From NCBI GenBank assembly GCA_047602745.1, contig JBLKOJ010000003.1, forward strand, positions 4,912 through 68,911: a stretch of DNA of 64,000 nucleotides, written 5' to 3'. The translations under genes and the position numbers were made by a program. The notes beneath the pieces were generated by a model that was not told where the DNA came from, made no database searches, and saw nothing but the letters and a program-made list of their open reading frames with translations. Positions within the stretch are counted from its first letter, which is position 1. Every line of letters starts with the position of its first letter. Shown here piece after piece: positions 1 through 64,000 of the stretch. The stretch comes from Candidatus Woesearchaeota archaeon (GTDB lineage Archaea > Nanobdellota > Nanobdellia > Woesearchaeales > UBA583).

Positions 1-1
1 T

Positions 2-1513
2 ATTGGTATTAGTCGAGCTATTAATTCATATTTAGAATTACAAGAACCAATTATTGAAATTCCAATAACAAAAGGAAAAGAAAAAGTAATTGTAGACAAA
101 TCTGTTCAAGAAGTGAGACCAAAAACAGTTGCAGCAATTGTGAGGAACTTAGAACTTGATGAAGAAAAGTTACAGATGATTATTGATATTCAAGAAAAAA
201 TTCATGAAAGTTTTGGAAGACATAGAAAAAAAGCAGCAATTGGGGTGTATCCTATTGACAATATTACATTCCCAATTCATTTTAGAGCAAAAAAACCACA
301 AGATATTTCATTTCAACCCCTAGAAAGTAAGATTGAGATGAGAGCAGATAAAATGATTAAAAATCATCCAACTTGTAAAAAATATGCTCATCTTCTTCAA
401 GGAGCAAATGTATATCCAATTTTTACAGATAATAATGATAATATTTTATCGCTTCCTCCTCTTATTAATTCTCACGACACAGGAAGAGTTGAAGCACACC
501 ACAGAGATGTATTTATTGAGGTGAGTGGACATAATGAACATCACCTTCATAATGTACTTGTAACATTAGTAAGTGCAATTCAAGTAATGGGGGGTGAAAT
601 TGAGAGTATGCAAGTTGAGTATGTTCATGAAAATAACTATGTGTATGAATTAAATTTAAATCCAAAAGTTAAGGTACTGACAAGAGATTATATTTCATCA
701 TTAGTAGGAGTTGAGTTTACAAATAAAGAGATTATTAAACTTGGAAAAAAAATGATGTATCAAGTACGAGAACTTAATAAAAATGAATTAGAATTTACAA
801 TTCCATGTTATAAATTAGATATTTTTTCTGCGTGTGATATTGCAGATGATATCGCAAGAGCGTATGGATATAATAATATTGAGAATGTAACTCCACAAAT
901 TCCAATGGTTGGAGAAGAAATTAATTTTTCAAGACTAAGAAGAGAAATTAGACAAATTTGTGCCAATCAAGGAAATTTAGAATTATATACCTATATGCTA
1001 ACTTCAACTCAAAATCAATTTAGTAAAATGGGTAAGAATGTAGAAACTCAAAAATTTATTAAAATTAAAGATGCTGCTGAAGAAGGAATTAATATGATGA
1101 GAACAAAACTTATCCCTGAGATACTATATTCTTTACATTTAAATAGAAAAGTGAAATATCCTCAAAAAGTATTTGAAGTGGGAATGACAATTCAAAGAGA
1201 TAAAAGTCAAGACACAAAAGCAAGAAATCAGTGGCATTTAGCAAATGTGCTAGCAGGGCCTCAAATTTCATATACTCAAATTAAAGAAATGGCCGATTCA
1301 TTATTTAAACTATTAGGAATATACGAAGAAATTGAATACAAAGAGACTACAGAAAAGAGTTTTATTGAAGGAAGATGTGCTCAGATACTGTATAAAGATA
1401 GAAAATTGGGACTAATAGGGGAAATTCATCCTCAAATACTGCATAATTTTGGATTACTAGTTCCAGTAAGTGCGTATGAATTAAATTTAGAGTTTTTAAG
1501 AAAATTAGATTAG
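2..1513 (+). CDS. pheT: Phenylalanine--tRNA ligase beta subunit, archaeal type (5' partial; reading frame is open to the window start)
   Basis: The frame-2 ORF is open from nt 2 (IGISRAINSYLELQEP...). The B3/4 and B5-like regions and C-terminal core (FEVG...RCAQILY...IGEIHPQIL..F.L..PV.A.ELNLE) are typical of archaeal PheT. It ends with TAG at 1511-1513. Confidence 0.85.
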   Translation: MGISRAINSYLELQEPIIEIPITKGKEKVIVDKSVQEVRPKTVAAIVRNLELDEEKLQMIIDIQEKIHESFGRHRKKAAIGVYPIDNITFPIHFRAKKPQDISFQPLESKIEMRADKMIKNHPTCKKYAHLLQGANVYPIFTDNNDNILSLPPLINSHDTGRVEAHHRDVFIEVSGHNEHHLHNVLVTLVSAIQVMGGEIESMQVEYVHENNYVYELNLNPKVKVLTRDYISSLVGVEFTNKEIIKLGKKMMYQVRELNKNELEFTIPCYKLDIFSACDIADDIARAYGYNNIENVTPQIPMVGEEINFSRLRREIRQICANQGNLELYTYMLTSTQNQFSKMGKNVETQKFIKIKDAAEEGINMMRTKLIPEILYSLHLNRKVKYPQKVFEVGMTIQRDKSQDTKARNQWHLANVLAGPQISYTQIKEMADSLFKLLGIYEEIEYKETTEKSFIEGRCAQILYKDRKLGLIGEIHPQILHNFGLLVPVSAYELNLEFLRKLD

Positions 1514-1554
1514 AAAAAAGACAACTTAAAAAAGTGAATTTGAATTCTTTTAAT

Positions 1555-2154
1555 TTATCTTTTAAATCTTGATTTATCGATGTTTAAATGAACTTTCATT
1601 CTTGTATCTTCACTTACCTCTAGACTTAACATTTCAAATATTTTATTAATTTTATCCTCCATGACACTCATTCTACTATCTAAAAGTGTAAGTTTTTTAT
1701 CTAAAGTTTCAAGTTGTAAATTTGATAAAGAACTATCTTGATTACTAGAAGTATTAGCCACATTCATTGAATTAGTTGAACTCATTGCAGTATCAAAAGA
1801 TGTTGGATTTTGAAGAGAAAATGAAGAAGAATCTTGAGATGGAAATTGTTGTTGATTAAAAGGTTGGTCATTTGCAAGTTGTGCATTATCTTGAAAATCA
1901 GTTGATGCAGGAAATGCACTTGAATTCATTTCAGGGAGAGGAGGTTGTTGATTCATAGAAGTATTAGTAGATTCAGGAAATCTATTTGAATTAAAATTAG
2001 TATCAAGATTGTCAAAAGATGAACTTGTAGAATTCTGGTTAGAAGAAAAATTAATATTAGAATTATTCATGTTTGATTTAGAATTAGACATTGGAGGTAA
2101 TGTCATTTCATCAAGTTGATAATTTTGTTCTTTTTTTTTGAAAGGATTCAACAT
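1555..2154 (-). CDS. Hypothetical protein: N/S/Q-rich low-complexity region followed by a C-terminal coiled-coil
   Basis: 199-aa ORF. About 140 aa are dominated by N, S, Q, P and F (NMNNSNINFSSNQNSTSSSF...). A heptad-like tail follows (LQLETLDKKLTLLDSRMSVMEDKINKIFEML). I recognise no family. Confidence 0.45.
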   Translation of the reverse strand: MLNPFKKKEQNYQLDEMTLPPMSNSKSNMNNSNINFSSNQNSTSSSFDNLDTNFNSNRFPESTNTSMNQQPPLPEMNSSAFPASTDFQDNAQLANDQPFNQQQFPSQDSSSFSLQNPTSFDTAMSSTNSMNVANTSSNQDSSLSNLQLETLDKKLTLLDSRMSVMEDKINKIFEMLSLEVSEDTRMKVHLNIDKSRFKR

Positions 2155-2254
2155 ATAAAATCTTCTGATATGTTTTATTAAATATTTTGTAGTTACTAAA
2201 AAGGAGAGGAATTTTTAAGAACTAATTTGATCTTAAGAAGATTTTAAATAATCT

Positions 2255-2953
2255 TTATTTTAATTTAATAATACTATTTTTTGATGTAATAGCATACAGA
2301 GGAAGAGGAGATTTAGGCTCCCAAGAAATACTTTGAAAATAATGTATCTCTTCTATTTTTCCTTCTAATTCTTGATGAAAATGACCAAAAATAAGAGTAT
2401 TTTTTTTAAATGTATTTGATACTGAATATCTGCTGTAGATTTTCTTAATTTTATGCATTTGAGGAGATGAATTAGGAATTGTTTTTTTTAATGTTGATTT
2501 TACATACATTCTTAGAGCATTTTTAAAAGGAAGAATTCTTAATATTTGATGAAAAATATATCTTGAATCTAACTCATGTCCATGAATACATACATAATTA
2601 TTTGAGTTAATAGTTATATTAAAATAATTTGTAAATTCTATTTGTATATTTTTACTCAATTCTATATGATTATTTTTAATAAAAAATTCATCATGATTTC
2701 CAGATATCCATATTAAATTTTGAGTTTTTGATGATAGCAATACAAGTAATGAAGTAAGTTTTTTTAAAAATTTCTTGTGCTTTTCTTTTGTGTAATATTC
2801 AACACTTTCATCAATAAAATCTCCATTAATAATTATGTATTGAGTTTGAATATGTTCAAGTTGATTGTTGAATTTTGAAATAACTAAATCAATTGTTGTA
2901 AATGTTATATGTAAATCAGAGAAGAATAAAATTTGATAATTGCTAGTACTCAT
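2255..2953 (-). CDS. Calcineurin-like metallophosphoesterase (LpxH/COG2908-like architecture)
   Basis: The ordered metallophosphoesterase motifs are present: FFSDLHI, INGDFID, ISGNHD, IHGHELD, IFGHFH. Confidence 0.7.
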   Translation of the reverse strand: MSTSNYQILFFSDLHITFTTIDLVISKFNNQLEHIQTQYIIINGDFIDESVEYYTKEKHKKFLKKLTSLLVLLSSKTQNLIWISGNHDEFFIKNNHIELSKNIQIEFTNYFNITINSNNYVCIHGHELDSRYIFHQILRILPFKNALRMYVKSTLKKTIPNSSPQMHKIKKIYSRYSVSNTFKKNTLIFGHFHQELEGKIEEIHYFQSISWEPKSPLPLYAITSKNSIIKLK

Positions 2954-3003
2954 AATTATAATATTGAGTAAATATTTTAAATAGTTATTGTTTTAATATT
3001 GTA

Positions 3004-3747
3004 ATGATAGAAATAAATTCTTCTCCTAGACCTTCAATTTTAGATTCTAAAAGTAAGAATACCATATCTTTGATTTCAAATTCTGCAATTGATTCAATAC
3101 TCCCTTCAATTACACAAGACACAATAACTACTGTGTATGGTCCTCCTGCTAGTGGGAAAACTACATTAATGCTACAATATGCTCTTGAGGCTATAAAACA
3201 TGGAAAAAAAGTAATCTTTGTAGATACTGAGGGAGGTTTTTCAGTTGAGAGATTGTATCAATTAGGTGCAAAAGAAGACAATTTATCTTCAATAATTCAT
3301 TTCACCCCTAAAAGTTTTGAAGAACAACAACGAACTATTTTACAACTTAATAGACAAATTAAAAATGATAAAAGTATTGGTCTTATAATTATAGATAGTT
3401 TAGTAATGCTCTATAGATTAAAGCTTGGAGATGCTCCTCAAAAAATTAATACAGAACTTGGAGAACAACTTAGAATGCTTACTGAACTTTCAAGAAATTT
3501 TAATATTGCAATACTTGCAACAAATCAAATGTACCAAGATTTTGAAACAAAAGAGACTAAAATGGTTGGAGGAAATGTTATCCATTATTGGTCAAAAACA
3601 ATTGTTGAACTTACCAATGAAGGACTTGATAAAAAAGCAATTTTAAAAAAACATAAATTTATTGAGAGTGGAAAAGAGATTCTCTATTCTATAAAAAATA
3701 AAGGATTAATTGCACACAAATCAAGAGGATTTACCTTTTTTAAGTAG
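3004..3747 (+). CDS. radB: DNA repair and recombination protein RadB (RecA/RadA paralogue)
   Basis: Walker A GPPASGKTTL, Walker B-like IIIDSL, and VIFVDTEGGFSVERL. The short size (247 aa), lack of an N-terminal HhH domain and the C-terminal KAILKKHKF..GKEILYSI are typical of RadB. Confidence 0.8.
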   Translation: MIEINSSPRPSILDSKSKNTISLISNSAIDSILPSITQDTITTVYGPPASGKTTLMLQYALEAIKHGKKVIFVDTEGGFSVERLYQLGAKEDNLSSIIHFTPKSFEEQQRTILQLNRQIKNDKSIGLIIIDSLVMLYRLKLGDAPQKINTELGEQLRMLTELSRNFNIAILATNQMYQDFETKETKMVGGNVIHYWSKTIVELTNEGLDKKAILKKHKFIESGKEILYSIKNKGLIAHKSRGFTFFK

Positions 3748-3896
3748 AACTTACTCATTAGTTTATAAATAATAGAATTTTTCTAATAAGTTCATATTTG
3801 TTTCTAATTATTTTTCTTTTTAAAAGTTATATCTATAAATTAACAAATATTTTTTCCATTTTGTTTTATAATAAAATATCTACTATTAAGTTTTAC

Positions 3897-5060
3897 ATGC
3901 AAAACTTTGTTACTACTAATTTAGGACATGATATTTTGTCTCCTTTTTCTCCATCTGCAAATTCAGATTTAGGTATAAAATCTAATATTAGTAGTATATT
4001 TTTTCCTCAAAGTTATTTTACTAGTTCTGAGCCAACAGTTATAGTTGACCATAGAACTGGAGCTAAAAAAATGCCTCATCAAAATTCATTTTGGCAAAGA
4101 AGTTTTCCCTTGTCAAGATCAACAGACTATTGTATATATGATTCAAATGCACCTGTTGAAAATGAATATATTACCTATTTAAATTCTAGAGGATTAGGTT
4201 CTAAATTAATTAGTTCAGATGAAGCTTCTAAATTTTCTTCATCATATAGACGATTTCAGTTTAAACCTCAAAGTAACCCTATAAATAGAGAGCTTTCAGA
4301 TAAAGAGATTTTTTTAAAATTTTGCGAATCTAGTGGAGTCAATGTTGAAAGTTTTGATTCTTATACATCGGATAATATTTCTAAGAAATCTTTAGAAAAA
4401 ATTTTAGAAAAATTTGGTGACCAAGTAATTTTAAGAGATGTTGAAGGATCAGGAGGAGTTGGAATTTATGTGTTAAGAAAAGGAGATAATGAAAAAGAAG
4501 TATTAGAAGGAATACTTAAAGATTCTAAACGAGGTTCAATTAAATATGTAGCCCAGAAATTTCATGAAGATGTAACATCACCGAGTTGTATTGGTGTTTG
4601 TGATGAACGAGGATTTAGAATTTTAAATAATACGGAGCAAATTATTGATGATAATGCTTATGCAGGAACGTATTTAACTATGCGTTGTGATGATCCTACG
4701 ATTTTGTCTATGACTCAAAAAATTGGGAATTCATTATTTGAAAATGGATATAGAGGAGCATTTGGGGTAGATTATATTAGAACTCCTCAAGGCTTGTTAT
4801 TACCAATTGAGTTAAATGCAAGAGCAACAGCAGCTTTTTATCCTCATGAGGTTTTATGTAGGTTAAGGGAAAATGGAAACAGCTTTGAAGAAATATCAAA
4901 TACTGCTTATGAACCAACTCACAGAGCTTTTCCTTCATTTAAAGAATTTTATAATTCTCCTCAAAGAAAGGAAATTGAATCAAAATATGGTAGAGATTTA
5001 ATATTTTCTCAACCAGGTTTATTAAAAGATGCAATGATATCAGTATTAGTTCCAAAATAA
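3897..5060 (+). CDS. ATP-grasp superfamily ligase (unknown substrate)
   Basis: Glycine-rich loop DVEGSGGVGIYVL and C-terminal signature AFGVDYIRTPQGLLLPIELNARA. I moved the start to ATG 3897, because the first 33 codons of the track ORF are F/I/L-rich translation of promoter-like AT-rich DNA. Confidence 0.55.
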   Translation: MQNFVTTNLGHDILSPFSPSANSDLGIKSNISSIFFPQSYFTSSEPTVIVDHRTGAKKMPHQNSFWQRSFPLSRSTDYCIYDSNAPVENEYITYLNSRGLGSKLISSDEASKFSSSYRRFQFKPQSNPINRELSDKEIFLKFCESSGVNVESFDSYTSDNISKKSLEKILEKFGDQVILRDVEGSGGVGIYVLRKGDNEKEVLEGILKDSKRGSIKYVAQKFHEDVTSPSCIGVCDERGFRILNNTEQIIDDNAYAGTYLTMRCDDPTILSMTQKIGNSLFENGYRGAFGVDYIRTPQGLLLPIELNARATAAFYPHEVLCRLRENGNSFEEISNTAYEPTHRAFPSFKEFYNSPQRKEIESKYGRDLIFSQPGLLKDAMISVLVPK

Positions 5061-5068
5061 CTTGAAAA

Positions 5069-5584
5069 ATGAAACATTTAATAGATAATAATAAAATAAT
5101 GATATTTGGATATGGGTCTTTATTATCAGAACAATCTTTAAAAAAAACTGCTCCAGATTCCAAAATAATATCTAATGGAATTTTAAAAAATTATCTCAGA
5201 ATTTTTAATAAGCCTACTAAAAATGAATTTGTTGCTGCATTAAATTTAGTTGAAAATGAAGGAAATATTGTAAATGGAGTTGTAATTGAACTTGATAGGA
5301 AAGATATTTTTAATTTACTTAAAAGAGAATTTAGATATAATATGAAACTTATAAAAATTCAAACTTCTCAGGGTGATATTGAAGCTTATACGTTTGTATA
5401 TCAACAAGAGGAAGAACGAGAATTTATGTATGAAAGTAAAGAACAAGCTGAATATGTTGAAGTATGTATTCAAGGAGCAAAAGAGAGAGGAATTGATTTT
5501 TATGAAAATTTTATGAAAACAACTTTTGTGGAAAAAAAAGTGAATTTGAATCAATACTATGATAAGAATAATAGGAGTAATTAA
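5069..5584 (+). CDS. Gamma-glutamylcyclotransferase-like (GGCT/AIG2/GGACT fold) protein
   Basis: N-terminal IFGYGSLLS (the YGSL motif of the GGCT fold). A later block, NGVVIELDRKDIFNLLKREFRYN...IEAYTFVY, matches the usual G.vyel...L D..E..Y.R...A..Y pattern and includes the candidate catalytic Glu. It lies 8 nt after the upstream gene and 2 nt before the next. Confidence 0.6.
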   Translation: MKHLIDNNKIMIFGYGSLLSEQSLKKTAPDSKIISNGILKNYLRIFNKPTKNEFVAALNLVENEGNIVNGVVIELDRKDIFNLLKREFRYNMKLIKIQTSQGDIEAYTFVYQQEEEREFMYESKEQAEYVEVCIQGAKERGIDFYENFMKTTFVEKKVNLNQYYDKNNRSN

Positions 5585-5586
5585 AA

Positions 5587-6753
5587 GTGACGCAGTTTAA
5601 TAATTTATTTAAAGAGGAATTTTCAAATCCATATTTATCTGATAATATTAGAAAAAAATATCTCAATTTAACTGGAATTGATATACCGTTATACAAGACT
5701 CCTGCTGTATTTAATTTAGAAGAAATAAAATCTCTAAAGGATGTTTCAATTTTTTGGAATAATGTTTCTAAATATGTGTTTGAAAAGCTTCAATCTAAAA
5801 ACCCTCTCTTGCTTGAGAGATTTCCTGAAATAGCAACTCTTAATGATACATCAAGAACTAATTTTTCAGTTCCTCCTTTAATGAGACTAGATACATTAAT
5901 TTCAAAAAGTGGAACTCCTAAGATTATTGAATGTAATTCACAATTTCCAGGAAATTTAGGAATTAACTCCCTTCAAATTTCAGATTTTTATGATGAATCA
6001 AAATTACATGAAAAAGGTATTGGAAGATTTTTACCTTTTGAAAATACAGTTAATTTTATGGAAAATCAAGCTCGAAATTCAAATACAATTACATTTATTG
6101 AAGAACCTAATGATGAATCTCTTAAAGAGACTAAACTCATAGGAGAAGAGCTACAAAAAAAAGGAATTGAAGTTAGATATAGAAGTAGTGATGAGGATTT
6201 AAGTGATCTTAGAGGTGCTGTAATAAAAAGAGTTGTTAGAAGAAATGATTCTCTAGAAAGATTAGTTCAAGAAGGCAAAGTTGATTTAACAAATCCTTAT
6301 TGGTCGTATGTCGTTGGAAATAAAGGTTTACTTGCACTATTAAGAAATCCAGAATTTTCAAAAGATTTTACAGATGAAATTTATTATGGGGTTGATAATT
6401 TTTTACCTCAAACTTTGTACATTGAAGACTTGAGTACTCAACTTAGAGAACAGATTAGGACTAATAAAGATAAGTATGTAATTAAAGGTAAATCTAGTTT
6501 TGGGGGGAATGGAGTTAATATCGGTGCAGAATTGACTCAGGAAAATTGGGAAACAGCTCTCAATACCTCTTTAAATGATAATATTGTTCAAGAAAGAGTT
6601 GATGCATTGACATATAATGGGATGCCTTTTGATATAGGAATTGTTATGATTGAAGGGAAATTTTCAAATCCTTGGGCAAGAATTTCAACTCGGGGTAGTT
6701 TGAAAACAAATATGCATTTAGGAGGATTTGGAGTTGCTTGTTATAGAAAATAA
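5587..6753 (+). CDS. ATP-grasp superfamily ligase (glutathionylspermidine-synthase / glutathione-synthase-like layout)
   Basis: Motifs seen: IIECNSQFPG, YVIKGKSSFGGNGVNIG (glycine-rich loop), IVQERVD, and C-terminal ARISTRGSLKTNMHLGG. It has a GTG start immediately after the GGCT-like gene. Confidence 0.5.
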   Translation: MTQFNNLFKEEFSNPYLSDNIRKKYLNLTGIDIPLYKTPAVFNLEEIKSLKDVSIFWNNVSKYVFEKLQSKNPLLLERFPEIATLNDTSRTNFSVPPLMRLDTLISKSGTPKIIECNSQFPGNLGINSLQISDFYDESKLHEKGIGRFLPFENTVNFMENQARNSNTITFIEEPNDESLKETKLIGEELQKKGIEVRYRSSDEDLSDLRGAVIKRVVRRNDSLERLVQEGKVDLTNPYWSYVVGNKGLLALLRNPEFSKDFTDEIYYGVDNFLPQTLYIEDLSTQLREQIRTNKDKYVIKGKSSFGGNGVNIGAELTQENWETALNTSLNDNIVQERVDALTYNGMPFDIGIVMIEGKFSNPWARISTRGSLKTNMHLGGFGVACYRK

Positions 6754-6987
6754 TGAGAGTTGTTAAATTCTTATTTATTTTTTAACTAATTATCTTACAT
6801 AAGTAAATAATTTTAAACTTTTTTTCCATCCTTTCTCTACATAACAATTTTCAATATTTTTTTGGATATAGTTATCCTATAAATATTTACACTATAATGA
6901 GAACATGTCCATTCATTAAGATTTTAGAAGTTGTGTAAAAGAAGAAAGTACTTATATTCTAAATAAACTTGCAAAAAATTATATTGT

Positions 6988-7575
6988 TCATTCCCATTTA
7001 TGAGAAATTTTTTCTAAAAAACTCCATTTAAATATTTCTTCTTCTGAAACTATCCATAGCATATTTTCTAATGGTGATAAAATTATATCTTTTGAACCTT
7101 TATTTTCACAATTTATTTCTATTAGTGGAATATTATTATCTTCTATATACCTCCTCCCCTCATCAGAAACATATCCGATTGAAAAAAAATTTTCTCTATC
7201 AAATTTTTTTTCATTTATAAGTTTCATAAAATAACTTTGACTCATTGATGGAGGGATATGAGAAAGAATATAGTTCGTAACTCCATTTGTTTTATATGAT
7301 GACCCAATAATACTACATTTATTTACAAATGGTGCAATTAACAGCTTTCTAGAGCTTTCTTCAACTCCTAATTCTCGAACTTCTGCAAATTCTTCTTCTG
7401 AAATTAGTTCTAAAGTTTTTGAAAAATATTTATCTCTAATTTTTTTTGTCCTAATGTCGTTTGGATTTCCAGTTTCAAAATAAGTACTCAAGTCTATATT
7501 TTGAAAATCAAGATGTGAAAAGTCAATTTCATATGGAGTTTCATTAGATTTCATTAAAAAGTAGTAAAATATCAT
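6988..7575 (-). CDS. Hypothetical protein
   Basis: 195-aa ORF with no recognisable motifs. Its coding-like composition is the only support. Confidence 0.35.
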   Translation of the reverse strand: MIFYYFLMKSNETPYEIDFSHLDFQNIDLSTYFETGNPNDIRTKKIRDKYFSKTLELISEEEFAEVRELGVEESSRKLLIAPFVNKCSIIGSSYKTNGVTNYILSHIPPSMSQSYFMKLINEKKFDRENFFSIGYVSDEGRRYIEDNNIPLIEINCENKGSKDIILSPLENMLWIVSEEEIFKWSFLEKISHKWE

Positions 7576-7920
7576 AATTTATAAAATTATGGTAAAAATG
7601 GCTTCTAAATTTAACTCCTAATTAATTCAATGCGATTCAACTAGATTGAGTACTCAACTCTAAGAAAAAAGTAGAAAACTGCCAATTGTTTATCGTAATA
7701 ATTATTAAAATTTTGAACATTTTTCTCAAATGATAATCTAGATTATTTTCCAAATAACTTTATCTACATAAAATATTTCATCAAATTTATATCTAACAGG
7801 AACTAGAATTTTTCTACTTTTTCATTGAATTTATTTTACTTCTAAATAGAATCTTTAGAAGTTTTTGAAAAAATCTAGCAAATATATTTCTCTATTAAAT
7901 TAGAGTAAAATCAAAAAAAA

Positions 7921-9780
7921 TTATTTTTTATCAGAGTCTTTTTCCTCTGCTTGAGCATCTACTACTTTTTCTCCATCTTTTGTTGTATCATCTTGTCCTT
8001 GACTATCTTGGGAATTAGATGGTTGTTGCTCTTGTGCCATTTTAGCATACATTTCACTAAATACCGCTTGTGCTTGTGTATTAATTTCCTCAATTTTAGT
8101 TTTAATTTTCTCAATATCTCTTGTTTCTTCTTTAACTAATGCGTCTAGTTCATCTACTAAGTCTAATACAGATTTAACTTTTGCTTCATCAATTTTTTCT
8201 TTATTCTCGTCAAGAGTTTTTTTTGTCTGATAAATAAGTTGCTCAGCTTGATTTACTGTTTCAATTTCATCTTTTCTCTTAGCATCCTCTTCTGCGTGTT
8301 TTTCAGCATCTTCTTGCATTTTCTTAATCTCTTCATCACTTAAATTAGTTGACGCTGTAATTGTAATATCAGTCTCTTTTCCAGTTCCTAAATCTTTTGC
8401 TCCAACTTTTACAATACCATTTGCATCAATATCAAATGTCACTTCAATTTGTGGGACTCCACGAGGAGCAGGAGGAATACCTTCTAAATTAAAACTTCCA
8501 AGTACTTTATTATCATTAAACATAGACCTTTCTCCTTGAGCAACTCTAATAGTTACTGCTTGTTGATTATCTTCTGCTGTTGAGTATACTTGTGATTTTT
8601 TTGTAGGAATAGTAGTATTTTTTTCAATCATTTTTGTAAATACACCTCCTAATGTTTCAATTCCTAAACTCAGTGGAGTTACATCTAGTAATAGTACATC
8701 TTTCACTTCTCCTGCGAGCACTCCCCCCTGAATTGCAGCACCTAGTGCAACAGCTTCATCGGGATTTACAGATTTATCAGCATCCTTACCACTTAATTCT
8801 TTAACTAATTCTTGAACTGCAGGAATTCTTGTTGAACCTCCAACTAAGATAATTTTATTAATTTCACTCTCTTTTAATCCTGAATCTTTAATTGCCTGCT
8901 GAGTTGGAACTTTTAATTTTTTCAAGATAGGGTCAATTAATTCGTTAAATTTAGCCCTACTAATTTTCATATCTAAGTGTTTAGGACCACTACTGTCAGC
9001 AGTAATAAATGGTTCACTAATTTGAACTTCTGTTTTTGATGATAATTCAATTTTAGCTTTTTCAGCTGCAAGTTTAATTCTCTGAGCACTTTGCGGATCG
9101 TTTTTCAAATCAATTCCATTCTCTTTTTTAAATTCATCTGCAATATAATTCATCACAATATCATCTACATTATCTCCTCCAAGTTTATTATCTCCTGCTG
9201 TTGATTTAACTTCAAAGACTCCATCATCTAACTCTAAAACTGAAACATCAAAAGTCCCCCCTCCAAAGTCAAACACTAAAATATTATGAGCATCAGCTTT
9301 ATCAAGTCCATATGCAAGAGCAGCTGCTGTTGGTTCATTAATAATTCTTTGAACATCAAGGCCTGCAATTTTTCCAGCATCTTTTGTAGCTTGTCTTTGA
9401 GCATCGCTAAAATATGCAGGAACAGTAATTACTGCTTTTGTAATTTTTTCTCCTAAATAACTCTGGGCATCTGCTTTTAATTTACCTAAAGTCACTGCAG
9501 AAATTTCTTGTGGGGTATATTTTTTCCCGTGAATTTCAACTTTATAATCTTCTCCCATATGAGTTTTAATGGAGAGAACTGTCTCTTTTGGTTTCACAAT
9601 TGCTTGTTTTTTTGCGTGTTCTCCTACAATTCTCTCGCCATCAGCACTAATATGAACTACTGAAGGAGTAGTTCTAGCACCTTCACTATTTGGAATAACT
9701 GTCGCTTTTCCACCTTCAATAATTGAAATACAACTATTAGTTGTACCTAAATCAATTCCGAGTATTTTTTCTTTTGCCAT
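7921..9780 (-). CDS. dnaK: Molecular chaperone DnaK (Hsp70)
   Basis: Hsp70 signatures are present: [22 protein letters not shown] and [12 protein letters not shown], plus a substrate-binding domain and an acidic tail. Confidence 0.95.
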
Positions 9781-10005
9781 TTTATGCTATATTTATTTTC
9801 CTAAATCCTTATTATATATAAAACTTTTAGGATTTGTTAATATTTCTAAGCTAGTTCTATTTATAAATATTTTCTTTTTATCTCAAAAACGCACTTTTAT
9901 CTAAATTTTTAGATTTTTATTGAAATTGCAATCAATTTTTCAGAGGTATGTTCTCATTTAAAAATAGTTAAAAACTAATAAGTATTATAATTAAAAGGTA
10001 ATTCT

Positions 10006-10539
10006 ATGTCAATATTATTTTACTTTAGACAAGTTAAAAAAGGTCAAGCAGCAATTGAGTTTTTAATGACCTATGGTTGGATGCTTTTAGTAGTATTAAT
10101 TGTAGGGGCGTTGATATTCTCGTTTGTTGATTTTGGGAGTTTACTTCCAAATCAATTAGAGTTAAGTAACAATTTAAGAGCTGAAGCAACTGATATGGTA
10201 GGTTCAGCTGCTTCTGATCAGGTTCAAATAGTATTTACATATTTAGGAGCAAGAAGTTCAACTATTGATCCAAATGATGCCTTAATAGCACTAGATGTAG
10301 GAGGAGGTACTTGTACTGCTACTGAGGTTACAAATATTGATACTGGTGCAACTGAAACTCCTGGAAATGAAGTATCATTCATTAACGGACAGTTAGGATT
10401 AATGACCTTTGAATGTCCCACTGGTCAATTAATTTTAGGAGATATCTTGGAAGGAGAAGTTAGAATAGATGTTCGAAATCCTAGAACCACATTGACTACA
10501 ACAAGTAGAGGTTCTATTAGACTTAGAATTGATGAATAA
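10006..10539 (+). CDS. Archaeal type IV pilin-like protein (class III signal peptide)
   Basis: The N-terminus is ...RQVKKG/QAAIEFLMTYGWMLLVVLIVGALIF. It has a basic n-region, Gly at -1, Gln at +1, Glu at +5 and then a hydrophobic helix, the classical prepilin-peptidase substrate pattern. Confidence 0.6.
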   Translation: MSILFYFRQVKKGQAAIEFLMTYGWMLLVVLIVGALIFSFVDFGSLLPNQLELSNNLRAEATDMVGSAASDQVQIVFTYLGARSSTIDPNDALIALDVGGGTCTATEVTNIDTGATETPGNEVSFINGQLGLMTFECPTGQLILGDILEGEVRIDVRNPRTTLTTTSRGSIRLRIDE

Positions 10540-10592
10540 TTAATCTCATAATTATCACAAAAATTTATAAATTTTTTTTTTTACATATAATT

Positions 10593-11102
10593 ATGAAAAA
10601 TAAAGCCCAAGCTTCTTTTGAACTCTTATTAATTTTAGGATTTTCTTTAACTATGATAATTATAGCAGGCGGTTATTATGTATCTTATTCAAGTAATGCC
10701 TCAGATAACCTTAATTCTGGACAAATTGATAGAGTTTTTACTGATGTACTGGGGAAGTCAACTAGAGTTTTTTTTGCAGGTAATGGAAATAGAATTACTA
10801 TTGAAGCCTCACTTCCAGATGGAATTGAAGAAATAGCCATTGAAAGAGGTATTACGTCTGCTTCCTCAGAAATAGGTGTAGGTTTAAATTTTTCTTATAT
10901 TAATGTAACTTCGATAAGAGGTGGAGAATTTGTAAGTCAAATTTTTGCACCTGATGATATTTACATTAAACTTGATTGTTCCTTTTCTTGTACACATGAT
11001 GGAGATAGAGCAGTATTTAATCAGGAACACTTAAATAGAGGCCCAAAGAGAATTAGAGTTGAATCAAGAGGAGGTTTTGTTGAAATAAATTTTATTAATT
11101 AA
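10593..11102 (+). CDS. Archaeal type IV pilin-like protein (class III signal peptide)
   Basis: The N-terminus is MKNKA/QASFELLLILGFSLTMIIIAG, with Gln at +1, Glu at +5 and a hydrophobic helix. It lies adjacent to the other pilin-like gene. Confidence 0.6.
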   Translation: MKNKAQASFELLLILGFSLTMIIIAGGYYVSYSSNASDNLNSGQIDRVFTDVLGKSTRVFFAGNGNRITIEASLPDGIEEIAIERGITSASSEIGVGLNFSYINVTSIRGGEFVSQIFAPDDIYIKLDCSFSCTHDGDRAVFNQEHLNRGPKRIRVESRGGFVEINFIN

Positions 11103-11170
11103 AATTTTATCAGATTTAATATTTATTATTTATTATATATATTTTTAAATACTCTTCATTTTCTATTTCT

Positions 11171-12133
11171 ATGTTAAGAAATACTATTAAAGATTCTTTT
11201 GAAAAAAGATTTAAACTTTTACTTAATGAAGAGTATGAAGAGTTTATTGAAACAATCTTAAAGCCTCAGAGAAAATCATTTAGAATAAATACTTATAAAG
11301 TTAAAGATGTTCAAGTATTAAAGGACAACTTAGAAATTAGAGGTTTAGAACTTGAAGAAGTAAAATGGGATAAAAATTCTTTTTTTGTAAATTTAGATAA
11401 AGAAGATTCAAGATCAGATTTAGGAAATTTATTTGAACATTTTTTAGGCCAAATTTATGTTCAAGAGGCAACTTCTCTTCTTCCACCACTTGTTGCAAAA
11501 ATTCCTCTAAGTGTAGGAGATGATTTTAAAGTATTGGATATGTGCAGTGCACCTGGCTCAAAAACAACTCAACTTGCTGCTATGATGAAGAATAAAGGAG
11601 TATTAGTTGCAAATGAATTAGATTATTCAAGACTTGCACCTTTAAAATTAAATTTAGAACGTTCAGGATTTACCAATATTGTAATTACTAATGAAGATGG
11701 AACTAAGATAAAAGGAGAAGAAATATATGATAGAATAATTTTAGACGCTCCTTGTTCGGGTTCAGGAGTAATTAGAAAATCACCAAGAACTTTAAAAACG
11801 TATAATCCTTCTCAACTTCATCAAATTACATCAATTCAGAAAAAATTATTTAGAAGAGCGTTTGAGTTACTTAAAAAAAACGGGATTTTAGTATATTCAA
11901 CCTGTTCAATGGATCCTGAAGAGAATGAATTTATAGTTCATTGGGCATTAAAAGAGTTTCAAGAAAATATTGAGCTTAAAAATATTGAATTTGAGGGTAT
12001 TGAAAAGAGAAGAACAGTTTCTAATTTTGAAGGTATTAAAATTAGTAAGGAAATTCAAGAAAAAGTTCTTAGAATATGGCCTCATCACTATGATACAAAT
12101 GGTTTTTTTGTTAGTATATTTAAGAAAAATTAA
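11171..12133 (+). CDS. RNA cytosine-C5 methyltransferase, NOL1/NOP2/Sun (RsmB/Trm4-like) family
   Basis: SAM-binding motif DMCSAPGSKT, catalytic motif IV DAPCSGSG, and motif VI YSTCS. Confidence 0.8.
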   Translation: MLRNTIKDSFEKRFKLLLNEEYEEFIETILKPQRKSFRINTYKVKDVQVLKDNLEIRGLELEEVKWDKNSFFVNLDKEDSRSDLGNLFEHFLGQIYVQEATSLLPPLVAKIPLSVGDDFKVLDMCSAPGSKTTQLAAMMKNKGVLVANELDYSRLAPLKLNLERSGFTNIVITNEDGTKIKGEEIYDRIILDAPCSGSGVIRKSPRTLKTYNPSQLHQITSIQKKLFRRAFELLKKNGILVYSTCSMDPEENEFIVHWALKEFQENIELKNIEFEGIEKRRTVSNFEGIKISKEIQEKVLRIWPHHYDTNGFFVSIFKKN

Positions 12134-12140
12134 ATCCAAA

Positions 12141-14192
12141 TTAGTTCTTTATTAAATAAAATCCAAATCCTAACGTTAGGATTAAAAACAAATATGAAAT
12201 ATTTTGAACTTTCTTAATTTCTTGAATTTTTTGTTGTTGAAAAGGAGTTAATTCATCAGCTAGAGTACTTTTTTCTTGAAGAATAGTTCTAAGTCGGGTA
12301 TTAGAAATTACTTCTTGCTGAGAAGATGATAATATAATATTTAATTCTGAGTAAGATAATGCTAATTGTATATATTGTAAGGCACTTTGTAAATTTCCTA
12401 CTTCCTGAAGAGACCTTGAATATTCATATGAAATAAATGGGATTAATGGTAATTCTCCTTGAGATTTAAATTGCATTCTTTCAACAGTTATCCTTTGAAG
12501 TTCATCAATGAGTGAAATTGTCTCATTATCATCACTTACAGCTGAACTTCCAGTTAAAATAGTATTCATTCTCCCTTTAAGTTGCATTGCATTAAATATA
12601 CATAAAAATGGATTTTCTTGGAAAGATTCTTCTATTCTCTCAATTTCAGATGTGAATACATCTATTGAAAATTGTAAAAGGAGTTGATTTAAAACACTCG
12701 TATCTGATATATATAGTCTACAGATTTCTTGAGCTCTTAAAAAAGAAAGTTCAGATTCTCTTTTATTAGAACTTCCAAAAACACTCCCCCATTGCTCAAC
12801 TGTAGTCAATCTTTCTTGAGCAAGACTAAGTTGTTGAATACTTAAAAATAATTCTCTATTCTCAAAAATATCAATCTTATTAGTACTATTAAAAATTCTT
12901 AATTCGTTTAATTGAGTACTATTCATTGAATTATTTTTAAATAATGAAAATTGATTTGAAGAATCCTCAATAAATTCTTGAGCTTCAAATATTCTATTTT
13001 GAACTAATAAATACACAAAAATATCATTTAAATTATCAAGTGTTTCTGGAAATATTCTTGGATTATATTGTTCTTTTTTAGAATTTATTTGGTCTTGAAC
13101 AACTCGAGTTTTATTTAATATTAAATTTTCTAAAAACCCAACTGTGGTTATATTTGAATGTTCTGATGTATTTATAATAAATTCATTAATTTTAAATTCA
13201 ACTGTATTAACATTTAAAAGTGTTTTTAAACCGATATTAGCACTATAACAAAAACTACCTTGTGAGTAAAATTCTTCATTTTCAAATGCTATTTTTGAAA
13301 AATTAAATTGACCCAAACTATTTTGGATAAATGAGTGGTTAATTAAATTTTTTTCCTCTAATTTTTCAATATATATCTCTGAGAGTGAACATAGTTCTTG
13401 AGCAATATATTTCATTGTTGAAGAATACAATTTAGTTTCAAAGGGTTCTACATCTAAAGAAACTGTCTGTTGAGGAAATTCTCTTTTTATAATTGAGAGA
13501 ATATCTAAATCTTGTATCACTTCTAGAGAGTGTATTTTTGAAAGTTCCTCGATTTGAGTTTGATTTAAAGAGTTAAAAGGGACATATACTCTTTGAATAT
13601 TTCTTCTATGTGCCTCTTGAACTTTTTCAAATGTTCCTCCTACTCTTCCTACAATTCCATTAGAATTTAAATTTCCTGTAAGTGCAAAAGAGTTATCTAA
13701 TGATAAATTATTAATAGTTGCATACATTAAAAGTCCAATTGAAGTTGATGCTGAAGGGCCTCTTAGAATTAAACTTCCACTTTCAAAAGTATAATAAAAA
13801 TCAAATGAATTGCATGGGAGTTCCAATAACGTACATATAGTATTTTGTGCGTTGGTAATTGAGATTTGAGTATCTAACTCAGTATATGAATTAAGATTAA
13901 TAAAAATGTTTCCCTCTCCATTTGTAATTCTAAGGTTTAAAGGAATAGTTGAAGCAGAGCCAATTTCTCCATCTATCTCGTTAACTGCTAAAAGCGGTAT
14001 TGAATTTTCAAATAAAATGATATCATCTTGTTTTACCAATTCTATCTGATATATTGAATATAATTGAAAAAAAATAAATATTGCAAATGTAGAAAGAATT
14101 CCAATTAGTGCAACAATTCTTAAACTTAGAGAATTTTGTGGTCTCTTCTTAAGTTTAGCTGTATTTTTTTTATTATTAAGTTTAAAATTCAT
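12141..14192 (-). CDS. Membrane-anchored Lon-like (S16) serine peptidase domain protein with a long C-terminal extension
   Basis: N-terminal TM segment (IVALIGILSTFAIFIFFQLY). A Lon proteolytic-domain-like block follows, with the Ser motif LRGPSASTSIGLL and the Lys motif GIVGRVGGTFEKVQEA. About 440 further residues of unknown function end in a C-terminal TM (ISYLFLILTLGFGFYLI). Confidence 0.5.
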   Translation of the reverse strand: MNFKLNNKKNTAKLKKRPQNSLSLRIVALIGILSTFAIFIFFQLYSIYQIELVKQDDIILFENSIPLLAVNEIDGEIGSASTIPLNLRITNGEGNIFINLNSYTELDTQISITNAQNTICTLLELPCNSFDFYYTFESGSLILRGPSASTSIGLLMYATINNLSLDNSFALTGNLNSNGIVGRVGGTFEKVQEAHRRNIQRVYVPFNSLNQTQIEELSKIHSLEVIQDLDILSIIKREFPQQTVSLDVEPFETKLYSSTMKYIAQELCSLSEIYIEKLEEKNLINHSFIQNSLGQFNFSKIAFENEEFYSQGSFCYSANIGLKTLLNVNTVEFKINEFIINTSEHSNITTVGFLENLILNKTRVVQDQINSKKEQYNPRIFPETLDNLNDIFVYLLVQNRIFEAQEFIEDSSNQFSLFKNNSMNSTQLNELRIFNSTNKIDIFENRELFLSIQQLSLAQERLTTVEQWGSVFGSSNKRESELSFLRAQEICRLYISDTSVLNQLLLQFSIDVFTSEIERIEESFQENPFLCIFNAMQLKGRMNTILTGSSAVSDDNETISLIDELQRITVERMQFKSQGELPLIPFISYEYSRSLQEVGNLQSALQYIQLALSYSELNIILSSSQQEVISNTRLRTILQEKSTLADELTPFQQQKIQEIKKVQNISYLFLILTLGFGFYLIKN

Positions 14193-14349
14193 GTTAGTAC
14201 ATAAAGTCTAGTTTTTTTAAAAGTTATGTGTTTGAAGAATCATAACTAATAATAAACTTTGCTTTAAAGTAAATTTTTTCCTTAGTTAAAAGTTTGTAAT
14301 GAAATATAATTGCAAATTATTTTAAATTGAATTAAACAAGTTCTAAATA

Positions 14350-15633
14350 ATGTACGAAGTTGCTAAAAAAAATTTCTCATTTTTACTCATAGGTCAATTT
14401 ATTTCTCTTATTGGAGATAGAATTTTAGTTGCTATGTATCTCTCAATTGTTGCAATTCTGGTAAGTTCTCAAAATTCTTGGACTTCTAATTTGCTGATAA
14501 TTTTACAATTTATTCCACTATTTTTCTTAGGGTTTTACTTTGGTTCACTAGCTGATATTTACAATAGAAAATATTTGTTAATAATTTCAGAGAGTATTAG
14601 GATACTCTCAATTATATTACTATTATTTGTTCAAGATAATTTGGTATTAATTTACCTTACCGTTTTAATTTTAGGATTTGGATATGCACTCTTTGAACCC
14701 GCTCGAAAATCAATACTTCCTTTTTTAATTAAAAGAGAAGATTTAGTTTCTTGGAATAAATTATATTCAACTATTGAATTAATTGGTTTATTAGTAGGAT
14801 TGCTTATAGCTTCAGTAATATTATCATTTGTTTCTATTACTACAGCAATTATGATAACTATTTTTACATACGTATGCTCAATATTGTTTTTGAGTTTAAT
14901 TTATTATAATCATACTAAAATCAAAGAAGAATTATCAAAAGAAGAGGAAGAGGAATATCTTCAAAGAAAAATTATATCTTCTAATACTTCTAATTATAAT
15001 ATTTTCAAAAATCAATATGTGAGAATAAAAAAAGGTCTGAGCTATGTTAGTACAAATTCAAATTTAAGAAGTATTTTTATTGTCATATTTATACATTTCT
15101 TAGCATGTTGTATGTTTTTTGCAACGTTAAATGATTTTGTGATTAAAACAACTTCAAATTCAATAGATGTAGGTTCAATTGTGAGTTTTTATTTACTTCT
15201 CATAGCAATAGGAGCAATTACTGCGTATCCTTTGCTGCAATATATAAAACATATTAGAGATGGTGTAATTACGATAATCTCTTTAGGTATTGGGACAATT
15301 CTTCTTTTTATATTTAGTATCATAATTGAATTTAAAATATTTGAATTAGCTCCATTTGTGTTGTGGGGAGTACTTCTCTTAATTGGAGTAATTGTAGGAA
15401 TTCAATATTTACGATTTATGTATTTACTTCAAATTTATTCTAAAAAAGAATTTATGGGAAGAGTGATGTCAGTATTTGAGTTTATTACAAGTTTAACAAT
15501 TATACTTGGAATTGGAATTGGAATGATACTTAGTGAAATATTAGGATATGATATGGCATTTTATATAATTGTATTAGTGTATGGAAGTGGATTTATATAT
15601 TTTTTTATTAAAAGAACATTAGTTACGTGGTAA
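14350..15633 (+). CDS. Major facilitator superfamily transporter
   Basis: About 12 predicted TM helices. The N-terminal FLLIGQFISLIGDRI is typical of the MFS (EntS/MFS_3-like) family, and a charged central loop is present. Confidence 0.7.
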   Translation: MYEVAKKNFSFLLIGQFISLIGDRILVAMYLSIVAILVSSQNSWTSNLLIILQFIPLFFLGFYFGSLADIYNRKYLLIISESIRILSIILLLFVQDNLVLIYLTVLILGFGYALFEPARKSILPFLIKREDLVSWNKLYSTIELIGLLVGLLIASVILSFVSITTAIMITIFTYVCSILFLSLIYYNHTKIKEELSKEEEEEYLQRKIISSNTSNYNIFKNQYVRIKKGLSYVSTNSNLRSIFIVIFIHFLACCMFFATLNDFVIKTTSNSIDVGSIVSFYLLLIAIGAITAYPLLQYIKHIRDGVITIISLGIGTILLFIFSIIIEFKIFELAPFVLWGVLLLIGVIVGIQYLRFMYLLQIYSKKEFMGRVMSVFEFITSLTIILGIGIGMILSEILGYDMAFYIIVLVYGSGFIYFFIKRTLVTW

Positions 15634-15655
15634 TTTTTCAAACTATGTTACTAAA

Positions 15656-16405
15656 TTAATTACTTCTACTATTATGAGCTTGTAGTACTTCATCAAGTGT
15701 AGTAATGTCTTCAATACGTTTATCATGAGTTCTAAGAGCAATAACTTTTGGAAATCTTAATGCATATTTACTCTGTGTTGTTTGGGATTCTTGTAAATCT
15801 TGGTAAGACACTTGTATAATTATTTCAGGTTTAAAATATATAACTCCTGTTTTTGAATCTTCTTTTTGAATTAGAGGTGTAAGAAGAGATGTTAAATGTT
15901 GAATTGATAATTCTCCTTCTTCTTTTTCTGTAACTCCTGAACCTACCTTGCCAATTGTTTTTAATTCCCCTAAATTATTTTGAACTGCTACATAAAAACT
16001 TGAAAAGTAACCTCCTCTTTTACCAACACCTCTTTGAGCTGCTATAATTACAACATCAATATCCTCAGATGTAGGCTTCATTTTATACATATATCCTACT
16101 TTTTTTCCTGCTTTGTAAGGTTTATCTAAAATTTTAATCATTATTCCTTCCTGTTTATCATTAACAGCTTGCTTGTAAAATTCTTCAAGTTCTTCTTTTG
16201 AATTTGCAATTGTACATTTTGCAGGAGATATTTGAAATATTTCATGCATTGCTTTAAGTCCAAGTTCATCAAAAATAGTTAATTTATAAGAGCAAGGTAG
16301 TTCAATGACTTTAAGATGTTTATTTTCAAATATAATTTTTGAAGAATTTTCATCATTAGAGTTATTTTGAGTAAATTTAAGTAAATCCATTTTTATTATA
16401 TTCAT
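15656..16405 (-). CDS. ATP-dependent DNA ligase, C-terminal fragment (nucleotidyltransferase motifs IV-V plus OB-fold with motif VI)
   Basis: Motif IV EGIMIK, motif V GYMYKMKP, OB-fold region, and motif VI LRFPKVIALRTHDK. It lacks the motif I lysine and the DNA-binding domain. It begins 26 nt downstream of rnz on the same strand. Confidence 0.75.
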   Translation of the reverse strand: MNIIKMDLLKFTQNNSNDENSSKIIFENKHLKVIELPCSYKLTIFDELGLKAMHEIFQISPAKCTIANSKEELEEFYKQAVNDKQEGIMIKILDKPYKAGKKVGYMYKMKPTSEDIDVVIIAAQRGVGKRGGYFSSFYVAVQNNLGELKTIGKVGSGVTEKEEGELSIQHLTSLLTPLIQKEDSKTGVIYFKPEIIIQVSYQDLQESQTTQSKYALRFPKVIALRTHDKRIEDITTLDEVLQAHNSRSN

Positions 16406-16431
16406 GAAATAGTTTTTTATTTTATTACATT

Positions 16432-17349
16432 TTATTTAATTATAACACTCATCAAATCATGCGTCATATGAGTTTTTTCAAAATATTCTTTTGCTTCTTC
16501 AAAAATAACTGTTGGATCTTTATAACGCTGCGAAAAATGAGTAATATACAATTCTCTCACATTACAATCTCTTGCTATTTCAGCAGTTTCTCTGCCAGAC
16601 ATATGGTCATACTCCTCTGCTTTATGTGCATGTTCTTTGTATAAAAATGTAGCTTCCATAATTAAGTAATTACTATTTTGAGCAATAAGTTGAACTTCTT
16701 TGCAAGGTCTTGTATCAAATATGAATGTTATTTTAAGTCCTTCTTTTTTGTATGTTATCATTTCGGGAGTAATTGTTTGTCCATTATGTTCAATATCTAA
16801 ACCCATTTTTGCTCGTGCCAGAAGAGGAGAGGTTGTAAGTCCAAATTGTTTAGATTTTTTAGGGTCAATATTTAGTACATCCTTTTCTTTTAAAGTATAT
16901 GCAAGACAAGGAACAGAGTGGTTTAAATTAACACATGAAATTGTAAATTGTGAAGTTGAAATAATTTCTTGTAATTCTTCTTTTTTTGGAGTGTGTTCAA
17001 ATACTTGTAAATCAAGTTTAGTATCAAAGATCATAGATTGTTTCATATGAGATATATAATTTAAAGTTCCTTTAGGACCATGAATTTCAATAACTCCAAC
17101 ATTTTGAGTATTTCCTAAACTCATTAATAATCCTGGAAGACCCAATACATGATCTCCATGCCAGTGAGAGATAAAAATTCTTTTAACATGGCTTAAAGGT
17201 AATTTTTTCTTTTTAATTTGTAATTGAGTATGTTCTCCACAATCAAAAAGCATTAATTCTCCATTTAATTCAAGACATACACTGAGATGATTTCTCTGAG
17301 GAGTTGGCATCATACATCCTGTACCTAGAAAATGGAGTTTCTTTGTCAT
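16432..17349 (-). CDS. rnz: Ribonuclease Z (tRNA 3' endonuclease)
   Basis: Metallo-beta-lactamase HxHxDH motif (SHWHGDHVLGLPGLL). N-terminal LHFLGTG and C-terminal ITHFSQRY are typical of short-form RNase Z. Confidence 0.85.
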   Translation of the reverse strand: MTKKLHFLGTGCMMPTPQRNHLSVCLELNGELMLFDCGEHTQLQIKKKKLPLSHVKRIFISHWHGDHVLGLPGLLMSLGNTQNVGVIEIHGPKGTLNYISHMKQSMIFDTKLDLQVFEHTPKKEELQEIISTSQFTISCVNLNHSVPCLAYTLKEKDVLNIDPKKSKQFGLTTSPLLARAKMGLDIEHNGQTITPEMITYKKEGLKITFIFDTRPCKEVQLIAQNSNYLIMEATFLYKEHAHKAEEYDHMSGRETAEIARDCNVRELYITHFSQRYKDPTVIFEEAKEYFEKTHMTHDLMSVIIK

Positions 17350-17454
17350 ATTAACTAAACTAACTTATATTTTAAATACTTTACCCATAATAAGATTTTA
17401 AAGTTAAATGTATACAAATATTTAAATATATTATTTATATATAAATTCTTATAT

Positions 17455-18177
17455 ATGGTTCAAACAACTCATTTTTCATTAAAAGATTTAGAGTTAGGAA
17501 TTCCTGTCTGGGAAAATAACGCTGAAAAACTCACAGCAAAAGTTGATTTTAAAGGATTTTATAAAGAACTATTCATACAGTTAATTAAAGAAGGATTTAT
17601 TGATGGAAGTGAATACCCCAGTTCAGATGGGGACGGTTTTGCTCTTAAAAATGAAAATGTTGAGAAGTTTGGAATATTAGTTAATCCTGGACAAGATGGA
17701 GTTATCAAAGGATTTGAAGGGACTAGACACAATGGTTTCTTTGAAAAGAGACAACGATTTGTTAAGTATTCTACGGGTGATGCGTATGATTTTGAAACAA
17801 CTTGGCACTTTAGAACTAAAACTCCAGTACTTGAGTGGTGGTTTGATTTTAAAATGGATATTGCATGTCGTGATTACAAAAATGTAGAAGTAATAGTAAA
17901 TGGTCAAAAAAAAATTATGCAACAAGGGTTATGGGAATTTAGAAATAAAGCATTTATGTTTCCAAGACTCACAAGAATTAAAGAGATTGAGAAAATTACT
18001 AAAAGTTTAGAACCTTTCATATCTCAAAAAAGAATGGAGAATATTATGCTTAATATTATTTGGTTTAATAAAATTAAATATGATGAACATTGGTGTAAAA
18101 CAAAGGGTTGTGATTACATATATGATATTATAAATAAATATTTTAAAGGAGGAATTAAAAATTTTCACAATAACTAG
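17455..18177 (+). CDS. Hypothetical protein
   Basis: 240-aa ORF with no motif I recognise. Confidence 0.35.
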   Translation: MVQTTHFSLKDLELGIPVWENNAEKLTAKVDFKGFYKELFIQLIKEGFIDGSEYPSSDGDGFALKNENVEKFGILVNPGQDGVIKGFEGTRHNGFFEKRQRFVKYSTGDAYDFETTWHFRTKTPVLEWWFDFKMDIACRDYKNVEVIVNGQKKIMQQGLWEFRNKAFMFPRLTRIKEIEKITKSLEPFISQKRMENIMLNIIWFNKIKYDEHWCKTKGCDYIYDIINKYFKGGIKNFHNN

Positions 18178-18240
18178 ATAAAATTAGGTAGAAGAGTCTG
18201 GAGTTTCAATTATTTCGGTCTTATTACAAATTTAGTATTA

Positions 18241-20220
18241 CTATATGAGTTCTTTTTTGTATTCATCTATTAAATCCCTATATTTAATTGCTCTTTCAAA
18301 ATCTAACTCCTCACTCGCTTTTTGCATAAGTCCCTCAAGTTCAATAATTTTTTGCTCAATATCATAATTTGTCATTGCTTTAACTTCACTCTTCACACTT
18401 GGAGTTTTTCCTTTTTTATCTTCTTTCTTCTCCTCCACATTTTTAATAATCTGTTGTGGAGTAATTCCATGTTCTTGATTATATTTTTCTTGTTGTTTTC
18501 TTCTATATTTAGTTTTCTCAATAGCTGCTGTCAAAGATTTATTCATTCTATCTGCAAATAATGTCACTTTCCCATCCACATTTCTTGCAGCTCTTCCAAT
18601 GGTTTGAATAAGAGATTTCTCATTTCTTAAAAATCCTTCTTTATCAGCATCAAGCACACACACTAAACTCACCTCAGGAACATCAAGTCCTTCTCTAAGT
18701 AAATTAATTCCTACTAACACATCAAAATCTCCTGCTCGAAGTTGTCTAATGAGTTCAATTCTCTCTAAACTATCAATATCACTGTGTAAATATCTCACTT
18801 TAATTCGCTCTTTAGCCATATATTCTGCTAAATCTTGGGCCATTCGTTTTGTGAGTGTTGTGACAAATACTCTTCCACCTAAGTGCCGAGAATCTTTGAA
18901 TTTCTCAACTTCTGCTTTTATTTGAGAAATACATTCCCTCACTTGCCCCTCACAGGGTTTTACAGTAATTACGGGGTCTAAAAGCCCTGTTGGTCTAATA
19001 ATTTGTTCAATGAGTTGAGTAGATTCATTGAGTTCATATTCACTAGGAGTTGCACTTACAAATAAACAATTTTTAAAATATTTCTCAAATTCATGAAACT
19101 TTAATGGTCTATTATCAAATGCACATGGTAGTCTAAATCCATATTCCACTAAATTTTTTTTACGTGCATAATCTCCATTATACATCCCATGAGATTGAGG
19201 TATTGTCTGATGACTCTCATCAATAATGAGTAAAAAATCATCTCCAAAATAATCCAATAATACATGAGGAGGAGTTCCCACTTTTCTTTGTTCAAAATGA
19301 CGAGAATAATTTTCAATTCCTGAACAATAACCAACTTCTTCAATCATCTCCAAATCATACTTTGTTCTTCTCTTAAGTCTTTCAGCTTCAAGCATAGAGA
19401 GTTGAGGAAGCCACTCGTCAAGCTCAGCTCTAATATTATCAAGAGCTGATTTAATTTTCTCCTCTGTTACTGCAAATTGTTTAGCAGGATATAAAGAAAT
19501 TTCATCAACATCTTGAATCACTTCTAAACTCACACCGTCTAAAATCGCAATTCTCTCAATTTCATCTCCAAACATCTCAATTCTCACAATCGTATTATCA
19601 TACGCTGGAAACACCTCAATAGTCTCTCCCCTTACCCTAAATTGTCCACTCTCAAGAGTTCCCCCCGTTACTCGTTCATAGAGCATTTCTACAATTTTTA
19701 AAAGTAGTTGTCCTCTGTATATTTCATCTTTAACTTTAATTTTTTGTGATAATTCTTTAAAGTCCTCGGGATTTCCAGCACCATAAATACACGATATACT
19801 AGCTATCACAATAACATCATCTCGTGATAGTAATGAAGCCATTGTTTTGAGTCTCATTTTTTCAATTTGTTCATTTACTGTTGCTTCTTTTTCAATATAG
19901 GTATCACTTGTTGGAATATAGCTCTCTGGTTGGTAGTAGTCATAGTATGAAATAAAATATTCTACTCTATTTTCAGGAAACCATTTTACAAATTCTTGAT
20001 ATAATTGAGCTGCAAGTGTCTTATTATGTGCAAGTATGAGTGTTTTTTTTTGTAATTTTTCAATCACATTGGCCATAATAAAACTTTTTCCTGAACCCGT
20101 AATTCCAAGTAATGTTTGTTTGCAATTATTAGGATTTTTTTTAAATTCCTCAGTTATTTTAGAAATTGATTCAAGTTGAGGAGGGGTTGGTCTGTAGGTG
20201 GAATGTAGTTTAAATTTCAT
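18241..20220 (-). CDS. uvrB: Excinuclease ABC subunit B (UvrB)
   Basis: Walker A GITGSGKSF, helicase motifs (IIDESH, TPS, VGINLLREGLD, QTIGRAARN), and the C-terminal UVR domain (LDFERAIKYRD). Confidence 0.95.
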   Translation of the reverse strand: MKFKLHSTYRPTPPQLESISKITEEFKKNPNNCKQTLLGITGSGKSFIMANVIEKLQKKTLILAHNKTLAAQLYQEFVKWFPENRVEYFISYYDYYQPESYIPTSDTYIEKEATVNEQIEKMRLKTMASLLSRDDVIVIASISCIYGAGNPEDFKELSQKIKVKDEIYRGQLLLKIVEMLYERVTGGTLESGQFRVRGETIEVFPAYDNTIVRIEMFGDEIERIAILDGVSLEVIQDVDEISLYPAKQFAVTEEKIKSALDNIRAELDEWLPQLSMLEAERLKRRTKYDLEMIEEVGYCSGIENYSRHFEQRKVGTPPHVLLDYFGDDFLLIIDESHQTIPQSHGMYNGDYARKKNLVEYGFRLPCAFDNRPLKFHEFEKYFKNCLFVSATPSEYELNESTQLIEQIIRPTGLLDPVITVKPCEGQVRECISQIKAEVEKFKDSRHLGGRVFVTTLTKRMAQDLAEYMAKERIKVRYLHSDIDSLERIELIRQLRAGDFDVLVGINLLREGLDVPEVSLVCVLDADKEGFLRNEKSLIQTIGRAARNVDGKVTLFADRMNKSLTAAIEKTKYRRKQQEKYNQEHGITPQQIIKNVEEKKEDKKGKTPSVKSEVKAMTNYDIEQKIIELEGLMQKASEELDFERAIKYRDLIDEYKKELI

Positions 20221-20287
20221 TTGTTTATTTTTTATCTAATTATACATTGAAATATAACTTTATAAAAATTATGTTAAAGAGAATTAG

Positions 20288-21939
20288 GTTAAAAAGTCCG
20301 TGATAAAATAATTTTTGTTGTATTTTTAATAGTAAAAACTACTATTAAATTGGAAAAATATGTTAATTTTATCCCAAAAATTAACACTCAAAATGAATAG
20401 TCAAACAACTTTATTAAACTTTAGTAAAACTTCTTTAGTGAAAACACTAAATCTAAAACTTATTTTGAGTAAAAACAATGTTTTGTGCACACAACCTATT
20501 TGTTGTCCTAGATGCAACAATTTGTGTGTTTATAATGGATTTTCTCACAAAGGTAATTATAACCCTTTGGCAAAAAAAATGAAATTTTTTTCAAAAAAGA
20601 TCAGCAATATTGCCCAATTTGCAATAAAACATATTAAGTTAAGTTTCCAGAATTTGAAGAACTTAATCAATTAATTGTTGATAAAGTAAAAAATAATATT
20701 AAATCTCTTTTAGAGTTTGGAAACTCTGAAAGTGATATTAAACTTCATATTGAAAGAACTGAAAACATACCTATTTCAATTTCATACATTAAATTAGTTA
20801 GAAAAGAATTTTTCAAAGAAATTGAGACTTCTTTTCCAGAGCTTGATAAACTTGAAGATAAAGACCTTCAAAGATTTTAGGGTTATGATGAACATTACGT
20901 TAAAGTTAATGGTAAAATGTATTTGAGAATTGTTTTACTTAATTTTGATACAAATGAAGTAATTTATCAAGAACTTGTCAAAAAATTGACAAGTGATAAA
21001 CTTGAACAAATCCTGCGAGATTTATTTAAAGAAAACAAACCAAAAGATTTTGTTTTTGATATGAGAACTATGTATGTTAAAGTTTTCAAAAATGTCTTTG
21101 GAAAAGATATTAAACTCCAATATTGCACATTTCATTTAAATAATTCTATAATGGACAAATTCAAAGAAACAAATAGATTTGTTAGTGAAGATTTGTGGAC
21201 TTTAGAAGAAATCTACAAATGTATTCAATTTTCAACATTTTTTATGATAGAACTATTGAACTTTAACATATTACTAAATTACAAAAAAAAACTTACTTTT
21301 GTAAGTTCATTTTTAACTACTAAAACCCTTGAAAGTCTTGAAAAGACTTTAATTGAAGAGTTTAGAAAAAAATGTGACGATTTTAAATTGGTGAGAACTC
21401 GTGAAAAACGAACTCTCAAACAAAGAACTAAAGAAGATGCTAAATCTAAATTAGATGAAATTTTACAATTGTGTAAAATTCCAAAAAAAGTTGTAAGACA
21501 ACTAAGAAAAGTTGCTAAAAACTTTTCTTGTTTTACTGGCGGAATTGAAGAAGGAATTCTAACTAATAATAGTTTAGAAGGTTTCTTTGGTTCAACATTA
21601 AAAAAGTTTCAAAAGAAAATTTTCAATGTTTTAGAACATTTTAGTTCTTTTCTCAAACTGAAAAAATTGAGAAAAAAGGATTTTCTTTATTTAAAGAAAT
21701 TCCATCAAACAAACATTTGTTTGCTCAAATGTTAATTTTTGCTTTTCAGCAATAAAATTATTTGAAAAATTACTTCTTTGAAGACTTTACTATCTTCAAT
21801 TTTTAAGTTTTTTATAAAAAATCAAAAAATTTAGAAAATAGGCGTTTTCAATTTTCTAAATATTCAAGCAAAAATATTGAATTTAGACCTTTGAAATGCC
21901 TAAGATATTTGAAAATGGCATTTACACGGACTTTTTAAC
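20288..21939 (+). mobile_element. Insertion sequence (about 1.65 kb) with 15-bp perfect terminal inverted repeats and a disrupted DDE transposase
   Basis: GTTAAAAAGTCCGTG at 20288-20302 is the exact reverse complement of 21925-21939. The internal coding region carries a zinc-ribbon, an HTH-like part and a DDE-like core. An 11-bp subterminal hairpin lies at 21829-21861. I see no target-site duplication. Confidence 0.65.
20360..21735 (+). pseudogene. DDE transposase (IS6-like core motif DEHYVKVNGK), inactivated by a frameshift and in-frame stops
   Basis: The frame-2 ORF (CCPRCNN...) shifts at the A8/T7 homopolymers near 20573-20592 into frame 1 (..YCPICNKTY). Frame 1 has an in-frame TAA near 20635 and an in-frame TAG at 20878-20880, immediately before GYDEHYVKVNGKMYLRIV... 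Downstream candidates are VFD and NSLEGFFG. Confidence 0.6.
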
Positions 21940-22192
21940 TCGACCCGGAACTTGAAATTTTTTGTGAAATCATCAGCTTCGCTAAGATGCAAGAAAAAAT
22001 ACAATGAGTGTCTCGCATTCTCAGACTAGTTCTAATTGTGTATTAATACATTCTTCAGGAATTTGATATTTAAATGTATTCTGATTACATAAAAAATATT
22101 TTTCTAAAATAACTCTAAAAAATTAGATCTTTTTCATAAGTAACTTTTCTAAACAACAAATCTTTTTAAAATAGAAAAATATCTTATTATTA

Positions 22193-22414
22193 ATGGCTAA
22201 ACGAAAAAATATGCTTCCATATACTCCAATTGGAGAATTTATGCATGAAAAATCACAACTTAGAATTGGTCAAGATGCTAAAATTGAAGCAGAAGCAGTT
22301 CTAGATGAATTATGTGAAAAGATTATATCACAAGCAGTATTAATTTGTGAGCATTCAAAAAGAAGTACTCTTAATGGAGATGATATTAAACTTGCATATA
22401 AACAACTTAAATAA
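22193..22414 (+). CDS. Archaeal histone (HMf/histone-fold family)
   Basis: 73 aa. LP.TPI...M......RIGQDAK...A.VL.E....I...A...C.HSKR.TL.G.DIKLA fits the archaeal histone fold pattern. Confidence 0.85.
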   Translation: MAKRKNMLPYTPIGEFMHEKSQLRIGQDAKIEAEAVLDELCEKIISQAVLICEHSKRSTLNGDDIKLAYKQLK

Positions 22415-22457
22415 AATATAAAAATGAGAAAAAATAATAAAAATATTTTTAGCATCC

Positions 22458-22477
22458 CAAATCACGGAGGTGATTTG
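22458..22477 (+). terminator. Perfect 8-bp stem / 4-nt loop hairpin between the two histone genes (possible terminator or processing structure)
   Basis: CAAATCAC-GGAG-GTGATTTG, read directly from the sequence. It lies 44 nt after the first histone stop codon. Confidence 0.3.
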
Positions 22478-22563
22478 TAAGATGATTCGAAAAAACGTAA
22501 CAACAATTTCAAAAAAATTCTTGAAACATTTTTAAATTTAAATAAATACAAAAATACGAGAAA

Positions 22564-22785
22564 ATGATCAGAAAAAATGTAAAAGGAAGTCCATTTCCAA
22601 ATTTGGCTTTAAACAATATTATGAAAAAGTATGGTGCACATAGAGTTAGTGAAGAAGCAAGAATTGAACTGAGAAAAATTCTTGAATTAAGACTTGAAGA
22701 TATAACACAAAAAGCAGCTCAAATTGCAAAGCACTCGAAGAGAAAAACGATTAATGGAGGAGATGTGAGAATTGCAAATAGATAA
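22564..22785 (+). CDS. Archaeal histone (HMf/histone-fold family), second tandem copy
   Basis: 73 aa. FP.LALNNIMKKYGAHRVSEEARIELRKILE...DITQKAAQIAKHSKRKTINGGDVRIA fits the histone fold. Confidence 0.85.
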   Translation: MIRKNVKGSPFPNLALNNIMKKYGAHRVSEEARIELRKILELRLEDITQKAAQIAKHSKRKTINGGDVRIANR

Positions 22786-22800
22786 ACTGAGAATATAATA

Positions 22801-23010
22801 TTATAATTCCAACTCCTCTTCTTCAAAAGAGAATATGTCATCTACTTTTGATTCTAACTCTTTTGCTATTTTAAAAGCAAGCTTAAGAGAAGGATTATAC
22901 TTTCCTGCCTCAATAAATAATATAGTTTCTCTTCTCACACCAACTCTATGAGCTAGTTGTTCTTGAGTTAAATTATGTCTTGCTCTTAATTCTTTAATCC
23001 TGCTTTTCAT
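22801..23010 (-). CDS. XRE-family helix-turn-helix transcriptional regulator
   Basis: [48 protein letters not shown] is a canonical short Cro/C1-type HTH. It overlaps the upstream gene by 4 nt. Confidence 0.8.
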
Positions 23011-23345
23011 CTTCTTTCGTAAAATCCAATTGAGAAACTATATGTAAGAATCTGAGCTACAAATGTGACTGCAATTCCAATCATTGTAGTGTCTATACTT
23101 TCAAATATTGCAACTAATGCCATAGTTATTGAAAGTCCAATTAAAGATACTACAAATCCATTAGTTGAAGCTCTTCTTATATTTTCTTTTAATAACTCAT
23201 CATTTTTTACTGTAAATAAAGCAAAAAATCCAAAGAAACCAAAGAATCCAAACAAAGCGTAATGTTGTGTTGGTATTCCTAAAAGACCCAGTAACCCTAG
23301 AAATCCTAGTAAAGCCATTTTATTTTTTTTAATTTTAGTATTCAT
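23007..23345 (-). CDS. Small membrane protein co-transcribed with the XRE regulator
   Basis: 112 aa with about 3-4 TM helices, including a repeated LLGLLG / [10 protein letters not shown] segment. A 4-nt ATGA overlap joins it to the HTH gene. Confidence 0.5.
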
Positions 23346-23557
23346 TTTTAAAGTAAATTTATAATATCATATTAGGTTTTTCTAACATAATGTTATTTAT
23401 AATTAACATTTTTATTTAAATGTTTGTATTACTTCATAATATTAAATAACTTTCCCCCTCTTAATTTTTAACATATGTAATACATTTTAATATATCAAAT
23501 TAAGTCATGAATAACTAAACATAAACTTAAATATCCTCCTTCTTTATTTATTTTAAT

Positions 23558-24742
23558 ATGTCATCTCCCTTCAAATCTTCTAAGCAAGAACACTTATCTC
23601 AAATCAAGAAAGACTTCTACAATCAACTCAAAGCATACAAAGAAGAGTTTAAACCCACCAAAGAACTCACAACCTACTCCACTCTTCCTCTTTTAACATC
23701 TAAAACCTATCCTCACATATCAACATTTCAAGTTACTAATACTGATGTTGAAAATACCCAATTTAATCAAAATGAATTTGTCAAAAAAGAGTATTCACAT
23801 ATTTTAAAACATAAAGCACGCTCAGTGGTTGCAACATCTCAAGCACAGCATAAAACTCAAACTAAAAAACAATTACAAGAAGATCTAACTCTTCTATACT
23901 CCTCTAAAAAAGCAGTAGAGAGTGAACATATTTTTGAAGATGAGCTTAAAATTGGAAATATATTAAGTTCTAAAACTGCAGGTTTGCTAGGGAACTCTAC
24001 TCCTCTATTAAAAATTAATACATATGACAATATTTCTATATCAAAGCATTTAGAAAAGCATCAACAAGGAGAGACTAAATCTAAAGATGCTATTATAGAA
24101 CTATATGAAAAAGGATTTAATGATACACAAATAAGAACACTTCTAAGTCTTGGAACATTTGGACTTGATAACAATAAAGTATTAGTTCCAACTAAATGGT
24201 CTATTAGTGCATGTGATAGTGTACTTGAACAATATCTCTACACAAAAATAATCAACTATCGTATTGGAGAAGAATATTTAGTATTTGAACATAATGATAA
24301 AGGAAATCATTTTATTATTTGTTTTCTCCCCAATCAATTCTGCTCAGATGTTATTGAAACATATACTAACACAGATAATATTCAAGTTGTGGAGGAGGAC
24401 TTTGTACCTTTTTCAAATAAACTCTCAACAAAAGAGCCCGAGTGTGCTGGAGGGTATTGGGCAACTAAACTTGCAATGCTTGAAAAAATGAAAACTCTAA
24501 AAAAACAATATGCATGTATTTCAATTAGAATTATTGAAAATTATGAAATCCCACTAGGTGTAATATTTGTTCGAGAGAGTGTAAGAGAAGCAGTAACTAA
24601 GAAGCCTATTTTTATAAGTACCAATAAAGAAGAATTTGAACAATTTTTAAAAAATTACAACTCTATTCATTTCAACTTTTACGAAAAATCTAAATTTGTC
24701 CAAGAAATCTCAACTCTTAAACACCTCTACGAATGGATGTAA
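23558..24742 (+). CDS. Hypothetical protein (weak, unverified resemblance to the archaeal Nre DUF650/DUF651 family)
   Basis: 394-aa ORF. The block VLVPTKWSISACDSVLEQYL and the C-terminal IPLGVIFVRESVREAV remind me of Nre-family proteins. I could not verify this, and it has no N-terminal zinc finger. Confidence 0.35.
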   Translation: MSSPFKSSKQEHLSQIKKDFYNQLKAYKEEFKPTKELTTYSTLPLLTSKTYPHISTFQVTNTDVENTQFNQNEFVKKEYSHILKHKARSVVATSQAQHKTQTKKQLQEDLTLLYSSKKAVESEHIFEDELKIGNILSSKTAGLLGNSTPLLKINTYDNISISKHLEKHQQGETKSKDAIIELYEKGFNDTQIRTLLSLGTFGLDNNKVLVPTKWSISACDSVLEQYLYTKIINYRIGEEYLVFEHNDKGNHFIICFLPNQFCSDVIETYTNTDNIQVVEEDFVPFSNKLSTKEPECAGGYWATKLAMLEKMKTLKKQYACISIRIIENYEIPLGVIFVRESVREAVTKKPIFISTNKEEFEQFLKNYNSIHFNFYEKSKFVQEISTLKHLYEWM

Positions 24743-24821
24743 GTACTACTATATGAAAACTTAATATTAAAACAAATAAAGAATAATAAGACGGATTTCA
24801 TTATGGTGATAATAATATTAT

Positions 24822-25616
24822 TTACTCCTCATCACCTTCAATAAAATTTTTTACAAATCCTGCAGGAATAAATTTTAAAATTGTAAATGAAATTCGATTT
24901 GGAAGTATTTGAATATTATCATTTTGAAATTCTATAAATATGTTAATTAAATTTCTATCATCTTGGACTAATTCATTAAGAAGTAAAGCAAAACTTATTG
25001 ATTGAATATCCATGCCTTGCTGCATTTCAATTTCATCTAAAGCAGATTGTAATAATGGTCTTGCCATTTCTTCTAACTCATCTCCTAAATCTAATTCTTG
25101 TAAAATTGTAGATGCAAATTCTTCTCTTGGGTTTGGGGAATTTAAGATTGCTCTTACATTAAATACTGGAATTCCAATATCTTCAGAAGTCATTGTAGAA
25201 ACACTATCATCTCCTAGTAATTCTTGAATTGAGATAATTCTCTCATCAATAATATCAAATAAATCACTTTTAATTAGAATTGTGAACACTTCTTCATTTG
25301 AACTTAATCCCTCATTAAAATTTTCTAAAGTTAATGTTTTAACATCAGACACTTCTAATTCATCTTCAGTTGAAAATGGAAATGTTACACCTGTATGAAA
25401 CTCATCGTCTAGCATATACGCTACATTTATAACTGCGTCTTCTGTTTGTGTTAGTGATTGAACATCTAAATACACTAAACCTGCAACTCCAACAAGAGAA
25501 AGTAACACAATTATTACTGATGTAATTACTGCAAATACAATTTTTTTAATCATCTTAAAAACTAATATAATCAAGACAATTATTATTATGAAGTATAAAA
25601 TTAAGCCTATATCCAT
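24822..25616 (-). CDS. Membrane-anchored acidic protein, unknown function
   Basis: Two N-terminal TM helices are followed by an acidic (D/E-rich) domain. Confidence 0.4.
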   Translation of the reverse strand: MDIGLILYFIIIIVLIILVFKMIKKIVFAVITSVIIVLLSLVGVAGLVYLDVQSLTQTEDAVINVAYMLDDEFHTGVTFPFSTEDELEVSDVKTLTLENFNEGLSSNEEVFTILIKSDLFDIIDERIISIQELLGDDSVSTMTSEDIGIPVFNVRAILNSPNPREEFASTILQELDLGDELEEMARPLLQSALDEIEMQQGMDIQSISFALLLNELVQDDRNLINIFIEFQNDNIQILPNRISFTILKFIPAGFVKNFIEGDEE

Positions 25617-25675
25617 AATGATATAATTATTTTAAAATTTATATATCTTTGTGCTTACTTATCAATAAACAGAAA

Positions 25676-26179
25676 TTACAAAATAACTTTTTTAGGATTT
25701 TTTTTAAATTTACAAACTTGAAGATCTTTTAATAAATAAAAATTAACTATCAAGAGTAGTATGAAACTCAATAATTTTAATTCTAAACCATCATAAGGTA
25801 AAAATGAAATAAAGCTTGCAAGTCCTAAATATGAGGCAATAGTAATTGAGCAAGCAGGACAGCCCGCTACTAAAATTCCAAGTGTTGAACTAAGTCCCCC
25901 AATTCCATTTTGAGTCAAAGAAGTAGTGGAAAAGTAACTCACTCTAAATGCTGTTAAAAGAATAAATAATGACAACAATACTGAAATTAAAATTTGTAAA
26001 ACCCACACAAGATTATAATATATAATTCCATAATTTACTTTAATTAACTCATCTGCCATTTGAGTAGAAAAAAAATATAAAATCAAAGTGTTTAAAATTA
26101 CAAATAATACTCCATACCTATAATTTGAAAAAACCAGTTTTAGATTATAAAATAAACTTAATAGCAATCCCATTATCAT
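25676..26179 (-). CDS. Polytopic membrane protein with an intramembrane CxxC motif
   Basis: 167 aa with about 4 TM helices. GILVAGCPACSITIASYLG places C-P-A-C inside or at the edge of a TM helix. It lies directly downstream of the DsbA-like gene on the same strand. Confidence 0.45.
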   Translation of the reverse strand: MIMGLLLSLFYNLKLVFSNYRYGVLFVILNTLILYFFSTQMADELIKVNYGIIYYNLVWVLQILISVLLSLFILLTAFRVSYFSTTSLTQNGIGGLSSTLGILVAGCPACSITIASYLGLASFISFLPYDGLELKLLSFILLLIVNFYLLKDLQVCKFKKNPKKVIL

Positions 26180-26278
26180 TATGAAAATTCAAAGTTTTAA
26201 AAATCTGTGTTACTGAATAATTTGAAAAAAATAAAATCACTAATTAAGATAAAATATATAATTATATATATCCATCAA

Positions 26279-27169
26279 CTAGCCAGTAATTACTTGACAT
26301 TCTTGGACATAAAAAGGAGTTCCTTGAAGTTCAAGAGCAATTGCTTGTTCAAATGTTGAAATTGGACACGCACCAATAATTAATTTATCATTAATTGCTA
26401 CACTTGGGGTTCCTGTAACTCCAATACTTTGAGCTTCTTGGAAATCTTGTTGAACTAATTCTTCTCCTCTTCCTAATTGCATACATTCATCATAACTAGC
26501 AGCATCTGTTCCAAGCTCAATTGCCCATTCTCTTAAATTAGTAAGAGAAGTAATTCCTTGCCTATCTCTTGCATGTTCTTCAAAAATTTTATCGTGAAAA
26601 TCATAAAACTTATCAGTTCCTTCCTCTAAAAACACACAGGCACTTGCAAGTGCAGGATTTTCTCCTCCAACTACTGGAAAATGTTTATATACAAAATTTG
26701 CAGTTCCATCTTCAACAAATTCCATAAGTCTAGGATATGTTTCCCTGTAAAATCTCTCACAAAATGGACAACCAAAATCACTATACTCTACTAACGTAAT
26801 TTGAGCGCTTGCATCTCCTTTCAAAGGCCTATTTTCAGTAGATGGTCTTTGAATTGTTGGGTAGTTATCTGGTGTTAACTGCTCGGGAGGTCCATCCTCA
26901 TATTCTGGAATATTATTTTGAAAGAAATTATCTAATCTTGTAACTTTTTCATTTATTTCGTTCAACATTGAACTCTCTGAGGTAGTTTGATGAGTAAACA
27001 TAGTAATTAATACTACAGTTAATAATATTATGACAACTCCTAGTAATCCGATAATTGCAAATAGTAATATATTTGAACCACCATTTGAGTTTGATTCTTT
27101 ACTTTTTGAAATAATTTCTTTAGGAGAAATTTCATCTGAATTTACTTTTTTTACTTTAGTCTTAACCAT
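26279..27169 (-). CDS. Membrane-anchored DsbA-like thiol:disulfide oxidoreductase (thioredoxin fold)
   Basis: An N-terminal TM anchor (ILLFAIIGLLGVVIILLTVVLITMF) is followed by ITLVEYSDFGCPFCERF (CPFC active site) and GVTGTPSVAIN (cis-Pro loop). Confidence 0.75.
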   Translation of the reverse strand: MVKTKVKKVNSDEISPKEIISKSKESNSNGGSNILLFAIIGLLGVVIILLTVVLITMFTHQTTSESSMLNEINEKVTRLDNFFQNNIPEYEDGPPEQLTPDNYPTIQRPSTENRPLKGDASAQITLVEYSDFGCPFCERFYRETYPRLMEFVEDGTANFVYKHFPVVGGENPALASACVFLEEGTDKFYDFHDKIFEEHARDRQGITSLTNLREWAIELGTDAASYDECMQLGRGEELVQQDFQEAQSIGVTGTPSVAINDKLIIGACPISTFEQAIALELQGTPFYVQECQVITG

Positions 27170-27291
27170 TTAGTAATTTATACTAACAAATAAACTATTT
27201 TAAAAGTAACTATTCACTTATAATAAAAACAATAGAATTTCAAATATATAAATTAGAAATATTTTGTTGTTAATACAGTTCGAACGAACTT

Positions 27292-30201
<2,910 letters not shown>

Positions 30202-30270
30202 TCATTAAAAATTACATGAGTAATTTTTTCCGCTCTTCGTAAGTAATTAAAATTACTCACTGCATTAAAG

Positions 30271-30344
30271 TGGACCCGTCGGGATTTGAACCCGAGGCCC
30301 CCGCCTTGCAAGGGCGGTGCTCTACCGGACTGAGCTACAGGCCC
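30271..30344 (-). tRNA. tRNA-Ala (anticodon UGC), no encoded CCA, no intron
   Basis: The hand-folded cloverleaf is GGGCCTG/TA/GCTC-AGTCCGGTA-GAGC/A/CCGCC-CTTGCAA-GGCGG/GGGCC/TCGGG-TTCAAAT-CCCGA/CGGGTCC/A. It includes the G3:U70 alanine identity pair. Confidence 0.9.
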
Positions 30345-30521
30345 ATACCATTTTGCACCATCCTTGTGGCTGGCGATAATAATCAATAACACAAATCTCT
30401 TTATAAAGATTTTCCCCTTGTGACATCAATCCCACATATATATTTAAAAATAAAATTTAATTCTCTCAATTTAACAGGCCAAATACTTTTTTTATGCCCT
30501 CTTGCACACGCACATTAATTA

Positions 30522-30596
30522 GATCCTGTGGTCTAGTCTGGATATGATAATAGCCTCCTAAGCTGTAGATCGCGAGTTCAAATCTCGCCAGGATCG
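30522..30596 (+). tRNA. tRNA-Arg (anticodon CCU), no encoded CCA, no intron
   Basis: Hand-folded structure: acceptor GATCCTG/CAGGATC; D-arm with G18G19; anticodon stem ATAGC/GCTGT with loop CT-CCT-AA; 5-nt variable loop; T-arm GCGAG-TTCAAAT-CTCGC; discriminator G. Confidence 0.85.
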
Positions 30597-30635
30597 TTAA
30601 TTCAAATAAGATAAATAAAAATTAAATCAATTATA

Positions 30636-31418
30636 TTACAAAATATATACAAATTCTTTCTCACTTGAAAATTTTTGACTAAATGTATGACCTTTGGAAT
30701 GCTTAAAATTTTTTAAATTTTCTTTTGAAATTAATTCAAAACCTACGATATATTTTACGAATTCTCCCTTCAACTCCTTTGAAGCGTGACCCTCAAGTTT
30801 ATATGAACTTCCTAATCGTTTTGCAAATACAATTTCAATTCTTTCAAGCTTTTCATCTTTAGGTATCATCTCTTTGTGAGAAATAGGTAAGATATCAAGA
30901 ACTAATTTATCCCTACAAACAAATTCCAAATATCCTTTGAGTTCTTTACTCCAAAATTTAGCAAGAGTTGAATCAAATAACCTCATTGAAACTTTACATT
31001 TATAATTAGGGATTTTATCTTGAGGTTTTAACAGTCCAAAAAGTCCATCAAAAATCAGAACTGAATCATTAAATCTTTGTTTTTCAATTTCTGAAAAAGA
31101 ATCAAAATCAATAGAATTATACATTACGCCAGACATCCTGTCAATTACAGACATACACTCCTCATCTTTTAAAGCAGCCATAGTTGAAATAGCATCTTTT
31201 AAATTTTCACCATTCAAATTAAAAAACTTAAAAATCTCTTCTTGTGATAAATCTCTTAATATTCTTTTAATCTCATCAATAATCAAATCTCGTTGAGGTT
31301 GTAATTTCAAAAAATAGTTATTTTTTTTCATGTTAGACACAAATCTGTATATCAAATTCTCATCTCCACCACTTGCTTTTCCTTCTGAATTAGGAATACA
31401 AATAATATAATTAACCAT
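30636..31418 (-). CDS. YaaA-like (UPF0246/DUF328) protein
   Basis: The blocks GVMYNSIDFDSFSE, VLIFDGLFGLLKPQDKIPNYKCKV, LAKFWSKEL and GHASKELKGEFVKYIV parallel E. coli YaaA ([42 protein letters not shown]). Confidence 0.55.
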   Translation of the reverse strand: MVNYIICIPNSEGKASGGDENLIYRFVSNMKKNNYFLKLQPQRDLIIDEIKRILRDLSQEEIFKFFNLNGENLKDAISTMAALKDEECMSVIDRMSGVMYNSIDFDSFSEIEKQRFNDSVLIFDGLFGLLKPQDKIPNYKCKVSMRLFDSTLAKFWSKELKGYLEFVCRDKLVLDILPISHKEMIPKDEKLERIEIVFAKRLGSSYKLEGHASKELKGEFVKYIVGFELISKENLKNFKHSKGHTFSQKFSSEKEFVYIL

Positions 31419-31470
31419 AATAAGTACATTTAAAAATTTAACATTTATAAATATATTTTTTTAAATTCAA

Positions 31471-31513
31471 AATAAATAATAATAATAATTATTATAATAA
31501 TAATAATAATAAT
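31471..31513. repeat. AAT/ATA trinucleotide microsatellite (two runs of 5 and 6 AAT units separated by TATTAT)
   Basis: Read directly: (AAT)5 at 31475-31489 and (AAT)6 at 31496-31513. It lies in the spacer between the aIF2-alpha stop and the yaaA-like start. Confidence 0.85.
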
Positions 31514-31530
31514 GAACACGTATAAAACAT

Positions 31531-32304
31531 TTAAATTTTAACTTCACAACTCCGATTTTTAGAATTAATCTCTAGCTCTTGCTTAAATATTTTAAATATT
31601 TTGTCAGCACTTCTCATATCTTCATGAATAACTCTAACTTCAAAATCTCCTGCCCCCAAATAAATAACATTAACCTTGTCATATTGAGTTTTTTTAATTG
31701 AACTTGTAATTACCTCCCTTACTCTTACCACTCCATCTTCTTTAATTGATGATAATTCAAATGTTCTCTTTAGAATCTCTTCTTCGGGCTTAATCTTATC
31801 ATTTATAATTTGAACAAATATCTCTTTTTCAGCATCATTTAATTTTTTAAACACTTCAATTTTAGAGTTATCAATCATTATAGCATAAAGCATTTCAAAT
31901 ACGAGGTCGAACTCCTCAAAAATTTGTTCATACGTTTTTTCAAACAATTCATCTTTAGATACATTAATTTTTTTTGCAATTTCTTCATACATCCTATCAG
32001 CAAATTCTTCTTTTTTAATTTCTTCTTGCTTTCTTTTTCTAGCTTGCAGATTAACTCTTCTAAGTGATACATCAATTCTGTTTTGATTTTTATCAACTCT
32101 TAAAATTTTACAAATAATATGTTTGTCTTCAACCACATGGTCTCTTAAATTTCTAATCCTTCCAGGGGCAACTTCTGAGATAGTAAGAACTCCTTCTTTA
32201 TCATACTCTGGAATTTTAACAAATACCGAATTCCCATAAATTTTACTTACAATACACAATACATCTTCATTAGGTTCAGGAAACCCTTCTTTAATATATA
32301 ACAT
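31531..32304 (-). CDS. Translation initiation factor 2 subunit alpha (aIF2-alpha)
   Basis: S1 domain: FPEPNEDVLCIVSKIYGNSVFVKIPEYDKEGVLTISEVAPGRIRNLRDHV...RIDVSLRRV. I moved the start to the internal Met (MLYIKEG...), because the 20-codon extension in the track is hydrophobic AT-rich read-through. Confidence 0.85.
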   Translation of the reverse strand: MLYIKEGFPEPNEDVLCIVSKIYGNSVFVKIPEYDKEGVLTISEVAPGRIRNLRDHVVEDKHIICKILRVDKNQNRIDVSLRRVNLQARKRKQEEIKKEEFADRMYEEIAKKINVSKDELFEKTYEQIFEEFDLVFEMLYAIMIDNSKIEVFKKLNDAEKEIFVQIINDKIKPEEEILKRTFELSSIKEDGVVRVREVITSSIKKTQYDKVNVIYLGAGDFEVRVIHEDMRSADKIFKIFKQELEINSKNRSCEVKI

Positions 32305-32464
32305 ATTTAATATAAAGAATAACTTCTTTAAAAATATATTGTTTAGAAATTTTAATTTAGTCATTAGATAATTAGAAGATAGATTTTTTTCAATATTTAA
32401 GATAACTAAGAATAATAATTAGATAACAGTTATAGTGAAAAATGAATAAACTGTAAAGTCTATA

Positions 32465-34192
32465 CTACTTAAAAAAATTCTCTAATTCCTCAACTACATT
32501 TTTAGAATACCTTTTTTTATCAATAATAATTGAAGTATTAGTAAATAGTTTCCTAAGTACTCCTTGTCTTTTTTCAAGAGAACTTAAATGTAAAAATTCA
32601 CCATTTAATTCTAAAATATCAAAAATTCTCATGCCAATTATAATGTTAGATTTTAAATTATGAGATTTTGTCATTATCCTCTTTGAAAGTTCTTGAAATT
32701 TAACTTGTTTAAAATTAGATTTTTCAAACCCCACACATTCAGCATCAAATACACAAGAAGTATTTGAAAAATTTGTTTCAATAAAATAAACAATCTCTTT
32801 AAATTGAGAGGTCAAGTCCTCCAAATTTCTTGAAAATAACTTGACATCACCAAAATCATTTTGAATAATAAGTCTCAATCCATCATATTTATAATCACAA
32901 AAAAAAGGAAACTCCACTTTTGAATTAATTTCATCAAATGAATACAGTCTAGGGCCCAACATAACTTTTATGGGCTTTCCAAAAATTATTGGTGGATTAA
33001 ATAAATTAATTATATCTTCCTTTAATTTATCATATGATACTTTATAAGAAACATTATAAGAGTATAAAGAATCAAACAAGTCCTTAAAACCTTTAAATAT
33101 TTCTTTTTGAAATTCTTGAACACTCAACGCATTATTCTGACTCTCAAGATTATCATTTGAAATAATTACAATGTTTATGTAGGGAAAAAAAGTTAGAAGA
33201 TTAGAACTATGATTTTGAGAAATACTAATTTCTGATTGATTAAATCTATATAACTTATTAAAAATACTACCAATTAATTTTTCTCTATCAATTAACTCAA
33301 ATTTATACCCTAGTTTCTCACAAACACTACCTTTTTGATTTTTTACAGATTTTAAAGATTTACAATTTACATTTTTAAAATCTCTACTTATTTTAACATC
33401 ACCACTTCTAATTGCAGTTTCAAAATCCGATTTATTATAATCTAGATAATTGTAAACATGAGAACTGAAAAAATGATTGATTTTTACATATAATCTTTCA
33501 CTTTGAATAACTTTTTTGTATTCTTCTAAAATATCAATATTTATTATAAATCTCTGCAAAGAATCTTCAAAATAATGTATGGAACTTAATTTGGGAAAAA
33601 AAGCAAACACAAAAGCATCATGAATTATCCCCTCATTAGCTCCGATTTTTAACAAATCTGCCAAGTATGCAACTAGGACTTTTCTCTCTTCTAATGAATT
33701 TGTCAATGATAAAAGTTGAAGAATTTTATTTTTTCTATATAAGTTTGAATTTTTTCCCGAAATTTGAGATATTTCAATAAGAATTTGAGAAAAATCTTCA
33801 AGCATCAAAAACGATTTTTCTTGGAAAATTGATCTATTTTTAAAATTCACATCTAAATTTTCAAGAGTCTTATAAATATCCCCTGTGCTATTAAATTCTT
33901 TTTCAATTATCATCCTTGATACCATGTAATAAGAAGACAATGCTTCAAATACTGTTTTTAATGAAATTGAAAACTCTTTTTTTGAAATTTCTCTTGCAAA
34001 ATTTCCAGACATAATATCAATCATTAAAGTCACATCACTAGGGTCAAAAGACATTAAAAAATCACTCAAAATTTGGATTTTTATTAATTTTTTAGAATGT
34101 GCTTTTAAAATTAAACACAATTTAGAGAACTCTTCAAAAGTTACTAGTTCATAATTATAATTGGCATTTGAGATCTTTTTTTTTAAATTCAT
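32465..34192 (-). CDS. ATP-dependent DNA ligase, N-terminal fragment (DNA-binding domain plus adenylation motifs I, III, IIIa), ending before motif IV
   Basis: DBD-like N-terminus (FEEFSKLCLILKAHSKKLIKIQILSDFL). Motif I CDYKYDGLRLII (Lys at about residue 435), LFSRNLEDLT, motif III VFDAECV, motif IIIa RIFDILELNGE. The ORF stops after ...VVEELENFFK, with no motifs IV-VI or OB fold. Confidence 0.7.
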   Translation of the reverse strand: MNLKKKISNANYNYELVTFEEFSKLCLILKAHSKKLIKIQILSDFLMSFDPSDVTLMIDIMSGNFAREISKKEFSISLKTVFEALSSYYMVSRMIIEKEFNSTGDIYKTLENLDVNFKNRSIFQEKSFLMLEDFSQILIEISQISGKNSNLYRKNKILQLLSLTNSLEERKVLVAYLADLLKIGANEGIIHDAFVFAFFPKLSSIHYFEDSLQRFIINIDILEEYKKVIQSERLYVKINHFFSSHVYNYLDYNKSDFETAIRSGDVKISRDFKNVNCKSLKSVKNQKGSVCEKLGYKFELIDREKLIGSIFNKLYRFNQSEISISQNHSSNLLTFFPYINIVIISNDNLESQNNALSVQEFQKEIFKGFKDLFDSLYSYNVSYKVSYDKLKEDIINLFNPPIIFGKPIKVMLGPRLYSFDEINSKVEFPFFCDYKYDGLRLIIQNDFGDVKLFSRNLEDLTSQFKEIVYFIETNFSNTSCVFDAECVGFEKSNFKQVKFQELSKRIMTKSHNLKSNIIIGMRIFDILELNGEFLHLSSLEKRQGVLRKLFTNTSIIIDKKRYSKNVVEELENFFK

Positions 34193-34340
34193 ATATATCT
34201 TCCCCTAAATAAATTTATTTAAATAGCCCGATGTTAAAAGTAATTAATTATCTTAACAACTAGTGTGAAGAATGATTACTTTAAATATCTACCATGTATA
34301 ATTGAGAAATATTTAAATACTTTGTAGTTTTATAAGTAAT

Positions 34341-34994
34341 ATGGAGATCTTGATTGCAATAATAATAGGAATAGTATTTATATTATTATTAGTTCTATTT
34401 TATCATTCTCAATCTTTTTGGATAGTTAGTTTTTATAGGAGAAAATTTGGATACTCAAATATAATATTTGAAATAAAAGAAGATGTAAAAGGGAGGATTA
34501 TTGAAAAAGGATACTTCTCTCAAAATCAAGAAATTTTGATACCAAATGCTTTTAAAAATTTAAGAATTAGTGAACAAAGAAAATACTCTCAATGTTACAA
34601 TATATTAAAATTTCAAACTGAAAACTCAAACTGGGAGTTATTTTTCTACATCGTCAAAGAAGGGTTTACATATAATGAAATCCTCTCAATTAGGACGTTC
34701 CCAAAATATAAGATTATCTCTCAAGAAGCAAGTGTTGAAAGAGTAAATGGATATATCTCAATTTTCTCAAGTAGCAGATTCCTTTGTGAAATTTTAGAAG
34801 AGAAAGATTCAATTAATGCATTTGAATGGATTATCAGAACAAATACTGATTCGTTTTTAATTCAAAATAATAATCTTACATTTAAATTGTTCTGTACTAA
34901 AAAAACAATTAATCAGAAAAAAATCTTAGATTATATTAAGGTTATAAATCATATTAAAAATAAAGTATTTGAGAAAGAAAATCTAAAATTATAA
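34341..34994 (+). CDS. Hypothetical membrane-anchored protein
   Basis: One N-terminal TM helix; I recognise no motifs. Confidence 0.35.
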   Translation: MEILIAIIIGIVFILLLVLFYHSQSFWIVSFYRRKFGYSNIIFEIKEDVKGRIIEKGYFSQNQEILIPNAFKNLRISEQRKYSQCYNILKFQTENSNWELFFYIVKEGFTYNEILSIRTFPKYKIISQEASVERVNGYISIFSSSRFLCEILEEKDSINAFEWIIRTNTDSFLIQNNNLTFKLFCTKKTINQKKILDYIKVINHIKNKVFEKENLKL

Positions 34995-35060
34995 TCAAAT
35001 TTATAAGGAAACAAGTTATTTTATACAAAGTATAATAAATGTTTTCACGTTCATAAATAT

Positions 35061-36062
35061 ATGGAAAAAAGACCATTATTAAAATTAGGTATTGATTCTT
35101 ATGGAGTATCTATCCCTAAAACATGGCTTGAACAGTTAAATTTAATTGAAGGACAAGAATTATATCTAAAAAATCATAATGATTTTATCTCAATTCATAC
35201 ACAAAACATTCAAACTGAAGAAAAAAATGCAATTATTTCATTTGATGATATCTCTTTAAAAATTTTTAATAAAATACTTATCTCTTACTATATAAGAAAT
35301 TATTCAACTATTACAATAGAAGGAGAAACTATTCATGAGAGAATTGACTCCATAAAAGCATATATTTCTAAACTCCCATCTCTTGAAATTATCGAAATTC
35401 ATCCCAACCAGTTAGTTTTAAATAATTCTCTTAGTAATCATAACGATTTAAATAAACTTATTAACTTAATGAAGAATTCAATTTTTTCAATGTATGAATT
35501 ATTAATCTCTAACAATGAGTCTCATTCAATTAACAAAAATCATACTAAAATTACATTACTAGATAGCACTTTAAACCAACTTTATTTTTCCTCAATTAAA
35601 CTTCTTCATTATAAAATCGAAATTGAACAAGATTTTACAACTCTAAAACATATTTCATACCATACTAGAATTGTGTCTTTATTAGAAAAAATAGGAGATA
35701 TTATTAAAAGAATTTCAAAATATATTAACAAAAATAATAGTCTTAATGAAAATTCCATTTTAGAGAATCAAATGAGTAACAATAATTCCATTCAAAAAGA
35801 ACTATTTGAATACTTAAAAGAATATCACAAATCATTTGATTTCTTTGAAACAAACTCTTTTGCAAAATCAACATTAAATAATCTCAATACTCTTCAAGAT
35901 AAGAAAAATACCATTCTTAAAATGTTAGAGGATTATACCTATAATCCTACACAAGAAGCTAGTGAGTATCAAATTCAATTAGTAGTTTCACAATTAATTA
36001 AAGATCTACTGGGAACATATGATGAAATTTTAATTATCACGATTGATTTTGTAATCGAATAA
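35061..36062 (+). CDS. AbrB/SpoVT-domain plus PhoU-like regulator (archaeal PhoU-homologue architecture)
   Basis: The N-terminal LLKLGIDSYGVSIPKTWLEQLNLIEGQELYL fits the swapped-hairpin AbrB/SpoVT motif. The remainder is helical with repeated PhoU-like segments. Its size (333 aa) matches archaeal AbrB-PhoU proteins. Confidence 0.45.
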   Translation: MEKRPLLKLGIDSYGVSIPKTWLEQLNLIEGQELYLKNHNDFISIHTQNIQTEEKNAIISFDDISLKIFNKILISYYIRNYSTITIEGETIHERIDSIKAYISKLPSLEIIEIHPNQLVLNNSLSNHNDLNKLINLMKNSIFSMYELLISNNESHSINKNHTKITLLDSTLNQLYFSSIKLLHYKIEIEQDFTTLKHISYHTRIVSLLEKIGDIIKRISKYINKNNSLNENSILENQMSNNNSIQKELFEYLKEYHKSFDFFETNSFAKSTLNNLNTLQDKKNTILKMLEDYTYNPTQEASEYQIQLVVSQLIKDLLGTYDEILIITIDFVIE

Positions 36063-36157
36063 AAATTTAAAATTATCGTTTAAAAACAAATTCTAATATT
36101 TAACTACTAAAAAATTATTAAAAATCTCTAAAAAATAAATTCTCAAAATAATATATA

Positions 36158-36595
36158 ATGAAAAATCAAATTCTCCTAACTCCAGTTGATGAAATAGTAA
36201 CCTATATAAAACAAAACCCTAGTAAAACAATTTCAGAGATTTCGAAAGTTTTTAAGATTAAAGAAGATATAATTGATAAGTGGGTTACCGTATTAGAAGA
36301 ATACAACATATGTAGAGTTGAATTCCATGGACTTGAGGGTAGAATAGATTATTGTGAAGAAATAGGCAAAAAGAAAAACATTAAAGTTGAGCAAATCAAA
36401 GATTCTTTTGTAAAAGCTTGTTATTCTAGAAAAATATCTACTGAAAAGATGAAAGAATTATGGAATCTTTTTTTTGTAGAATATGAAGAAGAAATTAAAA
36501 AAGAATTTGAAAAAGAGTGTATAGAAAAAAAACTCGACAAAAGAAAAATCCCTTTAGCATGGGAAAGATTTAAACAGACTAATAAAACACTATAA
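36158..36595 (+). CDS. Hypothetical protein, possible N-terminal winged-helix; first gene of the pilus operon
   Basis: KTISEISKVFKIKEDIIDKWVTVLEEYNI looks HTH-like. The stop lies 1 nt before the next start. Confidence 0.35.
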   Translation: MKNQILLTPVDEIVTYIKQNPSKTISEISKVFKIKEDIIDKWVTVLEEYNICRVEFHGLEGRIDYCEEIGKKKNIKVEQIKDSFVKACYSRKISTEKMKELWNLFFVEYEEEIKKEFEKECIEKKLDKRKIPLAWERFKQTNKTL

Positions 36596-36596
36596 A

Positions 36597-37799
36597 ATGG
36601 CAATTGATTTTGAAGAATTTTTAAATAAGGCTCTTTCTACAAATACTAAAAAAGATGATATTTTTGACCTGGACTTAGAAGAGGATGAAAAAACTACTAA
36701 AGAATTAGAAACAATTTCAATTCAACCACTTTTAGAACAAATTTCAAAACTTAAACAAAAAGCACTTGAAACTCCTCAAAAGTTTAAAGAAATATATCAA
36801 AAATTTGAAGAATTTGAAAAGAACTATCCTCTTTACTTTATTGATATTCAATCCTCTTTATATGAAAATCAATCATTGTTAAAAAGTAAATACCTTAGTG
36901 AAATTTTAGAAAAAGAAAATAAAAAGCTCGTTGATATTAGAAAATTTTTTGAAACAGAACTAGAACTAATTTCTCAGCATATTGATGAAAAAAAATTTAA
37001 AAATGCTCACGATAGAATTAATAGTATAAATTATGAAATTTTACAAATACCAAAATCTTATACTGATCTTAAAATTGAATTTAATACTAAAATTCAAAAA
37101 ATTATCTCTACATATTACTTTGAATTAGAAAGATCTAAAAAAAAACTAGCATTTCTCTATATTGATGTAATGAAATTAATATTAAACCAAAAAACTTTAA
37201 TTTTCACAACAATTTACAGAGATGAATTAGATGAATTAATTCAAGACATTCATACTTTATTTTTAAAAAAGAGAATAGAATTAGATATGTATTTAAGCCG
37301 ATATATTTCTAAATTTATTCTCTTTACAAATAAACTTATTGAATATAGAAAACAAATTCAAATTAAAACTGAACAAGAATTTAAGAAATATTTTTCATAT
37401 TTAGAACAAGAATTTAAAAAATCAATTCAAAAAAATAAAACTTACCAAGCTCTAATTATTTTAGAAGTAGCACATTTATTACTTAAAAAAGAAACTATCT
37501 ATAACCAAGAGTTAAAAATATCCTACTTTTTAAAATTAATTGAATTAAAAAAAGACATAAATACCCTTAGCTATAATACTAGAAAAGGATTTAGTGAAGA
37601 AGAATTAACTTTGTGTTATGCATATTCAAAATTTAATTTGATTAATTTAATTCAAAATTCAATAATTAGATACAATAAAAATGAAATTAAATCAATTATT
37701 AAGGAAATTTCAAATCTTGAAAATATCTCAATAAAACATAAAAAAATTTTAATTTCAAAACTTGAAGCTAAAATAAATATAAATTTAACTAAAAACTAA
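36597..37799 (+). CDS. Hypothetical all-alpha/coiled-coil protein, pilus-operon accessory
   Basis: 400 aa, K/E/I-rich and helical, with no P-loop. It is translationally coupled on both sides (1-2 nt spacers). Confidence 0.4.
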   Translation: MAIDFEEFLNKALSTNTKKDDIFDLDLEEDEKTTKELETISIQPLLEQISKLKQKALETPQKFKEIYQKFEEFEKNYPLYFIDIQSSLYENQSLLKSKYLSEILEKENKKLVDIRKFFETELELISQHIDEKKFKNAHDRINSINYEILQIPKSYTDLKIEFNTKIQKIISTYYFELERSKKKLAFLYIDVMKLILNQKTLIFTTIYRDELDELIQDIHTLFLKKRIELDMYLSRYISKFILFTNKLIEYRKQIQIKTEQEFKKYFSYLEQEFKKSIQKNKTYQALIILEVAHLLLKKETIYNQELKISYFLKLIELKKDINTLSYNTRKGFSEEELTLCYAYSKFNLINLIQNSIIRYNKNEIKSIIKEISNLENISIKHKKILISKLEAKININLTKN

Positions 37800-37801
37800 A
37801 A

Positions 37802-39307
37802 ATGAAATTACTAAAAAAATATGAGGTTTTTTTTGAAGGTGTTGGAATCCCAATTATGATTTATGAACAACCTAAACAATTTATTCCAACATATGAAGTT
37901 GGAATTTTAGAACTTGGTAAATATACACAATTAATCATTAAGAAAATTAAAGAGGACTTATTAAGAGAAGGAGTATTAGATTCTTTTTCAAGACAAACAA
38001 ATGTTGGATATGAAGAGATAAAACAAGCTTATATGGATAAAATTAAAGAACTATTAAATTATTATTTTCCTAATTTATCTTTTGATGATAAATCTAAAAT
38101 TTTAACAGTAATATTACAGACAAGTTTTGACTTAGGTTATGTTGATATTTTGGTAAGTGATTCTCAAATTGAAGAAGTTACTATTAATGGAGCTAAAAGT
38201 GAAATTATGGTCTATCATAGACAATATGGTTGGTTAAAAACTAATTTGAATTTTAAAAATGATGTTGATATTAGAAATATTGCGACTAGAGTAGCGATGG
38301 AAAATAAAAAAATTTTCTCAAATTTAAATCCTCTTCTAGATGCGCATCTATTAGGGGGACATCGTGTCAATGCTACACTGTCTCCCATCTCAACTGAAGG
38401 TTCAACAATGACTATTAGGCGTTTTTCTGACACACCATGGACAGTATGTGATTTAATTCGAGCTAGGACTTCAACTCCATTGGGCCTTGCATTAATTTGG
38501 CTTGCAATTGAAAATGAATTTTCTTTAATTGTGGTTGGAGGAACAGGGTCAGGTAAAACATCATTTCTAAATGCAATTTCTGGATTTATACCAGCTGATC
38601 AGAGAATTATCTCTGTTGAAGATACAAGAGAAGTCAGACTCCCTGAATATGCACACTGGGTTCCCATGGAATCTAGAGCTGCAAATCAAGAAGGAAAAGG
38701 AGAAGTTTCTATGCTTCATTTAATAGTTAATAGTCTTCGTATGAGACCTGATAGAATTTTAATTGGAGAAATTAGACGTAAAGAAGAAGCTGAAATTTTA
38801 TTTGAAGCTATGAGAACCGGACACAGTGTTTATGGAACTTTTCACGCAAATACTGCTGAAGAAATGGTTTTACGTATGTCTTCATCACCAATAGAAATCC
38901 CTAAAATAACATTAAATTCATTAGGACTCATTGTTGTACAACATAGAGATAGAAAATCAGGTAGGAGAATTACACTTCAGATAGCTGAAATGACACCTGA
39001 GGGGAATAGTAGAGTAATATTTCAACATAATCCTAAAATTGATGATTTAGTACTGAAAAGAAAACCTAAATATTTTATGCACAAACTAGATGAATTTCAT
39101 GGAATTGATGAGGAAGAATTTTTAAGAGAAATTAAACACAGAGCTTGGTTTTTAAACGCTTTAAGTGAGGCAGGGGCTGAAGATATCACACAAATTGGAA
39201 ACTATATTAACCAATATCATAAAAATAAAGATGAAATTTTAAGTTCATTATCTAAACTTATCAAAAAAAAGATGAAACATAAAAAACTTAAACTCAAAGA
39301 AACATAA
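37802..39307 (+). CDS. Type IV pilus/archaellum-family secretion ATPase (FlaI/PilB/TadA-like)
   Basis: Walker A GGTGSGKTSFLNA, Asp box ISVEDTREV, Walker B/His box RPDRILIGEIRRKEEAEILFEAMRTGHSVYGTFHA. Confidence 0.9.
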   Translation: MKLLKKYEVFFEGVGIPIMIYEQPKQFIPTYEVGILELGKYTQLIIKKIKEDLLREGVLDSFSRQTNVGYEEIKQAYMDKIKELLNYYFPNLSFDDKSKILTVILQTSFDLGYVDILVSDSQIEEVTINGAKSEIMVYHRQYGWLKTNLNFKNDVDIRNIATRVAMENKKIFSNLNPLLDAHLLGGHRVNATLSPISTEGSTMTIRRFSDTPWTVCDLIRARTSTPLGLALIWLAIENEFSLIVVGGTGSGKTSFLNAISGFIPADQRIISVEDTREVRLPEYAHWVPMESRAANQEGKGEVSMLHLIVNSLRMRPDRILIGEIRRKEEAEILFEAMRTGHSVYGTFHANTAEEMVLRMSSSPIEIPKITLNSLGLIVVQHRDRKSGRRITLQIAEMTPEGNSRVIFQHNPKIDDLVLKRKPKYFMHKLDEFHGIDEEEFLREIKHRAWFLNALSEAGAEDITQIGNYINQYHKNKDEILSSLSKLIKKKMKHKKLKLKET

Positions 39308-39320
39308 TATAATATAAACT

Positions 39321-40136
39321 ATGGTATTTAAAGAATTTATTAGAAAATTAACCTCAAAGTATCCAACATTAAATCAACGATTAAAGCTTGCGGGTTCAAC
39401 TCAAAGTCCATTTCAATATGTTTTTCAAACGGTATATTTAAGTGCAATGTTAGGAGTTGGTATTTTTATTTTTATATTTATATTATTTTCATCAGAGCCT
39501 ATTTTTTTAACATTAATTATTGGAAATATTTTATTAGTGCCTCTAATTTATTTATTTTTATTTTCAATAGTTGATGTTAAAGCTACCCAATTGGGAAGGG
39601 AGCTTGATAGAGATTTATTGTTTGTTTCAGAATATCTTTTAGTTACATTAGAATCTGGAGTTCCTCTCTCAAATGCTCTATTACAACTTAGTAAAATAAA
39701 TAGACCTAGTGGTAATTTTTTTGAAAGAATACTAAGAGAATTTAAAATGGGAGAAGATTTAGAAGAAACACTTAATCATGCAATTAGCTATTGTCCTTCA
39801 GAAGATTTTAGAAATTTAATTAAAAAACTCAAAGATAGTTTAAATATTGGAGTTCAGCTCGATAAGACATTAGTTGATTTTGTAAATGAAAGTTCAGACA
39901 AAAAACTAATTGAAATTCAAGGATACTCTAAAAGATTAAATCCGTTAATTATGATGTATTTGGTGTTAGGAATTGTAATTCCGTCTTTAGGTGTTACTTT
40001 TTTTATTTTGTTTGCTGCAATTAGTGGCATGAGTGAAGATATGCTCAGAGTAGTGTTGATGTTTGTATTTTTATTTATGTTTGCATTTCAGTATATTGCG
40101 TATTCAAGTCTTAAATTTAGTAAATCAACATTATAA
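39321..40136 (+). CDS. Type II secretion system F-domain membrane protein (TadB/TadC- or half-FlaJ/PilC-like), part 1
   Basis: A single T2SSF-like cytoplasmic domain (LLFVSEYLLVTLESGVPLSNALLQLSK...LEETLNHA...LKDSLNIGVQLDKTL) is flanked by TM helices. Confidence 0.65.
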   Translation: MVFKEFIRKLTSKYPTLNQRLKLAGSTQSPFQYVFQTVYLSAMLGVGIFIFIFILFSSEPIFLTLIIGNILLVPLIYLFLFSIVDVKATQLGRELDRDLLFVSEYLLVTLESGVPLSNALLQLSKINRPSGNFFERILREFKMGEDLEETLNHAISYCPSEDFRNLIKKLKDSLNIGVQLDKTLVDFVNESSDKKLIEIQGYSKRLNPLIMMYLVLGIVIPSLGVTFFILFAAISGMSEDMLRVVLMFVFLFMFAFQYIAYSSLKFSKSTL

Positions 40137-40144
40137 TAATAAAA

Positions 40145-41191
40145 ATGACAAGCAACATAATATCACTACAAAATTTGGGTAAGATCTTACTCCCCAAAAA
40201 AATTTTCTCACTTGATTTTGCTCATAAATTAATAAACGGATATGAAAGAGTAAATGGAGAAAAATTGCGTTATGAAATAATATTTTATATATATGTAAGT
40301 TCTTTTTTTTTAGGACTCATTATTTCGTTTTTATTTTTTGATGATATGTATTATCTTTTTGAAAACAACTTAAATTCATTTCTAAATCAAATTGTAATTT
40401 ATTCATTATATTTTACAATTATTCAATTAACAGTATATTGGGGGATATTGATTGGCTATTTAATAAAATTTGATTCAAAAATTGCAAAATATGAAAAAAA
40501 TGTGGAAAAAGACTTACCCTATTTTTTAGATAACTTAATTTCAAATTTAAAAGGAGGATTTATTCTTGAAAAAGCACTGATGAGATCTGTAAGAGATGAA
40601 CAGAAGGAATTATTTTATGAAGTGACTTTAATAAATGAAAAAATTCTATCAGGAATTTCAGTGGAGCAAGCTTTAGAAGAAATGAAAAATAGATTTAATT
40701 CAGCAATTATATCTAGAACTATGTTTTTAATAATTGAGGGATTGAAAGGAGGAGGTAATCTATCTGCTCCGCTTGAGAGAATTTCAAATAATTTAAAAAA
40801 ATTATATTTATTAGATAATGAAGTTAAATCTAGTGTTGGAGGATTTACAATTATTATTAAAGCAATAGGGGGATTTTTGGCACCCGCCTTATTTGCTCTT
40901 GCAATCACATTATTAGTTTTTATAAGTGATTTATTAGTTCTTTTAGAAGCTAGTGGAACGGATGTAGTTTCAATGAGCGAATTACCTGAGGAATTTGTAT
41001 CATATTTAGTAATATTTTCATATTCAATGATTATTTTAATTTCAATTTTTTCAAATTTAATTACATCTCAACTGAAAAATGAGGCAGGGTACCAAGCACT
41101 TAAAACAATTCCAGTTACAATAGTTCTCTCCTCAGTTCTATATTACTACCTCTCAGATATCTTAATTGGATATTTTTCAAATATATTGTAG
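40145..41191 (+). CDS. Type II secretion system F-domain membrane protein, part 2
   Basis: A single T2SSF-like domain (LPYFLDNLISNLKGGFILEKALMRS...GISVEQALEEM...IIEGLKGGGNLSAPLERISN) is flanked by TM helices. Confidence 0.65.
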   Translation: MTSNIISLQNLGKILLPKKIFSLDFAHKLINGYERVNGEKLRYEIIFYIYVSSFFLGLIISFLFFDDMYYLFENNLNSFLNQIVIYSLYFTIIQLTVYWGILIGYLIKFDSKIAKYEKNVEKDLPYFLDNLISNLKGGFILEKALMRSVRDEQKELFYEVTLINEKILSGISVEQALEEMKNRFNSAIISRTMFLIIEGLKGGGNLSAPLERISNNLKKLYLLDNEVKSSVGGFTIIIKAIGGFLAPALFALAITLLVFISDLLVLLEASGTDVVSMSELPEEFVSYLVIFSYSMIILISIFSNLITSQLKNEAGYQALKTIPVTIVLSSVLYYYLSDILIGYFSNIL

Positions 41192-41241
41192 TATTATTAT
41201 TAAAAGGATATATTTTTAAATTTGAGAGTTTTGTAAAATTT

Positions 41242-41460
41242 ATGGAAGAATGGAAAGTACTTTCAAAAGAAGAGTTTGAACTAGATACAGAAGGAAATTT
41301 CTTGGAAGTTTCATTAAAGGAGCATCCAATTAACCAAGAACTTTTATATGGAATTTCTAAAGGTTGGAAGAATAAAAAAGGGTTTAAGAAATATAAATCA
41401 AATATTATTCTTTCTAAAAAAAATAAAGATAAACTTATTACATTGCTCAATACTATGTAA
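41242..41460 (+). CDS. Small hypothetical protein (72 aa)
   Basis: ORF only; charged and lysine-rich, downstream of the pilus operon. Confidence 0.3.
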   Translation: MEEWKVLSKEEFELDTEGNFLEVSLKEHPINQELLYGISKGWKNKKGFKKYKSNIILSKKNKDKLITLLNTM

Positions 41461-41555
41461 TTTTTAATAATTACATTTAATATTTTTTATTGTTAGGTTG
41501 TTATTATAAAAAAGTTAAACTAAAACTTATTAAAACTATATTTATATGTAAAGTT

Positions 41556-42842
41556 ATGAAAATATCTCATATAAATGCAATTGAAATTTTAGATTCAAGA
41601 GGAAGTCCGACAATTAAAGTTGAAATATTACTTGAAGATGGTTCATATGGAGATTTTAGTGTTCCATCTGGAGCATCAACAGGAATTCATGAGGCTCATG
41701 AACTCAGAGATGAAGATGAAAAAAGATTTCATAAAAAAGGAGTATTAAAAGCAATTGGTAATATTAATTCTATAAAAAATGAATTATATAAACGTTCATT
41801 TACACAAACTTCGCTAGATGAATTTTTAATTCTAAAAGATGGAACTTCTAATAAATCTAAACTTGGAGCTAATGCTATTTTAGGAATTAGTATAGCTTTT
41901 GCAAGAGCTTGTGCTAAATACTATAATCTTCCATTATATGAATATTTACACCGTCTTTATAACAATAAAGGAATGCGAACAAAAACACTCCTCTCAAACC
42001 ACACTCCTCTTTTATTTTCAAATATTATCAATGGAGGAGAGCACGCTGATAATGATTTGATGGCTCAAGAATGTATGATTATTTGTAATTCTAGAAATAT
42101 CGAACAAAGTGTTAGAAAAACATCTGAAGTGTATCAATCTCTAAAAAGTGAAATTAAAAAAAAGTATGGATCTGGAAGTACAGGTCTTGGAGATGAAGGA
42201 GGATTTGCACCTAATGTGAAAAATATTGAAGATTCATTTAGCCTAATATCTAAAGTGTTAAAAGATTTACATTATACTTCTAATTTTGTATTTGCTATTG
42301 ATGCCGCAGCTTCTGAATTTTATGATTCTAAAACTAAATTATATGAAATTGAAAAAGGTAAAAAAGTTGATACAAAAGAACTTAATAGATATTACAAGAA
42401 TTTAATTTTAAAATTTCCACTAATTTCTATTGAAGATTCATTTAGTGAAGATGACTTTGTAGGATTTGCAAACTTTCAAAAAATGATTTCAAAAATTTCT
42501 AAAGAAGAAAATCCTTTCCCAACAATACTTAATGTAGGAGATGATTTATTAGTTACTAATCCTCAAAGAATACAGATAGGAATTGATAAAAAATTATGTA
42601 ATGCTCTACTTTTAAAAATTAATCAAATAGGAACTTTAACTGAAAGTTTTAAAGCTTCTAAACTTGCACAAGAACAAGGATGGAGTGTTATTGTATCACA
42701 TCGTTCTGGAGAAACAATTGACTCATTTATTGCAGATTTAGCAGTTGCAATAGGAGGAGAAATCAAACTTGGAGCTCCTGGGAGGGGAGAAAGAGTTGCT
42801 AAGTATAATCGATTACTAGAGATTTGTAAAAACTTCAATTGA
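41556..42842 (+). CDS. eno: Enolase (phosphopyruvate hydratase)
   Basis: Motifs seen: ILDSRGSPTIKVE, SGASTGIHEA.ELRD, GANAILGISIA, IEDSF.EDD, LLLKINQIGTLTE, SHRSGETIDSFIADLAVA. The start is set at ATG 41556 (MKISHINAIEILD). Confidence 0.9.
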   Translation: MKISHINAIEILDSRGSPTIKVEILLEDGSYGDFSVPSGASTGIHEAHELRDEDEKRFHKKGVLKAIGNINSIKNELYKRSFTQTSLDEFLILKDGTSNKSKLGANAILGISIAFARACAKYYNLPLYEYLHRLYNNKGMRTKTLLSNHTPLLFSNIINGGEHADNDLMAQECMIICNSRNIEQSVRKTSEVYQSLKSEIKKKYGSGSTGLGDEGGFAPNVKNIEDSFSLISKVLKDLHYTSNFVFAIDAAASEFYDSKTKLYEIEKGKKVDTKELNRYYKNLILKFPLISIEDSFSEDDFVGFANFQKMISKISKEENPFPTILNVGDDLLVTNPQRIQIGIDKKLCNALLLKINQIGTLTESFKASKLAQEQGWSVIVSHRSGETIDSFIADLAVAIGGEIKLGAPGRGERVAKYNRLLEICKNFN

Positions 42843-42971
42843 AAATTTTTATTTTTAAAAGTTAATAACAGTTCTCTTGAAAACAGTTTCGTAAACATAA
42901 AACTAAGTTATTTTGAGTTTTCTTTTCTATTTCTTAGATTAACTGATTTAGAAAAAATAACTATTTCAAAA

Positions 42972-43490
42972 TTAGATTTTATCATTAATTGATTTTTCTT
43001 CTTTTAGAGAATCTTTTGAGTTGATCAATACATGTAATGCATATAAACCCCCAAAAGTAAGATATACATCAGCCAAATTAAACACTCCAAATATAACTAA
43101 ATTAAATATTGTAAACATATCTCTTACTCCTTCAAAAAATATTCTATCAATAGTATTTGAAATAATTCCTGCTAAAAGAAAAGAAGTTATTAAAGTTCCA
43201 AATTCTTTAACAAAATACTGTAAGAATATCAAAATAAATATTGAAATTAAAATTCCCAATATTGCAGTAAATAAAGAATAGAATTCAATACTTGAAAATA
43301 AACCATATGCAGAGCCAGTATTAGTAGTGCAACTAGAAAAAAAAAAGTGAAATGAACAAAATTCAAATTTAATTAACTGATCTAGAGTAATTAAAACTAA
43401 GATTAATAACATAACAAGTCTATAATCTCTTCTGTATTTATTAAAAAATATAAGAAAATTGCTATAAGTTTTAAAATTAGATTTATTCAT
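42972..43490 (-). CDS. lspA: Lipoprotein signal peptidase (signal peptidase II)
   Basis: All LspA blocks appear in order: LDQLIK, NTGSAYGLF, GIISNTIDRIFFEGVRDMF (first catalytic Asp context) and FNLADVYLTFG (second catalytic Asp). It has four TM helices and is about 170 aa. Confidence 0.8.
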   Translation of the reverse strand: MNKSNFKTYSNFLIFFNKYRRDYRLVMLLILVLITLDQLIKFEFCSFHFFFSSCTTNTGSAYGLFSSIEFYSLFTAILGILISIFILIFLQYFVKEFGTLITSFLLAGIISNTIDRIFFEGVRDMFTIFNLVIFGVFNLADVYLTFGGLYALHVLINSKDSLKEEKSINDKI

Positions 43491-43530
43491 TACGAATATA
43501 TTTAAATAGTTTGAATTTATAAATATTAAT

Positions 43531-44793
43531 ATGAAATTACAATTTCACACCCCCCATTTTAAATCTATTTTTAAAAAATCTAAAAAAGGAATTACTACTA
43601 CAGTCTTTTCTTGGGTATTCATGACAATTATAGGTGGAATACTTATGATTTCTGTATACTCAATATTAAGTACATACTGGACTATTGAACAAGAGAGTAA
43701 TAATTTAGAATTTGCAAAAACTCTAACTAATACTTTAAATGTTCGAGCTCAAAGTTTAAGTGTGAGTAGTGCAACAGTTTTTAACACTATCCCTTTAATG
43801 GGGAATTTAAACGCAAATTTACAATGCATAGAAGGAGAATTTACAAGGCTTAGTATCGATAATTCTGAAATAATCTATGAACCTTTAAATGAATATCTTG
43901 ATAATTTCCCATTTGTAATGCCTCCAATAGAAAGAGAATTACCACAAAATATATTTTTAGTGTTAGAAAATTTTAACTTCCCAATGTCCATTAGTCCTCT
44001 TATTGCAGTTGTTCCAAGAAGTCATATTATTATCATCAATGAAACTCAATCCACTACAAATCAACTTTTTACAAGAGTTTTAGACACTCGAAGAAGTTAC
44101 CAACAGCTCTCATTTAATCGTTGGAATTTAGAAAATGGGATGAGTACTAGTGAAATGAGAAGTTATTTACAATCATTAAACCCTAGTAGCATTGTATTTG
44201 TAGATTTTGATGAAGATTTTATTCACTCATATATTTCAGATGGGTTCTCACAAGAGAGATATCCAGTATATCATATAAAGTCAGAATTTGTCAAAGCTCC
44301 TTCGTATATTGATTTAACTAATACTAATAGGATTATTCAAGGAACATTTTCCTACACATATTCAAATAATCAAGATGATTTTAGAATTACTAATCAAAAT
44401 AATGCAAACGAACCAGAGTTATTTAGATTTTATGATATGAATGATGAAATTTCAATATTTATGTTCTCTTTGTTTTCAACTCCTAGTAATTTTGAATGTG
44501 CACATAATTCATTAATTCAAAGAAGCGAATTCACATATCAACTCAGCAAAAATAAAATTCAAATCATACTTGAAAATCCCGAAACAACAAATCAAACATA
44601 TTGTCAAAGTTTTCAACCCAGCTCTCAAATAAACATTTTTTATGAGAATATTCTATTAAATTTAAATCAAATTTACTCCAACAGGACTCATAATTTATTT
44701 ACTGGGCAGACTCCAAATCCCCCTTCAAAGATTAATTCAATTGAAAATTATCAATTTAATCTTAACACTCAATCTTGTCAACTTATTTATTAA
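43531..44793 (+). CDS. Hypothetical exported/membrane-anchored protein (possible class III signal peptide)
   Basis: The N-terminus is ...FKKSKKG/ITTTVFSWVFMTIIGGILMISVY: basic region, Gly, hydrophobic helix. It lacks the Gln +1 / Glu +5 seen in the two pilins. Confidence 0.35.
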   Translation: MKLQFHTPHFKSIFKKSKKGITTTVFSWVFMTIIGGILMISVYSILSTYWTIEQESNNLEFAKTLTNTLNVRAQSLSVSSATVFNTIPLMGNLNANLQCIEGEFTRLSIDNSEIIYEPLNEYLDNFPFVMPPIERELPQNIFLVLENFNFPMSISPLIAVVPRSHIIIINETQSTTNQLFTRVLDTRRSYQQLSFNRWNLENGMSTSEMRSYLQSLNPSSIVFVDFDEDFIHSYISDGFSQERYPVYHIKSEFVKAPSYIDLTNTNRIIQGTFSYTYSNNQDDFRITNQNNANEPELFRFYDMNDEISIFMFSLFSTPSNFECAHNSLIQRSEFTYQLSKNKIQIILENPETTNQTYCQSFQPSSQINIFYENILLNLNQIYSNRTHNLFTGQTPNPPSKINSIENYQFNLNTQSCQLIY

Positions 44794-44826
44794 TATAAAA
44801 TTAACTAGACGTATTAACATTTGAAA

Positions 44827-46773
44827 ATGATGGAAAAAATAATAATCAATACAACCGAGCAAGTTGATGAAATTTTTAAAGAATTTATTGACATATTACC
44901 CGAAAATTTTGAAAAAAATCTTATCTCAAAAGCATACGAATTTGCTAAAAAAGCACATTCAACCCAATTTAGAAAATCAGGAGATTTGTATATTACCCAT
45001 CCTATTGAAGTTGCAAAATTAAGTTATCATTATGGATTAGGTTCTCAATCTATGTGTGCTGCTCTTCTTCATGATGTAGTAGAAGATACTAATACAAGTG
45101 TTCAAGAAATTAAAAAACATTTTGGCTTAGAAATATCAATACTAGTTGAGGGCCTTACTAAACTTGGTAAAAATGAAAATAGAGGAAAAACTGATATTGA
45201 AAAAAATCTAAGTGAACTACGAAAAATGCTTTTGAGTGCATCTAAAGATATGAGAATTTTAATCATTAAATTATGTGATAGATTACATAATATGCAAACT
45301 TTAAGCCCTAGAAGTGAAAAGGCACAACAAAGAATAGCTAAAGAAACATTATATATATACGCTCCTATTGCACAAAAAATTGGGATTTATTCACTAAAGT
45401 GGGAGTTAGAAGATTTATCATTTAAGTATCTTTACCCTAAAGACTTTGAAAATATTAAACTAAAATTAGGTGTGAAAAAAGAAAAAAGACTTGAAATTGT
45501 TCAAAAAGGTGTTGAAGAAATTAAAGAATTTTTAAAATTAAACTCAATTAGCGATATAACCGTTCTTGGAAGATGTAAAAGTATGTACAGTATTTATAGA
45601 AAAATTTCTAAAAAAAAAATTAGTTTTGAAGAGATTTATGATTTATATGCAATTAGAATAATAACCTCAGATATTTCAAAGTGTTATGAAATTCTCTCTC
45701 TCTTTCATACTCACTATAAAACTTATCCACATAGAGAAAAAGATTATATTTTACATCCTAAAGATAATGGCTATCAATCACTTCATTTAGTAGTTTACTC
45801 AAATATCATAAAATCCCCTATTGAACTCCAAATTAGAGATATTCAAATGCATAAATTAGCAGAGTATGGAGTTGCAGCTCACTGGAAGTATAAAGATGTT
45901 GGAAGAGATAAGTTATTTGATAAAAGAATAACATGGCTTAGAGAACTTCTTCAATGGGAACAAGAAAATAAAGAGTCATTTAATTTAATGCAAATTCTAA
46001 AGTATAATTTATTTGATAATGAAATTTTTGTATTTACTCCTAAATTTGACATTGTCTCACTCCCCCAAGGAGCAAGAGCTATTGATTTTGCATATAATGT
46101 TCACACTGAAATTGGAAATACTGCTGTAAAATGTAAAGTAAATGGGGTTGTGCAAAATTTAGATAAAACTCTTTCAAATGGAGATATTGTTCAAATTATT
46201 ACAAATCCTAACTCTAAGCCTAGTGAAAAAGTATTAAATATTGCAACTACTAATAAAGCTAAAATTTCAATTAGACAAAGTTTAGGGTTAAAGCTAGGAA
46301 ATAAACGAGATACTGCTCAAGAAGAGCATTTTAGCGAGATGATAAAATATATTGAAGGGCTTGAAGTATATTCTAAAATTAAAAAACCCTTGTGTTGTAA
46401 ATTTAAATTTAAAAGTACAATTATAGGTGTAGAGTCCCAAAATAGAAAAGAAATAACAATTCACAATTCAAATTGTGACAATGCTAAATTTAGTCTAAAT
46501 AAAACAATTAAACTTTTATGGGATAAAGATTTATATGAAAATATCACTCTTGAACTACATTTAAACTCTGACTCTGGAATTTTAGTTGATATTCTAAATA
46601 CGTTACATAAGTTTAAACTTACTCCTTTAAATCTAAAGAATAAAATATATAAAGATGGGAGTGTCCTTATGAAACTTAAAATTTCTAAAACAGAGACATT
46701 TAAAGAACTTATACTAGACCTGAGGCGTATTGAAGGAATCTCAAGTATTAAAGAGAGTAAAGAAGTTTTATAA
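44827..46773 (+). CDS. Long RelA/SpoT homologue: bifunctional-type (p)ppGpp synthetase/hydrolase (HD, synthetase, TGS, zinc-finger, ACT domains)
   Basis: HD: YITHPIEVA and LLHDVVEDT. Synthetase: GRCKSMYSIYRKI, YDLYAIRIIT, DNGYQSLHLVV, ELQIRDIQMHKLAEYGVAAHWKYK. TGS: IFVFTPKFDIVSLPQGARAIDFAYNVHTEIG...NGDIVQIIT. Cys/His cluster: CCKFKF...HNSNC. The C-terminus is ACT-like. Confidence 0.9.
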   Translation: MMEKIIINTTEQVDEIFKEFIDILPENFEKNLISKAYEFAKKAHSTQFRKSGDLYITHPIEVAKLSYHYGLGSQSMCAALLHDVVEDTNTSVQEIKKHFGLEISILVEGLTKLGKNENRGKTDIEKNLSELRKMLLSASKDMRILIIKLCDRLHNMQTLSPRSEKAQQRIAKETLYIYAPIAQKIGIYSLKWELEDLSFKYLYPKDFENIKLKLGVKKEKRLEIVQKGVEEIKEFLKLNSISDITVLGRCKSMYSIYRKISKKKISFEEIYDLYAIRIITSDISKCYEILSLFHTHYKTYPHREKDYILHPKDNGYQSLHLVVYSNIIKSPIELQIRDIQMHKLAEYGVAAHWKYKDVGRDKLFDKRITWLRELLQWEQENKESFNLMQILKYNLFDNEIFVFTPKFDIVSLPQGARAIDFAYNVHTEIGNTAVKCKVNGVVQNLDKTLSNGDIVQIITNPNSKPSEKVLNIATTNKAKISIRQSLGLKLGNKRDTAQEEHFSEMIKYIEGLEVYSKIKKPLCCKFKFKSTIIGVESQNRKEITIHNSNCDNAKFSLNKTIKLLWDKDLYENITLELHLNSDSGILVDILNTLHKFKLTPLNLKNKIYKDGSVLMKLKISKTETFKELILDLRRIEGISSIKESKEVL

Positions 46774-46790
46774 ATTATCAATTATAAAAA

Positions 46791-47438
46791 CTACAACTGA
46801 TTGACTAGTGTATTTATATTTTCCTTTGATACGTTAGAAAATTGTTCTAAATATTCAATTGCTACAAAATCACGATTAGTTGTCTGGCTCTCCTCTAAGC
46901 CATTTAAACTTAAAATTATACCTATAAGTAATAAAGAAGCTACTTGAGGAGTTATTGATGTTTGAGTATATCTAAATTTTTCTGCAACAAGAGTTGAGAA
47001 TGAATTTGAAAATTCAATGTGTTTGTGGGAAATTTTCTCTTCAAAATAATCAAAATAGTCTGGTTTTTTATTGCCCATAACTCCTTGAATATTTTGTGGA
47101 GTAATTGTGGGGTGTAATTCTTTAAATGAAGAAATATTGATACAAATAAATTCTACTTTAGTTATTTGTTCGGGGCTTAAAAATTCAGATATTGAAGAAT
47201 ACATTGGAGGTGTTAATTTACAAAACTCAAACATCTTTTCTTCCATCTGAGATAAAATTTTTTCTTGAATATGATATGCTTCAAATCCCTTTTGAGTTAA
47301 AAAATAGCAATATGCTTCACAACTACAAAGAGTGTCAATTGAAGCATGTTTATCAGAAGTTATAACTATTATATTACTTTTAAAATTTGAAAGATCCTCA
47401 TAAATCTCTTCGTTTTTTTGATATTCCATAATTAACAT
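46791..47438 (-). CDS. Hypothetical protein (very weak DHH-like N-terminus)
   Basis: IVITSDKHASIDTLCS vaguely resembles DHH motifs I/II, but the key residues are not conserved. I treat its function as unknown. Confidence 0.3.
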   Translation of the reverse strand: MLIMEYQKNEEIYEDLSNFKSNIIVITSDKHASIDTLCSCEAYCYFLTQKGFEAYHIQEKILSQMEEKMFEFCKLTPPMYSSISEFLSPEQITKVEFICINISSFKELHPTITPQNIQGVMGNKKPDYFDYFEEKISHKHIEFSNSFSTLVAEKFRYTQTSITPQVASLLLIGIILSLNGLEESQTTNRDFVAIEYLEQFSNVSKENINTLVNQL

Positions 47439-47522
47439 TAATATATTTCTTCTTTTAAACGTATTTATTATAATATGAAAATAAGTGAAAAATATTTTAA
47501 ATACATTATGATTTTTAATTAT

Positions 47523-48260
47523 ATGTTAACATTAAAAAATGTAGGAATTTTTATTAATCAGGCCAATATTGTTGTTTTAAAAAATATTGAATTAGAGTTT
47601 GAACCTGAGAAAATTACAATGCTTATGGGTCCAAATGGTGCTGGAAAATCTAGTTTTGTTCAGGCAATTATGGGTAATCCTAATTACTCGCTAAGTGGAA
47701 AATTATTATTAGATGAAGAATGTATAACTGAGTTAGAAGTTGAAGAAAGAGCTAAAAAAGGAATATTTTTATCATTTCAACAGCCTATTGAATTACCAGG
47801 AGTTACTCAATTACTTTACTTAAGAACAATTGTTGAAAAATATCAAGATATCAAACTTAAACCAAGAGAATTTAGAAAACAACTTGATGAGGCTATGGAT
47901 TTTTTAGAGATGAAAAAAGAATTTAATCAGCGAGAAATGAATGTAGGATTTTCAGGGGGTGAAAGAAAAAAAAATGAGCTACTTCAACTCTTACTTCTAA
48001 AACCTAAAATTGCATTATTAGATGAAATTGACTCTGGAATTGATGTCGATGGTCTTAAAATAATTGCAAAAGTAATTAAATATTTACAAGAAAAACATAA
48101 TACTACATTTATTATTGTCTCCCATCACGAATATTTATTAAAAAACTTAGATATTTCAAAAGTAGTAGTTCTTGATGAAGGAAAAGTTGCTAAAGTTGGG
48201 AGTAAAGAATTAGGAATTGACATTTTACAACACGGATTTAAAGGTAAGAAAATAGAGTAA
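47523..48260 (+). CDS. sufC: Fe-S cluster assembly ATPase SufC
   Basis: Walker A GPNGAGKSSF, Q-loop, signature FSGGERKKNELLQL, Walker B ALLDEIDSGIDVD, H-loop IVSHH. The start is set at the Met of MLTLKNV. Confidence 0.85.
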   Translation: MLTLKNVGIFINQANIVVLKNIELEFEPEKITMLMGPNGAGKSSFVQAIMGNPNYSLSGKLLLDEECITELEVEERAKKGIFLSFQQPIELPGVTQLLYLRTIVEKYQDIKLKPREFRKQLDEAMDFLEMKKEFNQREMNVGFSGGERKKNELLQLLLLKPKIALLDEIDSGIDVDGLKIIAKVIKYLQEKHNTTFIIVSHHEYLLKNLDISKVVVLDEGKVAKVGSKELGIDILQHGFKGKKIE

Positions 48261-48261
48261 A

Positions 48262-48486
48262 ATGGACATAGAAGAATTACACATTAAATTTAAAGAGATT
48301 ATTGAAAAATATGATTTTAATTCTCCTCAAAAAGCACAAGAATTAACTGATTATATTGTTAGTAAATCTTCTCATAATGCACAAGATTTATCTGAGCATT
48401 TTATTATAGAAATTGAAGAAGCAAAAGTTATTCTTGAGTTTTTAAAAAAAGGAGTTGAATTTAAATATTCAATTCAAACGTCCTAA
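48262..48486 (+). CDS. Small hypothetical protein (74 aa) translationally coupled to sufC
   Basis: The ATG lies 1 nt after the sufC stop. The protein is helical and acidic, with no recognised motif. Confidence 0.3.
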   Translation: MDIEELHIKFKEIIEKYDFNSPQKAQELTDYIVSKSSHNAQDLSEHFIIEIEEAKVILEFLKKGVEFKYSIQTS

Positions 48487-48824
48487 AACACTCATTTTGT
48501 ATTATAAAAAGGCAACCAATATTAACTACTTTTAAATTAGAAAAAATGGTTTCTTTAAATTTCTATAAATTTACACCAATTATTAATAGTTTCTCATAAG
48601 ATTTATATATGGTTTCCACCAAGTTTATTTACACAAGAACGCAAGCTTGTGTAATAAATTAACTAACAAATTCAAAAGTTATTTCTGATAACTTTTTCAA
48701 ATATTATAATTCTAAGTAACATGTAATTTATTTGTTTATTTACATTCTAATGCTCAAGTAAACTACAATCTACTTTTTGTGTAATTTTGAAATTTTAATT
48801 CTATTATTGTTTAATTATAGTATA

Positions 48825-49442
48825 TCACTTTTTAAGATGTAATTTATGAAGTTGTAAAAGTAATATGTATGTAGGAATTGCAATGATAAACAAATGATAT
48901 ACTACATAAAATAAATGATACATAGGAAGATAATCTAATATTGTATAAGTGGTTTGAATTGCATTAATATTATACTCAATTGGGACATAAGTTACTACAA
49001 ATAAATATACTACAAATGTATAAATAAATGTGATAACCAAATGTTTAGGTTCAGGCTTTATATGATTATAAAAATATACTAATATAATACTAGTCAAGTG
49101 AGCTAACAAAACGAGGATATGAACTAGAATTGAAGAATTTAAAGAGTAATCATAATATCCTAAAAAAGAAGTTCCCAGCAAATGTGAAATTATAAAATCA
49201 ACTAAATATAACATTTGAGCAAATAAAGAAAATATCACTAAAGATGGAATATAATTTTCAAAATTAAAAAGCAATAATATTACGATAATAAGAGGAGAGT
49301 GATAACAGAAGTATAAGAATAAGTTTACATCATTTTCAATTCCTAAAATCCAAAATGAAATAAAAATTTGTAAGAAAAAAAAATATAATAATAAACGTAA
49401 TTTTATTGAAGAAAAATTTCTTAACCTTTTACCTATATTCAT
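48825..49442 (-). CDS. Polytopic membrane protein, unknown function
   Basis: 205 aa with about 6 TM helices, rich in aromatic residues and His. Confidence 0.4.
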   Translation of the reverse strand: MNIGKRLRNFSSIKLRLLLYFFFLQIFISFWILGIENDVNLFLYFCYHSPLIIVILLLFNFENYIPSLVIFSLFAQMLYLVDFIISHLLGTSFLGYYDYSLNSSILVHILVLLAHLTSIILVYFYNHIKPEPKHLVITFIYTFVVYLFVVTYVPIEYNINAIQTTYTILDYLPMYHLFYVVYHLFIIAIPTYILLLQLHKLHLKK

Positions 49443-49568
49443 GACTAAATAGAGTTGAATAATTTTTATAAGAGTTTATTTTAATTCTAAAGTATAAGTA
49501 CTATACATCAATAAGTAGTAATAATTTAAAATAGTTAATTTTTTGAGTAATCGAGCTAAATATGTAAA

Positions 49569-51767
49569 ATGGATGAAAAACAATTATTTGTAAAACGCTT
49601 TGAAGAAAAATTAGCTCAAAATTTAGATATGAAAACAATTCAAAATTTAAAAAATGGAGATTTTGAATTTAAAAGAGAACTTACTCAGGATTACGAAACT
49701 TTTAGACTTGAAAATTTACCCAGCTCTTTTTCAATATATGAAAAAATTTGTAACATAAGTCAAAAATTATTACCTATTGAACCCGATAAAAAAAGTAAAG
49801 AAGAAATTGAAGGACATATTGAAAATTCACATCTTCATATAACTCCAATGGGGGTTATGAGTTTTACAATTCTAGGAAGTCTTTTGCTATTATTGATAGG
49901 TTTAGGACTTTTTATTCTTGGAAGAAGTGCATTAGCATTTGGATTTATCATTTTAAGTGTGGCTGGATATTTTATTCTACAAAAAATTCCTGAATTATTC
50001 GCAATAAATTTTAAAAATAAATCTAATGACCAAATTATTACTGGAATATTTTATATTGTTGCTTATATGAGATTTAATTCAAATTTTGAACTAGCTACAG
50101 AATTTGCTGCAAACTATCTACAACCACCTCTTTCATTAGATTTTAAAAAAGTACTGTGGCAACTAGAAACATCTCAGTTTCCAAGCTTAAAAGTAGCTTT
50201 TGATGAATATTTAAAAAAATGGAGAGATGATAATTTAGAATTTTTAGAATCTATTTATTTAATTGAATCTTCTTTATATGAATCAGATGAAAGTAGAAGA
50301 CTCACCTTACTTGATAAATCTCTAGATATTATACTACAAGGAAATTATGAAAAAATGCTACATTTTGCACAGGAGTTGAAAGAAAAAATTTCATCATTTA
50401 ATATGCTTGGAATCGTTCTACCTATTTTAGGTTTAATTATCTTACCACTTGCTGCATCTTTTTCTAATCCTCAATCAGTATTTGAAGTAATGATTATTAT
50501 GTATAATATTTTAATCCCAGTATTTGTTGGATACTCGGGTTTTTCACTCATGAAAGATAGACCTGGTGGAAATACTACACTTTCAAGAAATTCAATTAAA
50601 ACAGCTAATTTATGGCAGTGGTATTATAAAATTGGAGATAAAAAACGATTTCAGTTTCCACCGATTTTTACTGCACTATTTTTAGGGACAATTTTATTTA
50701 TTTTGGGAATATTTCCACTTTTAGCTCATATTGGGTACGATGATTCTACTTGTCTAAGTGATTTAGAAATTAATCTAAATGATAGATTTAGACTCATTTT
50801 TGATCCAAGAGATACTGGTAATGTTTTTGGAACATTTCAAAATTATGCAAATCTTGTTCAAGAAGATTTATTTTGTTATGGACCATATGGAATCTTCCCT
50901 GGTCTTTTAAGTATATTAATTCCAATTAGTCTTGCATATATGTTAGGGACATATTTTAAACTAAAAACACAACCATTTATGCATTTACATGATACTACAA
51001 GACTTTTAGAAAGACAATTTTCTACTGCAACATTTCAACTTGGAAATAGACTCAATGAAGGAATTTCTGCAGAACTTGCTTTTGGAGCTGTAGCTGATAC
51101 AATGAAGGGGACTCCAACGGGTGATTTTTTTTCAATAATTGATAAAAATATTAAATTTAATGGTATGAGTATTGAAAAAGCTATATTTGATGGCAAGAAA
51201 GGAGCAATTTTAGATTATCCTTCTGAATTAGTTATCTCAAGTATGAAAATATTCATAAGGGCAGTTGAAAAGGGTCCCGAGATTGCCGCTAAAACTTTAA
51301 TTGATTTATCAAGATATTTAAGTGAAATGCATATGGCAAATGAGAGAATGAAAGATTTACTTGCTGAATCGGTATCATCTATGAAAGGCCAAGCTAAATT
51401 TTTAGCTCCTCTTATCTCAGCAGTTGTAGTTGCAATTGTAAGTTTAGTAAGTTTAATTATGGGTCAATTATCAACAAGTATTGACGATTTAGCATCTCAA
51501 GCAGATGGGGCTGCTCTTGGGAGTTTTTCTATTGGGAATGGAGTTCCGACATTTTTATTTCAAACAAGTGTTGGTTTATATCTACTTTCTTTAATTATAA
51601 TTCTAATTTTGATTATTAGTCAATTAGATTCAAATGCAGACCCAATTCACGTTCAAAATGAACTTGGAACTACTATGATCTCATCAATTACTAAATATGC
51701 AGCAGTGGTTGGAATTGGAATTGTTTTATTCTCATTTGTAGGTGGTAGTGTACTTGCAAGTTTATAG
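49569..51767 (+). CDS. Large polytopic membrane protein with two T2SSF-like (FlaJ/PilC-like) cytoplasmic domains
   Basis: Two segments fit the T2SSF pattern, separated by TM helices and a long insert: ELATEFAANYLQPPLSLDFKKVLWQLETSQFPSLKVAFDEYL... and LERQFSTATFQLGNRLNEGISAELAFGAV...FNGMSIEKAIF...AVEKGPEIAAKTLIDLSRYL. Confidence 0.4.
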   Translation: MDEKQLFVKRFEEKLAQNLDMKTIQNLKNGDFEFKRELTQDYETFRLENLPSSFSIYEKICNISQKLLPIEPDKKSKEEIEGHIENSHLHITPMGVMSFTILGSLLLLLIGLGLFILGRSALAFGFIILSVAGYFILQKIPELFAINFKNKSNDQIITGIFYIVAYMRFNSNFELATEFAANYLQPPLSLDFKKVLWQLETSQFPSLKVAFDEYLKKWRDDNLEFLESIYLIESSLYESDESRRLTLLDKSLDIILQGNYEKMLHFAQELKEKISSFNMLGIVLPILGLIILPLAASFSNPQSVFEVMIIMYNILIPVFVGYSGFSLMKDRPGGNTTLSRNSIKTANLWQWYYKIGDKKRFQFPPIFTALFLGTILFILGIFPLLAHIGYDDSTCLSDLEINLNDRFRLIFDPRDTGNVFGTFQNYANLVQEDLFCYGPYGIFPGLLSILIPISLAYMLGTYFKLKTQPFMHLHDTTRLLERQFSTATFQLGNRLNEGISAELAFGAVADTMKGTPTGDFFSIIDKNIKFNGMSIEKAIFDGKKGAILDYPSELVISSMKIFIRAVEKGPEIAAKTLIDLSRYLSEMHMANERMKDLLAESVSSMKGQAKFLAPLISAVVVAIVSLVSLIMGQLSTSIDDLASQADGAALGSFSIGNGVPTFLFQTSVGLYLLSLIIILILIISQLDSNADPIHVQNELGTTMISSITKYAAVVGIGIVLFSFVGGSVLASL

Positions 51768-51845
51768 ATTAAAAATAATAATAAAAAAGTTAATCCCTCA
51801 ATTGAACTAATTAATAATTTAATTAGAAACCATATTAAGAAATAT

Positions 51846-52109
51846 TTAAATAAAATTTTCAAATAGTGAATCAATTTCTTGAGCTAATATATAATCTAAA
51901 TTAGTTAATTTGTTTCCTTCATCATGCGTTGTTGTAGTTATTTTTATAAATTTATACCCATATAATAATGTATCTGGATGGTGATCTAATTCTTCATATA
52001 AATCAAATAACTGTATTGCAAATTTACTTGCCTGTTTAAAATTATTAAACTTAAACTCTCTACTTAATGTATTATTTTCTTCTTTCCAATCATTTAAAAT
52101 TTGTCCCAT
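51846..52109 (-). CDS. Pterin-4-alpha-carbinolamine dehydratase (PCD/DCoH family)
   Basis: F.F.NF.QA..FA.....L.EE.DHHPD......FIKI...THD...LT..D..LA..ID pattern, including the HHPD core. Confidence 0.8.
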   Translation of the reverse strand: MGQILNDWKEENNTLSREFKFNNFKQASKFAIQLFDLYEELDHHPDTLLYGYKFIKITTTTHDEGNKLTNLDYILAQEIDSLFENFI

Positions 52110-52122
52110 AATATATAATTAT

Positions 52123-53586
52123 TTAATTTTTAATATTTAAATCTCTCTTCCAATGCTCATATACTAGGTCTCTAATTGAAATAGTAAATAAACCTTCTGC
52201 AAGAGATGGATGTGGAGAAATAGTATTTGATAAGTCAAAAAGTGTTTTTTTATCTTCAATATAAGGAACAATTATCTGATTTAAATTAACAGCGTCATTT
52301 CCAAAAATATGGCATCCTAAAATTTCAAGAGTTTGAGAGTCATAATGAATTATACAAGTACCTTTTAGTCCTTTTGCTTTTCCATATACTGTGGTTTGAA
52401 ATTCTTTAGTGTATGTCTGAAAACCAACTCCTTCTTTTTTTAATTGTTGAGATGTTTTCCCACATCCTGCAACTTCACAAGAACCAAGATATATTCCATA
52501 CGGCATATAGTCTTGAGATAATTGAGATTGTTCATTTAAAACAATTTGTTTAAATACTTCTCTTGCTTCAAACCCCGCTCCATGCCTAAGTAAAGATTTT
52601 CCTGTGCAATCTCCAATAGCATACATATGAGAAGTATTCACAATTTTATATGAATCATCGGTTTGAATGAATCCTCTATTATTGAGTGTTATATTTGTGT
52701 TTGAAAGATACAAGGAGTCAGTGTTAGGAGTTACACCTAAAGCAACTAAAATTCTTGGAGTAATATGCGTTTGAGATAATTTTTCTTTACTGTATTCTAT
52801 TTTAATCATTGAGTTTTTCTCTTCAACATGCTCAATTTGAACTTTTTTAATAATTGCAATACCTAGCCCTTCTAAATACTGTTCAACTTGCTTTTTTAAT
52901 AAATCATCAATTGGTCTTAAAATCCCTCCTGTTGCAAGAATTGTTACTTCAACTCCATAAGCAGCATATAGAGCACCTAGCTCACACGCAATAACTCCTC
53001 CTCCTAAAATAGTATATTTTGAAATTTCATCTTGAGAAAATAAAGCTTCTGTTGATGTATCGTATTCAATAGATTCAATTCCTAAAATCTCACTTGGAAC
53101 TCTAGGTCTTGAACCGGTTGCAACTACTATTTTATTATACGAAATTATTGTTTCATCTTCAAGTTTTAATGTATAATCATCAACAAATGTAGCATGAGAA
53201 GAGAAGTATGTTAAATTTTCAACATTGCCTTTTATCATCATATCTTTAGAATTAAGAGAATCTTGACTAACTTCTTTTAACACTTCTTCTTTGAGTTTTG
53301 TAAAATTAATAAAATTAGATACTTTCAACCCTTCAAAATCTTCTTTTCTAAAATTATTTTTGTTTGAATATTTTTGAATACTGTTAATTGTATCATATAC
53401 TTTAAAAATAGATGCAATTAATTTTTTTGAAGGAATACAACCCCTATTTAAACAAGTCCCCCCTGGTCTTCCATGTCCTATTAAAGCAACTTTAAACCCA
53501 AAATTAGCTAACTTTCTTGCTAAGTTTGCTCCCGCTCCGTCTCCTAGAATTACAATTTCAAAATGAAATTTTTTAGATTCATCCAT
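52123..53586 (-). CDS. Class I pyridine nucleotide-disulfide oxidoreductase (dihydrolipoyl dehydrogenase / glutathione reductase family)
   Basis: FAD-binding GDGAGA, redox-active disulfide GGTCLNRGCIPSK, NAD(P)-binding GGGVIACELG, IGDCTG, and the C-terminal dimerisation His-Glu pair (HPSLAEG). Confidence 0.8.
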   Translation of the reverse strand: MDESKKFHFEIVILGDGAGANLARKLANFGFKVALIGHGRPGGTCLNRGCIPSKKLIASIFKVYDTINSIQKYSNKNNFRKEDFEGLKVSNFINFTKLKEEVLKEVSQDSLNSKDMMIKGNVENLTYFSSHATFVDDYTLKLEDETIISYNKIVVATGSRPRVPSEILGIESIEYDTSTEALFSQDEISKYTILGGGVIACELGALYAAYGVEVTILATGGILRPIDDLLKKQVEQYLEGLGIAIIKKVQIEHVEEKNSMIKIEYSKEKLSQTHITPRILVALGVTPNTDSLYLSNTNITLNNRGFIQTDDSYKIVNTSHMYAIGDCTGKSLLRHGAGFEAREVFKQIVLNEQSQLSQDYMPYGIYLGSCEVAGCGKTSQQLKKEGVGFQTYTKEFQTTVYGKAKGLKGTCIIHYDSQTLEILGCHIFGNDAVNLNQIIVPYIEDKKTLFDLSNTISPHPSLAEGLFTISIRDLVYEHWKRDLNIKN

Positions 53587-53696
53587 ATTTATATGAATAA
53601 AAAAAGTCTTTTAAATCTTCGCACACACAAAAAAATAATAAATTACTATATAATTTAAAAGAGATCAAAATTATGTCTTGTAACATTATAATTGTA

Positions 53697-54323
53697 TTAT
53701 CTAATATCCTTTATTAAATGATACACTAGTCCATTTGATTTTGATTGAGCTTCAACTGAACTTGCTTCAAAAATCATACAATTTTCAATTGAATTATTCA
53801 TTGCTAAATTAGTACTATTGGTAGTATAGACTAACATTGGATTTTGTGAACAACTCAAATTTTCAACTGAAATTGTTGAAATTGAGTTTATTTGTAAGGC
53901 TTGACTAATTAAAAATCGAGCATTATCATTTAAAAAATCTTCATCTACAAATACATTAATAGCCGTATTTTTATTTTCTAAAAGTTCATTACTTAATTGA
54001 ATTAAACTCTCATCATTTCTGTAGGGAGTTAGATCCTCATAAAATACAAATTGAATTCCATCTAAAATTGCACCATCAAAAGAAGTTCCCGCTCCATCTT
54101 GAAATAACCCTTCAGTAAATGGAATATTTCTTGAAGTTCCATCTCCTCCCCCTCCTCCTATAGTTGGAGTTCCAATTATAGAAAAACCAATTACTGATGC
54201 TCCCATCACAATTAATAAAATAACACTAAATATTTTAACTGTTCTTTTAGTCTCTCTCTCTCTTTGTTCTTCATACGAAACTGACTTCTTCTTTCTTGAA
54301 TTATTTTTACTTTTATTCACCAT
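53697..54323 (-). CDS. Membrane-anchored hypothetical protein
   Basis: Basic N-terminus, one TM helix, a poly-Gly linker (GGGGGDG), then an extracytoplasmic domain. Confidence 0.4.
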   Translation of the reverse strand: MVNKSKNNSRKKKSVSYEEQRERETKRTVKIFSVILLIVMGASVIGFSIIGTPTIGGGGGDGTSRNIPFTEGLFQDGAGTSFDGAILDGIQFVFYEDLTPYRNDESLIQLSNELLENKNTAINVFVDEDFLNDNARFLISQALQINSISTISVENLSCSQNPMLVYTTNSTNLAMNNSIENCMIFEASSVEAQSKSNGLVYHLIKDIR

Positions 54324-54335
54324 TTTTAATTATTT

Positions 54336-54563
54336 TTAAACCCAATCACCTTTTCTAGTTAATATCGCATCATTAGATCTTTTTGAAGCATTATTTAAAA
54401 ATGCTTCTCTAAATTTATCTAAAGCAAATAAACCTTCTTTTTCATCTCTAAGTGATTTATTTCTAATTACATTATAGTTTCCATCAATTAAGATTTCATT
54501 CATTTCTTCCATGAAAATGTTTAAAATTTCCTTGGCTTTTAAACTAGCATTTTTAGAATCCAT
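54336..54563 (-). CDS. Small hypothetical protein (weak GatC-like C-terminal pattern)
   Basis: LRDEKEG...FLNNASKRSNDAILTRKG loosely parallels the GatC ..REDE.G...NAP...G.F.VP pattern. The N-terminus is shorter than in true GatC. Unverified. Confidence 0.25.
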   Translation of the reverse strand: MDSKNASLKAKEILNIFMEEMNEILIDGNYNVIRNKSLRDEKEGLFALDKFREAFLNNASKRSNDAILTRKGDWV

Positions 54564-54615
54564 TTAATTATACCAAGAAAAGAGTATTTAAAAATATTTA
54601 CTTTCTAAAAATATA

Positions 54616-56469
54616 TTAAGAAGTTGTTGGAAATAAAATATTTCTAATTAAAATATATGCTGCCCCCATTTGATTATTTGGAGAAAATCTTTGTGAAAAA
54701 TATTTTTCACTTATTCTAGCATTTAATACCCCTCCTTGAACTTGACAGCTAATATGTTTACCGTATTGTAAACTTTGCGAACTTTCAAAACCATAAAATC
54801 CAAATAATTCTCTACACAAATTTGAATTAGCCCCTTCAATTCTAAGTAAATAAATTGGTAATGTTGTAAAGGAATCTTCTGCGTTGAAAATATTTCCACT
54901 CTTATAATGCAAAGTTTCACTCTCTTCTGTTAAAGTATATACTCTGCCATCAATTCTTTTTCTTACATATAATCTCTCAGGGGTATAGGAGAATTGGTAA
55001 TATCCTTGATTCAATAATTGTGATAAACTAAAATCGAAATTACTAATTGCAAACCAGGATGTAGAAGGATTTATGTATACGTAATATTGAGAATTATCTT
55101 CTAAAATTACTCTATATTTATTAAAGTTTTTAGGAACTACTTTTTTAGATTCAATAAGCACATAATTATCTGAGCCTAGACTATCTCCATGTTCAGAACC
55201 CCAAAATATATTTAAAATCTCAAATCCTTCAGATTCTATCTCCTCTGTCAAATTATCTAATACATCATATACAAAAATTTCATCTCTATCCTCTGAATCA
55301 TCACGACACGACCCAAATACACGACATCCTATACTCCTCAATGTTCTTGTAACTTCTCGAAACGGTTTTGTCCAACTGCTTGGCTCACTTTCATCTGAAA
55401 GATCTTCTTGAGTAATTGTTTTTCCTAAATTTACAATTTCCTGTTCAAACTCTCTACTTCGTAAAGACTGAGAACCTATGTTTTGAATTTGTGAAACTTG
55501 AAGACCCGTAAAAAAATCTTCTACAGACACAGATAAAATTGAACTTTCAGACTCAATTGTAGGATTCCCTACTCCAAATCCTATAATTATCGATTCTTTT
55601 GAGTCGTCTAAATTTTTATATAAACAATTGGAAAATCCTACATTTAGTCCCCTTATAAACGAAGGTAATGTGGCAAAATTGTCATTAAAACCACAACTAA
55701 CTGAAAAACTACTCCAGGAACCTGGAACCGAAAACGAATTCCTTAAATCAGTCAAAGAAGTACAAGTCTTAAACAATGGAAACTCAACAAATGTGGCTCT
55801 ACAAGTAGCATCATCTTTACTGTGGCAAGTGGGATTTTCGTGTGAATAATAAATTAAGTTTGAAATCATATTTCCACCTTGTATACATATTCTTTCATCT
55901 TCAATAGAAAATTCTTTTGCCCTATTTGGTATAGCATTTTGTGTGTTTGAAAGTTCTAAATTCTCTTTTTCTAAATTCATCAAATTTATCAATGATTCAT
56001 CTCCTGTCCAAAAAGAGAGTTCTAGTAAATTATTGTTATTTAATAATTTGACTTGATTTAAAGGGTAATAATCTAGAGGTGTTCTATCTCCTTGAGTTTT
56101 TGCACCCATTGATTCAATATACTGCTTAATTCCATTTGAGCCGCAATCTCCCTCTCCAAGACCACCTCTTCCTTTACCCGATTGCTGAACTCCCCCTAAA
56201 AGGTTTCCACTTTCATAATTTCCACACAAAATGGCTCTATCTATAATAAATATTCCAGATAGCATTCCACCAGGCTCTTCAATAGTTTTAGTGAATAAAA
56301 CATTACCTTGTGAATCTACGATACTTCTCTCATCTCTAACCTCACCACTTCCATTTAAGTTTGATCCTTCTAAATCAATAATTGTTTTAGTTGGTGCTTT
56401 TTTACATCCAGCTAAAATTATTATAAGAAATAATAGAATAAAAATTACAGTTTTTTTTGAAATATTCAT
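54616..56469 (-). CDS. Cys-rich secreted lipoprotein candidate (bacterial-type lipobox)
   Basis: The signal peptide MNISKKTVIFILLFLIIILAG/CKK contains the L-A-G-C lipobox, with Cys at residue 22. The mature part has many cysteines and I recognise no family. Confidence 0.55.
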   Translation of the reverse strand: MNISKKTVIFILLFLIIILAGCKKAPTKTIIDLEGSNLNGSGEVRDERSIVDSQGNVLFTKTIEEPGGMLSGIFIIDRAILCGNYESGNLLGGVQQSGKGRGGLGEGDCGSNGIKQYIESMGAKTQGDRTPLDYYPLNQVKLLNNNNLLELSFWTGDESLINLMNLEKENLELSNTQNAIPNRAKEFSIEDERICIQGGNMISNLIYYSHENPTCHSKDDATCRATFVEFPLFKTCTSLTDLRNSFSVPGSWSSFSVSCGFNDNFATLPSFIRGLNVGFSNCLYKNLDDSKESIIIGFGVGNPTIESESSILSVSVEDFFTGLQVSQIQNIGSQSLRSREFEQEIVNLGKTITQEDLSDESEPSSWTKPFREVTRTLRSIGCRVFGSCRDDSEDRDEIFVYDVLDNLTEEIESEGFEILNIFWGSEHGDSLGSDNYVLIESKKVVPKNFNKYRVILEDNSQYYVYINPSTSWFAISNFDFSLSQLLNQGYYQFSYTPERLYVRKRIDGRVYTLTEESETLHYKSGNIFNAEDSFTTLPIYLLRIEGANSNLCRELFGFYGFESSQSLQYGKHISCQVQGGVLNARISEKYFSQRFSPNNQMGAAYILIRNILFPTTS

Positions 56470-56543
56470 AATTTATTTTTAAATTAAGGTTATAAAAAAT
56501 TAAACTATAATTATAAAGTAGTAATTTAAATGTTACAGAAATA

Positions 56544-57926
56544 TTAACACCAAGTATTAACTTTTTGAATAAAATTAAATTCATCTAAATAAATCAAATC
56601 TAGAAATTCTTCATTTTTTTTAAAATAAATGTTGGTTAATTCTTTAAGAGAAATATAATCTCGATTTTTAATAAGATATAACGTATTTCCAATTAATTTC
56701 AATTCTTCATTATTATGATAGTCTAAATAGTTATTAATATGATTTAATGAAATATCTAAAGAAATACCTTTTTCATAATAAAATTTTGAAATTTGAAAAT
56801 TTTTACATAGAATCTTTGCAAATATAATATCAAACTCTTTACAATATAAAAAATCAAAATCTAAAGTTTCAAATCCTTTTTTCTTGACTAACTTTACTAT
56901 TTTTTTAACTAATTTTAATGTTTTTGAGCCAATTATATCAGTAGTCATAATTGTATTACTCTTAATTACAAACTCAACGTTAATACTAGGCAATTTTGAA
57001 TTAAAAAAATCTTGTTTTATTTTTTCTAAGTTATCAGGACTAGTATTTAAATTATTCTTTTTAAAAGAAAGAAAATCATTTGAAGTGCAACCTGTTTTTA
57101 ACATAAATATGGCTTTTAATTTGGAATTATAAAATATTTCATCTTCTAAAGCACTAAGGGCATTTCTTTCTTTTAGAATAGGGTCTTGAATCATAAGAGG
57201 AGAATATTTATCTTTTGAAAAATAATTCGAATTTTTAGTTGAGTTTGGAAAAATTGGTGAAGTGTTTTCTATCTGAAGTATTGTTCCTTTTTGCATATTT
57301 GAAAAAAATTCAATAAGTTTCTCAAAATTTCTAAATCTCATTAATAAACACTCAATTGAATGTCCTGAAAAACCGTTTATATAACTCTCAGCTCCATATA
57401 AATTTTGACTTTTAAACCATGCTTTAGCAAGTCTAATCTCATTAGATAAGTTTCTATCTTCCTTAATTTGTTTTTGTAAATATCGAACATGATGAATAGA
57501 AACATCTGTTGAATTTAAAGCTAAAATAGGATTCTCAAATCTCTGAGTGGGTACGCACTCAAAATTGAACTCACCTAAGTCCTCAATTTTAAAAATCCCA
57601 CTAACATACATTCTTGAACCCCGCTCAATATTATAAAAAATATTTGAATCATTTAAAATGTTTAAAAGTTGTCTTTCTTTGACTTTATCATCAACTACAT
57701 CTTGAAATTGAAAAAAAAAATCAATATCAAAATCTTCTCTTAAGTATGTATTTTTTGCATATGAACCTCCAAGCTCAACTTTAATAGAATATGAAAATTT
57801 ATTAATTGAACATTTAATTTTTTGTAAAAATATCGAGATTAATTGTTCTAAAACTAAAATTTCATTTTTAGAAGGTACGAGTTCTTGTAGAATTTGCTTT
57901 TTTAATTTATTATCTATAAAACACAT
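56544..57926 (-). CDS. cca: CCA-adding enzyme (archaeal class I tRNA nucleotidyltransferase)
   Basis: VELGGSYAKNTYLREDFDIDFF (GS...DxD nucleotidyltransferase motif) and RLAKAWFKSQNLYGAESYINGFSGHSIECLL are typical of the archaeal class I enzyme. Both tRNAs in the window lack an encoded CCA. Confidence 0.8.
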   Translation of the reverse strand: MCFIDNKLKKQILQELVPSKNEILVLEQLISIFLQKIKCSINKFSYSIKVELGGSYAKNTYLREDFDIDFFFQFQDVVDDKVKERQLLNILNDSNIFYNIERGSRMYVSGIFKIEDLGEFNFECVPTQRFENPILALNSTDVSIHHVRYLQKQIKEDRNLSNEIRLAKAWFKSQNLYGAESYINGFSGHSIECLLMRFRNFEKLIEFFSNMQKGTILQIENTSPIFPNSTKNSNYFSKDKYSPLMIQDPILKERNALSALEDEIFYNSKLKAIFMLKTGCTSNDFLSFKKNNLNTSPDNLEKIKQDFFNSKLPSINVEFVIKSNTIMTTDIIGSKTLKLVKKIVKLVKKKGFETLDFDFLYCKEFDIIFAKILCKNFQISKFYYEKGISLDISLNHINNYLDYHNNEELKLIGNTLYLIKNRDYISLKELTNIYFKKNEEFLDLIYLDEFNFIQKVNTWC

Positions 57927-58009
57927 ATTTAAAAATAATAATATTAATGTATTTATGTATTTTACTTTTAATTTAATAACTTATTTATATTTATATTAAA
58001 TTTATACAC

Positions 58010-58735
58010 TCAACTTTCTCTAATTGGAGCTACTATAAATTTATAAAAATAATAATTAAGTAATCCCAAATAAGGAATTCTTATTACTGCTGTCCCTATT
58101 ACGTCATCTTGAGGAATTCTAACTTCTTTAGACATAATCAGAGGATTATTATCTCCTTTTGTAGTAAAATAAAAAATATTATCTTCAAATTCGATTTCGA
58201 CTACTCTATGAATAATTGGACCAAAATTCAAATAAAACAGTGACTCTTCCTTTCCATTGGATAGTTGAACTTTGTCTTGACCTTTAAATAAAATAACATC
58301 TCCAACCTGAATATTTTTTGGATCTCTTCCATACCCTATTATAACATCCCCCCTATTCATTCCATTTGAAAATTTAAAATTTTGAAAATCCTGCTTGGAA
58401 ATATCAAGATTATCTTCATAAAAATTACCACATATATCCCAAAAATTTAAATTACTATTTGAATCATCAATTCTATTTCCACAAATCATATCATTATTTA
58501 ATCTTTGTTCCATTGATTCTGAGACTATTGCAGTTAATGGATATGATGTCTGTAACAAGAATCCTACTAATGGCAATAATATTAATTTAAAAAAAATAAA
58601 TAAAGTTATAAAAAATAACACATGAGATACTAAATCTTCTCCTTTAAAAACATATTTAATGAATGATTTCAAATCTTTGACTGAGGAGTATGATAAAATC
58701 TCTTTTGAAGATTTAATATTTTGTTTTTTACCCAT
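58010..58735 (-). CDS. Signal peptidase I, archaeal/eukaryotic Sec11 (S26B) type
   Basis: TM anchor, catalytic Ser box VSESMEQ, GDVII, His box IHRVV, and TKGDNN. Confidence 0.8.
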   Translation of the reverse strand: MGKKQNIKSSKEILSYSSVKDLKSFIKYVFKGEDLVSHVLFFITLFIFFKLILLPLVGFLLQTSYPLTAIVSESMEQRLNNDMICGNRIDDSNSNLNFWDICGNFYEDNLDISKQDFQNFKFSNGMNRGDVIIGYGRDPKNIQVGDVILFKGQDKVQLSNGKEESLFYLNFGPIIHRVVEIEFEDNIFYFTTKGDNNPLIMSKEVRIPQDDVIGTAVIRIPYLGLLNYYFYKFIVAPIRES

Positions 58736-58793
58736 TTAAATAGAAGTAAAGATTTTTTATTTTTATATATTTGTAATATTTAATTAAAGATAA

Positions 58794-61754
58794 TTATTCT
58801 TTTGAAAATTTTTTATTCTTAAGTCTAATCTCTTTTTTCTTTTTATTAGACTCATAAAAATCCTCAAAACTTTCTTTTTCATCTTTCATACTATTTTTAC
58901 TCTTAAGAAGAGTATCTTTGAAAGTTTCAGTTTCTTTCTTACTAATATCATTTTTAAAAGAATCAAATATATTAGAATTTTTTCTACTATTGTCAATATT
59001 ATCATTGAAATTTTTAGTTTTTTCCTTATTAGTTTCATTTTTAAATTCATCAAACACATTAGAATCTTTTTTAAGAGTTGAATCTATAAATTCATTTAAT
59101 TTACTTAAATGTGAATCATATTTACTTTCATTTTTTGTATTTGTAACTGTAGAGTTTCCTAAATTTGTAATTGAAGATGATATTGGCGTTTTATTTAAGT
59201 CTTTTTTAGGAATTTCAGAGTAAGTACCTACCTTTTTATGATTATCATTTCTACTTGAAGTTGATTTTTTCTTTGCTCCCATTGCAATTAATTGATTATC
59301 TAAGTATCCCTTACTATATGAATAATACCCGCCCGCTCCAACTAATAGTACAATAAATGCAAATGCAGAGAGTAGAATAAAATTAAATTCACTATCTTGA
59401 GGAACAAATGGTTCTTCAGGTATAAATGGGTCTTCTTCATCAATAGAAGAGGATGAAGGAGTTTGACTATCAATATTTGGAGGAGGAGTTTCATTTTCTA
59501 AAGGTTCTATTATTTGTTCTTGAGTTGGGCTTGGAATGAAATCATCAGGAGGAGTTGTATCTAACTCTTCAATTAAAAATACTTCATTTCCAGCATTATC
59601 TAATGCTCTAACACACAAAAAATTTTTATCAAATACATCAACTTCTGAATTTTCTTCATAAGGAGTTCTTGCCTGACATGTGTCTTTAGTAGAAGAAGTC
59701 CCATAAAATACTGAATGACAACCGGAATTCTCATCAACACATTTAATGATTAAGTTGGTTGATGAAGAACCCATGGTTATAATTAATTGGGGAACTTGGT
59801 TATCAAATTGGTAATTTTGTGTAAATTCAGGAGTACTTCTTCCATACAAGTCGACCCCTCTAACTTTAAAAGATGTGTCTTGAGAAAAATCATTAAAAAC
59901 TTCAATGCTAGAACCAGATGAATTTATAAGAATTTGGGAATTTGAGAACTCGACCATAAAATATGCTAAATCTTGTATATTTGAATCAATTTCCATTTTC
60001 ATATATGAAGAATTTGAAAAAAAAGTAGTCGGACCTGAAACTGAATTGAATAGATTTACTGAATTGATTGTAGGAACCGTTTTATCAACTGTGATTTGAA
60101 ATTCATTAGTAGAAACTCTAGATTCTCTATTAGTACATCTCAATACCATATCAACTCTCCCTTCTTCTAAAAAAGGACCAACATTATTGAAATGTAAAGT
60201 TCTACCCTCAACTCTTGATTGAGTAAATTCTAAGTTGTTTTGAGAAGAGGGGAATAAAAGCCTACATGTAGCACTGGTATCACTTATTTGAATTTCAAAA
60301 TCATGAAATTCTCTAAAGGCTAACTTTGGTTTGAAATCTATAATTCTAATTTGTTGAGTAGAATCTATATTTAAATTTAAAGTTTTAGAAGCTCGATTAT
60401 ATAATCTATCAAAGCAGTTAATTAAAATTTCAAATTCTCCTTGTTGAGATGAGAGAACATCAGTTTTTCTATGTCTTGTAAAGTTTTCACTCATATCCAA
60501 AATTGAGAAGATTTCTAAAGATTCTATTTCATATTCACAAATACCCATTGAACTTGTTCTAATATCAATAATTATTGGTTCTGATGTTACAAGACCGCTA
60601 GGTTCGGCGCTTAAAATAGATATTGGAGTTTCTTCTTGGAGCAGTTTAATAGAGAATAACCCCCTTAAACCAAATATTGACTCACTTAAATATACTCTAT
60701 CAGCCTCTTCAGTTTGAGAATCTATATTTTCACACATTATCCATACTCCGTTTTGATTACTCCCACTAATTTCTATTGGAATTCGATGAGATATAACTTG
60801 ATTAGTAATTGGAGAAGCAGTTACAAATTCATTAAAAGAGTCTAACTCCTCTTTATAACAACTTGCTTCTTGATTAGTTTCAAAAACTATTTCAAAATTT
60901 CTTGAATTTGTAAATATCTCAGAATTACTAAATCTAGTGTCAAAATAATAACCATAAGAAGAGTCATCTACATTGGAAAAAACCTTTGTAATTTCAAGGG
61001 GTTTATCTAAAACTATTAAATTTAAATTTAAAATTCTTGAATTCCCACTCACATCCTTATAGGTAACTTGAAAATCGTAAGAACCCTTTGCTAGAGAAGA
61101 AGTATCAATTTCAATAGACCTTGGTAAATCAGATAATTTTTTTGAATTAAACTTCTCATTTTTAATAATTTGAGAATCTAATCTAACATCAAATTCAGTT
61201 AAATAAACTGGAAATTCTAAAACAAAATTTAAGTCTCCTTCTCTAATTAAAATATTTGAATTTTCAATATTTTCTATCTGAGTACTATCTTTTGTTTGAA
61301 CTTTGTATTTTGATAATTCTATTTGAGATGGGACATAATTTATTTTAAACTGAGTTGGGTCTCCAAGAGTATCTAAACTTTGAGAAGATTCATCTTGTGA
61401 ATTAATATTAATAACAACACTTGTGTTTGAAGAATTAATCATCACATCATCAAAATCAATTAAAAAATTTAACTCTACTGAATTAAAAGGTTCAATATTT
61501 CTTGGCAAATTTGGATACTCTCGTTTTATACCATTTACTAAAATTTCTTCTACCACTAAAATAGAGTTGGACATAGATTCTAAATTCAAAGAAATCATAG
61601 GATTCAAATTAGTTGTGAAAACTATTTTAGTTCCATTTTTATCCTCATAAAATGAAATTGCATGAGAATTAACACTTAAACATAAAATATTAAAAATTGA
61701 AACTAATATCATTAAAAAAAGTTTAGTTTTCTTAATCTTTAAATTATAACTCAT
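58794..61754 (-). CDS. Large type I membrane surface protein (986 aa) with a repeat-containing cytoplasmic tail
   Basis: N-terminal signal peptide (LFLMILVSIFNILCLSVNSHA). A long beta-rich ectodomain is followed by a Pro/acidic stalk (TPPDDFIPSPTQEQ...PFIPEEPFVPQD). After the TM helix (FILLSAFAFIVLLVGAGGYY) comes a K/N/S-rich tail with a thrice-repeated FD.FKN-like motif. Confidence 0.55.
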   Translation of the reverse strand: MSYNLKIKKTKLFLMILVSIFNILCLSVNSHAISFYEDKNGTKIVFTTNLNPMISLNLESMSNSILVVEEILVNGIKREYPNLPRNIEPFNSVELNFLIDFDDVMINSSNTSVVININSQDESSQSLDTLGDPTQFKINYVPSQIELSKYKVQTKDSTQIENIENSNILIREGDLNFVLEFPVYLTEFDVRLDSQIIKNEKFNSKKLSDLPRSIEIDTSSLAKGSYDFQVTYKDVSGNSRILNLNLIVLDKPLEITKVFSNVDDSSYGYYFDTRFSNSEIFTNSRNFEIVFETNQEASCYKEELDSFNEFVTASPITNQVISHRIPIEISGSNQNGVWIMCENIDSQTEEADRVYLSESIFGLRGLFSIKLLQEETPISILSAEPSGLVTSEPIIIDIRTSSMGICEYEIESLEIFSILDMSENFTRHRKTDVLSSQQGEFEILINCFDRLYNRASKTLNLNIDSTQQIRIIDFKPKLAFREFHDFEIQISDTSATCRLLFPSSQNNLEFTQSRVEGRTLHFNNVGPFLEEGRVDMVLRCTNRESRVSTNEFQITVDKTVPTINSVNLFNSVSGPTTFFSNSSYMKMEIDSNIQDLAYFMVEFSNSQILINSSGSSIEVFNDFSQDTSFKVRGVDLYGRSTPEFTQNYQFDNQVPQLIITMGSSSTNLIIKCVDENSGCHSVFYGTSSTKDTCQARTPYEENSEVDVFDKNFLCVRALDNAGNEVFLIEELDTTPPDDFIPSPTQEQIIEPLENETPPPNIDSQTPSSSSIDEEDPFIPEEPFVPQDSEFNFILLSAFAFIVLLVGAGGYYSYSKGYLDNQLIAMGAKKKSTSSRNDNHKKVGTYSEIPKKDLNKTPISSSITNLGNSTVTNTKNESKYDSHLSKLNEFIDSTLKKDSNVFDEFKNETNKEKTKNFNDNIDNSRKNSNIFDSFKNDISKKETETFKDTLLKSKNSMKDEKESFEDFYESNKKKKEIRLKNKKFSKE

Positions 61755-62053
61755 AAAATAATTTTAACATTATATAATTTAAATTGATGCAATCACTATT
61801 GAGAAAATACTTTTAAGAATATTAATTGTAAGGTATCTAGAACACTTCAGATGTAAATTAATTATTTAGTCAAAGAGAACTTTTAGAGGTAACTAATATA
61901 CATAAAGGCTCACAAACTCAACACATCAATATATTTCTAGATTTTCGCCATTCGCTTTACCTTACAAATATAATAATAATAAAAGATTTAAAAATATATT
62001 TATTGACAAATCTACAAAAAGATTAAATCTAGCTGAATAGATTAGATTTCTAA

Positions 62054-62743
62054 TTAATTCTTCACTGAAACTTCTAAATATTTTTCAATTTGCCCAACAT
62101 TTGAGAAACCAAGTTTATGTTTTGAATTAATAATAAGTGTTGGAGTCTGATAAGATTTTATACTATTAGTTTGTGTAAGTATAGAGACAATAGTAGATTC
62201 ACTTTGAATATTGTATGAAAATATCATTACATTATCGGTATGTTTTCTTTTAATATGGCTTAAAAATAAACCTTGATCTTCACATTCGGGGCAATCTCTA
62301 TCATAAGTATAAAAATACAATATGGTATCAAATGAATTTGGACACAATGAATTAATCCTATTTGCTAAAATATAATATCTTGTTTGAAGATTAAAATAAC
62401 TCTCTTTTAATTCTAGATACTCATCATGTCTTGCAATCGCACTAGATTCATATCTTTCTAATGAGAACACTACATTATCTAATTTTTGAATACTTTCTAA
62501 AAATGAAGATACTACTCCTCGACAGTTAGTCTCATTATGTTTATGTATAGAGATTAGATAATCTATAAATTCTATTTCTGCCTGCATTTCTTCAGATAAC
62601 CTTGATTGTTCTTTAAATTGAGCTTCTATTTTTTCTAAACGAAATTGCTCAACTTGTGCTCCTACTAAAATTCCTAAGAAAAAAATTATCGTTGCAAGTA
62701 TTAACACAGTAATATGTCTAGATTTATGAATTTCTCTATGCAT
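62054..62743 (-). CDS. Membrane-anchored thioredoxin-like protein (CPEC motif)
   Basis: N-terminal TM (ITVLILATIIFFLGILVGA), a coiled-coil spacer, then ILYFYTYDRDCPECEDQG and a cis-Pro-like TPTLIIN. This is consistent with an extracytoplasmic thioredoxin fold. Confidence 0.5.
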   Translation of the reverse strand: MHREIHKSRHITVLILATIIFFLGILVGAQVEQFRLEKIEAQFKEQSRLSEEMQAEIEFIDYLISIHKHNETNCRGVVSSFLESIQKLDNVVFSLERYESSAIARHDEYLELKESYFNLQTRYYILANRINSLCPNSFDTILYFYTYDRDCPECEDQGLFLSHIKRKHTDNVMIFSYNIQSESTIVSILTQTNSIKSYQTPTLIINSKHKLGFSNVGQIEKYLEVSVKN

Positions 62744-62808
62744 GTCTTATCTATAAAGTAATTTTAAATTTATAAACTTTTAGATGAGTTAGGTTTTACC
62801 CCTCAACA

Positions 62809-64000
62809 CTATTTTGATTTGGTCCAAACGTTAGTATCTCCTTTAATAAGCCTATAAAATACTTTGAACCAAATATATGCTAAAATAAATTTAAGAACAA
62901 AAAAAAAATATAAAAACAAAAATGTTTTAGAAATCGTTTGTTTAATACCTAGTCTCTCTTTTGCATTGATGTATCCCAAGTAGATATATAAAAATATAAT
63001 CAAATACAAAATAAATCCTGTTACAATCATTTGAAAATTAAGAGCTAAAAAATCAAAATTAATTGAAAATGAACTAATATATGTTGCAAAATCAAAATTC
63101 GTTAAATACCAATATTTTAATGTTCTATATACACTTCTAACTGCTAAATATGAAACCAAAATAACTCCTATAAATCCCAAAAGTCCGTTTAACGCAACAA
63201 ATGGGATATAAAACATTCCAAATTCTCCATATTTCCTATTAAAAATCATATATCTGTATGTAATCAATACATTTCTCATTGAGCCTAAATACCACCTTAA
63301 ACGTTGAGCAATAAATCCTCTAAGAGTAGCAGGAGCTTTTGTATAAATTACTGCATTACTTGATTGCTTAATTTCATAATGTCTAGATTGTAGTCTTAGA
63401 GCCATCTCTAAATCTTCCACATTATACCCTTTTACAAAACCTCCTAACTTTTTTACAACATCAGTCTTATAAGTACTCAATGGCCCAGGAGTTACGTGAA
63501 CACAATTAATTTTACTAATAAAAAATTTCAAAAATACATTTAATATATATTCTAAAGATTGAACTTTTTGTAACATATTATTTTGCTCTGCCACTTTCAT
63601 AATAGGCATCACCGCTGCAATATTTTCATTTGTAAATTCTTTTTGAATATTTCTAATTGCAAACTTATCAACATATCCATCTACATCTAAACAAGCAAAA
63701 TACGGTGTTCTTACATGTTTTAAACCATTATTTAAAGCAGTATATTTACCTGCGTTTTTTTGGGAAAGTAACATAAAATCATATCTTTCTTGATATTTTT
63801 TAGCTATTTTATATGAATTATCTGTTGAACCATCATCAACTACAATAACATGAAGTTTTTCTTTTGGATATACAGATTTAAATAATGAATCTAAAGTTGG
63901 CCCAATATTCTCTTCCTCATTCCACATCGGTAAAATAATTGTGACTTCTTCCTCTTTATTGATAATAGAACGTTTAGGAGTTGGAGCATTATATTCAAAC
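62809..64000 (-). CDS. Processive family-2 glycosyltransferase (cellulose/chitin/PNAG-synthase-like), 5' end outside the window
   Basis: The frame stays open beyond the track start to the window edge (..EEEVTIILPMWNEEENI). Motifs: VVDDGSTD, CLDVDGY (DxD), VEDLEMALR, and the processivity motif QRLRWYLG (QxxRW). C-terminal TM helices are present. Confidence 0.8.
   Translation of the reverse strand, partial: FEYNAPTPKRSIINKEEEVTIILPMWNEEENIGPTLDSLFKSVYPKEKLHVIVVDDGSTDNSYKIAKKYQERYDFMLLSQKNAGKYTALNNGLKHVRTPYFACLDVDGYVDKFAIRNIQKEFTNENIAAVMPIMKVAEQNNMLQKVQSLEYILNVFLKFFISKINCVHVTPGPLSTYKTDVVKKLGGFVKGYNVEDLEMALRLQSRHYEIKQSSNAVIYTKAPATLRGFIAQRLRWYLGSMRNVLITYRYMIFNRKYGEFGMFYIPFVALNGLLGFIGVILVSYLAVRSVYRTLKYWYLTNFDFATYISSFSINFDFLALNFQMIVTGFILYLIIFLYIYLGYINAKERLGIKQTISKTFLFLYFFFVLKFILAYIWFKVFYRLIKGDTNVWTKSK

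Follow-up and report, generated by a model that had tools for sequence, protein, structure and literature searches.

Why would a small lake-water archaeon carry a tight, rare and fast-evolving operon in which two different ligases enclose a gamma-glutamylcyclotransferase (GGCT)? The question is raised by three same-strand genes, which we call g1, g2 and g3, in a window of 64,000 nt (the whole stretch of DNA analyzed here). The window has a G+C content of ~27% and is archaeal, since it carries an archaeal LSU rRNA at 27307-30152; among named relatives, a 'Candidatus Nanoarchaeia archaeon' MAG comes closest. The features of the locus are as follows.

3763 to 3896, forward strand: AT-rich upstream region with TATA-like boxes, read from the sequence
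~3867 to 3876, forward strand: TATA-like box, e.g., TTTATAATAA, some 20-30 nt before the g1 ATG, read from the sequence
3897 to 5060, forward strand: g1, a 387-aa classical (non-permuted) ATP-grasp carboxylate-amine ligase, from Pfam, profile matches and invariant residues
5069 to 5584, forward strand: g2 (GGCT-a), a 171-aa gamma-glutamylcyclotransferase-family protein, from Pfam, profile and invariant motif
5111 to 5122, forward strand: YGSL in g2 (residues 15-18), invariant in 9 GGCT-a/b sequences
5327 to 5329, forward strand: candidate catalytic Glu87 of g2, invariant in the same 9 sequences
5573 to 5577, forward strand: AGGAG, Shine-Dalgarno-like, within the end of g2 and 9 nt upstream of the g3 GTG
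5587 to 6753, forward strand: g3, a 388-aa ligase predicted to be a circularly permuted ATP-grasp enzyme of the eukaryotic-GS/GspS/YgiC/Cp1B fold, from AF2 and Foldseek
6771 to 6783, forward strand: T-rich run TTATTTATTTTTT, 18 nt past the g3 stop, read from the sequence
6852 to 6932, forward strand: relic of a second GGCT paralogue (GGCT-b), from tblastn and translation

As a preliminary description of this DNA had it, the genes are separated by 8 nt (g1-g2, 5061-5068) and 2 nt (g2-g3, 5585-5586). Same-strand genes of the window, called roughly from ATG starts only, have a median gap of 83 nt, and gaps of 10 nt or less occur in 4 of 29 pairs; the g2-g3 junction is absent from this baseline because the ATG-only set wrongly starts g3 at 5881. 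Two successive junctions so tight still lie in the tail of the window's gap distribution. The AT-rich region upstream of g1 is a candidate archaeal promoter, from which the operon transcript would start with a short leader or none, and the T-rich run downstream of g3 is a candidate oligo-T terminator of archaeal type. Homologue N-termini align at the GTG start of g3, and the AGGAG motif, by its position, would support both this start and translational coupling. Homologue N-termini also back the ATG of g1 at 3897, where the mechanical ORF begins with a TTG at 3798. Farther along the window, an MFS transporter is encoded at 14350-15633, ~7.6 kb downstream of g3.

The two ligases and the GGCT-fold protein

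g1 exceeds the cut-off of Pfam ATP-grasp_3 (30.6 bits versus 23.2), and in the homologue alignment its R180, G184/G186/G187/G189, Q220, D292 and E305-x-N307-x-R309 are invariant. Compared with solved structures, the g1 family profile matched BesA (8yi6; E 6.4e-7) and PGM1 (3wvq; E 3e-6), the latter alignment taking in an N-domain stretch; at 94 and 54 aligned residues, respectively, the likeness is remote and partial. BesA is named L-propargylglycine--L-glutamate ligase in both its PDB and NCBIfam entries and forms a gamma-glutamyl dipeptide. The best NCBIfam match of g1 is the BesA model, but its score of 24.7 against a cut-off of 750 means that g1 is not a BesA orthologue, and given how remote and partial the similarity to BesA and PGM1 is, a gamma-glutamyl specificity for g1 is a guess.

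For g3, Pfam gave sub-threshold matches only, the top one being GSP_synth (24.0 versus a gathering score of 29.3); despite this, g3 is an ATP-grasp enzyme, as structure prediction and fold search show. The AF2 model, built on an 84-sequence alignment, has a pLDDT of 93.8 and a pTM of 0.92, and a Foldseek search of the PDB returned 3kal (5.7e-15), then 8fbz/2hgs, 9cjn, 2io8 and 7uka/7uk6, with RimK reaching only 3.7e-4. The Mg/phosphate motif, R100-x-D102...E115-x-N117, precedes the ATP Lys/Gly-rich loop (K300, G306-V310) and Q335 in the chain; hhalign places R180 and Q220 of g1 on K300 and Q335. Across the 84 relatives, R100, D102, E115, N117, K246, K300, G313 and Q335 are invariant. Distant relatives of g3 reach the gathering scores of Pfam GSP_synth and CP_ATPgrasp_1/2, and the top PDB sequence match of the g3 profile is YgiC (E 0.03), spanning the R-x-D...E-x-N stretch.

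The preliminary description had spoken of two divergent ATP-grasp amide ligases and had looked to profile and structure searches for their subfamilies. Both are indeed ATP-grasp amide ligases; by sequence, g1 appears to be remotely PGM1/BesA-like, whereas g3, on its predicted structure, is circularly permuted and has the eukaryotic glutathione-synthetase (GS)/GspS/YgiC/Cp1B fold. Enzymes of the latter class typically take an N-blocked substrate, often a gamma-glutamyl one, and activate its C-terminal carboxylate. GS couples gamma-Glu-Cys with Gly, and hGS couples it with beta-Ala; GspS and TryS couple GSH with spermidine, YgiC and YjfC couple a peptide with spermidine, and Cp1B joins epoxysuccinate to an amino acid (PMC12568646, PMC11762307).

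The assignment of the middle gene to the GGCT/AIG2 proteins was borne out: g2 scores 28.3 bits against Pfam GGACT/AIG2 (PF06094; cut-off, 22.8), and F13 G14 Y15 G16 S17 L18 and R86 E87 are invariant across the 9 GGCT-a/b sequences, in keeping with the YGSL motif and catalytic Glu first suggested. The GGCT-a+b profile aligns with human GGCT (2pn7; E 5.4e-4) over residues 7-140, almost the full length, placing YGSL on the YGS motif and Glu87 on the Glu of QEG, which we take to be the catalytic Glu98. Pfam ChaC is matched by 2 of the 9 members, and a ChaC-type GGCT is the best NCBIfam match of g2. GGCT-a and GGCT-b form a tiny clade of their own (the paralogues are about 34-40% identical), and g2 is assignable to none of the GGCT, GGACT, ChaC and BtrG subfamilies. 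The substrates of known GGCT enzymes are small gamma-glutamyl compounds whose alpha-amino group is free.

The module in related genomes

The module was found in about six lineages of lake/freshwater DPANN-like archaea, with radB and dnaK as its flanks in every one, and its erosion differs from lineage to lineage. Both ligases with at least one GGCT are retained in 4 of 6 architectures; the other two are g1 and GGCT-a without g3 (L003) and a lone GGCT-a (L021). L006, one of the four, has g1', g3 and GGCT-b. The neighborhood conservation that the preliminary description proposed to test holds for adjacency, which is kept in related genomes, but the full trio survives in only three of the six architectures. 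Every relative is syntenic across the entire radB-dnaK interval, so the conserved trio is weaker evidence than it might have been, and adjacency at the locus may come partly from common descent rather than from selection for linkage. By called-gene coordinates, L001 has junctions of 13 and 1 nt, L006 one of 1 nt and L003 one of 7 nt; in all lineages they stay at 1-14 nt.

The trio described initially is present, but the ancestral unit probably comprised four genes, two of them GGCT paralogues. The GGCT-b relic downstream of g3 (~26 codons; FFGYSYPINIYTIMRTCPFIKILE versus IFGYGSLLLESSLRRTCPNAQIIE) has no start codon, and its YGSL motif is destroyed; it was found by tblastn with the GGCT-b proteins of L001, L006 and L008 (E 1e-4 to 2e-3; 1.4-kb target), where the intact gene has the same strand and position. 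That L006 has GGCT-b where the window has GGCT-a fits interchangeable paralogues. The two GGCTs look partly redundant, and the genome seems to need two ligases and at least one GGCT.

Between relatives whose RadB and DnaK share 95-96% identity, g1 shares 70% and GGCT-a 60%, and the module proteins change about ten times faster than these flanks. dN/dS is 0.12-0.57 across the module genes (0.57 for GGCT-a of L021 versus L003), which is raised relative to the flanks; as all values are below 1, the genes remain constrained. Catalytic residues are invariant in all three proteins among homologues that are 28-72% identical. TA genes, an orphan ORF and glycosyltransferases also occur at the locus, which is an indel hotspot. 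In L008, g1 has an in-frame stop inside an A18 homopolymer, which may be an assembly error.

No small ORF is kept in the intergenic regions or anywhere in the module among the five loci compared, in agreement with the earlier remark that no precursor-peptide ORF lies nearby, and the six versions of the locus contain no ACP/carrier protein, PLP decarboxylase, acyltransferase, oxygenase or halogenase. By membership, therefore, the module is neither of the butirosin type nor a RiPP system. The closest relatives that g3 has outside its family (E 1e-30 to 1e-13) lie directly downstream of another ATP-grasp ligase, in operons of the order Asp/Glu racemase, RimK-type ATP-grasp, CP-ATP-grasp and a third, weak ATP-grasp, with or without Peptidase_S66. 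As these outgroup operons are multi-ligase, serial ligation is the ancestral context of the g3 clade.

A possible route and its rivals

We tentatively propose that the operon encodes an NRPS-independent, ATP-grasp-based route to a small gamma-glutamyl (pseudo)peptide, from which the gamma-glutamyl group is then removed; within the small clade of lake/freshwater DPANN-like archaea that carries it, the operon may be an accessory one. In this scheme, g1 would phosphorylate a carboxylate, most simply the gamma-carboxylate of glutamate (we infer this donor, as we do the order of steps), and link it with an amine on compound X to give gamma-Glu-X. This intermediate would be N-blocked but have a free C-terminal carboxylate, which g3 would activate and couple with a further amine, Y (an amino acid or polyamine-like amine), giving gamma-Glu-X-Y. 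A GGCT (g2 in the window, with GGCT-b also available in relatives) would cyclize the gamma-glutamyl group to 5-oxoproline, freeing X-Y, and may act on unextended gamma-Glu-X as well. The net effect would be to protect, couple and deprotect, which amounts to synthesis with turnover built in. The add-and-remove gamma-glutamyl idea of the preliminary description is still the most coherent of the proposed mechanisms. We favor it because the strong fold neighbors of g3 all use an N-acylated or gamma-glutamyl substrate, to whose carboxylate they join an amine, the relatives of g1 include BesA, and g2 has the GGCT motif with an aligned Glu; the kept catalytic residues, tight spacing with a Shine-Dalgarno-like motif, four fitting architectures, multi-ligase outgroup context and dN/dS below 1 also argue for it. 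Against it, L003 would run a futile cycle, L021 has GGCT-a alone, and fast change in an indel hotspot also resembles decaying genes.

An unlikely alternative is that gamma-Glu-X-Y is itself functional, its pool held at steady state by built-in turnover and its size set by the GGCT as a ChaC-like degrader; it might conceivably, though we doubt it, be a low-molecular-weight thiol, a metal ligand or a polyamine conjugate, with the GspS amidase domain in an analogous role. The g3 fold agrees with that of GS, hGS, GspS and TryS, the last two being bifunctional synthetase/amidases that pair a synthetase with a bond-undoing enzyme; g3 and g1 have weak matches to glutathione-synthase models, and the ChaC matches of the GGCTs point the same way. 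A review found no GshB or GshF reported in archaea, a gap that a non-orthologous route would fill (PMC7278568). A central redox buffer, however, is expected to be conserved, whereas g3 or both ligases are missing from near relatives whose RadB is 95% identical, and the module proteins evolve fast; moreover, NCBIfam glutathione-synthase scores are far under cut-off (19.7 versus 272), and a GshA-type ligase is absent. Organisms of this kind are expected to depend on scavenging, and the GGCT might instead free amino acids or amines from gamma-glutamyl compounds taken from a host or the environment, the ligases re-using the pieces independently. We think this distinctly improbable; on such a reading, the genes would be joined by a common pool of substrates, not by a pathway. 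The GGCT may have a value of its own, as the lone GGCT-a of L021 and the g3-less L003 suggest, and the MFS transporter downstream would suit scavenging; yet the operon has no dedicated transporter, its 8- and 2-nt junctions and repeated ligase-GGCT pairing argue for one pathway, and salvage alone hardly explains a duplicated GGCT beside each ligase.

Two further readings start from the relatives of g1. PGM1, among its closest solved ones, attaches an acid to ribosomal peptides, and YgiC and YjfC accept peptides; together with weak RimK and YheCD matches, this could suggest ligases (RimK-, TTL- or PGM1-like) that add amino acids to a protein or ribosomal peptide, with the GGCT trimming gamma-linked glutamates. 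We hold this to be very unlikely, given the lack of a conserved small ORF in the five loci and of any conserved candidate target encoded there except the housekeeping radB and dnaK, the action of known GGCT enzymes on small compounds, and a RimK match to g3 that is marginal (3.7e-4 versus 1e-14). In butirosin biosynthesis, the ATP-grasp enzyme BtrJ adds a gamma-glutamyl group and the GGCT-like BtrG removes it, and the ATP-grasp/GGCT-fold pair recalls this precedent; BesA is the top solved relative of g1, and secondary metabolism would fit fast evolution and a patchy distribution. Even so, there is little probability that the gamma-glutamyl group serves strictly as in butirosin or Bes pathways, as a transient protecting group during tailoring by other enzymes. 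The BtrJ/BtrG precedent invoked in the preliminary description carries over in its logic, but the tailoring enzymes are missing from all six locus versions, the BesA equivalog score is far below cut-off, and the sole possible "tailoring" step is g3, which returns us to the protect-couple-deprotect route. Finally, the genes may be mere neighbors inherited in a variable islet and now being lost. Six architectures among close relatives, the GGCT-b relic, the L008 stop, the TA-gene and orphan insertions and a raised dN/dS are consistent with such decay, to which we nevertheless give slight credence: the catalytic residues are all invariant, dN/dS is well under 1, junctions have stayed short in all lineages, and the L008 stop lies in a homopolymer.

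Comparison with known systems

Eukaryotic-type GS and hGS (2HGS, 8FBZ, 3KAL) are the best structural matches of g3 (E 5.7e-15 to 2.6e-14; TMq about 0.65-0.67), with the same circularly permuted ATP-grasp topology and R-x-D...E-x-N before the Gly-rich loop, and they place an amine on the C-terminal carboxylate of a gamma-glutamyl dipeptide. Identity, however, is 12-15%, and g3 is ~80 residues shorter, has no Pfam or NCBIfam match to eukaryotic GS families, matches bacterial GshB models far under cut-off and has no GshA-type partner at the locus. The closest family by sequence is that of the GspS synthetase domain, YgiC/YjfC and Mfla_0391 (2IO8, 7UKA, 7UK6, 3N6X; E about 1e-13; the highest TMt, 0.69, being that of YgiC). 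g3 resembles YgiC in being a synthetase that stands alone; unlike GspS, it carries no CHAP amidase domain, and the candidate "undoing" enzyme here is a GGCT-fold protein encoded separately. Cp1B of the E-64 pathway (9CJN), the third-best fold match (1.5e-14) and a weak profile match too, is a stand-alone GS-fold ligase in NRPS-independent pseudopeptide assembly (PMC12568646). It is fungal, though, and clustered with an oxygenase, a decarboxylase and an ANL-family amide synthetase, all absent from the archaeal locus.

g1 shares with BesA (8YI6) and the pheganomycin peptide ligase PGM1 (3WVQ) the classical ATP-grasp and the C-terminal D...E-x-N-x-R motif, but it is 60-90 residues shorter, and the Bes or pheganomycin partner genes and precursor peptide are absent from its locus. 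Among GGCT-fold enzymes (human GGCT 2PN7, GGACT/AIG2, ChaC, BtrG), g2 passes the PF06094 gathering score, whereas its two-paralogue clade lies outside the named subfamilies. With butirosin, compared by class, the operon would share enzyme classes and a proposed chemical logic; BtrI (ACP), BtrK (decarboxylase), BtrH (acyltransferase) and the monooxygenase are absent here, and a GS-type ligase is present instead. The outgroup ATP-grasp operon differs in having a racemase and an LD-carboxypeptidase-type peptidase in place of GGCTs, and in a first ligase that is RimK-type where g1 is PGM1/BesA-like, but it is alike to the archaeal trio in serial ligation.

Three adjacent genes and their enzyme classes

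The operon consists of three genes, called here g1, g2 and g3, followed by the relic of a second paralogue of the middle gene (GGCT-b, the middle gene itself being GGCT-a):

3897-5060, + strand: g1; ATG start backed by homologue N-termini (the mechanical ORF runs from an in-frame TTG at 3798)
5069-5584, + strand: g2 (GGCT-a); ORF as first placed
9 nt upstream of the g3 GTG, + strand: AGGAG, inside the end of g2
5587-6753, + strand: g3; GTG start, at which homologue N-termini align
6852-6932, + strand: GGCT-b relic; 26 codons, no start codon, YGSL changed to YSYP

All three ORFs lie where the preliminary description had placed them, on the same strand and with junctions of 8 nt (g1-g2) and 2 nt (g2-g3). 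The baseline for this spacing was a crude, ATG-only gene set of the window, in which g3 is mis-started, so that the g2-g3 junction was excluded; the median same-strand gap in this set is 83 nt, and 4 of 29 pairs are separated by 10 nt or less. Two tight junctions in succession fall in the tail of the gap distribution, though they are not unique. An equally tight five-gene operon (36158-41191, + strand; gaps of 1, 2, 13 and 8 nt) encodes, among other proteins, a T2SSE-type ATPase and a pair of T2SSF-type membrane proteins, and probably specifies a system for assembling a type IV pilus or an archaellum-like structure.

Judged from its motifs and profile matches, g1 is predicted to be a classical ATP-grasp ligase. 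It passes the Pfam ATP-grasp_3 model (30.6 bits, cut-off 23.2), and its family profile matches BesA (8yi6, E 6.4e-7), PGM1 (3wvq, E 3e-6) and also biotin carboxylases. By profile, the closest solved relatives would be BesA and PGM1, to which the PDB alignments extend over just 54-94 residues, that with PGM1 taking in a short stretch of the N-domain. The ATP-grasp motifs (a basic residue with a Gly-rich loop, Q220 and the Mg-binding D...E-x-N) occur in the classical order, and R180, G184-G189, Q220, D292 and E305-x-N307-x-R309 are invariant in four homologues, down to 28% identity; R180 stands in place of the usual Lys and aligns with K300 of g3. Orthology with BesA or PGM1 was rejected, as there is no full-length equivalog-level match: the NCBIfam equivalogs score far under their cut-offs (BesA, 24.7 bits versus 750; LdmS, 18.4 versus 475), and therefore no specificity can be transferred.

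The preliminary description had proposed two divergent ATP-grasp ligases. Both proteins do belong to the ATP-grasp enzymes, but they are not alike, since g3 is, by its modeled fold, of the circularly permuted GS/GspS class, with a different topology. Its Pfam matches (GSP_synth, GSH-S_ATP and CP_ATPgrasp_2) are all subthreshold. GSP_synth (PF03738) scores 24.0 bits against a gathering threshold of 29.3, which the distant relatives P0015, P0020, P0023 and P0033 pass; accordingly, g3 ranks as a divergent offshoot rather than among the listed members. Among 1.84 billion representatives searched, g3 has three close relatives only and then, across a gap, 960 distant ones. Half of the 10 distant relatives sampled reach the gathering score for GSP_synth or CP_ATPgrasp_1/2, with three weaker and two giving no match.

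A single-sequence search of the PDB with g3 returned noise only, and an AlphaFold2 model built from the 4-sequence family alignment was unusable (pLDDT 49.7); later analysis used the model from an 84-sequence alignment (pLDDT 93.8, pTM 0.92). The top 48 Foldseek matches of this model in the PDB (E 6e-15 to 5e-8) comprise eukaryotic-type GS, hGS, Cp1B, GspS, YgiC/YjfC, TryS, Mfla_0391 and one putative gamma-glutamylcysteine synthetase (3k1t); the first classical ATP-grasp enzyme, RimK, appears only at 3.7e-4. In the 84 sequences, R100, D102, E115, N117, K246, K300, G313 and Q335 are invariant, and the Mg-site motif (R100-x-D102...E115-x-N117) lies N-terminal to K300, G306-V310 and Q335, all likewise invariant. 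This motif precedes the Lys/Gly-rich loop by ca. 190 residues in g3 and follows the loop by ca. 115 residues in g1, an order that confirms the circular permutation. With hhalign superposing R180...Q220 of g1 on K300...Q335 of g3, the two proteins are mechanistic cousins of different topology. Subfamily placement, which the preliminary description had left to profile and structure searches, was reached for g3 at the level of the permuted class; for g1 it stopped short of orthology with either solved relative. By analogy with the activities of Cp1B, hGS and YgiC/YjfC (PMC12568646, PMC11762307), a g3-type enzyme would take an N-blocked compound as its substrate, typically a gamma-glutamyl one, and activate its carboxylate.

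The assignment of the middle protein to the GGCT family has held up. g2 passes PF06094 (GGACT/AIG2; 28.3 bits, gathering score 22.8), as a match to which five of the nine GGCT-a and GGCT-b members are found at E ≤ 0.1, and a profile of all nine aligns with residues 7-140 of human GGCT (E 5.4e-4). Y15, G16, S17, L18 and E87 are invariant in the nine sequences; YGSL aligns on the YGS motif of the human enzyme and Glu87 on the Glu of its QEG motif, which we take to be the catalytic Glu98. g2 is thereby a predicted GGCT-family protein, a placement that allows no subfamily assignment. GGCT-b, ca. 34-40% identical to GGCT-a and sharing the invariant motif, is intact in the relatives L001, L006 and L008; the window relic begins 99 nt past g3.

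Lineage, relatives and erosion of the module

The window contains an archaeal LSU rRNA gene (27307-30152, - strand), which marks it as archaeal, and a tRNA-Ala gene (30270-30344, - strand) upstream of it. Neither an SSU nor a 5S rRNA gene was detected in the 64 kb; the rRNA genes seem to be unlinked. G+C content is ca. 27%, ca. 83% of the sequence lies within ORFs of at least 100 amino acids, and genes for information processing, repair, pili and chaperones make up most of the annotated parts. Among other features is a long RelA/SpoT homologue of 648 amino acids (44827-46773, + strand; HD_4, RelA_SpoT and TGS domains); enzymes of this long RSH type are not commonly known from archaea. An ATP-dependent DNA ligase is seemingly split into genes ca. 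16 kb apart (32465-34192 and 15656-16405, both - strand), of which one comprises the N-terminal domain and the bulk of the adenylation domain, and the other the end of the latter together with the C-terminal domain; the short C-terminal gene also occurs in L001. A 199-amino-acid protein without a family match (1555-2154, - strand) has an extremely high content of Asn, Ser and Gln, and in relatives an ORF of ca. 205-208 amino acids is called at a similar place, between pheT and a metallophosphoesterase or radB gene.

Among named relatives, a 'Candidatus Nanoarchaeia archaeon' MAG comes closest, and the sequencing runs in which the locus occurs are lake-water and freshwater DNA metagenomes only, with no RNA-seq run among them. 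L001 and L012 are identical over the 4 kb compared and are deposited as 'Candidatus Nanoarchaeia archaeon' and 'uncultured Methanosarcinales archaeon', respectively; one of these labels is probably wrong. Word-index searches found only 3-4 homologue clusters per protein. A scan of genome contigs gave one locus, its DNA identical to that of L001; scans of metagenome contigs with the g1-family and g3-family queries found nothing. Viral contigs held no copy of g1 or g3, and the g3 model had no Foldseek match in BFVD at E ≤ 1e-3. A giant-virus-like contig with a 27%-identical GGCT-like ORF was dismissed as unrelated, its ORF having no ATP-grasp neighbors.

All relatives share the syntenic frame pheT ... 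radB - [module] - dnaK(-) ... rsmB, within which six architectures occur:

Module architectures between radB and dnaK
Window, L013-15: g1 - GGCT-a - g3 - GGCT-b relic - orphan orf195(-)
L001 (= L012, identical DNA): g1 - GGCT-a - g3 - GGCT-b
L008: arrangement of L001; g1 with an in-frame stop inside an A18 run
L006/L007: divergent g1 (g1') - g3 - GGCT-b
L003-5: GT1 - GDE_C - g1 - GGCT-a - MazE - ParE
L021: GT1 - GFO/IDH/MocA(-) - GGCT-a alone

Recurrence of the trio as a neighborhood in related genomes was among the checks that the preliminary description had proposed. Both ligases and at least one GGCT are still kept in four of the six architectures, but L003-5 lack g3 and L021 lacks both ligases. 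GGCT-b being intact in relatives and present as a relic in the window, the ancestral unit was therefore probably one of four genes, which has been eroding differently in each lineage. A relic of g3 was looked for in L003, and none was found.

The gap between radB and dnaK is an indel hotspot. In L003, a MazE/ParE toxin-antitoxin pair (8594-9108) stands in place of g3 and GGCT-b, and L001 retains a ParE relic of 18 residues (9786-9869) in the space from GGCT-b to dnaK. In L021, GGCT-a (3792-4271) occurs beside a GT1 glycosyltransferase and a GFO/IDH/MocA oxidoreductase. The window has at the place of GGCT-b an ORF of 195 amino acids (orf195; 6988-7575, - strand) with no Pfam or PADLOC match, seen only in the same-organism contigs L013 and L014. 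The in-frame TAA in the A18 homopolymer of L008 g1 (ca. 2395-2440) may have arisen in assembly; otherwise it would be a real site of inactivation or of slippage.

When positions 3004-9780 of the window are compared with L003, RadB and DnaK share 95-96% protein identity (dN 0.02, dS 0.26-0.39), against 70% for g1 and 60% for GGCT-a (dN 0.23-0.30, dS 0.65-0.83, dN/dS 0.28-0.47); L001 versus L008 gives a dN/dS of 0.12-0.28, all of these being Nei-Gojobori estimates, which are rough for so AT-rich a genome. On these estimates the module appears constrained, but relaxed or diversifying. The divergence pattern points to selection that is relaxed or diversifying, or else to an exchange of alleles, and the module alleles may have a history other than that of the backbone.

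The nearest outgroup relatives of g3 (P0012, P0015, P0017 and P0033) all lie in another conserved operon:

Outgroup operon
L009, 3621-7674
L017, 3333-8031
L018, 108-3269
L020, 3448-7189

Where the upstream side is covered (L009, L017 and L020), the order is an Asp/Glu racemase, a RimK-type ATP-grasp, a permuted ATP-grasp and an ORF of 307-375 amino acids. In L017, L018 and L020 this last ORF looks like a third, weak ATP-grasp, and in L009 it has no family match; L017 also carries a Peptidase_S66. With such neighbors, serial ligation is thus the ancestral context of the ligase clade. The outgroup operon looks like an uncharacterized multiligase peptide pathway, which probably uses a D-amino acid.

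A possible protecting-group chemistry

In g1, g2 and g3, the enzyme class is established and the active site is intact. A scheme of protection, coupling and deprotection accounts for all the parts most economically; we hold it to be possible, somewhat short of an even chance. g1 would make gamma-Glu-X, the GS-type g3 would add an amine Y to the free carboxylate of X, and the GGCT would cyclize the gamma-glutamyl group off as 5-oxoproline, freeing X-Y or clearing unextended gamma-Glu-X. Of this, we infer the glutamate donor, the order of the steps, the action of the GGCT on the ligase products and the purpose.

Alternatively, gamma-Glu-X-Y may itself be the functional end product, with the GGCT as a ChaC-like turnover enzyme. 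Such an arrangement would mirror the synthetase/amidase pairing of GspS, but near relatives lack g3 or both ligases, and we regard it as unlikely. We gave less weight to an essential low-molecular-weight thiol pathway, as one ligase or both are missing from close relatives. Protein or peptide tailing has a slim chance of being correct, and it is just as improbable that the operon salvages scavenged gamma-glutamyl compounds. We would give equally little credence to a strict butirosin- or Bes-type pathway, since no ACP, pyridoxal phosphate (PLP) decarboxylase or acyltransferase is present at the locus in any of the six architectures, where the neighbors are RadB, metallophosphoesterase, DnaK, GT1, GDE_C, GFO/IDH/MocA, MazE/ParE and the orphan ORF. 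That the genes lack a functional linkage, or are decaying, is similarly improbable.

The module diverges rapidly and erodes differently from lineage to lineage, which suggests that its role is ecological rather than one of housekeeping. One speculative and rather doubtful possibility is that, in one lake-water DPANN clade, the operon makes a small, novel gamma-glutamyl pseudopeptide or aminoacyl-amine by a three-enzyme protecting-group strategy, its fast evolution, patchiness and indel hotspot reflecting a role toward host or competitor (as signal, antimetabolite or surface modifier). If this speculative reading is correct, the operon would join a very small number of "secondary metabolite" pathways that are dedicated as such in episymbiotic archaea with reduced genomes. 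DPANN-type archaea are regarded as nearly devoid of biosynthetic capacity, so that a dedicated two-ATP operon for a small amide-linked compound stands out. Should the product be a gamma-glutamyl peptide or a peptide-amine conjugate, the operon would form a nonorthologous GS-fold route in archaea; it would likewise offer a minimal case from nature of amide synthesis by enzymatic protection, coupling and deprotection, of relevance to biocatalysis (compare Cp1B). The practical weight is limited, as only a handful of uncultured lineages have the system.

Comparison with known systems

An ATP-grasp/GGCT/permuted ATP-grasp operon in archaea is not described in the searchable literature, and an earlier computational mention outside it is possible; a preprint reports a GGCT/AIG2 gene and two nonadjacent ATP-grasp genes for a nanohaloarchaeal virus. 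None of g1, g2, g3 and orf195 has a PADLOC match, and a reading as a defense system is therefore unsupported. The preliminary description saw no precursor-peptide ORF nearby, and an all-against-all comparison of small ORFs (12-90 amino acids) from five loci bears this out: no conserved precursor-peptide ORF was found, the conserved small ORFs lying inside large genes, save for the ParE relic of L001. As far as a neighboring precursor is concerned, this excludes RiPP-type systems.

With respect to glutathione biosynthesis, g1 and g3 score 17-20 bits on the NCBIfam glutathione-synthase models, whose cut-offs are 272-408; g3 was accordingly rejected as a GshB orthologue. No GCS-family protein (GshA) is present at the locus, and a review of archaeal thiols gives no GshB or GshF in archaea (PMC7278568). 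Bifunctional GspS and trypanothione synthetase-amidase carry an N-terminal CHAP amidase domain, which g3 (388 amino acids) lacks; the Foldseek alignments of g3 with GspS cover part of chains of ca. 600 residues (TMt ca. 0.44-0.46), which is taken to be the synthetase part. Butirosin biosynthesis (BtrI/J/K/H/G), named as the precedent in the preliminary description, holds as a parallel for two enzyme classes only, ATP-grasp and GGCT, and not for the carrier-protein, decarboxylase and acyltransferase components. Beside glutathione turnover and butirosin, the operon would be a third context in which ATP-grasp and GGCT enzymes are paired. It is not a categorically new system, but a rare, clade-restricted and fast-evolving two-ligase/GGCT operon, probably of four genes ancestrally and centered on a GS-fold ligase.

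What the first reader, a model, noticed from the sequence alone, without database searches (positions are those of the whole stretch)
15656..16405. The ATP-dependent DNA ligase is divided between two genes 16 kb apart (C-terminal piece here)
This 249-aa gene carries only nucleotidyltransferase motifs IV (EGIMIK) and V (YMYKMKP), plus the OB fold with motif VI (LRFPKVIALRTHDK). The adenylatable lysine (motif I, KYDGLR), motifs III/IIIa and the DNA-binding domain are on a separate 575-aa gene at 32465-34192 on the same strand. That gene stops just before motif IV. Neither piece should be catalytically competent alone, yet both are intact ORFs, and this one sits 26 nt behind rnz, so it is probably co-transcribed. 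Split informational genes are known in Nanoarchaeum-like reduced archaea. I am not aware of a described two-subunit replicative DNA ligase.
Basis: partly seen in the sequence, partly recalled or inferred. Interest (0 to 1): 0.7.

Follow-up and report, generated by a model that had tools for sequence, protein, structure and literature searches.

The report
DNA ligase encoded as two genes
In this tiny AT-rich archaeon, and in well over a hundred related uncultured lineages, the enzyme that seals DNA nicks is encoded as two separate, conserved genes that split its catalytic domain, so the active site probably has to be assembled from two proteins.

Summary
Two intact minus-strand ORFs, 16 kb apart, together make one Lig1-type ATP-dependent DNA ligase.

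- **N-piece (32465-34192, 575 aa):** DNA-binding domain and motifs I, III and IIIa, including the adenylatable lysine K435.
- **C-piece (15656-16405, 249 aa):** motifs IV and V, and the OB fold with motif VI.

The break lies inside the nucleotidyltransferase domain, not at a domain boundary.

It is not an artefact or decay. The exact proteins recur on 8 and 6 independently assembled contigs. The same split occurs in about 135 C-piece and 36 N-piece protein clusters from Woesearchaeota/Nanoarchaeota-labelled DPANN archaea. Both pieces were found in all four genomes that could be checked, 16 kb to 494 kb apart. Catalytic residues are invariant, dN/dS is about 0.2, and each piece is monophyletic against full-length relatives, which points to a single old event.

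Two further features track the split:
- a conserved 57-aa head on the C-piece (MDLxxFT plus a beta-meander);
- a 58-164 aa insertion in the N-piece, a zinc ribbon in most distant members.

The most likely mechanism is a non-covalent two-subunit ligase. This is untested, and an additional intact ligase elsewhere in the genome could not be excluded. No description was found in the literature searched.

The parts
32465..34192 (-). ligN: N-terminal ligase subunit (575 aa). It holds the DNA-binding domain, a lineage-specific insertion, and the first part of the adenylation domain (motifs I, III, IIIa).
   Evidence: ORF; Pfam PF04675 and PF01068 profile positions 2-171 of 204; aligns to Pfu ligase residues 5-186 and 212-390; AF2 model pLDDT 75, pTM 0.76, top Foldseek hits are Lig1-type ligases.
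33611..34138 (-). DNA-binding domain of ligN (residues 19-194)
   Evidence: PF04675, E 2.4e-15; helical, pLDDT about 90; dN/dS 0.15 against the closest relative.
33107..33598 (-). Insertion at the junction of the DNA-binding and adenylation domains (residues 199-362, 164 aa). This is the longest version in the family. Most distant members have a CxxC-x10-CxxC zinc ribbon here; this copy has lost the cysteines.
   Evidence: 33 of 35 split N-pieces have 58-164 aa here (two have 9 and 42 aa), against 1-11 aa in 50 of 53 full-length relatives (three have 91-93 aa). The first 35 residues are modelled as a beta-hairpin plus helix at pLDDT about 88, and the middle is disordered. dN/dS about 0.5.
32873..32890 (-). 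Motif I, KYDGLR. K435 is the predicted AMP-accepting lysine.
   Evidence: D433, K435, Y436, D437, G438 and R440 are invariant in 35 N-pieces; coordinates.
32597..32749 (-). Motif III (FDAECVG, residues 482-488) through motif IIIa (RIFDILELNGE, residues 522-532)
   Evidence: D483, E485, F524 and D525 are invariant; dN/dS 0.08 for residues 396-520.
32468..32539 (-). C-terminal tail of ligN (residues about 552-575). It is the strand-helix that overlaps in homology with C-piece residues about 54-83.
   Evidence: Both pieces align to Pfu residues 370-390 and to TIGR00574 positions 320-343. The last helix is absent from several distant N-pieces.
15656..16405 (-). ligC: C-terminal ligase subunit (249 aa as ORF; probably 244 aa starting at the ATG at 16390). 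It holds a head, then motifs IV and V, then the OB fold with motif VI.
   Evidence: ORF; Pfam PF01068 profile positions 153-204 of 204 and PF04679; aligns to Pfu residues 370-550; AF2 pLDDT 76.7, top Foldseek hits are archaeal ligases.
16235..16390 (-). Head of ligC (residues 6-57). It consists of the N-terminal peptide MDLLKFT, a three-stranded beta-meander and a helix. It is proposed to be a docking element.
   Evidence: MDL start in 120 of 130 members, consensus MDLtxFT. Strands 23-27, 31-36 and 39-44 and helix 47-56 are modelled at pLDDT about 80. dN/dS 0.45. No significant homology to any ligase segment.
16073..16150 (-). Motif IV (EGIMIK, residues 86-91) and motif V (YMYKMKP, residues 105-111)
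   Evidence: E86, G87, K91, K108 and K110 are invariant in 35 diverse C-pieces.
15719..16018 (-). OB-fold domain with motif VI (LRFPKVIALRTHDK, residues 216-229)
   Evidence: PF04679, E 6.7e-13; R217, F218, P219, R225, D228 and K229 are invariant.
16432..17349 (-). RNase Z-like metallo-beta-lactamase gene directly upstream of ligC. It is a conserved neighbour and a possible operon partner.
   Evidence: Pfam Lactamase_B_2 and Lactamase_B, with a weak tRNase Z N-terminal match. It lies directly upstream of ligC in every subfamily-1 locus (L001, L003, L010, L069, L071) but not in subfamily 2.

Best explanation
The organism makes its Lig1-type ATP-dependent DNA ligase from two polypeptides that associate non-covalently.

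- ligN supplies the DNA-binding domain and the half of the nucleotidyltransferase domain that holds the AMP-accepting lysine (motif I) and the ribose and adenine contacts (motifs III and IIIa).
- ligC supplies the other half of that domain (the motif IV and V strands, which contact the nucleotide phosphates) and the OB fold with motif VI, which is needed for enzyme adenylylation.

Only the complex would have a complete ATP site, so all three ligation steps would depend on assembly.

Two clade-specific additions are the likely interface: the conserved head of ligC (MDLxxFT plus a beta-meander) and the insertion at the junction of the DNA-binding and adenylation domains in ligN (a zinc ribbon in most distant relatives).

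The split arose once in an ancestor of a large Woesearchaeota/Nanoarchaeota-labelled DPANN clade. The two genes have since drifted apart in the genome.

Shown: complementarity, conservation, co-occurrence, purifying selection, single origin. Inferred: physical association, activity, the role of the head and the insertion, and that this is the cell's replicative ligase.
For: Complementary domain coverage, with only these two ligase-like regions in the window. The TIGR00574 scores of the two pieces (123.8 and 105.1 bits) fail the 217.8-bit cut-off singly but sum to 228.9.

All catalytic residues are invariant. In 35 N-pieces: K435, D437, G438, R440, E485, F524, D525. In 35 C-pieces: E86, G87, K91, K108, K110, R217, F218, P219, R225, D228, K229.

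dN/dS against the closest relatives, at dS about 0.6-0.7, is 0.20 for ligC and 0.22 for ligN. It is 0.08 over the motif I-III core.

The same split is seen in 16 plus more than 120 C-piece clusters of about 240 aa, and in 36 N-piece clusters lacking the OB fold.

Both pieces are present in 4 of 4 genomes or contigs that could be checked:
- the window, 16 kb apart;
- ENA contig of 139 kb, 33 kb apart on the same strand;
- ENA contig of 1.09 Mb, 494 kb apart;
- GCA_022565615.1, on two contigs.

In neighbour-joining trees against 53 full-length DPANN ligases, the split N clade has 200/200 bootstrap support and the split C clade 149/200.

The exact window proteins occur on 8 and 6 independently assembled contigs with the same neighbours.

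The N-piece insertion and the C-piece head occur only in the split clade.

AF2 models of each piece are ligase-like. Confidence is low around motif I (residues 426-436) and around the motif IV/V loops, as expected if each half lacks its partner strands.

Established knowledge: motifs I and III-V line one nucleotide pocket, and motif VI of the OB fold is required for step 1 (Chlorella virus and human Lig1 work by Shuman, Ellenberger and colleagues). Split N. equitans proteins such as reverse gyrase work as non-covalent pairs.
Against: - No direct evidence that the two proteins bind each other.
- Only 64 kb of this genome is available. A separate intact ATP- or NAD-dependent ligase elsewhere could not be excluded.
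- The GTDB scan found no second ligase locus in the five species with a split C-piece. It used only two narrow peptide patterns.
- The cut lies within a compact domain, and there is no experimental precedent for reconstituting a ligase nucleotidyltransferase domain from two chains.
- The proposed interface (head plus insertion) rests only on co-distribution.
Confidence: 0.75

Rival explanations
1. The two proteins no longer work together as a ligase. Each has taken on a separate role: ligN as a DNA-binding or nucleotide-binding factor, ligC as an OB-fold nucleic-acid-binding partner of RNase Z. Another, intact ligase does the nick sealing.
For: An intact ligase elsewhere cannot be excluded from 64 kb of sequence. 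ligC sits directly behind an RNase Z-like gene throughout subfamily 1. The head and the insertion are new elements of unknown function.
Against: Every residue that only makes sense as part of one ATP/AMP site is invariant in both halves over deep divergence. The rnz adjacency is absent in the larger subfamily 2. Both halves co-occur wherever this could be checked. No second ligase locus was seen in five GTDB genomes carrying the split.
Confidence: 0.12
2. The pieces are decaying remnants of a broken ligase gene (pseudogene fragments).
For: Neither piece reaches the curated whole-protein cut-off of any NCBIfam ligase model. NCBI calls both 'hypothetical protein'.
Against: ORFs of conserved length are intact in more than 170 protein clusters down to about 35-40% identity. 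dN/dS is about 0.2, and 0.08 in the catalytic core. Catalytic residues are invariant.
Confidence: 0.02
3. The halves are joined covalently after expression, by a split intein (as in N. equitans PolB) or by RNA trans-splicing guided by complementary flanks (as for split tRNAs).
For: Both mechanisms are known in Nanoarchaeum (established knowledge).
Against: No intein/Hint family hit at E <= 0.1 in either protein. ligN ends, and ligC begins, with ligase-like or family-specific sequence about 20 aa of which overlap, so a junction would duplicate a strand-helix. The longest complementary stretch between the ligN 3' flank and the ligC 5' flank is 9 nt, no better than 87% of shuffles.
Confidence: 0.02
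4. The split is an assembly or binning artefact.
For: The window comes from a metagenome-type, AT-rich (27.5% GC) sequence.
Against: Identical proteins with identical neighbours occur on 8 and 6 contigs from seven sequencing runs. The same architecture is seen in NCBI, ENA, JGI and Logan assemblies, including contigs of 0.8-1.5 Mb. In-frame stops lie just upstream of every C-piece start.
Confidence: 0.01

Closest known systems
Archaeal/eukaryotic Lig1-type ATP-dependent DNA ligases (e.g. Pyrococcus furiosus 2CFM, Thermococcus sp. 1519 3RR5, Sulfolobus solfataricus 2HIV, human LIG1)
   Same: Same three-domain order (DNA-binding, adenylation, OB fold) and all six nucleotidyltransferase motifs. 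These are the best sequence and fold matches for both pieces.
   Different: Here there are two polypeptides, cut between motifs IIIa and IV inside the adenylation domain. There is about 20 aa of overlapping homology, an extra 57-aa head on the C-piece, and a 58-164 aa insertion (ancestrally a zinc ribbon) between the DNA-binding and adenylation domains.
Full-length ligases of neighbouring Woesearchaeota, Pacearchaeota and Aenigmarchaeota genomes (loci L011-L066)
   Same: These are the closest relatives, at 42-52% identity to the catalytic part of ligC.
   Different: They are single genes of about 560-600 aa without the head, and 50 of 53 have only 1-11 residues where the insertion sits. The split forms are a separate monophyletic group.
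Split informational genes of Nanoarchaeum equitans and other DPANN archaea (reverse gyrase, alanyl-tRNA synthetase, PolB, topoisomerase I, Dph1/2; reviewed in PMC6349945)
   Same: A core information-processing enzyme encoded as two unlinked ORFs in reduced DPANN genomes. It presumably works as a non-covalent pair.
   Different: DNA ligase is not on the published lists that were found. No intein is involved. The cut falls inside a catalytic domain. The split is old and widespread rather than confined to one very reduced genome.
Modular NHEJ systems in which LigD-like ligase, polymerase and phosphoesterase are separate proteins
   Same: Ligase-associated functions are distributed over several polypeptides.
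   Different: In those systems the ligase core (nucleotidyltransferase plus OB fold) stays in one chain. Here the core itself is divided. This comparison rests on general knowledge and was not tested here.

Membership tests
ATP-dependent DNA ligase, Lig1/dnl1 type (TIGR00574; PF04675+PF01068+PF04679) | N-terminal DNA-binding domain (PF04675) | tested here: met
   ligN residues 19-194, E 2.4e-15; aligns to Pfu residues 5-186.
ATP-dependent DNA ligase, Lig1/dnl1 type (TIGR00574; PF04675+PF01068+PF04679) | Motif I KxDGxR with the adenylatable lysine, plus motifs III and IIIa | tested here: met
   KYDGLR at residues 435-440, E485, F524 and D525, all invariant in 35 N-pieces.
ATP-dependent DNA ligase, Lig1/dnl1 type (TIGR00574; PF04675+PF01068+PF04679) | Motifs IV (EGxxxK) and V (xxKxK) | tested here: met
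   EGIMIK at residues 86-91 and YMYKMKP at 105-111 on ligC; E86, G87, K91, K108 and K110 are invariant. These motifs are on the other polypeptide from motif I.
ATP-dependent DNA ligase, Lig1/dnl1 type (TIGR00574; PF04675+PF01068+PF04679) | C-terminal OB fold (PF04679) with motif VI | tested here: met
   ligC residues 130-226, E 6.7e-13; R217, F218, P219, R225, D228 and K229 are invariant.
ATP-dependent DNA ligase, Lig1/dnl1 type (TIGR00574; PF04675+PF01068+PF04679) | All domains in one polypeptide that reaches the curated whole-protein score | tested here: not met
   The pieces score 123.8 and 105.1 bits against a cut-off of 217.8 bits. The domains are divided between two genes 16 kb apart.
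ATP-dependent DNA ligase, Lig1/dnl1 type (TIGR00574; PF04675+PF01068+PF04679) | Self-adenylylation and nick sealing | not testable with these tools
   Needs co-expression and biochemical assays.
Split two-gene enzymes of DPANN archaea that work as non-covalent pairs | Two intact ORFs whose products are complementary parts of one protein | tested here: met
   Stops lie upstream of each C-piece start in relatives.
Split two-gene enzymes of DPANN archaea that work as non-covalent pairs | Both parts kept under purifying selection and present together in the same genome | tested here: met
   dN/dS about 0.2. Both parts co-occur in 4 of 4 genomes or contigs checked.
Split two-gene enzymes of DPANN archaea that work as non-covalent pairs | No intact copy of the gene elsewhere in the genome | tested here: inconclusive
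   There is none in the window. There is no second locus in the five GTDB genomes with a split C-piece, but that scan used narrow patterns and whole genomes could not be read.
Split two-gene enzymes of DPANN archaea that work as non-covalent pairs | Physical association and reconstituted activity | not testable with these tools
Split-intein trans-spliced proteins (N. equitans PolB type) | Intein N- and C-fragments flanking the break | tested here: not met
   No Hint/intein family at E <= 0.1. The ends of the two pieces are ligase-like and overlap in homology.

The most novel reading that the evidence does not exclude
The split clade has evolved a true two-subunit DNA ligase. A dedicated interface, formed by the MDLxxFT head of ligC docking on the zinc-ribbon-derived insertion of ligN (or both halves being brought together on PCNA or nicked DNA), assembles the ATP site in trans. 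Ligase activity could then be controlled by subunit supply or assembly. That would be a mode of ligase organisation and regulation unknown in any domain of life, and it would be the sole replicative ligase of a large group of archaea.
Probability: 0.35. Interest if true: 0.75.

Novelty: new variant of a known kind. Interest (0 to 1): 0.62.

Why it matters
ATP-dependent DNA ligases are textbook single-chain enzymes. Their nucleotidyltransferase domain has, as far as the searches here show, never been reported as naturally divided.

- **Enzymology.** A widespread natural ligase with its active site built from two chains would be a ready-made system for asking how the NTase fold assembles and how motifs IV-VI act in trans.
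- **Annotation.** A large DPANN clade currently appears to carry only 'hypothetical proteins' or partial 'DNA ligase-1' calls. The split could be misread as loss of a core replication gene in completeness and metabolic surveys.
- **Genome evolution.** It adds an old, stably inherited case to the debate on whether split genes in DPANN archaea are recent products of genome reduction.
- **Applications.** Split ligases are also of interest as assembly-dependent tools.

Tried and rejected
1. **Heterodimer modelling.** Only the separate pieces were modelled.

2. **Origin of the C-piece head.**
   - tblastn alignments to some full-length ligases run colinearly from the head into the motif IIIa region. 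Foldseek aligns about 227 of 249 columns. Both suggest a degenerate duplicate of that segment.
   - The head alone gives no significant profile-profile match (E 0.5-0.6).
   - A gapless profile scan ranks the colinear offset 216th of 516.
   - With the deep alignment, the best (non-significant) match is instead the motif I hairpin.
   - The origin is left unresolved. Only the overlap of about 20 aa is solid.

3. **Adjacent N and C genes as evolutionary intermediates.** None was found in any context fetched. The JGI metagenome scan returned only full-length (65) or contig-truncated (14) ligases among its best 80, plus one short unclassified ORF, because ranking favoured full-length relatives.

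4. **Exhaustive search at 50% clustering.** It shows only about five C-piece clusters with the head. The later word-based search showed that the family is far larger at 90% clustering.

5. **RNA-level joining.** No flank complementarity beyond chance. A first tree run timed out and was redone.

6. **Bacterial-type promoter and terminator scan around ligC.** Uninformative for an archaeon.

7. **Literature.** Seven full-text searches and three papers read gave no split DNA ligase.
Full report
**Observation**

Both ORFs are present on the minus strand: ligC at 15656-16405 (249 aa) and ligN at 32465-34192 (575 aa).

- In Pfam, ligN carries DNA_ligase_A_N (residues 19-194, E 2.4e-15) and positions 2-171 of the 204-position adenylation-domain model (residues 411-574, E 3.3e-26).
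- ligC carries positions 153-204 of the same adenylation-domain model (residues 59-110, E 8.8e-9) and the OB-fold domain DNA_ligase_A_C (residues 130-226, E 6.7e-13).
- Against TIGR00574, ligN covers model positions 60-343 and ligC covers 320-523. The scores are 105.1 and 123.8 bits. Each is below the 217.8-bit cut-off, but together they exceed it.
- Against the P. furiosus ligase structure 2CFM, ligN aligns to residues 5-186 and 212-390, and ligC to 370-550.
- Six full-length ligases used as tblastn queries hit only these two places in the window.
- The cut lies inside the nucleotidyltransferase (adenylation) domain, between motifs IIIa and IV. It is not at the linker between that domain and the OB fold.
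- About 20 residues (a strand and helix before motif IV) are represented in both pieces.

**Not an artefact**

- The exact ligC protein occurs on 8 contigs and the exact ligN protein on 6. These were assembled independently from seven sequencing runs and always have the same neighbours.
- In relatives, in-frame stops lie a few codons upstream of each C-piece start.

**Distribution**

- A search with ligC found 16 clusters of 238-249 aa proteins down to 40% identity.
- A search with the most distant of these (P0016) found 213 more hits. The 120 listed are nearly all 236-256 aa. Some lie on contigs of 0.4-1.5 Mb.
- A search with ligN found 36 clusters of 344-575 aa with the DNA-binding and adenylation domains but no OB fold.
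- NCBI names for members are 'hypothetical protein' from Nanoarchaeota, Woesearchaeota or Nanoarchaeia MAGs. JGI calls some 'DNA ligase-1'.
- A scan of GTDB species representatives found five species with a stand-alone C-piece and 50 full-length ligases in neighbouring Woesearchaeota, Pacearchaeota and Aenigmarchaeota genomes.
- Both pieces were present in every genome or long contig that could be checked:

| Genome or contig | Arrangement |
|---|---|
| The window | 16,059 nt between the ORFs |
| ENA contig k141_1196427 (139 kb) | About 33 kb apart, same strand |
| ENA contig ctg52608 (1.09 Mb) | About 494 kb apart |
| GCA_022565615.1 | On two contigs |

- The two genes were never adjacent.

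**Selection and origin**

- Invariant in 35 N-pieces: D433, K435, Y436, D437, G438, R440 (motif I), R455, D483, E485 (motif III), F524, D525 (motif IIIa).
- Invariant in 35 diverse C-pieces: E86, G87, K91 (motif IV), K108, K110 (motif V), R217, F218, P219, R225, D228, K229 (motif VI).
- Nei-Gojobori dN/dS against the closest relatives, at dS 0.6-0.7:

| Region | dN/dS |
|---|---|
| ligC, whole | 0.20 |
| ligC catalytic part | 0.15 |
| ligC head | 0.45 |
| ligN, whole | 0.22 |
| ligN residues 396-520 | 0.08 |
| ligN DNA-binding domain | 0.15 |
| ligN insertion | 0.5 |

- In neighbour-joining trees with 53 full-length DPANN ligases, the split N-pieces form one clade in 200 of 200 bootstraps. The split C-pieces form one clade in 149 of 200, using only residues 84-249.
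- The split therefore most likely happened once and has been kept for a long time.

**Features that travel with the split**

1. *The C-piece head.* Every C-piece has a head of about 57 aa before the ligase-homologous part.
   - 120 of 130 members begin with MDL, and the consensus is MDLtxFT. The real start in the window is therefore probably the ATG at 16390.
   - AlphaFold2 models the head as three strands (23-27, 31-36, 39-44) and a helix (47-56) at pLDDT about 80.
   - Its origin is unresolved.
2. *The N-piece insertion.* 33 of 35 N-pieces have 58-164 residues at the junction of the DNA-binding and adenylation domains (two have 9 and 42).
   - 50 of 53 full-length relatives have only 1-11 residues there (three have 91-93).
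   - In 18 of 22 members of the distant subfamily the insertion starts with a CxxC-x10-CxxC zinc ribbon.
   - The window's subfamily has lost the cysteines and lengthened the insertion, to 164 aa here.

Because the two elements are confined to the split clade, they are the best candidates for a subunit interface. This is inference from co-distribution only.

**Mechanism proposed**

In Lig1-type enzymes the roles are as follows (established from Chlorella virus ligase and human LIG1 work; not tested here):
- the motif I lysine attacks ATP;
- motifs III and IIIa hold the ribose and adenine;
- motifs IV and V contact the phosphates and the lysine;
- motif VI of the OB fold orients the pyrophosphate leaving group for step 1;
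- the three domains then encircle the nick.

Here the first group of motifs is on ligN and the second on ligC. Neither piece can be competent alone, and the complex should be. The separate AF2 models fit this. Each is ligase-like, but confidence is low around motif I in ligN (residues 426-436) and around the motif IV/V loops in ligC. A model of the pair could not be computed.

**Genomic context**

- ligC follows an RNase Z-like metallo-beta-lactamase gene (16432-17349). The gap is 26 nt, or 41 nt from M6.
- This adjacency holds in all subfamily-1 loci, down to 62% ligC identity. It does not hold in subfamily 2, where the upstream genes differ.
- The spacer contains an A/T-rich stretch about 27 nt upstream of M6. 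That could be an archaeal TATA box for a leaderless transcript, so co-transcription is possible but not established.
- ligN has a GGGGA stretch 8 nt upstream of its ATG and is followed by aIF2-alpha, which is also conserved.
- The 16 kb between the pieces holds UvrB, an Nre homologue, a DsbA-like protein, the 23S rRNA gene, two tRNAs, YaaA and aIF2-alpha.

**Rivals**

- *Decay* is contradicted by the conservation and selection data.
- *Covalent joining* is unsupported. There is no intein signal, the ends of the two pieces overlap in homology, and the flanks show no complementarity beyond chance.
- *Misassembly* is excluded.
- *Separate new functions, with an unseen intact ligase doing the sealing,* is the one serious rival. 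It is disfavoured by the invariance of residues that only make sense around a single nucleotide site, and by co-occurrence. It cannot be excluded without whole genomes.

**Comparison with what is known**

- By sequence and fold, the pair is a Lig1-type ATP-dependent DNA ligase. It fails one defining feature of the family as curated, namely being a single chain.
- It belongs to the known phenomenon of split informational genes in DPANN archaea. The review read here lists reverse gyrase, tRNA synthetases, DNA polymerase, topoisomerase I and Dph1/2, but not DNA ligase (PMC6349945).
- The archaeal replication survey treats ligase as a single-copy core gene in its text; its split-gene figure could not be inspected (PMC3914693).
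- Seven full-text searches found no split or two-subunit DNA ligase. The library does not cover subscription journals, so a prior description cannot be ruled out.

**Verdict**

This is a real, conserved and apparently undescribed two-gene version of a core replication enzyme. It is a new variant of a known kind. Interest is moderate to high. The main open points are physical assembly and whether it is the only ligase in these cells.

Noticed in passing
window 27307-30152 (-), 30271-30344 (-), 30522-30596 (+): A complete archaeal 23S rRNA gene has tRNA-Ala(TGC) just upstream, which is the usual 16S-23S spacer tRNA. No 16S or 5S rRNA gene was found anywhere in the 64 kb, so the rRNA genes appear to be unlinked. 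A divergent tRNA-Arg(CCT) sits next to it.
   Followed up: no
window 33107-33598 (-); relatives P0037-P0058: The insertion between the DNA-binding and adenylation domains of the N-piece begins with a CxxC-x10-CxxC zinc ribbon in 18 of 22 distant members. It has lost all four cysteines in the window's subfamily, where it has grown to 164 aa. Full-length relatives lack it.
   Followed up: partly
window 16370-16405 (-): The annotated ligC ORF starts at MNIIKMDLL. 120 of 130 family members start at MDL, so the real start is probably the second ATG, at 16390.
   Followed up: yes
window 18241-20220 (-) and 23558-24742 (+): A bacterial-type UvrB and an archaeal Nre (Nre_N plus Nre_C, a PCNA-associated repair protein family) lie between the two ligase pieces. 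Two stretches, 20221-20916 and 21736-23006, have no ORF of 110 aa or more.
   Followed up: no
L080 3006-4430 (-) (GCA_020637525.1, JACJVU010000001.1): Next to the C-piece of a Woesearchaeota MAG there is a 474-aa gene with only the N-terminal and central domains of the PolD large subunit (DP2). This is far shorter than a normal DP2, so it may be another split replication gene in this clade.
   Followed up: no
L010 (CAZULG010000006.1) and L013 (CAYGPK010000007.1): Two GTDB MAGs that carry the DPANN-type split C-piece are titled 'uncultured Methanosarcinales archaeon'. This is probably a taxonomic mislabel of the records.
   Followed up: no
window 16432-17349 (-) compared with L003, L069, L010, L001: The RNase Z-like gene upstream of ligC is much more conserved than ligC between the same genome pairs: 90-93% against 78% amino-acid identity, and 72-75% against 62-66%.
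   Followed up: no
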